DNA of 64,000 nucleotides from Haliotis rubra (lineage: Eukaryota): the NCBI RefSeq assembly GCF_003918875.1, contig NW_025765286.1, forward strand, positions 124,001 to 188,000. The letters are read 5' to 3'. Each line of letters starts with the position of its first letter. The stretch's first letter is position 1. The notes under the pieces were generated by a model. The model searched no databases, had not been told where the DNA came from, and was given only the letters and a program-made list of their open reading frames with translations. Positions 1 to 64,000 of this stretch are shown piece after piece. Made by a program: the position numbers and the translations under genes.

Positions 1-60
1 TACAAATCAAATTATTTTCCACAAGTCCTACAGATACCATAACAATTATAACATCTGCAA

Positions 61-3000
61 TGGCTGAAAATGTCCTCTGACAGTTGTATCAATGTTTTAA
101 TAAAAATATTGTACAATAAATAAAATCTTTTTTATCTATTATATGGAACCCACCACGGAGTTACCTCCCTGCTACGCATGCACAGCCAACCAGGTAAGCA
201 CCTAGCCCCCGTATCATCATTCCTTCTGCTGAATAAATCAGTGAACAGAATTGCGGGAGGTGGGCTGGCCCTGGTTCAAGGATCTACTCTCTTCAAAGAA
301 TTGGAAACCTCTGCAGGTTTAGTTAATTCTTTTCAGAGAGATCGCCCACTCCACTCCCGCTCTCCAGCCCCGGAGAGAAACAGGAATCACCTGACAGTCG
401 CGACTGGTCGCACCAGAGGAGAAATTCCCACGCCTCCGAAGAAGCGCTTAGGGACACCGTGTCGCCTTTGCTTCAGGATGTACGCCATGGCCGCACGGGT
501 TGTCCAACTGAAGACGAACCACCTGGCCCTGAACATGCCCCCGAAGCCGAAAACCAACCGCACAGCTCTCAGTTCTAAGACGATGTGAAGGTGGGCTTCA
601 GCTTCGACCAGAGTCCGAAACCGACAGACTGCCCAGAACACCCCCAGCCCTTGAGGGACACATCGGGTTTGAACTGTAAGAGCTGCCATCAGGAATTCCA
701 AAGGGACCCCTTGGAGAGCTTCCCGACATTGGTCCACCACTGAAGGTGAGGAGACAACCACCGGGACTGTGAGACACTTCTCTAGATCCCTCTGAGTGAG
801 CCCACAGACTCGCCAAAGCTTGCTGTATAGGGCGATCCTCAACCAGCTCCCCACACTACAGAGATAGTTGCGCCATATGACCCAGTAGACGGAGCCAACT
901 CTGCGCTGGTGCCTGGGGTAGGGAGAGGAACGAATACACCATCTCCCCGCACTCTGGTGACCTGGTCGGGCGACAAAGAGACAAGACCTTGTGAGATGTG
1001 AACCGCGCCCCTAGAAAAGTCCCGGTTGGTACCAGATACCAGGTCGGATTTCTTGAGGTTTATGATCCACCCCGCCGAACTAGAATGTCTATCACCGTGT
1101 GGGTAGAGTCTTGGCTCGCTGGCTGAGTTAGAGAGCTGAGCAACCAGTCGCCGAGGTAAGGGTAACAACGCCTTCCTTGTGACCTTAAGCGAGGGTAGCC
1201 GGCACTAACATGAGTTTGGTGAACACCCTGGGGCAGTGGCTATGCCGAAGGGTGCACCGTGAATTGGTAATACATCCCGCCAGATTAGAACCAGAGGTAC
1301 TGCTTGAACGATGGATGAATTGGCACATGAAGATACACGATCCTTTAGGTCGATCGACGTAAGCCAATCGCCGGGCTGAACGGAGGAGATCACCGAAGCG
1401 AAGTGCGTCTCCATCTTGAAGGATGGAACCTCTATCATGCGATTCAACCCCTTGAGGTGAAAATGAAAATGGGATGGAACCCGCTGTCCTTCTTCGAACA
1501 AAGAAGTACATGGAATAAAACCCCGCCTGTTCCTTGCCCGGTGGTATGCTTCTATTGGGGATTTGTCCAGCAAAGCCTGAACTTCGTCCGCGCAGTATAC
1601 CCACCTTGACTGGACATGATGGCACCGGAGTGTGATGTATGCCGGTGAACTCTGGTGGGCCTCGCTTCCACAGTGGTAGATGGCCGACACTGACGGTAGA
1701 TAGCACCCAAGTGTTGCTGGTAGCCTCTCCCACTCCGCAAGCCCCCACTGGGATGTTTGGTAAGAGAGGGCGTGAGTGGTCCCCTGCAGATGAACTGACA
1801 GCCTGCAGGTTTAACGGGAGGTCGGGCAGACCCCGCGACCGCAGCGAAAAGGCTGCTGGGAGCCAGGCGAAGAGGCCTGCTCCTTGCCCTTACCTTTGGC
1901 GGGACGGCTCCTCCTACCTCTACCCAGCAGCCGGCCAACTGGCAGACTTGGGCGTAGGCTGAGGAAGAACCCGCTACAGGAGCACGGGAGCGAAGAAGAC
2001 CGCTGCTGCTCCAACAAGGCCTTAGAATCCTTGAAGGAGGTAGCTGCTGCAGCAGCCTCCTGAATGACCTGCTGTGCCCCCGAAACAACGCCGCCCCAGC
2101 CGAACGGAAGGGGCAGCAAGGTCTGCGGTGTTGCTGCTGAATAACGGGATGTAGACGGCCACAGCTTGTGCGCATCCCCAGACTGTGCACATCACCGTAG
2201 ACGTGGCAGACTGCAAAGAGTCTCGCAGCCAGGTGGGCCTGCACTTCAGATAATTGGCGGAGCAGAACAACATTCAGGGAAACGTCCCCAGTGCTCCCTT
2301 CCGCCTCCAGAGCCGACCTTTGATCGAGGAAAGGTACGCCTTCATGGACCACTACTACCCGCACCTGCTGCATGGCATTCCGGTAGACTTCCTCATAAGT
2401 CCGGTATGCTTGCTGCAGGGGGGCGCCTGCTAGGGCAAACAGTGGAACTAACCGCCCTTGCTTAGCAGCCGGGGCTGCACCTGAGGAAGCCGAGCCTCCC
2501 CCGAGGGCGACCGGGCGAACACGCACTCGCCAACCACCGCACAAAGAACAGAGAATCATCCCCAGCTGGTACCTCTTAACGAAGTTCGGGTAAATCGAAC
2601 CAGAGGTTCCAACCGGAACCAACCAGGAGGGGATCCATCACGTCCTGCACCAGGGAAGGCAAGATACGGAGCTGTGTCTGCGAGGGTTGCCTAGGGGCAA
2701 ACGCCTCACCCGCAGGCGGAACTCAGTCGAGTCCGAGCGACATGTCGGCACCGCGGCTTGGGGTATATACTCGGCAATACGTTGCCTAAACTCCCGGAGA
2801 GCCGACGAGAAACGGAAAGTACCCTCCGTCTCCTCGACCTCCCCAACCTCCAGAGACTCAGCAGCCGAGCCCGAGTCAGAATTCGGGTCTCCACGTGAAG
2901 AGGAGCCGAACCCCGACCCGGTGGGAGGCCGAGCCACAGACGCCGGCGGGAAGGGGAAGGGAACCGCCCAGCAACCGACACAATACTCGAACCCCGGTCC

Positions 3001-4243
3001 CGAGACACGGGAGGAAGCCCGGACAGAACCGGCTTCTCCGCTCTCATGGGGTGGGTGGGCGCAGGGACCGGAACCCCAGGAATCCTTTACAGACCCTGCG
3101 CCAGCACCGAGAGGGGGACTGGGAGCGAACCCTCCCCCTCCGGGGTAGCCGAGGCGTCTGGACCTGTAGCCAAAGGCAAACGATCAACAGTCACCTCCAG
3201 GCCTAAGGGATCTAGCCGGGCTTGGCGATCCCACCCCCGGAATCTCGGTCCCCCATTCAGAGTGGGCGAGGAATTCCTGCCGGAGACCTCCAACGGACTC
3301 ATGAACAAGGGACTTCACGGAGTCCATATGCTGCTGAAACAATTGAGTGATGATTGACATATCAAAACCACTAGATTGGGATTGCGACTTATGCGAAGAC
3401 CTAGGTTTAGCTTGTTTAGCCTTTTTGGCCTTGGACAGGGGAACCTCCTGGGTCAGTTCCCCTCCCGCCTCCCGCAATTCCTTATAAAAAAGGAAATCAG
3501 CCGCCCGTCTCTTCTGGGCCCAGGGGGAAAAGGCCATACACAGTTCGCAGATTTCAGGGTTATGCCCTGCTTTCTCTAAACAGCACAAGCATTTGTCATG
3601 CTTATCAGCTCTAGGGATATTCTGCCCGCAGACAGTACACCCAGTAAACGCCTGAAAGCAAACACGCAAGCATGTAGCTAACGGCGGAACACAGCAGCAT
3701 AAATATACATGAACAAAACATTGAAAATTACGTAAATATCGACAGCGAGATGAAATACTTGGTTAATAACGCAATATTTCAACCACGTGGCACGCTAAAC
3801 TTCCCGCCATGGAATAGCAACACGTGCGTAAACCACGGGAAAGCTAGCGTAAAAATTTAATACAAAGTCACATAAATGAGAAATAACAGACTGCAAAGTC
3901 AATAAAACTGTTCTCTCAAGAACGAATAAAGACCATACATACAGTTGTTGAAGTCTCAGACATTCTTCTCAACAGAAGTAAATCAGCTAGTAACTCGGAA
4001 AACGTGTGAACGCTTGAGTGACAGCAGAAGGAATGATGATACGGGCCTAGGTGCTTACCTGGTTGGCTGTGCATGCGTAGCAGGGAGGTAACTCCATGTG
4101 GTGGGGGCCGTATAATAGATAAAAAAGATTTGTATTTATTGTACAATATTTTTATTAAAACATTGATACAACTGTCACATGACATTTTCAGCCGCAGAAT
4201 ATGCATATATGTACCCCAAGGATGATCTCTATGAAAACAAAAT
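61..4243 (-). mobile_element. Decayed DIRS-type retrotransposon (copy 1) in RICTOR intron 25
   Basis: Inverted terminal repeats about 61-229 and 4022-4192; ICR-like block about 272-345; Cys/His gag N-terminus (3184-3669, CTVC..DKHDKCLCCL..H..CELC); frameshifted RT (about 839-1750: GFYSMYF, GDWLTSIDLKD, PFGIATAP, YLGD in place of YLDD, GWIINLKKS); RNase H (about 400-680: HLHIVLELRAV, AMAYILKQ). No room for a tyrosine recombinase ORF. Confidence 0.88.
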
Positions 4244-4281
4244 TCATGTCCCAGTTTAAGCATTATGTAATGACCACTGAC

Positions 4282-7200
4282 CTCTTTCCTCAGCAGGTCA
4301 AGGCCTTCATCATGCTGACACAGCTGGCCATACAGGTGGACAGGAAGGAACACATCTTTCTTAGGACGTCTGCAATGCAGTCAGTTATTCAGTGTAGCTT
4401 TAAATTGCAGGACTATTACAGCTTCAACATAGTGACATGAAAATAATAAAATCATGTCCAGACAACCCAGCTGTTGGGAGCATGAACAATCATGTACAGA
4501 AACGACACACAATACAACACAATATGACAAAAGCTAAACCAAATTTCATCACTTGGATTATAAAAGTGAAAAGCATAAAATACTTAAATTGAGGATATTT
4601 CCATAAACAGGATAAGTGACTATGCATCCCTGCAACTTTTAACAATATCCTGTATAGTAGTGGTCCAATTAATTGAAATAATCGAAGATTGGTCGCAACG
4701 ACTAAATGACCAAGCAATCAATCATGTTTTGTCATAATTGAACACAAACAATTTTGGAACACTTGTTTGCATTAACAATACTTATCACAAGGTTGGTTTT
4801 GTTTGTTACATTTCATAAGCACTATAAGGTCATTCCAAGTCATGATTGAATTGATCTTAAAGACTAAGGAAATTTATGTTGCTAATATACTAGTCATCCT
4901 TTAAAGACGTGAAATTTGCAAAAAAAAAACTGGACAAATTTGATAGATGACGCTAACCAATTATTTTCGACGATTGATCGGTTTTAATGAACAAATCATC
5001 AATTATGAGATTTTAACCAATTCCCAACACTAATCCTATCAATATCACAACAGGGATCCCTTAATGCACTGGTTTGGTATCAAACCAGGTCTCCGACATG
5101 ACGAACTATGGCTTGAAGTAAGAGGTTACCCTATCCCATTCTGCTACTGTGTGGTGTACTCACTTCTGTATTGACCGCCGAGTGAACTGTCCCTGGTATG
5201 TCTTCTCGTATGTGGTCAGCGCCTCATTCAGCTGCTCCTCAACAATCTTGACATACCGCAGGTTGTAAGTCTGGTATAAACAAAAAAGTCTAATTGTTTG
5301 GGAACATCAGTCTCAAAGTGGAAGAGTGAGATGAATGGGTGGGTAATTATCATTTTTTTAAGAACTGACTTCAATACATTTTCTTATCCATGGAGGGTTT
5401 AAAAGAGAAACTGTGCAGGTTTGTGAAACGTGCATATCAGTTTTCATGTTTTTGAATTCATAAATAATGACACACACTGAAATCAGTTTTTATCAATAAA
5501 AAGTTCAGCTCACTTGTTTTATAATTAACACACAAAAAACACAGGCTAAATTATAAATCAACAATTCAGTGCAATAATGCAACACAAGCCCCACCCATTC
5601 TATTTTCAACCAATCAAAAAACAACATTCCATAATTGGGTATGGCCTAATGTAAGGTGTGCTTACAAGACCAAAGATAAATTTACTAGACTGGGGCAAAT
5701 TTTGGACCAGTGGCAAAAATTGCAGACATATTTGTACCCACCTTCTCCCATCTCTGTAATTCATTGGTAACAAAGTTAGCATCCATTAGGGCCTTGAAGC
5801 CTTTATGTGTGGAGAGGAAACGACACAGAACCATCACACCACGATGACCGAGGTGGAGAAAGGTTGGACGCAACTTCACTAGGGAGTCAAGGTTAACCTG
5901 GAACAGATCACACAGCTAAATACAACATCAAATGGTCGAATAGAACCCAAACTGATACCTTTGACCTCTTTTATAGAAATACATAAGCACAGTTAGTATT
6001 GTTTTGGTTCAACAATATTTCAACTGCATGTTAATAATCAAGTCTGGGCCAGTGGTTCCGTTTCTGCTTCATTTTTAACTTGGGAATAAAGCCTAGATGA
6101 AGATAAAAACTTGTTGAAGTTGATACTATCACATAGAAGGAACAAGCCTCACCTGAACATCACAGGCTTCATCAATGATGTTGATTGCTGCCATAGCAAC
6201 AGCCTGACATTGGTCATACAACTGACTGATGAGAAGTTCAATGCCCCATGAACTGAATCCTGTCACCCCTGTCCTCAACAACACCCGCAGCAGCTTGGTA
6301 GCATACACTCTGGCACCCTGGAAACACAGCCACACAACCTGATTAAAACCAGACCTCAGTGCTCAGATTGGTCGGATGAAAGGTCACTCAGACATGAACC
6401 AGATTGGGACGTCCTCTGATCTTTTTTTTTAGCAGCAATGACAACTAAGACATGATTTTGATTAGATTCAAAGTGTGTGCATGTCGTAGTGAAATCATTG
6501 TAGGAAACATCCTCACATCCCAGAGACAGATTTTGGGAGACATAATCAAATAACAGAGTGATAAATTACTAGGAGCAAAGCATGATTAAACTACTGAACA
6601 GAATGCACAGAAGTCACAAGTAAAACATCCTGTGATCTATAGACACAGCATTTCGCAGTGCCTGATTGGTATCACTGCTTACCTCTACAGATGATGTGAG
6701 AGCTTTAGACAGGATGGTCCTTGCAGTACCATCTCGGGAGTAGTTGAGACTTGAGATGGTCAGTTTGATGTACAGCTCCTGTGTTGGGGGACTCACCACC
6801 TCCAGCAAACTGTGAACGGGAAACAAGCTACAGTTACAAAACTGAAGGAGTGAGTGAATGCTGTTTAAGACCTTAGCTATACTACAGTAATATATAAGCA
6901 ATTGAGTTTGGACCAGGCAAACTAGTGGTTGATATCGTGAGCAATGACCCATGCCGCTGACATATGTTGACAAACAAAAAGTCATGCTCAAACAATCCTT
7001 CATAGTCGGTCCTTACAGCAAACATATTTTTATAATTACAAACACTGAAGGCATCTGGAGCTATGGATATCAACTTTCACTTCAAACAGTAACTATGGCA
7101 ACTATCAAAAGAAGTTGGAATCAATCAGTCAATCCTATGTTCAGTGAAACCACAGATTCTAAATGCCACTCAAAACAGAACAAATGATGTAAATACTATT

Positions 7201-10200
7201 CCTCACCTGAACCAGTTCTAAACCAGTATTCTCCCGGAGATCAATATGAGCGTGAGTGAGTGAGTTTGGTTTTAAGCTGCTTTTAGCAATATTGCAGCAA
7301 TATCACAGCAGGGCACACCAAAAATGGGCTTCACACATTGTGCCCATATTGGGGAAACGAACCCAGTCTTTAACATGACAAGCAAACACCTTAACCACCG
7401 GGCTTCCCCAACGCCCCGGATCACTATAAACAAGGCAACATGTGTATACTTACTTCTGATAGACCCCCGACTTCTCCAGATACCTGTCCCCCCTGGGTGT
7501 GAGGGAGAAGCGACCCACAAACAGGAAGTAATACTGACTCAGGGTAGAGTGAATACTGCTCAGGGAGAGGACGGCTTCAGGGGCGGAGTGTTGAGTGGAC
7601 AGCTGCAACAAAGTAGATGACGTCTGTTACAGACATCACATGTATCTGAATCCTTAGCTACAGTGAGAGAAACTGCTTGTGCTATGGTATTGGTAGGCAT
7701 CCTGAGTGCTAATAGACATTTCAAAATGTTACTGCATTTTGAGCCAGGTTATTTTGTCCGACATTTGCATGTTCCTGTTGCTGTATGTTGGCAGTTTTCA
7801 GTAAGTTCCTCTCTCTGCACTCACCTCACCAAGACACTGGGCAATGTCAATTAGCCAGTCCATGATGTGTTTCTGTGCTTCATCCTGAAACACAAGATAG
7901 GAACAGTCACTTTAACAGAAATATCAAAAACAGGTTGTAGCCGTCTTAGTGAGTGAGTGAGTTTAGTGTTATGCCACACTCAGCAATATTCCAGCTATAT
8001 GGCGGCGGTCTGTAAATAATCGAGTCTGGGCCAGACAATCCAGTGATCAACAGCATGAGCATCAATCTGCGCAATTGGGAACCGATGACATGTGTCAACC
8101 AAGCCAGCGAGCCTGACCATCAGATCCCGTTAGTAGCCTCTTACGACAAGCATGGGTTACTGAAGATCAATTCTAACCCAGACCTTCACGGGTCCATAGC
8201 CGTCTTATCATTTAACCCTAACTAATAATCTTGAAGGAAATTGAAATTTTGGCAGTTGGCATGGAAACTGAAAACACACATTAGATATTGTCATTAAACA
8301 GAATAAAAAACAACAAATTTACATTATCATATGAATATTTTTCCCAACCATCACTTAATCCATAATCAGTGAATTTGGTTTTACATAGTCTCTCTTAGAC
8401 CATCCTTGAATATAGCAAACACCCTTTGTTCAAACCCCATCCCAGCTCCAGAGGCCAATAATCATCACCTTTTAAGAGACTGGCTCTGACAAACCAAGAG
8501 TAATAATCTGGGTCACCCTGATTTAACTTCATGACCAACAGTGAAAGGAAGCACCTTATACCAGTTGACCAACATTTGACAAAGTTTAGTTTCAGTACAG
8601 TCCACCTTTCTACTTTCTATTCTAGCACGACATTGTGCTAATACATTCGGTCTTTAAATTACATTTAGCGGTCTTAAATCAATGATAAAGGACCGCAAAA
8701 TTGAAACCAGAGTACCTTTATCTTCTCAATGGGCTTCATATGTATAACATTTCCAAATGAAATATGCAAGGCACCATGGGAACTCACTCACCTGATTTGA
8801 CTTAATGAGGAAGTCTATGAGATGGCATCCGATATCACATAGTTTACGAGCATTTTCATTGGTTAATTCCATCCGAGAGAACAGATCATTGGTTGGTTTG
8901 TAGAAAAACACAAGACGTTTGACAAATCTGTAACACAACATGTAGCAAGTGAAGGATGGGAAGATTCACTGCAGAAAATTCTTGTACAACATTCCCATGA
9001 AGAGGATGACGATGAATATGTTGAAACAAATCAACTTACCTGATATGAGTTTGATCATCTAATTTCCGCAACTTATCATCTGGCCACTGAAAGATGTGGA
9101 GAAACACAACACTCAGATATTTGAACCCTTCATATATATTAAGAGATCTATTGGACAACTGTAGATCTAAAGCTGTAATTATAGTAGACACAAAAGAATA
9201 TCTTGGTTTGATATGTCAAATGTCTCTATGAGAAGGAGTCAGCCTGAACATCCATGGTACTTTCCTCAAGATTTCCACATCTGCTTGACAACGGTACAAG
9301 AATCTGTATCGAAATGTCGCGCCCACTAACTATAGAAGTTGTTATCCATAAAGTTTGTCCAATATTACACAATAGGAAAAGAATACCAGTACAGATTGGA
9401 CACTAGGGGTACATACTAAGCTTAAATCAACATAGATGGACAATCATAGGGATGGTTAATGAATAGGAATGTTCTGAGATATCTCAGTAAGTATCAGTGA
9501 GTGAGTGAGTTTTAGTTTTACGTCGCTTTTAGCAATATTCCAGCAATATCACGGCGGGGGTCACCAGAAATGGACTTAACACATTGTGCCCATGTGGGGA
9601 ATCGAACCCGGGTTTTTGGCGTGACGAGCAAACGCCTTAACCACTAGGCTACCCTACCGCCCCCAGTAATTTTCAAACAGATATAAAATACAAATGATAC
9701 CAAAATTGGCACCATGCTGACAATGAAGATAATGGCTGAATGGAGCAAACTGACCTTGAGCAGAGCACATATAAGATCCCAGTCCCAATTGGTGTTCTCC
9801 TTGGTGATGAGAACCTGCGAGTCCTTGACTGCTTGAGACAGCAGATCTTCAGACAGGTACTGTAATATACATCTCGGGTAGAATTCAAAAGAAAACAAAT
9901 CAACTGTTTACATGAAGTATAACTTGATGGTCATACTGGCCACAGCATATTACGAAGTGAGCCATGTGTTAGCGTTAGAATGAGATATGGCTTGAAGCAC
10001 ATTAAAATAGTGACAGAAAAACGAACAGGATGTTAGTCATGAAATGTTCTCTCTTGAAAACAATGGAAACAGATACTGAAATCACATTTATACTTTCTAA
10101 AAACTGTTGTAAGTCTACCTTGGTGAAATATCTCTCAGCTAGTTTGTCCCGTCGTAGATGCCAGTGCCGTCCTATATACTCGGCAAACTTCCCAGCATGC

Positions 10201-13200
10201 TGCAGGAGCTGATCTAGATAGAGACTGCAAGGAACTGCCCCCCGTTTCTTCATGGCATGGAAGTGACTTAGATAGGTGACAGCTAGACTAGCTTGACTGA
10301 AATGATAATAATCAAAAGGTAATCCAGTCTGACTTAAATGAGTGAGTGCATTATCAGAGTGTATTAGCTTAATTCTGGGATTCCAAATCATGATTCTGCC
10401 TTTTAATTGGTGTTTGCTGTCAAACGCTGTAGTCAGCAATATTCCAGCTGACTGATGGCAGCCTGGAAATAATAGTCTGGACAAGAAAATCCAATCCACT
10501 TTGGACAATATTTCAGTCACATTATATGTAAGCTCAATGGGATTCCAGCACTAATATTTTGTTTGTTTGTTAACACCACGCTCAGAGATACTTCAGCCAT
10601 ATGACAGCATTAGGAAAACGTCAGGATGTGACAACCCAGTGATAGACATACACAGGTCCACCACTGCTCCATTGCTTAAGTCAACAGTGCTTGATAAAGG
10701 TCTTGGCATCTACCTTGAAACATCACATCTATTGCGATAATGAAGTTGTCTAACCATAAAAAGATTGTTCATCTTCATCATATAAGCTTCTCAAAGAAGT
10801 CCTTTGATCAGTAAAGTATTCCTGAAGACATCACCACCTCATTCATTCCCTTCCCACAGAGGTTACTTGTCATATCTTCCTACAAACCTCTGTTCTAATA
10901 CGGCCATGTTTCCCGGTACGCTTAAAATCCCCTAGTGCCAAAAAATCACAACACGAATTATCTCCCCTCTTTCTATCCAACCAGAACACGTGTTACATCG
11001 ACATAGAACCAACTTGACTAATACAAGCAAATGTGGGGCCACAAATATTATTCCTCTGCCGAGAACTTGTGTTAATGTGACACACAAGACATTTAATGGC
11101 TAGCTTGTCCGTTGTCAACAAGGGCGATGGAGACACCATTGATCCGCCATAACAAGACTGAGTTCTGTCTAGAAGAAACGTTTGCGCATTGCGCAGAAGA
11201 GGTGCTAGTTTTCCCGAAGCATACGGAAATTACCGAGGCCTTGCGAATGATCACTTTTGAAACAATCTGATTGCAACCAATCACCAATTCTGATTCTTTG
11301 AAGAAAGTCCTCCTTGAGGTATATATAAGCATTAAAATGTCCATTTTAAAATCCTACAACAGTTGTAACAATATTTTAATAAAAATATTTACAAAACAAA
11401 ACCTTTTTTTGTCTTGTGAGACCACCCCTACAGGGCCCTGCAGGGCCCCCTACAGCCAAGAGCAGGTAACTCTCGCCGTCTACCTCGTACCTCATTTTTC
11501 ATGCTGAACGTGATCAGAGAGAATGTGGGGAGGCGGGTGGCCGTACCCCAAGGAGGACTTTCTTCAAAGAATCAGAAACCTCTACAGGTTCAATTCTTTT
11601 TCAGAAGAAGTCCTCCTTGGGATACATCTAAGCATAAGACAGATTCCCAAAGATAGTGAGTCGGTGTGTGTGTGCCCCGAGAGTACACCATCAGCAGGTG
11701 TGCGAAAAGCAGAAATAGCTGTGGAGTAGCCTCTGATAGAAGAAGCGGCGAAGTCGGCTTCTCATCTAGATCGCCTAAAAAACCCCAATACTCTGACTAA
11801 ATATGTAGAACAAGGGATCGAGAATCCCTCTGCCGACACACCTGCCCCTACACTGAACATTTGTCGAATCCTACCGCGAAGCCAGAATTTGTCTGCAACT
11901 AGTGCAGGAATTCCGCTCGCTTGGAGGCGATTCCGGACAGTGGCCATGCCACCCACGGAATGCTGGGATTCGGGTGGGGAGCTCCGCTTGAGATAGCAGT
12001 TCCGAGTTACCTGAACTCGGGGAGCATCAGGTTATGAGGTCCTTGAGGTCGAGTCTCTACAGATGAGATCTTAGTGTCTCCATCTTTAAAGACGGAACCT
12101 CTATCATGTCGTTCAGCCCTTAAGATTAGTATAGGTCTGAACTCTCCATCCGTCTTGGTACCCAGGAAATAGGTGGAGTAAAACCCGCAATTTCCTGCCC
12201 CATAGGAACACCTGGATGGTAGTCTCATCCATCAACGACTGGAATTCTTACAGAGTGTAACAGAACCCAGGGATTTGCTGTGACTTTCTCCCGCTCCCTT
12301 AGGAATATGGAAAGTCGAGCGGGCAGAAGGCAGTGGCTCCAGACGCCGGGCAGAAGGCAGTGGATCCAAACGGTCAGCAGTGTGTCGACTGCTTGCGCTG
12401 AGTCCCCTGTGGGACAGCTTGAGAATTGGAGTCCTTGAAGGTGCCGACTGCCTCCGCGGCTTCCCGTACAACTGTCAGTGCCCCGGAAACAGGGTAGAAC
12501 CCATCCAGTAAAGCAGTGACATGAGCGCCTGTTGAGTAACCAGCGAAAACTGAGCAACAGTCAGCCCGAGTCGGCGCTCATTATCTGGCTAACACATAAC
12601 CTGATAGCACCATGCACCAGATGTGAGTGGACATCCGTCAGTTGCCACGCTGGTGTGGCATATGACGTTTCATTCGGTGGGCAGTGACATGAGCGCCTGT
12701 TGCGTAACCAGAGAAAATTGAGCAACAGGGTTGCAGCCAGAGTCGGCGCTCATCCTTGCCTAGCCGAAACCAGGAAGTGCCCCGACGAACCCCTGCATAG
12801 GGTGACCGCATAGATGCAGTCAACTACCATGGGGGTCTGTACAACCCCTCCCCGATCAGGTACCGGCAATTGAGCTCTGGGAGGTCAAATCGTGTCTGAA
12901 TACTTAAGAGGAGAGGGATAACCATCTAACCCAAGCGAAAGTAAGATGTGGAGCCACCTTACCCGGAGCAAACGCTTGGTTGGGGCCGACCACATGAGGC
13001 AGAATGGTGGCGATCCTTATGCGCACCTGCTACAGGGACGAACTGAGTGGGAACCCAGACTGCACACGAGGCGCCGAGGTGCTCCCGAGCAGTGCAGCAC
13101 TAGGGCGCCTGTCAGTCGGGGCACCAGGCGAACTCAGGTCGAGACCCGAGTCGCCGGTGCCGGGAACCTGTGCCAGGCCTGAACTAGAGGCCAGGCCGAC

Positions 13201-16200
13201 ACGAGGTCCCCTGACAACCCATCACCGGAGCCCAAGCTCAGATCAGAGCGCCCAGGGGAGGAGCGATCCCTGAGCCTAGGCTCGGATCACATCCAACCCC
13301 CACAGATGCATCCGATCCACCCCTGACGACAGGCATGGGGGCTGAGCTGCTCGTGGAGTCCAGACATCACACTGTCTATCAAGGATTCACAGACCACATC
13401 TGTTGCTGCAACAAATCAACCTACACCTGCAGCAAGTTGATAAAAAACACCTACAGGTATGCTTGCTTATTTGCGCCTTTGGTGTAAAAGCTAGATGGAT
13501 AGCGCACCCCTGATCGTCATGCACTTCCTTCACAAGACAACTCAAACAGACCAAGTGGCAGTAACAAACGTTACAAATAACGCAGTGTTCAAGCAGCAAC
13601 AAACAGAACCATGCCATTTTACTAGAAGGTAGCTGTTGACGGGGTATGCATATATACACTAGCAAACAGCAAAAACACAGCACACGGGCAATATTAAATG
13701 CTAATAGCCAAAGCAATTTAATCAACTAAACACACTAACATTTAAAGCAGAATAAGTGCTATGCTATTTAGCCTGCATATAGAGAATGAGCAAAACAAAG
13801 GTGATACGAAACGACCACGATTATGAACTCACTCGACTTACCGTAATTTCGCTGAAAACGAGAATATTAGGGCAAGCCTACTATATAATAAAAAAAAAAT
13901 ACATAGAAACTCCTGACCATAGAGTAAGCCTAGCGCTAACAATAATAAAGGAAGAGAGAAGAAGCGTGTGGTCCACCATCTTGCCTGTCACATGGCAGGA
14001 AAACAGGCGACCCACCAGCAAAGTTACAATTCATAAATGAAAATACAGTTGAGCACCGTTGTCTCAATATTCATGGGACCAAGAAAAAATATCGAGTTAT
14101 CCGAACTTCGAGACATCCGACCAGGGCATATCATTACATATCACTATAAAAGAAAACAAAACAAAAAGTAGATTTTATGTATATTTATTTGTATATACAT
14201 TTTTATTCACAGGGATCGCAATCACACATGATACAGTTCAAGTTACAGTGACCGGCCATCTTGAATGATACAAAAGTTGGGTTTATTCAACAATCGAAAC
14301 AACTCAACAATCACAGGCTAGTCACGTGATTACACAAAACCCTCATTGGATTCTCAGTATGTTTTGATTCGAAACTATAATCTGTTACCAGTAATGTTTA
14401 GACGTAACAGTGGGTACTTCCTAATTACTTCCTACTGAATTAATCCTAATTATATAACAAACAAGTGACACCTTCAACTCAATTAGCCCTAATTAGTTTA
14501 CACTACCTCGTCACTTTGATTCATGCCGCACCGTGTGTAAACGTGTGGAAACAACCTTAGGTCAGAGGGATACTTGCCCATGAAAGGTAGGTGAATATCA
14601 AGTTTCTTTGCAAATATCGACTTAAAAGGGTAATTTTCCTTGTTGGGACCATGAAATTATATCGAGATATCCGAAATATCGAGACATCCGTATTGAGTTA
14701 AAAGAGTTTGAATAGTGATAAATTATGAAGGATTTTGCAGGGACCGAGATGTTATATCGAGACAACCGAGATATCGAGTTATCAGAGTTCGACACAACGG
14801 TGCTCGACTGTACCTACATATGAATTCCATCTAAAGCCCGGGCGTAAACAAAAGAAACCATACATACAGTATTTGATTCTTATCACTCATGTTGGTAGGG
14901 ACAAGGAAAGATTCCTGAGAATGAACAAACGCATGTCCTTCCTGAGAAACGACAGCATGAAAAGTAAGGCACGAGGTAGACGACGAGAGTTACCTGCTCT
15001 TGCGGGGCCCTGTAGGGGTGGTCTCGCAAGACAAAAACAAGTTTTTGTTTTGTAAATATTTTTATTAAAATATTTTTACAACTGTCGTAGGATTTTAAAT
15101 GGACATTTTAATGCTTATATGTACCCCAAGGAGGACTTCTTCTGAAAAAGAATCACTAAATCATGTCATTGTTACTTACTGTCTTTTGGCAAGGGGAACA
15201 TCATAGGATGATGCCATGGAAATGAGAGAGGGCAGACATTGGCTGTGGTTACTGCATTCTGTTGGAAGTAGCTGGTTTGCCTGGAAATGGCAAACATTAA
15301 TAGGATAATGTAATAGCTCTGAATCCACATTGTGGAGAATATTCAAAGTGAGGACAATAATGTTGGTATTACAAATGTTGAAAGTTATGCAAGTGAGTGC
15401 ATGGTAATTGAATGTCACTTACATGAGGGTGTGGTCGAAGCAAGCCCTCTGATTGGTCACATTCTTTGTAAATTCGCTGGAATTTTTCTTTTCATCGACT
15501 GCTTAATGTAAGAATATTTTTCAAGCAATGTCTTCTCAAAAGAAAGTATCAGTTGTAAATGTCTCCTTAACAAGCATCAACCAACCAGAGGGCTTGCTTC
15601 AACCACACACCCATTTTGTCGGACATATCGTCATCCATTTGTGTCAAGATCGTTTAGTTGAGGGTCAAAATTGGGTTTCAATCGACTTGCAGAAATAACA
15701 ATAAAGAATTGGTAGGTGTCATGAGTGGTGATCGATAGGCCAATCATCCATGATTATGTTTACATTAAGTCTTAATCGATGGTAGTGTAGCGATCGGCAA
15801 AGCAGGCGGGTGTGGTACACCAAATTGTCCGGCCTTGTCATAATGTAATGTACTGTACAGCATTTTGAGTCGGGGGTCATTTCAAAATTTTTATATTTTT
15901 TTTCAAAATCTTTAATCCTCGCAAAGACACGAGGGCCTGTGGTCTCACTGGGTGTAAAAAGTGCCTGTGTTTCTGCAGACCTCATAATCACACTAAGCAG
16001 CTGTACTTACCATATGCAAGAGTTCCCCGACTAGAATCACTCCTCGTATGAACAGAGGTCCCTCACTGCTGCAGATCACCTCCACGAGTGCCTGGTACAA
16101 CAACCACATTTTCAGCAACAACTTTCAACTTTATCATCAGAAGTGTACATTATGTTGTGCCATAACAGCATCAGAAGTTTTATGTGATTTGTTTTTGCCA

Positions 16201-19200
16201 TTAGAATTATTATTTTCTTTATCATCCCTTTGAGGTGAGGCAGAATCAGGATTTATGTCATGTTCCATATTATTCCACTTATACAGAAACAGTTTGTGCA
16301 TTTACGTGGGGTGCTGCTTGTACTAGTATTAATAATGCTAGCCCACTCAGATCACATGGATATCCCACTCATACACAGTACACAGACTCTAACCCAAGCA
16401 GTGCTTGTCAGCATTAGCTTATCAACTGATCCCTACCTCCAGGATTCCTGCATGGATCCAAGCACATAGGATCAAGGCAAGATGGTTTTCCACCAGATTG
16501 GGTCTGGAATATGAAAACGAGAACTCTTCAATCTACTGTCAATTGACAGAAAGTTCAATACTTTTAACATTAAGCTGTTTAAACTCACCTTGAACAGTAT
16601 TTCAGCTATATCACAGCATTAGTGTGGAAACCCTTACAACCAACTATAGCTCCTTAGACGTCTAGACTGTGAAAACCACAGCTTAATGAGAAAGAGACAT
16701 TTACACTATCACACCCATTTCCATGTATACCGATTAAAAATTTAGCATAGTTGATTTCTTTATCACAAATACATGACAGATTAAGGACAAATGATCTTTC
16801 ATATTACTTCAGTTAATCTCTTTTCAGTAGGACTGACTGACTGACTGAGTTTGGTTTTACGCCGCTTTTAGCAATATTCCAGCAATATCACGGCGGGGGA
16901 CACTAGAAATGGGCTTCACTCATTGTACCCATGTGGGGATTCGAACCCGGGTCTTCGGCGTGACGAGCCAACGCTTTAACCACTAGACTACCCCACCGCC
17001 CCTTTCAGTAGGACATGTAAGCAGTAACTGATTCACACAGGACACATCTAGTGCTGAACAGCTCAGTACAATACCTTGTCTTTGCCATGTGAGGGAGGAC
17101 AGTCCGGCCTTCCTCTGCCACGAACCCTTCCGTCAGTCTCCAGCTATCTTGCATCTCACTAGGGTCTGAAAGTTACATCATTTAGACACAATGAAGTCAT
17201 TGTCAAGAGCTTTGTTCAGATTACACACATTTTTTCTTTCTTCATTTTCTCAAAAGATGAGCAAGCTCAGCATTCAGTAAATTATCAATTTGGGGCCAGA
17301 CAATCTAGTAATTAATATTATGAGCAGGCGTCCACAGAGTTGGGATACAACTAAAGAGGGAAATATGGGTATGATATAATGATGCATGGTCGAGTTCTGC
17401 ATAACACTTCTTAAGCCAGTTAATCAGGGCAACATTTTATTTAAATATTTTGACTCAGTCTAACATACGAAATCAGATACAGACAAGAGGTATTGATTTC
17501 CTTGGATATTCTTAAGGAAGAGAGTTTTATGGATGTCAAGTTCTTTATTATGAGGAACACGTTTCGGAGTATATCCTTACTCCTTCATCAGGTGAATGAA
17601 AGCTATGAGGCAGAGAGAATATATAAGAACATGTAAGAACAACAAAAGTAATAAGACAACAAAGATGGAGGCTAAACAATGAAAGTCAACAGTGAACTGG
17701 CATTGAGCTGTGATTGGCAAAGGACAAATGGAAGCCAACACCTAACAGTTAATTAGCACTAGAGCAATATACTATGAAACGTGTTCCTCATAATAAAGAA
17801 GCTGACATCCATAAAACTTTCTTCCTTATTTATATCACTTCTAAATGCCATTCAAAGACTTGTACATTTTTACAGGTAAAAGTAACAGATTCTTGCAGTC
17901 AATAACAATGTCTGTTAGTAGTTTGTTTGTTGAGTAGTAGTAGTACTAGTAGTACATACAGGTTGGGTAATGGTAAATAATACGGATGATTATATTGTTT
18001 ATATTTGTTATGATGATTCAATATAGATTCTGTCACCATAGTGAAGAATTGTTTATTAATGTGATACAGCATCACTTACCAACACTGACAAGAGCAGTAG
18101 CAAAGTCAAAGTCGCAGTTATAAGTCCGTCCACTGGGGCAATGTCAGCTTCCGTAAAACAGGTCAAATATCAACTCCAGGATACTTTTCTGCAAAAAAAA
18201 GAGATTCAGAAAAACAGAGTTGAATAAAACATCAGAACATGTAACAAACTCATTCAAGCAACTGCGTTTGACCATCCAAATCATAATAGTCTACTCTTAC
18301 CATGCTTACATGTCACACTAACAGCCAAGTGGGAGCAAAGCCTGACCATCAGACCCATTAAGTCACCTCTTACTGCCGGCATACAATGCTAGTTACAAAA
18401 TCTAACTGGAATCGACACAGGTTCACCATTAAATCACCACCTACAATTATCAAATGCGGGATGCAGGGCACACATTCTAACCCATGTCTCACAATGTCAA
18501 CTCATGAGAAGCATATCTAATGGTGGATTTCTCCAGGGTTCCTGTTCTCCTGGTTCAATCTAGTGATGTTAAACAGCTGTTGCTCACTGAATCTTACCCT
18601 GATTTCCGCATACGGTAGGTACAAAATCCCTATTAGAGACTGGAGGCCGGAACCCTCTGGGTGACACAGGCGGATGAGACCTGCACACAAAAACATGATA
18701 GCTCAGTAATCATAAACAAACGCAAACACTATCATTAAAACACAGCTGAAATGAGGCTGACCTTCAAGTACCCCACATTTTTTTCTAAGTTTCAGTATAA
18801 TGTACCAGTTGTGTTTAGATTTGCTGGAGTGAGTGAGTGATTGGTTTTTACTTCTACATGGTTGCTAAGGACATTTCTCACTTACTTTCATGTAACTATG
18901 TGCACACTTATACACAGTGAAACCCTGTTAATCCAGATGTACATCGATGCTCATGATGTTGATCACTGGATTGTCTGGTCCAGACTCGATTATGGGACTG
19001 TTTAGTTATGACCCATTAACATTTTTAAACAAATGTAAATGTAAACGATTTAAACAATGGGGTCCTAATTAGACAGGGTCCAGACTAACAGGGTTCCACT
19101 GTGCATGGTTTGTGGCTACACTGCCTTCTGACCTGGCCATGACCTGATGACAGTGATAAGAGCCATCCTGCTGGCACTAAACCTGGCCTCTTGGCTGTCA

Positions 19201-19486
19201 CTGAAACAACAGACAGCTCATCATTATACAGAATGTAGGATAAGATGGTCCATCAAACTCTACCACTTGATNNNNNNNNNNNNNNNNNNNNNNNNNNNNN
19301 NNNNNNNNNNNNNNNNNNNNNNNNNNNNNNNNNNNNNNNNNNNNNNNNNNNNNNNNNNNNNNNNNNNNNNNNNNNNNNNNNNNNNNNNNNNNNNNNNNNA
19401 CAGAGAGACAATATTTAACGCCACAGCCATCAGATCGTGACGAGAGAGAGAGAGAGTGAGTGAGACGAGAGAGAGAGAGAGAGAGA

Positions 19487-19517
<31 letters not shown>

Positions 19518-22500
19518 TGTTTGAGTGAGTTCAAATAGAACAAAAAGCTTTTGTGTCATTTGTTACATCAAAAATACAACATGTTCACAGGCTCGTCTAA
19601 TACCGAGAAACTTACATCATAAACATACAAGGTATTACAAAGTACCATGATACATATGACATGAACATTTCACTGACAGGACACTCACTGATGGGAATGT
19701 TCTGATTCTCCGCTGTATTTGAAGTGACAGTCTGTGAAAGGTGCCAAGAGTTGCTGAAATACAGTAAGTATGAAAACTGCAAACAATAGTCACTGAATAA
19801 CATCTGTTGCAAAGTTACTGGGTATCAGCAAAATAAATGCAAAAACTTCCAGTCTGTGACTTTCTACCAACATTTCCTGGCCAAATATTGGCCTCTGAAA
19901 CACGCATATAAATCATGTAACACACAAGGGAGATAATTCAAAGGCAGTACTACTTATCCATGGAATTATCTCCCTTGATCATCAAACCTTCTGAATGCTA
20001 TTTAATAAAAGAATTTTGATTATTTCTTTGTTTAACGTCACATACAGCAATAAGTCAGTGAGCATTATAAGTTGATCTGGTTTTTCACCTTACAACAAAA
20101 ATGGGTTGCTGAAGACCAATTCCAACCCTGATCTTTGATGGTAATGTAAGTATGGACTGGTGATATTTCCCTGCAGACTACTATTAGGTAGACAACAACT
20201 CTCTGGGACATGGACTTTAAAAGAAGAAAACATTTCTATCCCTGAGCAATTGGTTTCTGGTAACCTATTCTCAGGATCTTACAATTTGAGAACATAAATG
20301 TGAGTGGCACACTGAGTGGCTCACCTCCAAGTCGGTGTTGGCCTTGATGTAGCGTCGAGTCCGTGGATGGTTTAAGAGGTACAACACAGTAGAGACTAGT
20401 GACTCGTTGAGACGAGGGTATTGGTGACATGCCAATATGTTCCTGAGAATTGAACTCACTCCACCACATTTGAACAACACACTGGTATTGTGAAAAGCTG
20501 AAATAGCAAAGAAACCTCATATAGGTTCTAGTACCATAAAATGTCTACAATCACAAAGGCAGATACTATCTTATCAGGCAGGTAAATGACAGCACATTAC
20601 CCTAAATGTCATGCCGAATCCTGGTTTTATCTGATTATTACTAAAAGCATTGTCTGATGTTAGAGTGTTACACTGAAGTATGTTTGTTTCAGCTTGTAAA
20701 TCACCAGTATGGTCTGAGTTGAAATCATGTCCTACAAACAACATTAATGTCTCCTGGAATCAAACATGGCCATGATTTATCACATTCCTCCATGGTCACT
20801 TAAATGTAAAGAGACTTTATAATGAAAAATTAAAAAGAATAAGTTGAAAGCCTTAAGTCATGGTAACTACAACTTCTAAAATGCCACATAATTTTATATT
20901 ACTATTATGGGATATTTACATAGCGCACATATCCACGCATTAGTGCATGCTCAAGGCGCTGGTATTTTTTCCCTCGATCTTTGGATGTCAATCTCAACAG
21001 CACATCTTATTATCAATCTCAACTCCCTGGGGATCATAAAACTCTTGCTGCCACAAGGCACACTGAGTTATTGAGGCTCGGTAAAGGTAATACACCATTT
21101 TATCTGTTACCTTCAGCTGCAGTACAATGCATGATCACAGTAAACTGTAAACAACAGGCCCTCACAAAACAGTGGTCAACACAATGAGGAACTATCCATG
21201 TCATCAGATGCCATGACAAACAATCGAAGAAGTGATCCAGTCTAATCTGTATCAACTGCACACAATCCCCATCTAAACTGGTTCGTCTGAATTAAAAGGG
21301 ACCTATAATGACTATGGGTTCAACGTTATATAAGATTTCGTGTTTAGTTTGAAAAGTGGTCAAAGTTTCATGGTGACCTTGAAGATAAGGTCAAGGTCAC
21401 CCAAATTGACTGGTGTCTGCGTAATCCCCCAATGGTGGCGCGGTTGGCAGAGCTGGCTCAGGCGCCAGGCTACTGATCCAGCGAGGTTGAGGTGTTGGGA
21501 TCGAGCCCACCTGTGACTGTGTGTAAAAACCTTGGCGTCAACTTTGTGTGCAGACTCTTTCCGTGTTGTCACAACCTCTAGATGTATACTCCCCAGGGAT
21601 TTGAGATTGATAATACGATGTGCCGTTGAGATTGACATCCAATGATCGTGAAAAAAAAAAAATACCAGCACCTTGAGCATGCACTAGTTGCGTGGATATG
21701 TGCGCTATATAAATATCCTATAATGTAGGCTGTCACCAAATTTGAAGACATTGGGTACAACAGTGCATGAGACATCACATTAACAAGAGTTTGTAAAGTG
21801 GTCAAAGAATCACGATGGCCTTGAATATAAGATCAAGGTCATCCAAATTGACTGGTGTCTTTGTAATCATCTAATGTAGGCGGTCACCAAATTGGAAGAC
21901 ATTGGGTGCAGCAGTTTATGAGATATCGTGTTAACAAGAATCAGGACGTACGGACGGACAGGCACGTGGACGCTGCTGAATACATAGTCCCCCGTTCCTC
22001 GTTGCTGTGAGGGACAATTAATCCACATTACCAGTGAAAGTGAAAGCTAGTATGCTAGTCTGACATACCTATTTCACACACACTAGCCAGACACACACGC
22101 AGCAGTCGATCACGCTCGCTGGCCCCATCGTTGGCGACGGCTATAAGTGGATACAGCAAGGAAGGACAGAGCTTCTTGGGGGACAGCTGACAGATGTTTC
22201 GGATCAACTTGATGGCATGGACACGCTCTATCTCATTGTCCATACAAATGTCTAAAGATCTGAAAATTGGTCACATAAAATAAATTACATCAAACATCCA
22301 AATTCCATACATCACACGAAGTACTCTATACTGCTGACATTACTGAAGTCCACCAGACCAACTTGTCTTCTGGGAACATTAACAGATTTAGGTGAAAAGA
22401 TCAAAAACATTTTTAGGTTTATTTTTCTAGATTGAAACAAGGTTATGGCAAGTGTCAACACCTATGGCCTCTCCACAAAAATCAAGATGTGCAACTATGC

Positions 22501-25500
22501 AACTACCCAGACCAGATAAATAAGACTGACTGACTGACTGAGTTTAGTTTTACGCCGCTTTTAGCAATATTCTAGCAATATCACGCCGGGGGACACCAGA
22601 AATGGGCTTAACACATTGTGCCCATGTGGGGAATCGAACCCGGGTCTTCGGGGATGACGAGACAACGCTTTAAACACTAGGCTACCCCACCGCCCCAGAT
22701 AAATAAGAGAGAACATAAAGAATGTCACTTGTCAGCAACAGGTGTCATGTTCAAGGGTGGAAATAACTCATTGCCCGACGCCCGAGTCCAGTGTGTTTTC
22801 CAGCCGGGCAAGCAAATTTGTATATCACGCTGTACCAATGTCCAGTTGACTTTCCAATGTTAATTATGTTGTTTATTTAAACAATCAACAAGAAAATCGG
22901 CCGGTATAGAGGAAAAATTATCAGGGCAAGTGATTTTACATGTGCCACTGTATCGGTGTACACTAGCAATTTTAAAGTTATTTCCACCCCTGATGTTTAT
23001 GGTTCGTCAGGAGACTAGATAGACCCGATATAAAGGCAGTGTCTGAAACATATAGACTGTTAATTTCGGCAACAGGTGTCAGAGCAGAAAGGTGTCTAGA
23101 ACACATGGAATATCAATAGTTGGCAACAAGTGTCATGTTTACTGTTCCATCTTGAGGCTAAATAGACCAGATATAAAGGCAGTGTCTGGAACATACAGCA
23201 TGTCAACAGTGGGCAACAGGTGTCCATCTACTAATGATTCCATCTGGAGAAAAGATAAGGTTGTGACTAGATAACGTCTAGCCTAGATGTAAAGGCAGTG
23301 TTGAGAAAGTCATTGTTCAGCAACATGCATCACCTAGTAACTAAACAGAACAGAAAATAGCAGTGACTGGAAGTTAGTGCAACAGTATAGAATGCCGATG
23401 GTTGGCAACAAGTGTCATGTCTAAGGTCTCATCTAGCAACAAGATAGTCTAGATGCAAAGACAAGGCAGTGTCTAGAATGTTGCTGATTGACAACATGTG
23501 ACATGTCTAAGGTCTCGTCTAGCAACAAGATAGTCTAGATGTAAAGACAAGGCAGTGTCTAGAATGTTGCTGATTGGCAACAAGTGACATGTCTAAGGTC
23601 TTACCTAGCAATAAGATAGTCTAGATGTAAAGACAAGGCAGTGTCTAGAATGTCATTGATTGGCAACAGGTGCCGAAGTACTCTCAAGGTGGCTGCTCGT
23701 ACTTCCTTAGCTTCATGCAAAAGTCCAACTCGCAAACTGAAAATGCAACAAAAAGCATGTGACAAATGGAACAAGACTGCAAAACTGCCCTTTAGGTTCT
23801 CTGGATAGAATTGCTTGCCAATAGGCATGACATACTTGACACGCCACTGTGACATAATGGAATACCCTGGATTGCAGCGTTTAACATGATTCTCTTCTCA
23901 CTCAAGACTCAAATATGAATGAGTTCAGTTCAGTGCCTCAGTATTCCAGGGATATCATGATGTGTCGACCCGTGAGGGTCTGGGTTAGAATTGATCTTCA
24001 GTAACCAATGTTTGTTGTACAAGGCGACTAACGGGATAGGGTGGTCAGGCTCGCTGACTGGGTAGACACATGCCATCGTATTCCAATTTGCGTAGATCGA
24101 TGTTAATACTGTCGATCCCTGGATTGTCTGGTTTACAGACCACTGTCGATCCCTGGATTGTCTGGTTTACAGACCACCGCAATGTTGCTGGAATATTGCT
24201 GAGTGCCGCGTAAAACTAAACTCACTTACTCACTCATGATGTGTCAGGCTGTTGTTGGAGGAAACACAGAAATTTCTGGTCTTTCATGTTACAACTCTGG
24301 TAAGACTGGTGCTGGCAAACCTAGACTATTACTGGGGAGCACTAGCAATCAAACCCAGTCATAGATTTATTGTCTATCCCAGAGTTGCAACTCTGCACAG
24401 CAAAATGGATCCTTATAATCAACTTACCAAATAAGAATATCTCTGCTTTTGAGGCCCAGGCCTTTTCCTTTCCCATACTTGTGTATGAGTTTGACAAAAC
24501 AGTTCAAGTAGCCCAGCTTCTTCCCTTTGCTGACATTGTTTTGCTGAACAATGTGACGAAGTATTTCTTTTACGTTATCCGACACATCTGGAAGACGTAG
24601 CAGCACAGATTACAGAATAAATACATAATAGATCTACATTTTAATATTTGCAAGTTAATAATACGTGCCTTCAATATGGCTATCACCCTTGCCTTACCAA
24701 TGTGATGCAAAGATACAAAAAAATGTCCTTCGTATCCTGTAATTTTGCACTGGATAAAATGTGGATATGAAACATCACTCTGAACGCTATTCAGTTGCTC
24801 AACATATGTCAGCACACTTTAAGGGATGAAACCAGACATATCCCATTCACAATGTGTGACTTAAATTCTATTATGATTATGAATAACACAAAAGATTCTA
24901 CACAACACTTACATCATTTCATATGTATTTCAGTCAGTGTGTATATGTTTAAAAACAAATAATTTCTAAGTGTTCTTTTGCCATGTTTACGTAAACAAAT
25001 GGTTATGTTATTATTCAACCATGTCAACACTGATTGTTCAGGCAGTACACATACCAACACTCCAATGTACTTACAATATGAACAGATCTAATAAATCCCA
25101 AATACATTACCATTGTTCAGTGTTTGAAATTATACATAGAAGTTGTTCAAGATCATGCATGGAAGTTGTTCTTGCCATATCGATAATAAAAAGAAACTTT
25201 ACAGTGCCACTACCAGGCCAAAGCAGGCATATTCTGATTGCTTTTAATTTCTTACACTGAAATCATCTCATAGCTATCAGCAGACACATGATGCATGCAT
25301 AACCTTAACTTATTGTGATATATTCTGGGCAGAAACAAACGAAGAGGAAAGCATGGATTAATGTAGGTGACCTCAATACGTCAATATCTTGACCTAGTCT
25401 TAAAAATATAATTTTAACAAAATGGAGAAGCAACAATATCATCTAGGTTATTGCACTTAATACTAATGAATAAATGTGCATTTTAAATTGGTTGTATTTT

Positions 25501-27915
25501 AAGTTTAGTTGTATTTCACAGATCACAGGTTGCCAGTCACTGGAATCACCAGTTCAGCCTCAATTATTGACGAACTACTGTCATATAGCTGCAGAATTTA
25601 TTGCAGAACATACTGAATGTACAGTTGAAGAACAACTTTCCATGTAAAGTTCACTTTACCAACAGAAACTAAACTGAAGGCAATTAATGAGGCACCATTT
25701 TTTCCTGTCCAGTACCCAGATGCTAGTAAAATGCACCCAGTAAACCAGTCATGTGAATCATGATTAGGGAAGTAGGAACCTTTTTGAAGTATCCAAACCA
25801 AAGGTCATCTTGAAAGGGAAAAACATTGTCTTGCTGCTTATTTTTTGCTATATCTCATACCACAAAACTGAGTGCAGGAATGAAACTTTTTTTAAAATAA
25901 CTTTTTAGATAAAACTCAATCACAGCATGTGTGTGAACAACATCATAAACATATTGTTTTCCAATGTATGTGTTTTTTCTCCAAAACAAAATACTGAAAA
26001 CATGACAATGCAATGATATTTTCCTGTGACAGAGGTCAGTAATAATATCAAGACAATGCTTTCATTCATTCTTTACTTCCACAATGTTAGGACCAGGAAT
26101 GAGACCCAATTGATGCAATTTTGAGAAATGTGTCAATTCAACTAGCCTAAGATTTGGGGCCAAAAGTTATTACGATTTCCATACATTAAACTAAAGCTGT
26201 GTTTTGTGTGTGATAAGGTACCAAGTTTTCTGCTGATTCAATCAACACACATTACCTAAGTTGTAACTAATGCAAGTAGCTTGGTGTAACCATACAGAGG
26301 GGGCGTGGTGGGCGAGCTGGCTAAGGCGCCCGGCTAGTGATCCAGAGAGCTTGAGGTGACAGGATCAAGCCCACCTGTGACCGGGTGGAGTCAACTTTGT
26401 GTGCAGACTCTTTCACTGTTGTCACAACCCCTAGTGTACAGGACACAACCCTGTGCACTTTAAAGAACCCACGAATCTGTTGGTATATGACCAGATGGTG
26501 GCCACATGAATACGTGCAAACACCTAGTTGCAGGTACAGCAGCGTGTTGTAAACTTGGACAAAGTACTGTGACTATGTGTCCCAGTCCATCCAGCTGTGA
26601 ATGGGTACCTCGTTACCTCGGTGCACCTAGTGGTTGCAAGAGTTGTATGATCCCGAGAGAGTTGAGATTGATAATAGGACGTGACGTTAAGATTGACATC
26701 CAGTGATCGAGGGGAAAAACAAAGAGCCTTTGAGCAGCTGAGCTGGATATCTGCACTACACAAATGTTAGTATGTATGTATATGGATGCAATACTTATGA
26801 TTGGATAAAAAATATAACTGGTGGTTTGTTAAGTCATAATAAGTATTACCATGACCTGACAAAATGATCATTTGTTTTCAGCATCTGAAAATAGCTTTGA
26901 TCGTATTTGGACTAACTTGATTTGTTGCAATCACCATAATATTAAGTAACTGCTGTCAAACTGTGTGTGGATGTTTCCATAAGTCTACCATGAACATGAT
27001 GAAGTAAGCGAGGTACATTGCTGCTGATGAAGTAATTGCTAATTTTGTTTCATTATACCATTACCACTTTTCAGATGTGTTTGAAATTATCAATAACAAT
27101 TCATCAACACAGGACTTCACTGTGTCATGTGTACAGCAATATGTAACAACTGTTGTTATCATAGTCATGCTATGGCAAGAAAGATCTCAGCAAGTTAAAT
27201 GATTTTTGCTCATTAGAATAATTGAATATTAACCCAAGATTTCTCACTGATGGAGGTTATCTCTTGGGGCTGAAGAAGAGTGATAAGGCTTGAACCAACT
27301 GTCTGACATATCATAATAATCATGATTTTCTCTTGGTTTTTTTCAAACAAACTGAAGGATGCACATAAACGTAACAGTTATGTGGACCCTACTTCCACAG
27401 AGACTACATTTTTGTGTCAACCGTAAATGACAAATGCAGTCTCAAGAGATAGACACCAAACCATAGTGCATTGTTATTCATATTTACGTATTCCGATATG
27501 GTTAGAATTGCGATGAGCTGTTATGATGTCATATCTTATCTACTTCAGCCAATATTACGGTTATACACCACCCGTTTACTTGGGTTTTTTTTGTTTCAGA
27601 CAATCCCATTGTTGCATTAGAAACAACACCTTTTGTACTGTGTTGAATATATCTACACTAAAAACATTGTCATGGTTATTCAGATGACATTTCGGGTAGG
27701 GAAGTCAAAACTGCCAACCTTTACTCCAATCCAACCTCACTGTTTCTTCACTGCCGCTCTCGTGCCGAGCTGAAAAATGAATGCATACATGTAAAACCAC
27801 TCCTACAGTAAATGCGATGTTTAAAAAAACAAGTCAATATACTGAATAGTACACAATTACCTCGAAATCGGCCACTTCGAATATTACGGCCAGGGCGAAC
27901 CATCGAGGCCGCCAT
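4282..27915 (-). CDS. RICTOR: Rapamycin-insensitive companion of mTOR (mTORC2 scaffold), first 25 coding exons; gene continues beyond window start
   Basis: GT-AG exons with consistent phases (about 915 codons): 27861-27915, 27719-27769, 24428-24587, 23605-23736, 22069-22259, 20325-20497, 19689-19753, 19133-19200, 18598-18680, 18080-18188, 17075-17165, 16437-16503, 16011-16091, 15180-15280, 10119-10296, 9755-9859, 9040-9086, 8792-8927, 7825-7884, 7454-7602, 6683-6809, 6153-6317, 5742-5897, 5164-5270, 4282-4369. Peptides match Rictor: LLHEAKEVRAATLRVLR, LLNHPRTRRYI, DSWRLTEGFVAEE, FHAMKKRG, YATKLLRVLLR..WGIELLISQL, EEQLNEALTTY, VFLPVHLYGQL. Exon 18080-18188 has an in-frame TGA (see findings). 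Confidence 0.96.
7252..7417 (-). mobile_element. tRNA-derived SINE family A ((ACTC)n tail)
   Basis: B-box-like GGGTTCGTTTCCC, body ATGTGTGAAGCCCATTT, tail AATATTGCTAAAAGC..ACTCACTC; many copies in the window. Confidence 0.85.
7950..8193 (-). mobile_element. SINE family B (Nin/Deu-domain-like motif, 3' tail shared with family A)
   Basis: CCATGCTTGTCGTAAGAGGCTACTAA motif; tail TAGCTGGAATATTGCTGAGTG..ACTCACTC; copies at 23968, 34866 and 47551. The domain name is from recall of SINE core domains. Confidence 0.75.
9497..9663 (-). mobile_element. tRNA-derived SINE family A
   Basis: Full copy with A/B boxes (GGTAGCCTAGTGG, GGTTCGATTCCC) and (ACTC)n tail. Confidence 0.88.
11288..15152 (-). mobile_element. 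Decayed, internally deleted DIRS-type retrotransposon (copy 2) in RICTOR intron 14
   Basis: ITRs about 11288-11506 and 14954-15152; ICR at about 11547-11634 whose two halves are complementary to the two element termini; RT remnants (GFYSTYFL..DGEFRPIL, EKVTANPWVL) at 12007-12330; gag Cys/His remnant near 13480-13600. Confidence 0.88.
14046..14810. mobile_element. Non-autonomous Tc1/mariner (pogo-like) MITE nested in DIRS copy 2
   Basis: TA|CAGTTGAGCACCGTTGT ... ACAACGGTGCTCGACTG|TA inverted termini with TA duplication; subterminal ATATCGAG repeats. Confidence 0.8.
15427..15612. mobile_element. Small MITE-like element
   Basis: Inverted termini of about 30 bp: GTGTGGTCGAAGCAAGCCCTCTGATTGG and CCAACCAGAGGGCTTGCTTCAACCACAC. 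Confidence 0.6.
16832..17001 (-). mobile_element. tRNA-derived SINE family A ((AGTC)n tail variant)
   Basis: Full copy; the flanking TTTCAGTAGGAC is duplicated on both sides. Confidence 0.9.
17512..17860. mobile_element. Penelope-like element remnant with inverted ends and hammerhead-like core
   Basis: Inverted copies of GAAACGTGTTCCTCATAATAAAGAA..GACATCCATAAAAC at 17512-17565 and 17777-17830; minus strand reads CTGATGA-AGGAGTA-aggata-TACTCC-GAAAC. Confidence 0.65.
18915..19101. mobile_element. Tc1/mariner-type MITE with an internal SINE B fragment
   Basis: Inverted termini CAGTGAAACCCTGTTAATC and GACTAACAGGGTTCCACTG. Confidence 0.55.
19272..19518. repeat. Assembly gap (128 N) followed by a (GA)n microsatellite
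   Basis: N run at 19272-19399; GA dinucleotide run at about 19439-19518. Confidence 0.95.
21330..22020 (+). mobile_element. Helentron-associated (HINE/DINE-like) repeat with tandem subunits, interrupted by a SINE at about 21434-21722
   Basis: Two subunits (CCTTGAA..AAGGTCA.CCAAATTGACTGGTGTC..ACCAAATTTGAAGAC), a GGAC microsatellite near 21945-21960 and a 3' GTCCC...GGGAC stem-loop. This architecture is typical of mollusc HINEs (inference). Confidence 0.55.
22526..22696 (-). mobile_element. tRNA-derived SINE family A
   Basis: Full copy; flanking CCAGATAAATAAGA duplicated. Confidence 0.88.
22752..22992. mobile_element. MITE (hAT-like termini)
   Basis: CAAGGGTGGAAATAACT ... AGTTATTTCCACCCCTG; ATGTT on both sides. 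Confidence 0.65.
23010..23672. repeat. 86-bp tandem repeat derived from the RICTOR exon 4/intron 4 junction
   Basis: CTAGCAA register at 23433, 23519 and 23605 (the real exon); further decayed copies toward 23010. Confidence 0.85.
23968..24236 (+). mobile_element. SINE family B
   Basis: Same body and tail as 7950-8193, with an internal duplication of about 35 bp. Confidence 0.8.
26299..26770 (+). mobile_element. Composite tRNA SINE family D (MESC-like and CORE-like blocks)
   Basis: tRNA-like head, GAGTCAACTTTGTGTGCAGACTC block, CATCCAGCTGTGAATGGGTACC block; 3' end shared with 21590-21722 (+) and 20906-21075 (-). Domain names are from recall. Confidence 0.65.
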
Positions 27916-28100
27916 ATTGGTGGCTCCCAAAATGACGATTTTTTGGAAAGTCGCAAAATTGAAAGCCCTATTATGTTAACCTTTCACGTTGACAGCAATA
28001 CATCCGATTTTTATATCGATGTTACAAGCAATGTTTATGTTATTTGGGTAAAAAATAGTATTTTTATGTCGTAAATGATGCCGACTCGTTAACGACAATC
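27916..28100. promoter_or_regulatory. Putative bidirectional promoter between RICTOR and DFPase-like copy A
   Basis: Divergent start codons 185 bp apart (27915 minus, 28101 plus); locally CpG-richer. Confidence 0.6.
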
Positions 28101-31100
28101 ATGGCTGACTTGGGGAACATGGTCTTTCTAGCTGCTTTCACCTGTTTTTTGTTTCTGGCTCATGGGTTTGCAACTAAACATTCTTCTTGTTGTTTTTTTT
28201 TGTTTTTCTTAATGATATACTAGCATGTTTTAAATATATCCACTGATTTGTGTGTGTTGTTGTTACAATTTGATATCACTATAATTGTTTACTTTTGATG
28301 CAAACCTAACTTGGTTGAAGAGCCCGGATTTAAACCTGGAAAATGAATTCACTGAAAAGGTTCCGTAGATAGGCTGAATCATGGAGAAACCTAATTGCAA
28401 AGTTGAATCTGAAAGATGATAATTACATAATACACCTTTTCATTTTTAATAAATAATATATTGGTGAAAAAAGTTTGTAGCAGTATATGTTTTCTGCTGT
28501 GTAATTAGCAGTTGCATATGTCACATATTACCCAGGTAAATGTTCTAATGGTCTGGGGAGTGCAGGTGTAAATAGATTGAGCCTTAACATCTTTTGTTAT
28601 GAATGTTCTGTTATGTTGTCAGAATTTCCACATAGCCATATATATTTGTGAGCCAACAGAAGACATAAATGGCAGACTTACTGTACAAACATATTGAAGC
28701 ACCACTGAAGTGCTTGTTATTATTATTAGTGGTACATATTACCCGGACATATTACAGTTACTGCAATGTGCAATGCAGAGTTGCATGTCTTGGGCAAGCC
28801 ACAAACCTATGATTTCTCAGCACCATACCTGTGCTTGTGTCAATGAAAGTGTTAGCATCTGAGACCTGTAGGGCTTGGACAGGTCCAAATTTTCTGCCCA
28901 GGTACCCCACCCCCTATTACCCTACCCTACCCGGATACCCGTTATGTTAATTCCTGGCATCAAATATGCAAGAAATGGCAATATATTCTTCAGCTCGGAG
29001 GCTAAAATGTCATGGTTTGCAATGTCTTAATCATGTATTATATTCAACATAGGTAACTCTAAATTATGTCTAAATCTTCTAAGACAATATAACCTTTTAA
29101 TCATGAAAGAATAACATATTACAATGTTTAATCTGTTAGTCACATGATCTTAACAGGTCTGGGTATTGAGATGGGCTAACTCATTACCCACCCATCCCGG
29201 GTATCAGGGTTACCCGTCCCAGCCCTAGAGACCTGCATCACTTTGTGCTTTCCTTCCACAATGTTTCAGATTAGAAAACAATGCTAGAACTTCTGAAGCT
29301 GTTAATGTTGAGTACAATTTTACTCAAGTTCTTGATGGAATTCCTGGTGCTGAAGGACCGGTGTTCAACAATAGGTCGTACTTCTACATGGTTGCTCCAG
29401 AAGTTGAAAAGAATGGGAAATACGCAGGACAAGTATTAAAAGTTGACTTGGAAAAGAAACAGGTATTGTCATGGATAAGACCTTGTAGTCAAAATATTAT
29501 TCTTTACTGGACATGCCAAATATACGAGCAGACAATGGTAAAACTACAGTATGATTTCCCCAACTTAACAAGCACTCGTTAGTTCATTACTTATTGGCTG
29601 AGGTGCAGATGTGCAGAATTGATTCTCTCACTTCAGATGCAAACTTACAGTGTGGGAAGTGTGCATGATATAGCATGTATATAAATATATATCATATATT
29701 AATCACTTGAATACAATTTAAGAAACAACTGCATGAATTTGTTCTCACCAGTAGTGGCAGAGCCTCTCTTTAACTATTTCAGACAAGTGTGTTTCTTGAG
29801 CCGTCTGTCAATGGCTATGGCGGAATCCCAGCTGGTATGCAGTTTGGTAAAGATGGAACTTTTCGAGTTTCTGATATGAGACTTGGAATTCTCAAAGTCA
29901 CACCTGATGGTAACATGACACAGGTAAATATGTAGAACATAAATGAGAACATGATGATACTTATAATCTAGTTTGAGGATTCATGGAATCCTATTTATGT
30001 TGCTCAAGAATCTGATTGTTGTCTCTTGCAAAAATTTAAGTACTGGAGCCTCTGTAGCCTATGCTTCTTTGAGATGATTAATGTGGACCATGTGGTCATG
30101 TGAGACCAGATGATTGGATATCACCATCATGTTGCTACTTACCATGGTTACAGGTTGCTTTTATACAGCTAAAATATTGCGGATTGCGTCATTAGACAAT
30201 GCCCTTCACACACACTCTTTAATTGTTATGTTGGTGGTCCAGTGGACTTTCCACTCACTCACTGACTGCCTCCGTGGTGTGGTTGTTAGAGTGTCCTCCT
30301 GGAGAGCGGAAGGTCGCAGGTTCGATCCCCAGCCGCGTCATACCGAAAGATGTTAAAATATGGTACTTGTTGGTCCCTGCCTGATGCTCGGCTTTAATTG
30401 GTACAACAAGGACTGGTCGGCTTGGAGTCAGTATAATGTGTCTGAGTGGGGTATTCATGTTTAAGTGGAGCATGGTATCTTCAGTGAGCTGGCACTATAA
30501 AAGCAGCCACACATACACATGCATGCACGTTGTCATATGAGCAAAATATTCTTAAGTACAATGTTAAACCCAATTTCACATCACATCACCTCTAACTGTT
30601 ATGTGGGTTGTCCAGTGGACTTTCCACTCACTCACTCACTCACTCACTCACTCGTTCTCTCACTCACTTGTTCTCTCACTCACCATTTTACCTATATCAT
30701 TTAATCTATAAATGTGGAGTAAATAGCACTGATCGATCCTGTTGCTGAAACTCTGTGTATTTCAGCTGAGTAAGAATGACAGCGAGGGACGTCCGATGCA
30801 GGGATGTAATGACTGCATATTTGACTACCAGGGGTCACTGTGGGTCACGGCGCCAGCAGGAGAGATAGCTCCAGCTCCATACACAAGGTCCTTCCAGGTG
30901 AGACGAGGGACTTTACAATTGGGATCAGGAGGTAACTTAGACTGATAGCAAATATTAACATGTGGAATTCACTATTATATTCTTTAGATGATTATGGATT
31001 TTTGGGATACCTTGATGTGACATTTTACTGTTTTAGGATCCCTTTGGCTCCGTGTACTGCATGCTTAGAAATGGGGATGTCATAAGAGTGGACACTGGGA

Positions 31101-31950
31101 TTCGTTTCCCTAACGGTATAGCTGTGCTACACTCAGATGACGACAAACCCAGGAAACTGATTGTAGCCGAGACCCCAACAAAACTGCTGTGGGGATACGA
31201 CATCATCGAGCCCTGGAAAGGTTGCCAACAAGACAGTATGGGGGAGACTCCCTGGTAAGAAAGTGTTACCCTGAAATGTTTCACATTTTCACTGTTTTCC
31301 TATGAAACAAAATATGTTATAAGAAGGAATTCTTTTTATATTGCTAAGTTAAATTGTGTTTACATAAAGTTATTAAAAACTTTAAATGTATCATTATAAG
31401 CATTTTCAGACATGTTCATTTCACTAAAAAAACTGATCATTTATGTTCCTTTTGCTTTACCAAATATAGCAGCATGGGTCATTTTTTTTTAGATGACTTT
31501 CATTTTTCAAACTTTACGAAAATGTTTTTCCTGCTCTGATATCCATCTCACATGGTAGGGTGGGATAGCCAGGAGGTTAGAGCGTCTGTTTGTCACACTG
31601 AAGACCTGGGTTCGATTCCCCACATGGGTACAATGTGTGAAGCCCATTTCTGGTGTCCCATGCTGTGATGTTGCTGGAATATTGCTAAAATTGTTGTATA
31701 AACCATACTCACTCACTCACTCCATCTCACATGAAAAACGTCTGAGTCTGTGGCATGAAACAGCATTAACTCACTCTGTGCTATTTATGTGGTGAGGCAT
31801 GAGGGTGGAGCTGATGGGATGGACTTTGACTCCAGGATAACAATCTCCTGGTTGCGACTGGGGCAGTGGATACATAGAAGTGTTCTGTCGAGGAGGGTGG
31901 ATTTGCCACAGAAACGCATCAAGTGTCCTTTCTCCAAAGTCAGCAATATT
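28101..31950 (+). CDS. DFPase-like (SMP-30/gluconolactonase family) copy A with predicted signal peptide; 3' end damaged or truncated in this assembly
   Basis: Exons 28101-28165 (MADLGNMVFLAAFTCFLFLAHG), 29270-29462 (GIPGAEGPVF..VAPEVEKNG), 29783-29923 (VNGYGGIPAG..DMRLG), 30766-30897 (MQGCNDC), 31037-31254 (FPNGIAV..AETPT; one extra C near 31211), and about 31792-31950 (HEGGADGMDFD, several indels, cut after SNI). Strong similarity to squid DFPase motifs. Confidence 0.8.
28869..29227. mobile_element. hAT-family MITE in intron 1 of DFPase copy A
   Basis: TAGGGCT...AGCCCTA termini with a perfect 8-bp TSD, GAGACCTG. Confidence 0.85.
30267..30590 (+). mobile_element. tRNA SINE family C (V-domain-like)
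   Basis: tRNA head GGTGTGGTTGTTAGAG..GGTTCGATCCC followed by GTCATACCGAAAGATGTTAAAATATGGTAC; second copy at 53760-54090 (-). Confidence 0.75.
31555..31722 (+). mobile_element. tRNA-derived SINE family A
   Basis: Full copy; CCATCTCACATG flank duplicated. Confidence 0.85.
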
Positions 31951-31991
31951 TCATGTATAGAGTGTATTATACCGGCACGTGTGTCATACCG

Positions 31992-32714
31992 TATATGTTA
32001 CAGGGAATGTGTGAAACCAGGGATTTCATGTAATCCCTAAAAGAGTCAGTGATTTTGTGAAATCTCTGTGACCCCCAGGGATTTCAAGGGATCTCATGTA
32101 AGTACTGAAATATTGGCTCAGTGATTTCATATGAAACCCCTGGAGCCTTTATTGAAATAGAAAACACCAAATTTATGTTGCGAATACAGAGTATATGCTG
32201 ATAATATTCATCTATTTGGACAAGATAGACTGTTATGACAGCGGCTATTACACTTCAGTCCCATTTTAAAACATTTACAACGTCTCGATTTACACTGGTT
32301 ACGACCACAATATTACATTTCTGGAAACCCTGACCACCACAATTCGACTCGGAAATCACAGCAGTCCAGAGAGATACTTCTTCGTCCATTGTCACAACAT
32401 TCGCAGAGAGTGAACAAACCTTTGAGGATACCGGATTTCACGCCTTTAACAATAACAACACCAATATATAAACCACTCCCAGGTAATGGCTCTGGATCAG
32501 TGTCCATTTAAGTTGCAAACGTTACTTTCACACATTCACTGATAACCTAACAGGAGTGTTAATGTAACACCATGAACATCAGCAATTTCATGAAATCCCT
32601 TAAAATTTTAGGGAATACACGAAATCTCTTGGGGTCACAGTGATTTCACAAAATCACTGGCTCTTTTAGGGATTTCGTGAAATTCTTGGTTTCACACATT
32701 CCCTGTAACATATA
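31992..32714. mobile_element. Long-TIR foldback MITE upstream of DFPase copy B
   Basis: Inverted termini of about 130-150 bp, TATATGTTACAGGGAATGTGTGAAACCA...; duplicate at 39097-39847. Confidence 0.8.
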
Positions 32715-33457
32715 TGCGTCTTTGCTCATAGTACTGATTTTACAAAAAGTAGTTTTCATTTAATTTATTTTGGACTTTCCGAACGATTACATAAATCCAC
32801 TTGTTATGGTGTTTCCACGTATTGGTCTATTTTCATTAGTACAGATCTGTATAAGTGTCGTTGAGTGCAAGTTTTAACACTGCTCTTTAACAATCTCCGC
32901 ATATCAGTTGTGGTCCCAGTTTAAAAACGACAACAATGGCGGAAAACCCGGAAGCAGTTGTAGTAGAGCCGCAATTTTCGAAAATTGTAGATGGCTTGTT
33001 TTCGGCAGAAGGTCCAGTGTTTGACAAAAACGGGAACTTTTCATGGTAGCTCCATGTTTTTACGCATGATACCTATGGTTATCTTATGTTGGGTTGGACT
33101 AAATTGATATTTTTAGACGTGTTAGTCCAAATATGGTTAACAGAATATAATTAACATGTTTCATGTAACGTCCAATTTCATTTAGGCATAAAATTATTGT
33201 CAAATATACATGTGTCTCTCATTTGAGTATGTCCAATTTCATTTGGATGTAACTTCAAAACTAGAGACCAGTCTGACCATGATAGTATCTGCATAATATA
33301 GGCTGACATATAATGAAGCTTTTCATTTCACTTAAACCTGGATTGTGGCAGCTCAAAACTATTCATGTTTCTCATGATCTTTTATAAATCAACAATCCAT
33401 GAAAGTAAACTTATGTGACCTCATTGGCCATCTGCCACTAACAGGATTTCACTAACT

Positions 33458-33608
33458 TGTTTGAGTGGCATTTTAGAATTTAATACGAACATTATAGAAC
33501 AATTTTTATGGATAACAACTTCTTTATTTCGATAGTGCGACTTGAGCATCGAATCGTCGCAGTCACGAAATAAAGAAGTCGTTATCCATAAAAAATGTTC
33601 TATATTGT
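33458..33608. mobile_element. 151-bp palindromic Penelope-like micro-insertion
   Basis: 15-bp TSD AGGATTTCACTAACT (33443-33457 and 33609-33623); absent from the paralogous intron near 41240; inverted AATAAAGAAGTYGTTATCCATAAAAA arms. Confidence 0.75.
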
Positions 33609-34865
33609 AGGATTTCACTAACTAACCGGATTTTTGATGGCCACTTTGATCAGTTAGCATTGATGCTGATGTTGTGAGCACTGATCTTGGCCGTCAGTGC
33701 ACCATGACATGCAAATCTGATCCAGTCATTTGCTGAGGACCTTTAGTAACCCTGAGGTAATCAGTGTTAATACATATGATACATTATCCTGAGTAATACT
33801 ACAGATACTAACAACAACAACAATAATAATAATAGAATGTATGATGTACAATTTATGTGTTCGAACTCTGTTATCAAGAAAGTGAAAGTGTTAGAACCTG
33901 CACTGAATTGTCACTCCCACTGTGATTAACAAGCTGTTCCATAATATTCTTATTTTCCTTAATACTCCAACTTCTAAATACCTCTTAGAAATAAGATACA
34001 TGTTTGTTTGTGAGTAATTGTGGTTACTGCACCTGCACCAGATCCAAACTTGAAAACATGTAAACCAGTGAGGCAGACAATCATCTTTAATTATCCAGTG
34101 TATTATATTTGAAGGCCATTTGCTTATGTACCCCAACCCAATCACTACCATAGCTATGTACTTGACCCTTCATGATTTAAACAACTCAAGCTGCCTTGTG
34201 TATTACACAGCAGAGAATTTTGTGGATGGCTTTATTTAGGATTGAGATTTTGACCAAATATGGGTACAATATTCTGGATAAGATGGATGGAATTTGGGAC
34301 TGTCCTTTGCTAAAAAAGAGTGCATTTGAATTGATACAGAGAATCTAAATAGCAACTATCCAGAGGGCAAATTAGTGAACTCCATGATCTCTATGTATAT
34401 ATTCAAAACTAAGTGGATTCATTGTTATGGTATGATGTGGGTTCCATGATGTGATAGCAAGGAAACAGAATTCAATGGAAGCTGATGGAAGCAGAGCAAC
34501 TCTTAGATGTTTAGGGTTTGAAAGAAGTCAAATACTCAGACATCTGAAACTAATGATGTGCTATGTGGACGCAGGTGTGTCGCCAGGACAGCGAGGGACG
34601 TCCGATGCAGGGATGTAATGACTGCATATTTGACTACCAGGGGTCACTGTGGGTCACAGCACCAGCAGAAGAGATAGCTCCAGCTCCATTCACAAAGTCA
34701 AAGGAGGTTTGTGTGTTGTCAAGGAACGGCTTGGGATTTATCCAGACCTTCCAATAGGCTGATATGTGGCCTTGTGTATGCAGTACATGTCAAAATAATA
34801 CAAAATAATTAGATTTACATTTTTTCCAATTCTTGTTGATCTGCAAACTATTTGTGGTTTTGTTG

Positions 34866-35101
34866 ACCTGTGAAGATCTGGGTTAGAATGGATCTTCAGT
34901 AACCCGTGCTTGTCGTAAGACTCGACTAATGGGATCGGGTGGTCAGGCTGGCGGACTTGGTTGACACATGTCATCGTATCCCAATTGCGTAGATCGATGC
35001 TCATGCTGTTGATCACTGGATTGTCCGGTCCACACTCGATTATTTACAGACCGCCCCCATATAGCTGGAATATTGCTGAGTGCGGCGTAAAACTAAACTC
35101 A
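34866..35101 (+). mobile_element. SINE family B, present in copy B intron only
   Basis: Matches family B; not present in the corresponding intron of copy C. Confidence 0.85.
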
Positions 35102-35737
35102 GTGACTTTCTCAATGTTTTGTTCTTCAACAGTACTTGTTGCAACAGTGTTTACTAATAAGTTACCTCCCCTGTATTGCTGTATTGTTGATCTCTTCCAC
35201 CATTACAGGAGCCATTTGGATCAGTGTACTGCATGCTGACAAGTGGTCAAGTTGTCCGAGTGGACACTGGTATTCGTTTTCCCAACGGCATTGCAGTTCT
35301 ACATACAGATGACGGGCGTCCCAAGAAGCTGATCGTGGCAGAGACCCCCACTAAGTTGCTGTGGAGTTATGACATTGTGGAGCCAGGCAAAGTTGCCAAT
35401 AAAACTATCTGGGGACGACTATCAGGTAATAGATAGTGCTGTATGTTTGGAGCTTATACATGATCAAATCTGGACCAAACAATCCAGTGACAGCAATTAT
35501 GATCCTTGTCGTCAGAGTATGACACACTGTCAACCTGATGAAGATAATCTAGCTATCTGAAGCTAATCCAGACATTTGTCCATTTTTACAAAAGTTACAG
35601 ATCCTGACTTAATGTATTGCTTAAATGATTCTAATTTTTGTGAATATACATCGATAACACCATATTATGTCCACAACAGAAGATTTCATTTGAACAAACT
35701 TCCTTCTATGTGAGACTCAAAAGTCAATAATCAAACA

Positions 35738-35904
35738 GGGTAGTTGGGTAGCCTTGTGGTCAAAGTGTTCGCTCGTCACGCTAAAGACCCAGGTTCGATT
35801 CCCCACACGGGTACAATGTGTGAAGCCCATTTCTGGTGTCCCCCACCGTGATATTGCTGGAATATTGCTAAATGCGGTGTAAAACCATACTCACTCACTC
35901 ACTC
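35738..35904 (+). mobile_element. tRNA-derived SINE family A (duplicated at 43468-43638)
   Basis: Full copy at the same position in both duplication units. Confidence 0.85.
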
Positions 35905-38333
35905 ATTAATGAAATCTCAGCTGGTAAATCACAGTGTTAGTAGACACAAAATCTTGCATCCAATTTGCGTAAAAGGTTGGATGAAAGTAAACTGCACTGT
36001 GAATCCTGTAGGATGCAAAGATAACATTTCAATTGTGAAATTTGTTGTGAGATTTGTGATGTCCAGTAAATGTCCGTGTTTCATTTCAAACATTTCTGTG
36101 AGTAGTGTAAGGCTTCACGAGTATTTTATTTTCAATAGGATCAAGTGTATATGAACAACCCCTTCATAATTACCCAGAGTCCTTAGGACTTACAAATAGC
36201 AAGTCCCAGGTAAACCCTGGAATATTGGAAATTTAACAAGGTCAGAATATTGCTATGCTTACCCAGCTAGTAAGAACATTATGTACAACATTTGATGGGC
36301 TGCTTTATGTCAGGTGACCACGAGGGAGGCGCAGACGGACTGGACTTCGATGCAGACAACAATCTCCTGGCGGCTCACAGGGGCGGTGGATTTATTGAAG
36401 TATTCAGCTCGCAGGGAGGCCAGCCACAGAAGAGAATCAAATGCCCGTTTATGAGAACCAGCAACCTTCATTTCAAACCAAAGTCCAACACAGTGTACGT
36501 CACAGAGCATGACAATCATGGTCTATGGGAATTCAAGTGGGAAAACCAGGGGAAACCCCAAAAATGTGAGATGTTGTTTGACTAGACAGTCAAATAGACA
36601 GGAGCTCCTAGGTTGTTGTCCATAGGTGACCAAAATAGGCCAGTAGTGTGGACATCGACTAGGATGACATCTTTCTATTGTTAACCCAAATATCACATCT
36701 ATAGTGTTTAGTGGAGATGGTGCCTTATATTCATATCTTATATCCATTGCATAGCAAATACAATTGAAACCAACTGTTGTTTTTTCAGCATTAAGGGGTT
36801 TGTATTTTAATGACGCTGAACCAACTGTGATCATATAAAGAGTTTTAGAGAGTAAAATAGCTGCACCATGCCATATCACGCTTACCTCTGATAGGGAATG
36901 AAATTTTTTTAATGTGATATTTCACAATAACATGCTTAGAGAACAATGGAGAAAAACACAGTTAATTTCAGATAGTCGAATTGTTGACTTTTTCCTTATG
37001 CATGAAGAGAGTACTGTAGGTTATGTACTTCTAATAATTCACTATATGCCAAATGACATGATCAAATTGTTTTGGAGTATGGGAGTGAGACTAATTTTAG
37101 GAGGTTTCTAGCAACATTATACAGCTGTGAATATCCTGACAGTAGACTGATCATGCCATCCTTTACTTCAGCATTCCCTGACTGCAAGAAGTTGGTGCTT
37201 TCAGATATTTGATTTTCCTGCCATATGGGAACATGGTTTCTTGGATGTACAACTATGGTTGTTAAATTAAATATGTTTTATATTTATATTTCATATAATG
37301 CTTACACACTTGATCTCGTCTTAACAATGTAAAATGACATCTTTTATATCAGAATATATAGGCAACACAAAACAGACCTCTTCTTTGTGTTTTGTGTTAT
37401 TACATGATCTGAAAAATCACGGCATGTTTGAACAATCTGTTTGATGTGCAAGTTTCACTTTCACTTTGACTGATTTGGTTTGTTGATGTAATCTACAAAG
37501 AATGTTAGATCTATGTAAGAACATCAAGGAAAAGCTGGCAGCTCAAAATTCAGATTGTACCAGAGGTATCATACACTAATGCAAAAAGTCACGTGGTACG
37601 TTGCCAGCACCGACAACCTGTTTAAGATGGCTGTTTGGACAGAGATCTTTTATCCTGTCTACCCCAAAATACCCATGAGCCACTTTCCAGGATTGTGTTT
37701 CTTACTTTGTGCCCCAGTCCAGGTATATGACGATGACCTGTGATTTATTGAGTCTGTGTTACAGCAATGTTGTCTGCCCTCAGAGTATGAAGACAATTAA
37801 TAAACTAACTCACCAAATGTAACTGACCGGGTTTCTTCTTATGACAAGCTCAGGTTTGCAGGGGCTTTGTACTGTCTCTCGTACAACATTTGCCTCTTCT
37901 ATAAATGAGGCAGACCAGTGATAGAGCAACCAATCTATACCATTGGGTGTGATGACCATCTTAGGGCATCTTCCACAAAGTGGTCTTAGGACTAAGATGA
38001 CCGGCACCCCCATACTTCAACATAAAGCTATGGCAGTTGTAGCACCGCAATGAGTCCTAGTACCGACTGTTTCCAGGCAGTCCTCTTTTGATGGTAGCAC
38101 ACGGTATTGAGGATAACATTCTGCCCTGTAATCCCTGTGGGGATCCAGATATCCAGTTAAGATGCAATCTGACCTAATCATTAAACAAACACACCAGACT
38201 TGCCACATTTTAACAAGAAATGTATTCTATTATACACAGAATATGGCAAACATCCATCCAGAATATGTTATGTTGTCACACAGCTGTTGCAGCTATTCAC
38301 AGTAGGATCTGATGATATTAACAAGACCATGGT

Positions 38334-38455
38334 CTACTCAAGGGCCTTTGACAGGCTTCATAGCACTCTAAAGAAATCTGGGCTTCAGCCTTTGCTCTGT
38401 CAGAACTAGCAGAGTTGAAGTCCTGTTGTGCTTTGGCTAGACCATCTCGGATAGC
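38334..38455 (-). pseudogene. Orphan duplicate of the ATP5F1D last coding exon
   Basis: Near-identical to 47240-47362 with an intact acceptor; 1-nt deletion (GACAGG vs GACAGGG). Confidence 0.85.
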
Positions 38456-39096
38456 CTGAAAATTGATCAAGTGAAAAACTTACATGAGATACTACTACAA
38501 TCCATTTTATGACTACATAAGTTTATCTCTTTTTAAAAGCAACGAGCCATGCCATTTCAGATATGCTGTTTGTGCCAAGGAAGGGCATCCACTGACAAGG
38601 TGTTGGACAGTCTCTGTAAAATCATTGCAATTATCATTATTATTATTATAATAATAACCAAACAACGTGCAATTGTCGTTACAGAAAACTGAATCACGTC
38701 AAACCGAAAGATGCAACTTTTCTGAGGTTGAAATATATTTGTGTATGATAGAAATCAGACATTTGAAGCAAATTTGAACACACGCACGCGCACACACACC
38801 ACTGTAAGGAGACTTGCTGATATTTGGTCATCCTTCCTGGTAGTACGCGCGTCATCATGAGGACACACTTCCATGTATACAGCAAACATGTTCTAAGGGT
38901 TCAGTTTGCCTGTAAAACATTGCCTGCAAATATACACATATTATGTGAGGGCTACATTATACAGCACACATACAGCAGAACTTATATGTTACTGTGTTGA
39001 CTCATGTTGTGACATAAAGAGACAAAGGCTATATTAGAATCCGACATATGACATTTCATGTATAGAGTGTATCATACCGGCATGTATGTCATACCG

Positions 39097-39847
39097 TATA
39101 TGTTACAGGGAATGTGTGAAACCAGTGATTTCATGTAATCCCTAAAAGAGTCAGTGATTTTGTTAAATCTCTGTGACCCCCAGGGATTTCATGTATTCCC
39201 TAAAATTTCAAGGGATCTCGTGATTTTTACTGATATATTGGCTCAGTGATTTCATATGAAACCCCTGGAGCCTTTATTGAAATAGAAAACACCAAATTTA
39301 TGTTGCGAATACAGAGTATATGCTGATAACATTCATCTATTCGGACAAGATAGACTGTTATGACAGCGGCTATTACACTTCAGTCCCATTCTAAAACATT
39401 TACAACGTCTCGATTTACACTGGTTAGGACCACAATATTACATTTCTGGAAACCCTGACCACCACAACTCGACTCGGAAATCACAGCAGTCCAGAGAGAT
39501 ACTTCTTTGTCCATTGTCACAACATTCGCAGAGAGTGAACAAACCTTTGAGGATACCGGATTTCACGCCTTTAACAATAACAACACCAATATATATACCA
39601 CTCCCGGGGAATAGCTCTGGATCGGTGCATGTCCATTTAAGCTTCAAACGTTAATTTCACACATTCACTGATAGCCTAACAGGGAGTGTGTGTAATGGAA
39701 CACCATGAAAATCAGTAATTTCATCAAATCCCTTAAAACTTATGGGAATACATGAATTCTCTGGGGGTCACAGTGATTTCACAAAATCACTGACTCTTTT
39801 AGGGATTACGTGAAATCCCTGGTTTCACACATTCCCTGTAACATATA
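39097..39847. mobile_element. Long-TIR foldback MITE upstream of DFPase copy C
   Basis: Same inverted termini as 31992-32714. Confidence 0.8.
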
Positions 39848-40068
39848 TACGTCTTTGGTCCTAGTACTGATTTTACAAAGGTAGTGTTCATGTAATATTG
39901 TTTTTGACTTTCCGAACGATTACATAAATCCACTTGTTATGATGTTTCCACGTATTGGTCTATTTTCATTAGTACAGATCTGTATAAGTGTCGTTGAGTG
40001 CAAGTTTTAACACTGCGCTTTAACAGTCTCCGCATATCAGTTAAGATCCCAGTTTAGAAACGACAACA

Positions 40069-43000
40069 ATGGCGGAAAACCCGGAAGCAGTTGTAGTGGA
40101 GCCGCAATTTTCGAAAATTGTAGATGGCTTGCATGGGGCCGAAGGTCCAGTGTTTGACAGAAACGGGAACTTTTTCATGGTAGCTCCAGAAATAGAGAAA
40201 GATGGAAAATTTGCGGGACAAGTTTTGAAAGTGGACTTAATCAATAAACAGGTGCCCGTTTGTTTACTTATTATTTGCCACGCCTCCTCTTCCACGAGGT
40301 TTCAATTACACGCCCAGATACTCATGTGTAAAATAATTTTGCCTTAGCACACAATTGATTGAAAACACATGTAGGTCTTTATTTTTTAAATCCAGTTTTA
40401 CGCATGATACCTATGATTATCTCATGTTCGGTTGGACTAAATTGATCTTTTTAGACATGTTAGTCCAAATATGGTTAACAGAATATAATTAACACTGAGT
40501 TTCATGTAACGTCCAATTTCATTTAGGCATAAACTTATTGTCAAATATACATGTGTCTCTCATTTGAGTATTTCCAATTTCATTTGGATGTAACTTCAAA
40601 ACTAGAGACCGGTCTGACCATGGTAGTTATCTGCATAATATAGGCTGACATATAATGAAGCTTTTCATTTCACTTAAACCTGGATTGTGCCAGCTCAAAA
40701 CTATTTATGTTTTTCATGAGCTTTTATAAATCAATAATCCATGAAAGTAAACTTTACTCAAGTGATGCTGAAGGGGTCGTCGGCACAGGTACTACAGCGA
40801 GATACGTACCCCAGGTACGTTTCTGTATACAGATATGTACCCTGAACAAAGTCAAAGTACAGAAACGTACCCGGTACCCTAAAAGGCGGACGAGTCCATA
40901 TTCCGCAATCAAAAACCGAAACCGTATGTAGTTGTTCCCGTTCAACTGATTCCGAGTGGTATTCAAGTGCATCGCGAAATATCCGTTACTGTGTATTCTC
41001 ATTACTTACCTAACGCAATCAAATGTATCTAATACGACAGTATGACAGTTCCAGTCAAGAATACGACACAATGGGAATGGAATCCTCCTCGGGTACGTTT
41101 CTGTATTCTCATTATGGCCAACGTATGTTTCTGTATACAGAAACGTACCTGGGGTACATATCTGTAGTACCCGTGCTGACAACAACCCCTTCAGCCTGAC
41201 CATATGTGACCTCATTGGCCATTTGCCACTAACTGGATTTCACTAACTAACAGGATTTTTTTATGGCCACCTTGACGAGTTAGCATTGATGCTGATGTCG
41301 TGAGCACTGATCTTTGCCGTCAGTGCACCATAACATGCAAATCTGATCCAGTCATTTGCTGAGGACCTTTTGTAACCCTGAAGTAATCAGTGTTAATACA
41401 TATGATACATTATCATGAGTAATACTACAAATACTAACAACAACAACAATAATAATAGAATGTATGATGTACAATTTATGTGTTGGAGGCACTAGGACTG
41501 AGATGTCTACTTGGTTGTGTCTAGGCGAGTGTGCTGTGTGAGCCGGTGGTGGAGGGGGAGGGGGGAGTCCCAGCAGGCTGTCAGTGTGACAAGGAAGGGA
41601 ACCTGTGGATCGCGGACATGAGACTTGGAATCATCAAAGTCACCCAGGATGGACAGATGACACAGGTTGGTTTATTTTGTCTTATGTCCATTACTTTGGC
41701 ATTTTATCACAGCATTGAGATACTACTGTATGTTTGTACTTTAGATTATTGTGAAGGTGGGTGTTATAAGAAATACATTCTTGAAGAAAAAAGAATGCTT
41801 GAATGAACAACTTCTTTATTAAACTGAGAGCAATGTTTTGGTGTAGTTTCGAACTCTGTTATCAAGAAAGTGAACCTTCACTGAATTGTCACTCCCACTG
41901 TGATTAACAAGCTGTTCCATTATATTCTTATTTTCCTTAAAACTCCAACTTCTAAATACCTCTTAGAAATAAGATACATGTTTGTTTGTGAGTAATTGTG
42001 GTCACTGCACCTGCACCAGATCCAAACTTGAAAACATATAAATCAGTGAGGCAGACAGTCATCTTTAATGATCCAGTGTATTATATTATAATGCCATTTG
42101 CTTATGTACCCCAACCCAATCACTACCATAGCTATGTACTTGACCCTTCATGATTTAACCAACTCAAGCTGCCTTGTGTATACACAGCAGAGAATTTTGT
42201 GGATGGCTTTATTTAGGATTGAGATTTTGACCAAATATGGGTACGTTATTCTGGATAACTGAGGGTGGATTGTGGGATTGTCCTTTGCTTAAAGAATGTA
42301 TTTGAATTGATACAGAGATTCTAAATAGCAACTATCCAGAGGGCAAATTAGTGAACTCCAGGATCTCTATGTATATATATTCAAAACTAAGTGGATTGAT
42401 TGTTATGGTATGATGTGGGTCCCATGATGTGATAGCAAGGAAACAGAATTCAATGGAAGCTGATGGAAGCAGAGCAACTCTTAGATGTATAGGGTTTGAA
42501 TGAAGTCAAATACTCAGACATCTGAAACTAATGATGTGCTATGTGGACGCAGGTGTGTCGCCAGGACAGCGAGGGACGTCCGATGCAGGGATGTAATGAC
42601 TGCATATTTGACTATCAGGGGTCCCTGTGGGTCACAGCGCCAGCAGGAGAGATAGCTCCAGCTCCATACACAAGGTCAATGGAGGTTTGTGTGTTGTCAA
42701 AGACAGACTGGTGATTTATCCAGACCTTCCAATAGGCTGATATTTGGCCATGTGTGTGCAGTAATGGTCAAAATACTCTCCAAATTGGATTTAAAATTTT
42801 TCCAATTCTTTTTTATTAAAATTATAACCAATGTATGAGAATATCTGCATGTTAAACCATGGTTTTGTTCTTCAACACTGCATGTTACAGCATTAGCAGT
42901 GTTTACTAATCAGTCTCCTTCCTTCCTATTCCTCCATTATAGGAGCCATTTGGATCAGTGTACTGCATGCTGACAAGTGGTCAAGTTGTCCGAGTGGACA

Positions 43001-44309
43001 CTGGTATTCGTTTTCCCAACGGCATTGCAGTTCTACATACAGATGACGGGCGTCCCAAGAAGCTGATCGTGGCAGAGACCCCCACTAAGTTGCTGTGGAG
43101 TTATGACATTGTGGAGCCAGGCAAAGTTGCCAATAAAACTATCTGGGGACGACTATCAGGTAATAGATAGTGCTGTATGTTTGGAGCTTATACATGATCA
43201 AATCTGGACCAAACAATCCAGTGACAGCAATTATGATCCTTGTCATCAGAGTATGACACACTGTCAACCTGATGAAGATAATCTAGCTGTTTGAAGCTAA
43301 TCCAGAAATTTGTCCATTTTACAAAAGTTACAGATCCTGACCTAATGTATTGCTTAACTGATTCTAATTTTTGTGAATATACATCGATGACACCATATTA
43401 TGTCCACAACAGAAGATTTCATTTGAACAAACTTCTATGTGAGGCTCAAAAAGTCAATAATCAAACAGGGCAGTTGGGTAGCCTTGTGGTCAAAGTGTAC
43501 GCTCATCACGCTAAAGACCCGGGTTTGATTCCCCACACGGGTACAATGTGTGAAGCCCATTACTGGTGTCTTCCGCCGTGATATTGCTGGAATATTGCTA
43601 AATGCTGTGTAAATCCATACTCACTCACTCACTCACTCATTAATCAAATCTCGTTTGCCGATACATCACAGTGTTAGTAGACACAGGTAGACAATCCAAT
43701 TTTCGTAAAAGGTTGGATCAAAGTAAACTGCACTGTGAATCCTGTAGGATGCAAAGATAACATTTCAATTGTGAAATTTGTGATGTCCAGTAAATGTCCG
43801 TGTTTCATTTCAAACATTTCTGTGAGTAGTGTAAGGCTTCACGAATATTTTATTTTCAATAGGATCAAGTGTATATGAACCACCCCTTCATAATTACCCA
43901 GAGTCCCCAGGACTTAAAAATAGCAAGTCCCAGGTAAACCCTGGAATATTGGAAATTAAACAAGGGCAGAATATTGCTATGCTTACCCAGCTAGTAAGAA
44001 CATTATGTACAACATTTGATTGGCTGCTTTATGTCAGGTGACCACGAGGGAGGAGCAGACGGACTGGATTTCGATGCAGACAACAATCTCCTGGTGGCTC
44101 ACTGGGGCAGTGGATTTATTGAAGTATTCAACTCTCAGGGAGGCCAGCCACAGAAGAGAATCAAATGCCCATTTATGAGAACCAGCAACCTTCATTTCAA
44201 ACCCAAGTCCAACACAGTGTACGTCACAGAGCATGACAATCATGGTCTATGGGAATTCAAGTGGGAAAACCAGGGGAAAACCCAAAAATGTGAGATGTTG
44301 TTTGACTAG
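40069..44309 (+). CDS. Diisopropyl-fluorophosphatase (DFPase)-like protein, copy C, intact, 314 aa
   Basis: Exons 40069-40251, 41525-41665, 42553-42684, 42943-43159 and 44038-44309 total 945 nt, all GT-AG and in phase. Motifs GAEGPVFD, GCQCD, ADMRLG, DSEGRPMQGCNDC, FPNGIAV, AETPT, HEGGADGLDFD, SNLHFKP and VTEHDN correspond to squid DFPase, including positions E21, N120, N175, D229, D232, H274 and H287. Confidence 0.95.
40767..41195. mobile_element. MITE in intron 1 of DFPase copy C
   Basis: Inverted termini of about 65 bp, GCTGAAGGGGTCGTCGGCAC... and ...GTGCTGACAACAACCCCTTCAGC; absent from copy B. Confidence 0.75.
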
Positions 44310-47239
44310 ACAGTCAAACAGACAGGAGCTCCTAGGTTGTTGTCCATAGGTGACCAAAAGAGGCCAGTGGCGTGGACATCGACTTGGATGACATCTTCCT
44401 CTTGTTCACCTAAACATCACATCTTTAGTGATTAGTGGAGATGGTGCCTTATATTCTTATCTAATGTCCATGCTATAGACCCAGCAACTTGCATTTTAGG
44501 CCCAAGCCCTTTAGGCCCAAGTAGGCTCCATGTCCATGGGCCAGGGATGTGTCTGGGTGAGAAGCGTAAGCCATTCACCTGTGGGCTGTATTATACTTGA
44601 AGGCAAAAGATACTGATCACACACATTTTTGTAACATCTGAAAGTTTATGATAGTAATGATGGAATATATGACCTTGCAGAATACATGCTAGTGTAATCT
44701 GAACATTTGGTCAAAAAGGTCATGTCATATTTCTGTCCAATGTATAAAGGTGAATAATAATGAAATATTGATGTATAACAAATACCAAAATTACTCTAAA
44801 AAGACAAATTACCATCAATATTCCATGAAGACTTTATTTTATATACGTTTTAGATACTTACTGGAATAAGAATATTATCAGTTTCTTAGCCATTGAGTAG
44901 TGTTTTGTCTTGTGTGCAAAACTGTTGCTTTGTGGATGCTGTGCTACTATGGAACACCAGTGCCATACAGTGCCATAAGTCACTTGTGATGATTGTTTAA
45001 CAGTCTTTGATTTATTATTTATATATTTATGTCCATTGTGGAAGTAGTTAATGTAGACTGGCTCAAAAAGGAAGAAATGGCAAGGCTTTCTGTTGAAGAC
45101 AGATTAGCAAATATTGATAATGAAATGTAGATATTTTGCCTGAAAGGTGGTACATTGCAAATACAGCTAAGATACCTCTGTAAGGAAGGATATAGAAACA
45201 AAATATGGAACTAACTTTTAGAACATGCAAAGTTCAAAATATCTTAATGAAGTCATATATTTTTCTTGGTTTTGGTGTTGTAATATATTGTTGACTGAAT
45301 ACAGTTGATGTTCCATCAGGTGTATATTTCATCTGAGTCTGAGAACTATGACAGATTGTATAGGTGGTGGGATGTGTGGTCTGTGTACCGGTCACTGAAA
45401 ATTATGCCCTGTTGGGAACTAAAGGTTTTGTTCGTGCAAGTGCATATTTATGTTTATTTATTATTTATGTTTAACTGAACTAGCTCAAAAACTCCTTTTA
45501 CAGTCAACAGAAGAGCTCCTATGGAAGATTTAACATACAAGCAGTTGCAGTGAAGCTGTTGCGGCTGTGTAATAATTAATCTCCACGGTAACTGCATGTG
45601 AATGTAGCATCATTGTGCCTCAACGCTGTTAGTGAACCACATTGTCAGTGTGATGAAATACACATTACTGAGACATCAGCTTATTTCATTTGCATAGCAA
45701 ATACAGTTGAAACCAACATTTGATTTTTCAGCATTAAGGGGTTGGTATTTTCATGACGCAAAGCAACTGTGATCATAGAGAGTTTTAGAGAGTAAAATAG
45801 CTGCACCATGCAATATCACGCTTTACCTCTGATAGGGAATGAAAAGTTTTAAATGTGATATTTCACAATAACATGCTTAGAGAACAATGGAGAAAAACCC
45901 CAGTTAATTTCAGATAGTCGAATTGTTGACTTTTTCCTTATGCATGAAGAGAGTACTGTAGGTTATGTACTTCTAATAATTCACTATATGCCAAATGACA
46001 TGATCAAATTGTTTTGGAGTATGGGAGTGAGACTTATTTTAGGAGGTTTCTAGCAACATTATACAGTTGTGTTGTGAATATCCCGACAGTAGACTGATCA
46101 TGCCATCCTTTACTTCAGCATTCCCTGACTGCAAGAAGTTGGTGCTTTCAGATATTTGTATTTCCTGCCATATGGGAACATTTTTCTTGGATGTACAACT
46201 ATGGTTGTCAAATTAAACAAATATGTTTTATATTTATATTTCAGTTTTCATATATGCTTACAGACTTGATCTCTTGTCTTAATGTGAAATGACATCTTTT
46301 ATATCAGAATATATAGTCAACACAAAACAGACCTCATCTTTGTATTTTGTGTTATTACATGATTTGAAAAATCACGGCATATGTGAAAAATCTGTTTGAT
46401 GTGCAAGTTTCACTTTCACTTCGAGTGATTTGGTTTGATTGGATTGATGCTATCTACAAACAATGTTACGAGCTATATTAGAACATCAAGGAAAAGCTGG
46501 CAGCTCGAAATTCAGTTTGTACCATGAGGTTTCACTGATGCAAAAAGTCACGTTATATGTTGCCAACACCGACAACAGAGATGTTTTATCCAGCCTACCA
46601 CAAAATACCATGAGCCACTTTCCAGGATGTTGTTTGTTACTTTGTGCCACTCTCCAGGTACATGACGATGACCTGTGATTTATTTAGTCTGGACCAGACA
46701 AACCAGTGATGTTGTCTGCCCTCGGGGGTATGAAGACAATAAACCAAACCACCAACTGTGACTGCCTGGGTTTCCTCTTATGACAAGCTCAGGTTTCAGG
46801 GGCTTTGTAGTATCTCTCGTACAACATTTGCCTCTTCAACAAATGATGTAGACCAGTGATAGAGCAATGATCTATACCACTGGGTGTGATGATCCTTGGT
46901 CTAAGATGATCGTAACCCCCATACTTCAACATAAAGCTATGGCAGTTGTAGCACCGCAATGATTCCTAGTACCGACTGTTTCCGCGCAGTCCTCTTTTGA
47001 TGGTAGCACACGGTATTGAGGATAACATTCTGCCCTGTAATCCCTGTGGGGGTTCAGATATCAAGTTAAGATGCAATCTGACCTAATCATTAAACAAACA
47101 CACCAGACTTGGATCATTTTAACAAGAAATTTATTCTATACACAGAATATGGCAAACATCCATCCAGAATATGTTATGTTGTCACTCAGCTGTTGCAGCT
47201 ATTCACAGTAGGATCTGATGATATTAACAAGTCCATGGT

Positions 47240-50200
47240 CTACTCAAGGGCCTTTGACAGGGCTTCATAGCACTCTAAAGAAATCTGGGCTTCAGCCTTT
47301 GCTCTGTCAGAACTAGCAGAGTTGAAGTCCTGTTGTGCTTTGGCTAGACCATCTCGGATAGCCTGAAAATAGATCAAGTGAAAAACTTACATGAGATACT
47401 AATACAATCCATTTTATGACTACATGAGTTTAAATGGTATTCCACTCCATTAACATAATCATTTCAGATTGATGTGAATTAATAAATATGTACTGCTTGT
47501 TGAAACCCACAAGTGGGGGTATGGTGCTTATAAATCTTGAAACATAATCAGTGAGTGAGTGAATGTGTTAGTTAGTTTTACGCCACACTCAGCAATATTC
47601 CAGCTATATGGCGGTGGTCTGTAAATAATTGAGTCTGGACTAGACAATCTAGTGATCAACAGCATGAGCATAAATCTGCGCAATTGGGAACCGATGACAT
47701 GTGTCAACCCAAGTCAGCGAGCCTGACCACCTGATCCCTTTAGTCGCCTCATACGACAAGCATGGGTTACTGAAGATCAATTTTAAACAGACCTTCACGG
47801 GTGAAATATAATCAGAGCAAATGGGATTTGAACACACTGGAATAGGATTCTGGCACCCCAGAGGAAACCAACTTGTCACTTTGAATTGTGATGTCTGAGA
47901 TGACGGAGGCATAAACACAATACGTTTACATACACAATAAACTAATCCAGTAGTTCTTTCCGTATTACTGTACACTAACAGAAGACAAAATATAGACATA
48001 CATTTCCTTTGTGACTTTGTCAAGACTTTGAAAGAGAATATGTCATTTATCCTGTCATATAAATAACTCCATCACATATCCAATCTTGTCAACTTACAGA
48101 TGCATCAAGTCTGTCCACTGGGTGAGCTTCTTCTGCTAGGACCTGCACTGAGGAATCATCATTGATTGTAATTGACCCACTGCTCACTGAAACATGAATA
48201 TTGTATTTAACTGTGCAGTTCTCTATTGTGCAGCTGGTTGGTTTAACACCGATTACAGAGGTATTTATCCACACTTGCTTATCGGCCAATATTCGTCTAA
48301 AGTCAGCAGCAGATATGTTTAATTTGAATCAAAAGCATCCAGGTTTTACATTTAAGTGCTTATAACTGACAATTTTTTGTAAAGGAGTCTTGCATTTCAT
48401 TGAGAACAGGGCCCATAGAGGTAGAGGCTATAATTTATTGTATAAATTAGTATAATGGTTAGTCTTAAGTTTTTTATAACTACATGTTGAAAGCAATGAT
48501 AAAATGCTGCTGCATATAGGAAAACAGGAGTGAGTGAGTTATGTTTCACGCCACTTTTAGCAATATTCCAGCAATGTCACGGCCGGGGACACCAGAAGTA
48601 GGCTTCACACATTGTGCCCATGTGGGGAACTGAACAAGCGTCTTCGGCGTGACGACCAAACATTTAACCACTAGGCTACCACACCGGCCCAGGAAAACAG
48701 GAATAAATCCCAAACCTCTTTCACAAAGTTTGACTTTCTAAGGTGCTATGTTGGGCATCCCAGATAAATCAATGTTATATTTCAGTGTGTCACTAAATGG
48801 AAAGTGAAAACAGGCAAAGGTGTTACACATTTCCGTCAATGGTGAAAACCAGCCAAAATTGCATACAATCAAAAGCCTCAAACAAAAATATACACTTTTC
48901 AACCAATCTTTCAATAAATCAATAATTTGAATAAACATAACATACAATTACTTGGCTGACTGACTGACTGAGTTTGGTTTTACGCCGCTTTTAGCAATAT
49001 TCCAGCAACATCACGGCAGGGGACACCAGAAATGGGCTTCACACATTGTACCCATGTGGGGATTCGAACCCGGGTCTTCGACGTGACGAGCCAACGCTTT
49101 AACCACTAGGCTACCTCACCGCCCCTACAATTACTTGGGCTTAACACATTGGAATATGCCTTTTCAAACATAACCATAATAACATAAATCAAAAAAGAAC
49201 TGTTGAGAGGTAGGATAAAAAAATAGGTATTACAATAAATTGAATATATATGAATACTCCTTTAAATAACTGAACCATGAAGTCCAAACGCAAAGGTAAA
49301 TCTGTGCCAGTTCTTACCGAAAACCTTCTTTGTGGACCCATCTTCCTCGTAGACTGTGACAACACCTGGCTTGAGGACAGCTAGAGAAGGAACATGATCT
49401 GGGAGGATACCAAAACTACCACTGAGTGATGGGACATCAACCTGCTTCACCTTGGCATTGTTGTAGAAAATCTGTAATAGCAGGACAGTCACCTTCATTC
49501 ACTCAGTTCAGCAGAACATGTTATAGAACAGAGTGGATAATTAAGTTGTTTTGCTACTTCTTTGAACATTTTATTTCAGCTTGGTGTGTGGGGAATGTCT
49601 GAAGTGATGTAGGCTTTGATGTTTACCACATTGGCCAAATCCAAAGTGTACAGACAAACCAGGAAGCATAAACAAAGCAGATCTACGATTCAAAACCCTA
49701 GTCATAGATTTAAGACACAACTGCAGGATGCAACGTGGCACAGTGAACAAAATCCCTGTCTACAATAAGATTTAGCACTTATGGAGATAAATATACCCAG
49801 AGATCAAAATTAAACTTGAAAATTAATAGGTACTTTGCTGGTATCTCAAATTGCAATCATGAGGTCCTTATATATTTAGTAGCAAGACAAATCAAATGTT
49901 TGAAAAGTATTATCAAAACCAGACATGACAATGACTGACGAAATACATCTTCTGTTTTGCATGTATGTAATTGATGTCAATCATATGCTATATATCTTAC
50001 TATATGTACTCATATTTTACAGTGTTGTGAACTAATTACGTTTATAATCATGACTACGTAAAGAACATAGTTTACAAATACAGCTATCTATAATAACTTC
50101 CTTCAGCATGTTCAGTGCCTGTCCTTCTGTAACCAATTCCATCTTCATATTGTTGGTGCAGATGAGGAGTTTGTCAGTTTTCACCATTTCATGCTTACTG

Positions 50201-51086
50201 TCTATGACCTAATACTTGTCGATATGGTTTTATTTCAAAAGATCATATAATATCCCACCATGCCTGTGAGAAATTCTACTGACATATCAGACATGCACTT
50301 GTGACAAGTGGTAATGAAAGGCACAAACTGCCATTTGCAAAAACAAAATTTGGGTCTCTTTAGGCATTTTTTTCGATAAAAAGGTTTGATAAACGATATG
50401 CTTTTCAGTTATTCTTTAGCAGGGATTGGGAAAGGCAGGGGCCATTTTGCACATTAGATAAAAAATGGCCCCAAAATTTTTTGAAGTTTACTATTGATAC
50501 AAGGGCAGTGGCCCATTCTAAATTCAGAAAATGTCTAATAATCCTGAAAATGGCCCGTTGTCAAAGTTCTCTACCCCAATCCCTGCTTTAGTATTAGAAC
50601 ATACAACACTCTTTCCCAACAACCCCCGTAACCGCCCGTGTAAACACTGATGTCCGAAAACCTATGATGTGAGGATAATCGAAGAAAACTTGAAAATGAA
50701 ATGCATGGTCCGCATTCACTTGTCTCTGTGTGATCAGTACCCGACTATCATCTAAACTTATTTCTAGACATGAAAAATTCAACCTTTTTTATCTAGCATC
50801 GAAATGTATGGCACACTTCACGGGCACACTGAATGCTAATGGCTCGCCAACAACCTCAAGGAACAAACAACCCTATTTGCCCTTGAAATGTTTGGCAAGT
50901 GCGTTTATTTTCGTGATACCGGTAATTTCTTTTAGCGGGGAAATATTCACTTACATCTGATGGCGATGCCATAGTGAATGCCATATCTGCGTAACCCCTC
51001 TTGCTGACATTCTGTGTTACTGCTAATCTCGCGCACTGCTGCAACAAGACAGGAGCACGAGTTATCTGACGGACGAACACTGCCAT
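47240..51086 (-). CDS. ATP5F1D: Mitochondrial ATP synthase F1 subunit delta, 165 aa
   Basis: Exons 50955-51086 (transit peptide, MAFTMASP), 49318-49471 (VKQVDVPSLSGSFGILPDHVP), 48098-48186 (VSSGSITINDDSSVQVLAEEA) and 47240-47362 (AEAQISLECYEALSKALE*); phases consistent. Confidence 0.96.
47551..47802 (-). mobile_element. SINE family B
   Basis: Matches 7950-8193. Confidence 0.85.
48528..48690 (-). mobile_element. tRNA-derived SINE family A
   Basis: Full copy; AGGAAAACAGGA flank duplicated. Confidence 0.85.
48957..49125 (-). mobile_element. tRNA-derived SINE family A
   Basis: Full copy; TACAATTACTTGG flank duplicated. Confidence 0.88.
50420..50585. mobile_element. Short MITE
   Basis: CAGGGATTGGG ... 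CCCAATCCCTG termini; CTTTAG duplicated. Confidence 0.7.
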
Positions 51087-51867
51087 GGCTCTAACAAATA
51101 TGGCGACCGTGGGAGCAGGGGAGGTAACTCTATCTTATTTCAATACCATCGTTTTTGGTACTTGGATAAATAATATCATGCTAGTTCGAATCATGTCGTC
51201 GAACTTATTATTTTTTTAACGTTCTTTTAATATAACATATTTCAACAGTCATATTCCTCCCAAAATATGAACTCTAGTCCAGAGAACATAACACAGAAAT
51301 ATTTCAGAAGACCTTTTTTATCATCTTGTTTGTAAATGGTTGTGTGGGTTCTACTACTCGGGGAAAACCGCAATTTTCCCCGTGGAAGCCATTTCAGTGA
51401 TACTTTCTGCAGATGCAAAATATAGATCTAGTAAAATAGTGTATACAATCTCCAAATTCTCGCTAAAATCTTATATTTAGAGGCACGGAAACGTTTCTAA
51501 ATAATCAAGAAACAAAAAGACATAGTCATTGCTAGTTTCTTATGTTGACACTGGAACAAACAAAAAAGAAAGAAAGAAAGAAGAACAACACCCAGATTCC
51601 CAAAGCAAGTTCACTTGTTTCAGATCGCTGTGTTTGCCATTTATAAAATAATATAATTTAAGCAATATATTCCAGAGACCACTTTACCTTTTGTTCACGT
51701 TATTGAATCGTGTGTTGAGTGGACATATTAATGGTTCCTGGCTAAATACGAACTGGCTGGCTATGGTCATATGGATGCTTCCTGCAACAGTTTTGGGACC
51801 TTTTTGTATAGACATATAACGATGAAAATATACACGCCTTACAGACTCAATGCTTATATGGATGAGC

Positions 51868-53345
51868 GGGCGGTGGGGTAGCCCAGTGGTTAAAACATCA
51901 GCTCGTCACGATAAAGACCCGGGTTCGATTCCCCACATGAGTACAATGTGTGAAGCTCATTTCCGGTGTCCCCCGCCGTGATATTGCTAGGATATTGCTT
52001 AAAGGTCACATGCAACGGACAACACAACTTTGCAGATTCTGATACCTTTCGGTATGGACTTACAGTAACAAATTATCAAAAATGCAAATTCAACTTATAA
52101 AGTTGATAATTAACGCGAGGAAACAACCCCCGCGAAATCGAAGTTCAAACGATTAACTAATTTCACCCCAGCGTTTGGGTGAAAAGTGGTTTCAACAGCT
52201 GTGCTGCGCTGTGCCCATAGCGCATGCGCAGTGATTAGGTTTACACGGCTTGAACCGGGAAGGCGACTCGTAAAAACACAGCAAGTGATGCGTGCAAGGA
52301 TTATCGCTGTGGTTTGGGGAACAAAAGATGTTTCTTGTGATTACAAGCATCTTTGGTCTGCAGTAATAAAAAATACACTGGTCCCATGCTTTTTCTTATA
52401 TGTTTTCACGTCTTGCTTTTTGGGGGTTGGCAGATTTGCAAACCAAGTTTTCAAGAAAGTGTAGCATTAGAAATACTAATTTCTTTCTTAAAAATTGCTC
52501 AGGTTGAAAACTGAAATGTTTTAATACATGTCTATGGAAACAGAAAAATATGTTGATTGTGATAAGCAATCTCTGTCACAGACAAAACTCAATGTCTGTT
52601 TTATTGACACCTATGTGTCTGCTAATGACAATATGCAATACTCAACTTCAATCATTGACCACATGCAATTTGTACTTGAAACGTATCAGGCTATACACCA
52701 TAAACAAAATACATTGATTTATGGCTCGTGCACCTGAGTTCTGTCTCTGTTACATTATGTAATTACACAGACAGGCAGGTGTGATACTTGAACACATGAC
52801 ATGTTATTATGTCTGTGGGTTGCAAACAAACTGCATCCATTTTTCTCGGATGACTGGATCGGACGGAAACCGGTGCAAACTCAGATTGTCAGTTTCAAGT
52901 CCTGCTTTGTACTTGGACGAACGACAGTTTCCAGCCACGCAGTAGTTCACCATCTCAGTGTTTGTTGATTGGATCGAACACAAATACAGAAACAATGAGC
53001 AAGTATTTACAAAACCCAACATCTATATATATACACACACACAATGAGCCCTCAGCGATTTGGCAAATGAACCAGCCAATGAAAGGCTTCGTTACACTTA
53101 AGTGCACACCCACCCGCTCTTACTGGGTTCAGTCTCCCGGGTGCTTCGTTTCGAGGGAAGTAAACCCAAGTACCAAATATTGCACTTTTGATTTGCGATT
53201 GTACGCTTATAATTTTGTTTATTTGTTTTTTCATAATCAGCAATGTATATTATATGTCATGAATAAGTGATAATTGTGTTTTAATGAAGTTTGATGTTTT
53301 GGTTGCATGTGACCTTTAAAGCAGCGTACAACATACTCACTCCCT
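51868..53345 (+). mobile_element. SINE family A copy split by a Kolobok-like insertion
   Basis: Head and body at 51868-52002; tail resumes at 53320-53345. Confidence 0.8.
52003..53315 (-). mobile_element. Non-autonomous Kolobok-like DNA transposon with a THAP-domain remnant
   Basis: TTAA|AGGTCACATGCAAC ... GTTGCATGTGACCT|TTAA; purine-starting termini argue for Kolobok over piggyBac; THAP fragment MVNYCVAGNC..LHRFPSD...REKW at 52807-52953. Confidence 0.8.
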
Positions 53346-53759
53346 CACACTATATGGATGAGCAGCAGATGTCAGCACCAGATCACGGGTTAACGAAGAG
53401 AATCGTACCAAGGGAGAACTTGCACAGTTAATGATAATGTCTGAACACTCGGTAGATGACACTGATGATATTCGCACAACTCAGTTCATAAATGATCCAT
53501 AGACATTTGGTCATGATAGTTGTTACAAGAGTTGATTGATTAGCTCTTAGTCCCACATAGAAGGACTCGCGGAATCACCAGTAACCAGCCATAGAGGCAG
53601 TCGGTAGTTTGTGTAGCATAGAAAAATTATCTATAAGCCGTGAACGTTTGTTTATTGCTCCACTTAGTAGCGCTGTAGTTGTATGACTGTAATTTGTTAG
53701 TCTGAACCAGGTTGATCCGGAATTGATATAACGGACAAGGATCCACAGGTGAGGTAAGG

Positions 53760-54090
53760 TGAAATTGGGTTTCAGGTTGTGCTTGAGAATATTTCGCTCA
53801 TATAACGAGGTGATGCGTGTGTATGTGCGGCTGCTTGTACTAGCCCAGACTTAAGCTGTTTTTATAGTGCTAGCTCACTGAGATACCATGCTGCAGTGAA
53901 GCATGAATACCCCACTCAGCCACATTATATCGGGCCCGGCCAGTCCTTCGTGTACCCATTAATGCCGAGCGCCAGGCAGGGACCAACAAGTACCATATTT
54001 TAACGTCCTTTGGTATGACGCAGTTGGGGAATCGAACCCGCTACCTTCCGCTCTCCGGGCAGACGCTCTAACCACTACACCACGGAGGCG
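53760..54090 (-). mobile_element. tRNA SINE family C (V-domain-like)
   Basis: Matches 30267-30590; GGATCCACAGGT flank duplicated. Confidence 0.78.
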
Positions 54091-54697
54091 ATCGGATCCA
54101 CAGGTACCATGACAGGGAAAAGGTGTCACTTGAAAAGGCAGCTATGGTGGCAAATGGATCAAGGATATTCATCATTACTACATAATCATAAATGGAGATA
54201 AAAACATTGGACAATTGAGGATGTTTTCTTTATTGCATTTCGGTGAGTGCTTGAAAACGTTATGACACACCTTCCTCTATATGTGAATTATAACGGAACT
54301 GTTAAGCTCAACCACAATTCATCTAAGCATCGTTTACTGTGGTCTTTTGACAGTGTTGAGCATCTGGCCACATAAGAATACAGTCTATTGGAAAATATAT
54401 CAGAATGAAACAAACGTATTCATGTATATATCTGGACCTGTTTTCAGACTCAAGTTTTAAGCAAGTTTATTGCTTTGCAAAGAGACTTGACTTCAACTGG
54501 CAACAGGCCGCTGATAAACAAGCAGTGTCTGTAGTAGAGCATAGTTTTATACTGAATGAAATATGAAAACCCAACCCTCATTTAAAGTACATGTACTCAT
54601 GCAATGAGTCTTCAGTGTCAATTTCATTTAAAGAAAATGGCTTATAGTACTTGAGCTCAATAGGGCAGTATACTTCATAATAAGCTTCAAAACCAGG

Positions 54698-54858
54698 ACT
54701 GACTGAGTTTGGTTTTACGCCGCTTTTAGCAATATTCCAGCAACATCACGGTGGGGGACACCAGAAATGGGCTTCACACATTGTACCCATGTGGGGATTC
54801 GAGCCCGGGTCTTCGGCGTGACAAGCCAACGCTTAACCACTAGGCTTCCCAATGCCCC
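54698..54858 (-). mobile_element. tRNA-derived SINE family A
   Basis: Full copy; TTCAAAACCAGGA flank duplicated. Confidence 0.88.
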
Positions 54859-55137
54859 TTCAAAACCAGGAATGCAAACATCTCCATCTTGAAAATATGT
54901 AACAAATAGACAACGCAACAAAGTTCGGATTTTACTCTCATTTACTTGTCCACACTAAATATTTGTACAAAACAGTTTGGTGAGAGCCAATGAATGAACA
55001 ACTGAACAGTGAATGGCCTTTGCTAAACAAAAAACAACAAATGGTCAGTCTAATGCTCTAGATCACCTCAACTTGAACAGATACCATTCAAGTCCCTCAC
55101 ATATAGATGCTTGAAAATTATCTTAGGCTACACGTCA

Positions 55138-58100
55138 TCATTTCAGCTTGGCAAACAGGTCTTTTGCTACCTGGAATGGAAACATATATACTATGTCAGA
55201 ACAATGACAACTTTAAAGTTTTTAATACCTGTATTCATTAAACACAGTAACAAGTAAGGTTAATTTTTGTATCATTTCATAGTACTAAAGACTACTGTAT
55301 CACCCATATGAGCATGTCAAGTTAAGTTGATATTTAAGGGAAATAATATTCATGATAATACCTTGCCATGCCATATTCCATAAAAAAGTAAAGGGATCAT
55401 ATCACTATGTGGTAATAGGAGTGTCAGTACAAGCATTATACACATCCAAGTTGAAGATACATGTTGGTTCCCAACACTAAGGTCAAGGACTTCAACTAGG
55501 TAGTCCATCAGCAGGGGGCAACTATCAGTCTTCCACTTTCTAAAGCATTTTACTTTGTGACAAATATTGCATCACTGCAGCTAATGAAGGGATCTTTTTT
55601 GGAGAGTTGTGAAGACACCTTTGCCAAATTCTCAAACAAGTAAAGCCTCTTCCACAAATTGTGTGTAAAGTACTAGTATGCATGCCATATACATTCTCTC
55701 AAGCATAGCCATCATTGAAAGTAGGTATTTAACTAATAATTTACTAATTTACTTAACACCTGTAAGATTTACACGTGGGGCCAATCATATTAATTTGTTA
55801 ATAATTAGTTCATAAATCATGCTGAAATACCTGTGCTTTATCATGTTACAAATAAATTGAGGGGGAATTCATCTTAGATACTAATTTTCATTTCTACCCA
55901 TTGCAAAGAACAAAACCATACAATGCTATAAACCATTAACATGTTTCATGAATGAAAGCATAATCATATGTAAATGGATTCTATCATTTTAACTTTTACC
56001 TATGTTCTTTCCCTCCAGATCAAGAGAGAGAAAAATAACTCCAGCTTGCAACTTACACATGCATCTACACAGTGGACGAAGTCAAACAGCTCCTGCGTAC
56101 AAGTCTCTGCCGTTTCCGACCGACCAGTGACTCTCTCTGTACAAGCATCCCACTCAGCCTTGTACTTCTCACAGGAGGCACCACAACTCTCCTTCATTGT
56201 GTCCTGAGGATCCTAAAAAAAGATAAAACCAACAGCATGAATACTTGTAACATGACGTTAAGATAAAGGCACCTGAGAAAAGGTGAGTATGTTGTTGCTT
56301 GTACTAGGGTTCAATGCCAGATTCAGTGATACCAATCCTCGATAATATCCAGGCTATACGTTACGATCACTCTCCACTATACCCCCGGATGCATCCACAG
56401 CTTGGCCCAATGATTTTATTACCTCCTTTGGCTGGCTTTTTATCAATCAGGTGTCTACGCTGGGAAGTTGAGCGAACCAATCACAACTCGCTTTCGCTTC
56501 TTAAATTATCTAGCCGTTTAAAGTTAACACAATTGATGCAGAGGTACTCTGAAAGAGTTAGAAGGATTTCTTTTATATTTCTTTTGAAAGTTTCAGATCC
56601 GTTAATTTGTCTATATTATTTCCTCAAAAGTCTGAGTGGCCCTGCGAAAAAACCTTCATGACTGCAACCACTATCTTTGTTGACACTGGCAAGCTCGGAT
56701 GTAATGGCTGCTTAGCTGACTAGCTACTGTGAGAATACAGAGCCAGCAAATGGAGGTAATATAATTATCGGGCCAAGCAGTGGATGCATCCAGGGTATAG
56801 TGGAGAGTATACCCTGGAGATTATCGAGGATGAGTGATACCATGAATCAGCACAATCTCGATACTTCACTTAGGCACATTATACTCTGAGCCAACCAGTC
56901 CTTGTTTTGTCCCTCTTACACTGATATCCACAGACATGATACAAAATGATTGACAAGACCATTAAGTTCACATGGTTTTATCACATGTTGATAAAAATCC
57001 CCAAGCTGGGTAAAGAGGTAAATAATCTAGTGCATGTTGAGAAAGAATTGTGAAATAATCATTGATTTCTGTTTTGTATTTACTGGAAGTATATGACACT
57101 AAGTTTTTCAGACGGTTTTGGAACAGATCTTTTAAAAATAAAATAATCTATGAACAAGTATGTCATGTTTAACACCTCGATTTTGTTGGGTCAAAACAAC
57201 CTGTCCCTGTAGATTTTGACTTGTCAAAGAGACAGGTGGCCTTGTGTAACCCTGCTAATATATAAACCTGACATGGACAAGGACTCAAATGAATTCAGCT
57301 CACCACCAGGTCCTCCTCCTCTTCCTCCTGTAACAATGAAAAACAAAACCTCATGTGAATAATGTTAATATCACACTTGAAATCATAAAGTAACAACTAC
57401 CTTAACCCTAGTTTTTGAAGACCCTTCAAACTTAATAAGGATGTGTCACATTCTGACATTGTTTACATGCTTGAATCATTCACAAAAAATACATCATGAA
57501 GTGTGGTTGGTGGTCATGAATGAAACAAGGATACGCTTTTGTTATTTCTTGGTTGTCAGCACTTTACATGCAAATTGTTGCTCTGTAGATGGGAAAAACA
57601 GGGGACATTACACAATTATTTCAGATTCAATTTAAGTTCTTAGATGCGGACTGCTTCTCCATAACAGGCATTTTTGTTTTAATTTAAGGTTTTGAGGTGA
57701 ACATTTTCTCACATTATTGGTAGAAACAGAAGATGTTTTCTATTCATGACAATGACAGTATAATGAGTGAGTGAGTGAGCACGTCAGCTGGATGTGACAA
57801 GAAAGCATGGAATCATATCTCTACCTCTTTGGTGACCCTTTGGTATTGTGCTGACAAGCCTAGAAATATTAGGATGTAAACAGGAATGTCAAACAACTTT
57901 CTTAGTTCTGGTTGAAACATCACAAATTAATTGTTTTATACCGACTGGGTATATAATAGCTTATATCTTGTTGTGCAGTTATCCACTGCTAGTTCAGATG
58001 GTGATGGGATCCATGGCAACAGTAGAAACAAATATGTACCATATTTTCAGAGGTTGTTTTCAGTCAGTTGCTTTGCTTAAAATGAGTACATACAATCTCA

Positions 58101-58711
58101 TTGAACAGAGAATTTCCAGAAGAATGGGGAAAGATTGAAGTTGATTGTGAGTGATATATTTTAGTCTTATTCAATTTCAAAGCTCGAACTGATGAGGAGG
58201 TTCATGCCATGGCAAAATAATTATAGGATCATGAAAGAAACAGCTGTTTGTTTTAAAACGTCTTTATATTGTAGGAAAATATGTCCCAATTATATCCAAG
58301 GGCAGGGGAACACATTTTCCTCAATGAAGTAGTTAATGAAACAAAGATCATTATCTTCAATGCTAAGCAAATAAACGTTTACATGAAACTTCGCAATTTT
58401 TGTCTACGAAAATTGAAGATATAACAAAACATTTCAAGCAATGCAGCAGATATGGCTTTTAATGGTAGATTTGTGTGGGTTATTGAGCTGTGATTTCGAT
58501 CAAGGTGACCGGTGTCACGAGCATATTCGTCTGACACGATCTCGGCTTCATCGGTTATACCGTACACATGTTGAATCAGATCATCATATATATAACAACA
58601 CGGATTGAATGTGATGTAGTTAAGTGCAAATGTTTCATTAACTCCTGTGTAATATCAGAATATTACCTCTGGGGGGTCAGAAGAAAGTACCACTTCGTCT
58701 CCTAGCGCCAT
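55138..58711 (-). CDS. UQCRH: Cytochrome b-c1 complex subunit 6 (hinge protein), 85 aa
   Basis: Exons 58667-58711 (MALGDEVVLSSDPPE), 57304-57327 (EEEEEDLV), 56057-56212 (DPQDTMKESC..CTERV..ETCTQELFDFVHCVDAC) and 55138-55170 (VAKDLFAKLK*). Confidence 0.94.
56333..56832. mobile_element. Long-TIR MITE in UQCRH intron 2
   Basis: Inverted termini of about 110 bp (ATCCTCGATAAT.. and ..ATTATCGAGGAT); AGTGATAC(CA) duplicated (8-10 bp). Confidence 0.78.
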
Positions 58712-60908
58712 GTTGGAACGGTAAGGTCCCGGATACAGGGACCGTTCAGTGAGTTATGTAAATGCATGCTATAACAAGTAAAATGAATGCTCCCTTGCTT
58801 GTTGTGAACAACGCGACCTCCCAACGCTTATCTCAAAACGCATCAGAAAGAGATAAAGCTTTTTTTAGTTGTAGGAAGGGGATGCAGGGAAGGACGGTGG
58901 ATCAAGTGGCGTCGCGATGTGTTTATAATAAGAGCCTCTTGTGAACAAACGTGGTGCTTGGCTATATTACCTTAACTAATTCCGGTCCCTTCCATTCATA
59001 AAATGAATTGGAGATTAAGTTAAATTCGACATAAACCATACATATATATCTGTTTTGATTTTTCGCTTTTCTAGAGTGTGTTTTCATAATCTATCGGGTA
59101 AAGCTTTTTACGACCAAACCGAAGTTGTTCAGTGGATATTTTAATACTTTCTGTGCATTAGTACAATAAAGCGAGTCGGAAAATACTGTGAAACCAACGA
59201 ATTACGCCTCATTGTTTGTTTCCTCTGTAGCACCAATACTCATTGAAGGCTCTGAGGACAATAAGGCCGCTTGTTACCTATATTTTGATACGGAACTCCT
59301 GCGGGAGAATTTTAAAAGCTGATTAACAAATCGATTGGATGACAAATAAAGTACTACTTTTAATGTAAATGTGTCTGTTGGCGCTTAAAGTGGAAGATAT
59401 CGACACGGGATGAATAATACATAACATGTTCGTTTGATATATTGGCCCCTACAGGTAATAAATCCAACTTAGGCATTTGTCCTGTGGATAGTAGTTGTCC
59501 TCTAACAACAATCTGTGAAACCAGATCTTTACTTGTCATCACATGGAAGCTAAATACATTATATGGGATCAAAACAATGTATACGCCGATACATCTTAAC
59601 AAGCATGATTGCTTCTTGTATTTTGTATTTTTTTCAAAATGTAAATTAAAAAGCAGCAGCAATGGTCAGTTAAGTCCTCTTTGCTATTACCTATGCTTTT
59701 GCATGCTCGTTCCACCAACTCTTGCCCAAAGCAAATGTCATTATTACCCTGGATAGCCCAAGCATTGTAAATGTGTTTTACATGTACCTTCAGGTTTCTC
59801 CGTGACTTAACAGGAACCCTTTTAAAGTCGCCTTTAAAAGGTTACCCATATAACTTATCATTATTTTGCGCCGATTATTTTGACCGTAACTCATTCCGGG
59901 CGTGGGTTAAACGATGGAATCGTCTGATAGGTGTCGTAAGCATGTGTTTCACCACTCTCCAAACCGGGTGTGAGTTGTCGAGTCATGGCTACTGATTATG
60001 ACGACCCGAAATGGCAATACTAGTCAATGTTGCATGATCCCTTGGCACCCCACCCCAGTTGGGACCCTAAACCTAGTTACGACATGGCCCTATTCTTTCT
60101 TTGTGTGTATACAGCAGTCCTCGTATACTCAAAACACAGTTACAACAATGGAGTCTAGCTGGAATAAACCAGCGTAGAGGTGTATTCGTACCAAAGTATT
60201 ATTTCAAACAGTTTATGATGTAGTTTTTATTACAATTAATTTGCAAAGATCAGTCCTACAATAGTTTCATTACGTAACCTGGTGGGGAAATAATACAGAT
60301 CCATCGTCACTCTGTTAAACGATTACTTTGAATTTTACCTCCGCGTCTACAACGGTAGCTCAGTTATCATTAGTGCAAACTAATAGACAGTAACTGCTGT
60401 TGGTGGTGGTGTTGAATTGGTGGTGTTGAATTGTTGAATTGTGCCGTGAACGCCATTTTGAATGGTAGGTAGTCAGGATGAACGCTGATCACAAATCCTT
60501 TAATATTCTGCTGTTGTCATAACGCGAGCGCCATTACGGATGGACTGACCATAAACACTGTGATCACTGAACGTGTACCGTTTTGTTGTAAACACGAGGC
60601 GTAGTAATATACATCAGTGCAAAGACGCTTTATGATATAAACAAGTCACTGAGAAAACAGTTGAAATGTTTAAAACGAAACTCAAAAACAATAATCAATT
60701 TAAACAGATCACAGGGTAACTCAATTTAAAGAGATGAGTGTATTTGCTATGTGTATATTAAGCTAAATATAAAAACGCTGGTTTTGAGTAAATTTTCCAA
60801 AGATTTCTGGAAAAAGTTTTCATTATCTGAATTATAATCCTCATGGCGGTGACCTTCCTTTGAGTTAAGGATCAATGCTGGTAAATAGCTTCCTTTTTAC
60901 TGTATATA

Positions 60909-62565
60909 TACTCCCAAAAAAGAAACGCACTCATGAAAAATAGTAAATTTCATGTAGCAATGAATTAAAAACGTGATTCATTTTACAAAAGGTTTTGCTC
61001 TGTTTATGAGTCCTATGGTGTTTATGTTTTGAAACATCACAACAAAACGCACCCATCCGTAAAATACCCGTATTTAACAGCATGATTTTCAATTTCGGCG
61101 TGTAGTGTCACAGACAATACACATTCACATGCAATGCACGAAAGTTGGGGATCAGATAGTCTCAATGATGGTTATAAAAGGTTGATCGCTGTCTGTCGAT
61201 TATTCACTGTATTTGAATATTGTTGACGAACGCAAAATGCCACGTCTGCATAAGTGAAGCCAACCGTCATATCGCCATTGGTTTGCATTTGAAGCTGGCC
61301 CGCCCATCCAACGTTGCAGTTGCCCGACGCGTGAATGTTCACCAAAGCACCATTTCACGGCTCTGGGAGAGATATCTCCGCTTAGAATGCGGTAGCAGAT
61401 GCCCTCTTAGTGGGCGACCTCGATAGACCACTGCGGCGCACGATCGCTTCCTGTCCGGGTACCCTCACCTGCGTCATCGAACAGCTACGGCGACCAGTAC
61501 CGCCTGACAAATACCTCGTGGATTGAGGAGGCTTTCTGCACAGACCGTCAGGAATATCAGGTTGAGAGAGGCAGAAGACCTTTATTTTGGCCCTGTGCTT
61601 CGACGACAGCAACATCGTCAGACATCCAGTTCAATGGTGCACCAACGTTCAGACCTGGAACCTACCGGAATTGGCGTAGAATTTGGTTCCAGTGATGAAT
61701 CACGATTTCTATTGGAACGGCGCGATGGAAGAATGCGGGTGTACAGACGTCGACGTGAACGTTTCGCCGACGCTTCCGTTCCACAGGTGGACAGATTCGA
61801 CCGGGGCGGTGTTATGTGATGTATGGGGTACGATCACCTGCCGTAGGAGAAGTGATTTGGTGATGATCCAGGGTAACCTTGTCAGCCCAACGGTAAAACA
61901 AACAAGGAGGAGTTCTCTATGGATATACACCTCTTTTAATGTGATTATGAGCGACTCGTTTCGGTCAGTAGCTACCAACACCGTTATCAAGCTCAACGGT
62001 ACTGTGACGAAATCCTACTCATACCACCATTCAATCTTCCAATCATTGATCTCCAGAGTGGAGTTGTTTTCAACAGGACAATGCCAGGCCCCCCACACAG
62101 CACGTCACACTAGAGACTTCCTCCGGAACCACAATATCAATGTGCTCCCCTGGCCCCCTCAAGATCCCGGACTTAAACCCGATCGAACATCTGTGGGATA
62201 ACCCTCGGACAGACGGGTGCGACGCCGCAACTTCCACAGCCCCAGACACTTCAACATCCTCGCACAGGCACTACAGGCAGAGTGGGCTGCGATTTCGGCA
62301 AACACGAGGTTCTGAGACCTTTTGTTCGATGCCGTGCAGTTCTAGATGCCCACGGTGGTCACATCGAGGTATTGACTTCAGCGCCACCCATCGTCTCCAT
62401 GTGACACTCCAAACTCGACTTTCCTCGAGTTGGTGCCAAAGACGGATAAGTCTGCTTTTCCAAGTGTGCAATTTCGCTATTTTTCATTAACTCATAACAA
62501 GATGTTTCAAAATAAACATAAAAAATACAGTTGAAATTCTATATGCGTTTCTTTTTGGGAGAGTA
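60909..62565 (+). mobile_element. Degenerate Tc1/mariner transposon
   Basis: TIRs TACTCCCAAAAAAGAAACGCA and TGCGTTTCTTTTTGGGAGAGTA with TA flanks; frameshifted transposase at about 61237-62400 with HQSTISRL, SGRPR, SDESRF, FQQDNA and PDLNPIEHLWD motifs. Confidence 0.9.
61948..61995 (-). ncRNA. Minimal hammerhead ribozyme-like motif (U3-A8 core variant) in a 94-bp insertion
   Basis: Minus strand TGAGC-TTGATAA-C-GGT...ACC-GAAAC-GA-GTC-GCTCA: stem I TGAGC/GCTCA, stem II GGT/ACC, GUC triplet; activity untested. Confidence 0.6.
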
Positions 62566-62618
62566 TATGATGTGAAAGACTGATTCCGGATCAGACAGGT
62601 CAGCGGTTTGTACGTGTT

Positions 62619-62770
62619 GAGTGAGTGAGTTTAGCTCTTTACGCCGCCTTTAGCATTATTCAAGCAATATCATGACGGGGCAACAGAAATGCCCTTAACA
62701 CATTGTACCCATATTGAGAATCAAACCCAGGTCTTCAGTGACGACTCGCCACTTTAACCACTGGGCTACC
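62619..62770 (-). mobile_element. tRNA-derived SINE family A, decayed
   Basis: Recognisable body and (ACTC)n tail. Confidence 0.7.
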
Positions 62771-64000
62771 TGGATTAGTACATGTAAGGGTACCATGACA
62801 TGTATTTAGACCATCCATTTGCGAAAGGAATATCGATTCCTGACGACCAAAGAGAAAGGTGTCCCAGTGGAATACAGTACTCGCTGAACAAAGGTCCCAT
62901 TACTATTTTGAAATTAGATACCTGTAAATACAGCTCAGTGGCTGCACATTCACTAACTTGTGGACGCGTAAACCATGTTTGGCAGATCGAACTAATCCCC
63001 TATTTACGAGAGTCGGCTTTTCTTCTGCATTCATTTAACGTTTGGTCCACAGTTTTATTTCCTAATGAATCATTCCATAAAAAATTCTCGTTAATATGCT
63101 ATCTCTCACACGGCTTCTGTCGACTCCCATCTGGCAAATTCGCCGTAGGAGTACGGAAGCATTCATTGATTGGCTTGAAACATCCCAGCGGTTAAATAAA
63201 GCCCACAGCTCCTTGCCTTCTTCGTCTGAAGCACAAACGTTGAACGATAAACTACAAGACGCCCAGACCGTGTACTCTACCATGTGAGTATTTCTATCGT
63301 TACTTCTAATTCATCACCACCAATTAGCCAGGCAAAAACCCTTCTGACTCTCAACACGAAGTCTCTTTGAAATGGCGTCTGGTAGAGGACAATGGTACCA
63401 GACACTGGGAGCCAATCCAGGGGACATTTGATATACTCCTTGTTTTGCAAAATTATTGTATTTACATTTTATTGTCTTATTATGGAAGCCAACAACCACG
63501 TTGCTGCTTAGCAGTGATGGATTTGTTTACAGCTTCTCATCTGCAGAAGAAGGCTCTAGTATCGTAATCACCCTTGACCTGGGTCGAATAAAATCTGGTA
63601 ATCATTTCTTACAAATTATTTAAGAAAAACAACTTGGATGATGATGCAAATTTCAAGGACGTTGATAAAAGAATCAGAATCTATAATAGGTTCCATATGG
63701 GTAAAGAAATTCCACTTCAAGAATCGAGCCGAATAAAAGCATGCAATCAAACCAGAGAACATGCCTCAAATTAAGCCATTAATAGATATTTAGGGGTTGA
63801 TAAAGAAATACAGTTGAAACAAATTGATGTGCAGTACCATCTTTTATCACGTCCAAGCATAACAGTGTTGTTTTGCCCTTGCCTGAACGTGATGTTGAGA
63901 AAGTGTAATTTACATTTTCAGAAATGTGCAAATTCTAAGAATGTTTAGGGTTAAAGATCAGGAAGTGTGTTCTGTTTTATGTATAGATAGGAGTTTCATT

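What the first reader, a model, noticed from the sequence alone, without database searches (positions are those of the whole stretch)
28101..31950. Predicted secreted, N-glycosylated DFPase paralog with a hidden signal-peptide exon
Seen: copy A has no ATG where copy C starts. It begins at an acceptor (TTTCAG|A at 29270), and a 65-nt upstream exon (28101-28165, donor GG|GTTTGC) splices in phase to give MADLGNMVFLAAFTCFLFLAHG-LENNARTS, a hydrophobic core ending in A-x-G. The same copy has four N-x-S/T sequons that copy C lacks (NFT, NRS, NMT, NDS) and has lost four cysteines that copy C has (LCEP>FLEP, GCQC>GMQF, VCRQ>LSKN). It keeps the catalytic calcium ligands E21, N120, N175 and D229. Known: squid DFPase is a soluble enzyme with no signal peptide and no established natural substrate. 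Inference: three independent signatures point to a secreted/cytosolic isoenzyme pair, possibly an extracellular lactonase or phosphotriesterase for detoxification or quorum quenching in mucus or haemolymph.
Basis: partly seen in the sequence, partly recalled or inferred. Interest (0 to 1): 0.82.

Follow-up and report, generated by a model that had tools for sequence, protein, structure and literature searches.

The report
Abalone DFPase paralogue with signal peptide
This is the blacklip abalone copy of a gene kept in four abalone species for a DFPase-type calcium enzyme with a signal-peptide first exon, so it is probably secreted. The copy in this assembly is broken at its 3' half, most likely by assembly errors.

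Summary
The leader exon is real. 28101-28165 (ATG to GG|GTTTGC) joins 29270 in phase. Public gene models from Haliotis rufescens, H. cracherodii and H. asinina (336 aa each) start with the same leader. Across the four species the exon has no indel, and its ATG, donor and acceptor are conserved. The ancestral ATG (29281) is out of frame in all four, so an upstream start is required. dN/dS is 0.13-0.16. The A type has 4-5 N-x-S/T sequons (family median 1, maximum 3) and 5 mature cysteines (family median 9). All calcium ligands and the H287 equivalent are kept in the orthologues. Secretion is therefore a well-supported inference, but nothing here shows it directly.

Exon 5 has a +1 frameshift. 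The last exon has lost its acceptor and carries further indels. Homology stops at 31947, where a duplicate of copy C's upstream region begins, so 35 codons are missing, including the H287 equivalent. Short-read contigs from three other data sets carry an intact last exon, and the assembly is Nanopore-based. I therefore read the lesions as probable artefacts, or at most a private null allele. No RNA evidence was obtainable. The orthologues are already in RefSeq but undescribed in the searchable literature. Interest is moderate.

The parts
27913..27915 (-). Start codon of RICTOR, head-to-head with copy A, 185 nt from A's ATG
   Evidence: Searches show RICTOR called on the minus strand and ending 185 nt before the A gene in three species. 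The alignment shows the invariant GCCGCCAT.
28101..28165 (+). Exon 1 of copy A: 65-nt leader exon (MADLGNMVFLAAFTCFLFLAH + GG), donor GG|GTTTGC
   Evidence: Conserved without indels, with invariant ATG and donor, in H. rufescens, H. cracherodii and H. asinina. It is the same N-terminus as in P0062, P0181 and P0182.
28518..28535 (+). 18-nt mini-exon (MSHITQ) that NCBI's H. rubra model uses instead of the leader exon; not conserved
29270..29462 (+). Exon 2 of copy A (homologue of C's first coding exon), acceptor TTTCAG|A, holds the E21 equivalent and the NFT and NRS sequons
   Evidence: There are no gaps here in the X1, X3 or X7 contigs.
29281..29283 (+). Ancestral start codon, out of frame through a one-base loss (ATGGCG>ATGC); it is GTG in H. 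asinina
   Evidence: alignment A6; ORF list.
29783..29923 (+). Exon 3 (141 nt), GMQF in place of GCQC, NMT sequon
30766..30897 (+). Exon 4 (132 nt), NDS sequon, N120 equivalent (GCNDC)
31037..31254 (+). Exon 5, 218 nt instead of 217: an extra C in the CCC run at 31211-31213 shifts the frame. The N175 equivalent lies before the shift.
31791..31947 (+). Remnant of the last exon: acceptor CAG lost, five further 1-2-nt indels, D229 motif present but out of frame; ends at codon ~301 of 336
   Evidence: The X1, X4 and X7 contigs carry 8 gap letters here, and for X1 these restore the acceptor and frame.
31948..38525 (+). Copy B unit: an 88-95% identical duplicate of the copy C unit (39055-47432) that starts exactly where A's exon breaks off. 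B lacks half of its first exon and all of its second.
31992..32714 (.). Transposon-like element with 94-nt inverted ends, also present upstream of C
   Evidence: Very high read depth.
40069..44309 (+). Copy C: intact five-exon leaderless paralogue, 314 aa, identical to H. rubra XP_046558954.1

Best explanation
The stretch is the Haliotis rubra copy of an abalone-specific paralogue ('A type') of the DFPase / SGL family, a calcium-dependent six-bladed beta-propeller hydrolase.

How the gene arose (shown by comparison):
- A duplication occurred inside the abalone lineage.
- A one-base loss then put the old start codon out of frame.
- The gene now starts at a 65-nt exon 185 nt from the RICTOR start codon, in head-to-head orientation.
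- That exon is spliced in phase onto the old first exon.

What the protein most likely does (inferred):
- The exon encodes a 22-residue leader: a short n-region, a 14-residue hydrophobic core, and small residues at -3 and -1 (A/S-H-G).
- The protein most likely enters the ER, loses the leader, and is N-glycosylated at three or four lineage-specific sequons.
- It would then work outside the cell with the same calcium site as squid DFPase.
- Its substrate is unknown. A lactone or phosphoester hydrolase is the family-based guess.

The copy in this window:
- As assembled, it cannot make this protein. It has a +1 frameshift in exon 5, a lost acceptor and five indels in the last exon, and 35 codons replaced at 31948 by the copy B unit.
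- These lesions are most likely errors of the Nanopore-based assembly, or at most a private null haplotype. They are not an old pseudogene.
For: Orthologues:
- RefSeq proteins from three other Haliotis species are 336 aa and start MADLGN/MADLRN...FLFLSHG.
- Their genomic exons are 65/193/141/132/217/263 nt in all three.

Splice signals and start:
- The leader exon has no indel, and its ATG and donor are invariant.
- The acceptor is conserved, and the old ATG is out of frame or lost.
- No in-frame ATG lies upstream of the acceptor. The first internal Met lies after the E21 equivalent.

Selection and history:
- dN/dS is 0.13-0.16 for all pairs, including the window copy. For the leader it is 0.16-0.48, with dS up to 0.8.
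- A and C are sister clades within Haliotis (support 99/97). The A stem is 0.20 against 0.11 for C.

Protein features:
- E = 9e-136 to squid DFPase. E21, N120, N175, D229, H274 and H287 are kept in the orthologues.
- In the AlphaFold model, residues 31-336 have pLDDT 94-98, and residues 1-30 are unstructured.
- The A type has 4-5 sequons against a family median of 1 and maximum of 3. It has 5 mature cysteines against a median of 9.
- Only 5 of 124 family members have a hydrophobic N-terminus.

Lesions as artefacts:
- The X1, X4 and X7 contigs all stop matching at exactly 31947. Each carries 8 gap letters in the last exon.
- For X1 these give GEHEGGADGMDFDEDNNLLVAHWGSGYIEVFGPEGGLPQKRIKCPFSKVSN, one residue different from the orthologues.
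- Only 3 substitutions accompany the 6 indels.
- The assembly used about 30x Nanopore reads, wtdbg/DBG2OLC/QuickMerge, and one Pilon round (PMC6774278).
Against: - No RNA run holds the locus, so splicing of 28165 to 29270 and expression are not shown.
- No cDNA-derived A-type protein is in the protein collection.
- The three RefSeq models are automated and may depend on each other.
- The leader's n-region has no positive charge in three of the four species.
- The mature protein has an odd number of cysteines.
- I could not see whether the exon 5 frameshift is absent from reads. The relevant rows were cut, and searches found nothing.
- The breakpoint at 31947/31948 is sharp and coincides with the edge of a real-looking 88-95% duplicate. 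This would also fit a genuine rearrangement.
Confidence: 0.7

Rival explanations
1. Copy A is a genuine pseudogene or null allele in H. rubra. Under this reading, the duplication that created copy B cut off the end of A's last exon, and frameshifts followed.
For: All lesions are in the window as given. The break at 31947 coincides exactly with the start of the B unit, which is 88-95% identical to the C unit and so looks like an old duplicate rather than a trivial assembly repeat. NCBI's annotation skipped A's exons 4-6.
Against: - dN/dS of the window copy equals that of the intact orthologues (0.15). I estimate that neutral drift since a B/C split of about 8% divergence would have given about 49 non-synonymous changes, where about 30 are seen.
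- Six indels come with only three substitutions, all next to the indels. That is not what neutral decay looks like.
- None of the three read sets that cover the place shows the window's form.
- Other notes on this genome report single-base frameshifts in otherwise conserved genes (leads only).
Confidence: 0.25
2. The leader is real but is not a cleaved secretory signal. It might anchor the enzyme in a membrane, or keep it in the ER or in a lysosome-like compartment.
For: The n-region is acidic or neutral in three species. No predictor or experiment was available. The odd cysteine count is not typical of a fully disulfide-bonded secreted protein.
Against: The hydrophobic core is only 11-14 residues, which is short for a membrane anchor. 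Small residues at -3 and -1 are conserved (A/S-H-G). There is no KDEL-like C-terminus (...KPQYFEV). Three new sequons and the loss of five otherwise well-conserved cysteines fit passage through the secretory pathway.
Confidence: 0.15
3. In H. rubra the working gene is an A-B fusion, as in NCBI model XP_046558960.1. A's front exons would be spliced to B's back exons, possibly still behind the leader exon.
For: The model maps exactly onto window pieces 28518-28535, 29229-29462, 29786-29923, 34578-34706, 35215-35427 and 36325-36582. All of these junctions are phase 0, so the fusion reads through.
Against: Its first mini-exon and the read-through of the acceptor are not conserved: there is a 4-nt indel in H. 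asinina and unrelated sequence in the other two species. B carries HRGGG in place of the conserved HWGSG and has lost two exon segments. No RNA evidence is available. Automated pipelines build such chimeras around frameshifted exons.
Confidence: 0.08
4. The leader exon is a chance ORF, or an annotation artefact in the RICTOR promoter region, and is not part of the gene.
For: In one genome such an ORF is not rare (about 0.34 per kb). The donor GTTTGC is weak. The region is conserved anyway, as a shared promoter.
Against: There is no indel in 65 nt across four species, while the intron just after it is full of indels. Many changes are synonymous or keep hydrophobicity. No other start is available for an ORF under purifying selection.
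Confidence: 0.03

Closest known systems
Squid diisopropyl-fluorophosphatase (Loligo vulgaris DFPase, PDB 1E1A and others)
   Same: About 60% identical over 302 residues (E = 9e-136). The six-bladed propeller and the calcium ligands E21/N120/N175/D229 plus H274 and H287 are kept in the A-type orthologues.
   Different: DFPase has no leader. The A type has a 22-residue hydrophobic leader on a separate exon, 3-4 extra N-x-S/T sequons and 5 rather than 8-9 cysteines, with GMQF for GCQC next to the active site.
Abalone leaderless paralogue (copy C here; XP_046558954.1 and its orthologues)
   Same: Sister clade and same intron positions and phases. It lies downstream on the same strand, in this window and in the H. 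asinina locus.
   Different: It starts at the ancestral ATG, and has one sequon and nine cysteines. About 71-73% identical to the A type.
RefSeq models XP_046330990.2 (H. rufescens), XP_071119472.1 (H. cracherodii), XP_067678135.1 (H. asinina), all 'diisopropyl-fluorophosphatase-like'
   Same: Direct orthologues of the window's copy A, with the same leader, the same exon structure and the same RICTOR neighbour.
   Different: They are intact (336 aa). The window's copy is frameshifted and truncated as assembled, and H. rubra's own RefSeq model is an A-B chimera without the leader.
Other calcium-dependent six-bladed propeller hydrolases that carry an N-terminal signal (serum paraoxonase PON1; strictosidine synthase and some bacterial gluconolactonases in the SGL/strictosidine-synthase-like group); from my own knowledge, not tested here
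   Same: Same general fold class, and in some cases a metal-dependent lactonase or phosphotriesterase activity, combined with entry into the secretory pathway.
   Different: They are distant or separate families. None belongs to the animal DFPase clade, and none is known to have gained its signal through a new first exon after loss of the old start.

Membership tests
DFPase / SMP-30-gluconolactonase-LRE (SGL, PF08450) propeller hydrolases | Full-length sequence similarity to characterised DFPase | tested here: met
   Window exon 2 against PDB DFPase: E = 1e-13. Orthologue P0062: E = 9e-136 over residues 34-335. PF08450 is precomputed for all full-length relatives.
DFPase / SMP-30-gluconolactonase-LRE (SGL, PF08450) propeller hydrolases | Catalytic calcium ligands E21, N120, N175, D229 and H287, in the A-type orthologues | tested here: met
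   They map to E50, N148, N203, D257 and H315 of P0062. These are invariant or nearly invariant in 47 sequences.
DFPase / SMP-30-gluconolactonase-LRE (SGL, PF08450) propeller hydrolases | The same residues readable in one frame in the window's copy A | tested here: not met
   The E21, N120 and N175 equivalents are in frame. The D229 motif lies after the exon 5 frameshift and in a last exon without an acceptor. The H274 and H287 equivalents are in the missing 35 codons.
DFPase / SMP-30-gluconolactonase-LRE (SGL, PF08450) propeller hydrolases | Six-bladed beta-propeller fold | tested here: met
   The AlphaFold2 model of P0062 has mean pLDDT 92.7 and pTM 0.88, and is all-beta from residue 33. No separate fold search was run, because the sequence match to solved DFPase is decisive.
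DFPase / SMP-30-gluconolactonase-LRE (SGL, PF08450) propeller hydrolases | Calcium-dependent hydrolysis of DFP, lactones or related esters | not testable with these tools
   Needs expression and enzyme assays.
Secreted proteins with a cleavable N-terminal signal peptide | Tripartite leader: short n-region, hydrophobic core of 7-15 residues, small residues at -3 and -1 | tested here: met
   By inspection and hydropathy only. The Kyte-Doolittle maximum is 2.3-2.7 over 11 residues. The core is 11-14 residues, and A/S-H-G precedes the mature end in four species. No SignalP-type predictor was available.
Secreted proteins with a cleavable N-terminal signal peptide | Secretory-pathway signatures in the mature part (gain of N-glycosylation sequons, loss of free cysteines) | tested here: met
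   4-5 sequons against a median of 1 and maximum of 3 in 42 leaderless relatives. 5 mature cysteines against a median of 9 and minimum of 5. This is suggestive, not proof.
Secreted proteins with a cleavable N-terminal signal peptide | Transcript that joins the leader exon to exon 2; protein found outside cells | not testable with these tools
   No RNA run holds the locus. No paper mentions DFPase in abalone.
Pseudogene (for the window's copy) | Frame-disrupting lesions | tested here: met
Pseudogene (for the window's copy) | Relaxed selection on substitutions | tested here: not met
   dN/dS of the window copy against the orthologues is 0.13-0.16, the same as among the intact orthologues.
Pseudogene (for the window's copy) | Lesions seen in independent sequence data | tested here: not met
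   For the last exon, X1, X4 and X7 each carry 8 gap letters relative to the window's form; for X1 these restore the frame, while the X4 and X7 reconstructions were incomplete. All three leave the window at 31947. For exon 5 the data were inconclusive.

The most novel reading that the evidence does not exclude
Abalone make the first extracellular, glycosylated member of the animal DFPase clade. On this reading it was created when a duplicate lost its start codon and captured a new signal-peptide exon from the divergent side of the RICTOR promoter. An extracellular location would narrow the search for the long-unknown natural substrate of DFPase-type enzymes to compounds met in mucus, gut fluid or haemolymph, such as algal or bacterial lactones and phosphoesters.
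Probability: 0.45. Interest if true: 0.6.

Novelty: new variant of a known kind. Interest (0 to 1): 0.38.

Why it matters
DFPase is heavily studied as a nerve-agent-degrading enzyme and as a protein-engineering scaffold, yet its natural role is unknown, and the characterised squid enzyme has no leader. A conserved, selected paralogue that has been re-routed into the secretory pathway would be a natural experiment on what this fold does outside the cell. It is easy to express and assay. It is also a clean example of how a protein changes compartment: the old ATG is lost by a frameshift, and a new first exon is recruited next to a neighbouring gene's promoter. For annotation, the H. rubra reference mis-models this locus as an A-B chimera, and its apparent pseudogene state should not be taken at face value.

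Tried and rejected
- RNA evidence: two searches for sequencing runs found only DNA-like holders. The four runs laid were all genomic contigs, so the 28165-29270 junction could not be tested.
- Exon 5 frameshift in independent data: the relevant indel rows were cut from the output. An exact look-up of the frameshifted exon 5 ORF found nothing. A homologue search with exon 5 returned nothing closer than 76%.
- Representative search with exon 2: it returned mostly exon-sized ORFs that start at the ordinary ATG, and no A-type leader. The orthologues came from the word-based searches and the cluster look-up.
- Pfam on single exons: too short to pass thresholds.
- A tblastx check of RICTOR exons for assembly frameshifts: too few exons to give an error rate.
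- Leftover 3' end of copy A: searched for elsewhere in the window and in the orthologues' downstream regions; none found. An apparent 'TVYVT' match at 31985-32002 is part of the inverted end of a transposon-like element, not exon sequence.
- NCBI's alternative first exon (MSHITQ plus read-through): rejected as not conserved.
- Literature: five searches found no paper on DFPase in abalone or on a secreted mollusc DFPase.
- ARAGORN found no tRNA-like gene in the intronic high-copy repeats.
Full report
**What is in the window**

The window is from the Haliotis rubra reference assembly. My five-exon model of copy C (40069-44309) translates exactly to XP_046558954.1. XP_046558960.1 maps exactly onto pieces of copies A and B. 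Three DFPase-like copies lie in tandem on the + strand:
- A: 28101 to about 31947.
- B: 32936-36582, damaged.
- C: intact, 314 aa.
Exon 2 of A matches solved squid DFPase at E = 1e-13.

**The observation**

- The ATG is at 28101, and the 65-nt exon ends with donor GG|GTTTGC.
- The acceptor is TTTCAG|A at 29270, and the in-phase join gives MADLGNMVFLAAFTCFLFLAHG-LENNARTS.
- The four sequons and the cysteine replacements are there.
- The 'missing ATG' is really an ATG that persists at 29281-29283. A one-base loss relative to copy C (ATGGCG to ATGC) has left it out of frame.

Taken alone, an in-phase hydrophobic ATG-to-GT exon is not rare in this DNA. I counted about 0.34 per kb, against a 1.35-kb search space. 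The sequence of one genome therefore cannot establish the exon.

**Evidence from relatives**

A word-based homologue search and a cluster look-up found 336-aa RefSeq proteins in H. rufescens, H. cracherodii and H. asinina. All three begin MADLGNIVHL(V/A)ALSCFLFLSHG or MADLRNMDLLAALSCFLFLSHG and continue into the DFPase domain.

I fetched their loci and rebuilt the exons.
- Exon sizes are 65/193/141/132/217/263 nt in all three.
- In each species the gene lies head-to-head with RICTOR, with 185 nt between the two start codons. The window has the same arrangement (RICTOR ATG at 27915-27913).
- The leader exon aligns across the four species with no indel and with invariant ATG and donor. The intron just after it is full of indels.
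- The acceptor is conserved. The ancestral ATG is out of frame in all four species and has become GTG in H. asinina.
- In no species is there an in-frame ATG in the read-through upstream of the acceptor. The first internal Met lies after the E21 equivalent. An ORF under selection therefore needs this upstream exon.

**Selection and history**

- Pairwise dN/dS is 0.13-0.16 for the whole coding sequence. For the leader it is 0.16-0.48, with dS up to 0.8.
- In a maximum-likelihood tree, A and C are sister clades within Haliotis (support 99/97). Each is monophyletic at 100%.
- The duplication therefore predates the split of H. asinina from the other species. The A stem is about twice as long as the C stem (0.20 against 0.11).

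**Protein features**

- P0062 matches squid DFPase at E = 9e-136. E21, N120, N175, D229, H274 and H287 map to conserved residues.
- In an AlphaFold2 model, residues 31-336 have pLDDT 94-98 and form an all-beta domain. Residues 1-30 are unstructured.
- The A type has 4-5 N-x-S/T sequons. NFT, NRS and NDS are present in all four species, and NMT in two. Forty-two leaderless relatives have a median of 1 and a maximum of 3.
- The mature A type has 5 cysteines, against a family median of 9 and minimum of 5.
- Only 5 of 124 family members in my set have a hydrophobic N-terminus, and three of those are the abalone A types.

Together these support entry into the secretory pathway. That remains an inference. 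No signal-peptide predictor, RNA data or proteome was available.

The window's copy A does not read through.
- Exon 5 is 218 nt. An extra C in the CCC run at 31211-31213 shifts the frame into a stop at the donor.
- The last exon has TGTGG where B, C and all orthologues have TGTCAG, and it has five more 1-2-nt indels.
- Similarity to the orthologues ends at 31947. From 31948 the sequence is an 88-95% identical copy of the region that starts 1 kb upstream of copy C (39055 onward). This is the start of the copy B unit, 31948-38525.
- The last 35 codons, which include the H274 and H287 equivalents, are nowhere in the window.
- NCBI's H. rubra model avoids these exons. It joins a non-conserved mini-exon (28518-28535) and a read-through of the acceptor to A exons 2-3, and then to B's back exons.

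**Are the lesions real?**

All four runs I could lay are genomic contigs. Three of them cover the last exon.
- X1 is about 1% different from the window, and in one intron piece it shares a haplotype identical to the window. It is probably the same species.
- X4 and X7 are about 3% different and are labelled as other organisms.
- Each of the three has one contig that differs from the window by 8 gap letters between 31790 and 31902.
- All three contigs stop matching at exactly 31947 and then run on for 114-411 letters unlike the window.

I applied X1's listed differences to the window sequence.
- They restore the CAG acceptor and an open frame: GEHEGGADGMDFDEDNNLLVAHWGSGYIEVFGPEGGLPQKRIKCPFSKVSN.
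- This differs at one residue from the orthologues.
- For X4 and X7, only some of the 8 gap letters were shown in the output. My reconstructions for those two runs are therefore incomplete.

Three further points bear on the question.
- Only three substitutions, all adjacent to indels, accompany the six indel events. That ratio does not fit neutral decay.
- The window copy's dN/dS shows no relaxation.
- The assembly was built from about 30x Nanopore reads with wtdbg and DBG2OLC, merged with QuickMerge, and polished with a single Pilon round (PMC6774278).

Notes by other agents on this genome also mention single-base frameshifts in conserved genes. I treat those as leads only.

I therefore put about 0.65-0.7 on assembly artefact, or at least 'not the species' normal allele'. 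I put about 0.25 on a genuine null haplotype created by the B duplication. I could not determine whether the exon 5 frameshift is absent from reads.

**Verdict**

- The leader-exon observation is correct, and conservation supports it strongly.
- The 'secreted, glycosylated paralogue' reading is the best explanation for the gene family, but it is unproven.
- The particular copy in this window is defective as assembled.
- The orthologues are already in RefSeq as 'diisopropyl-fluorophosphatase-like', so the gene model is not new. I found no paper that describes a DFPase in abalone or a secreted mollusc DFPase.
- I rate it a new variant of a known kind, with moderate interest.

Noticed in passing
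window 32936-36582 (copy B): Copy B is a damaged duplicate of copy C. Its first exon stops after 36 codons at 33040, and the second exon is missing. The conserved HWGSG motif reads HRGGG. The rest is 88-100% identical to C at protein level. NCBI fuses its back exons to copy A.
   Followed up: partly
window 31992-32714 and 39097-39847: Two copies of a transposon-like element of about 720 bp with 94-nt inverted ends (91% complementary), one upstream of B and one upstream of C. Read depth over it is tens of thousands, so it is a high-copy family.
   Followed up: partly
window 30252-30690 and 31575-31725: Intronic repeats with read depths of 10^5 to 10^7 and (CACT)n tails (TRF array at 30625-30683). 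They look like the abundant abalone SINE. ARAGORN finds no tRNA gene in them.
   Followed up: partly
window 27817-28165: RICTOR and copy A are head-to-head with only 185 nt between their start codons. The roughly 60 nt before A's ATG are almost invariant in four abalone species. This suggests a shared bidirectional promoter, and possibly small upstream ORFs (ATGTCGTAA).
   Followed up: partly
window 23388-23672: An 86-nt tandem repeat (3.3 copies, 90% matches) in a RICTOR intron. The orthologous introns of H. rufescens and H. cracherodii hold much longer arrays of the same unit.
   Followed up: no
   Followed up: no
P0152 and P0134 (proteins from public assemblies, origin not named): Two other DFPase-family proteins, from unnamed sources, also carry hydrophobic N-terminal extensions. 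Leader-bearing forms may therefore have arisen more than once.
   Followed up: no
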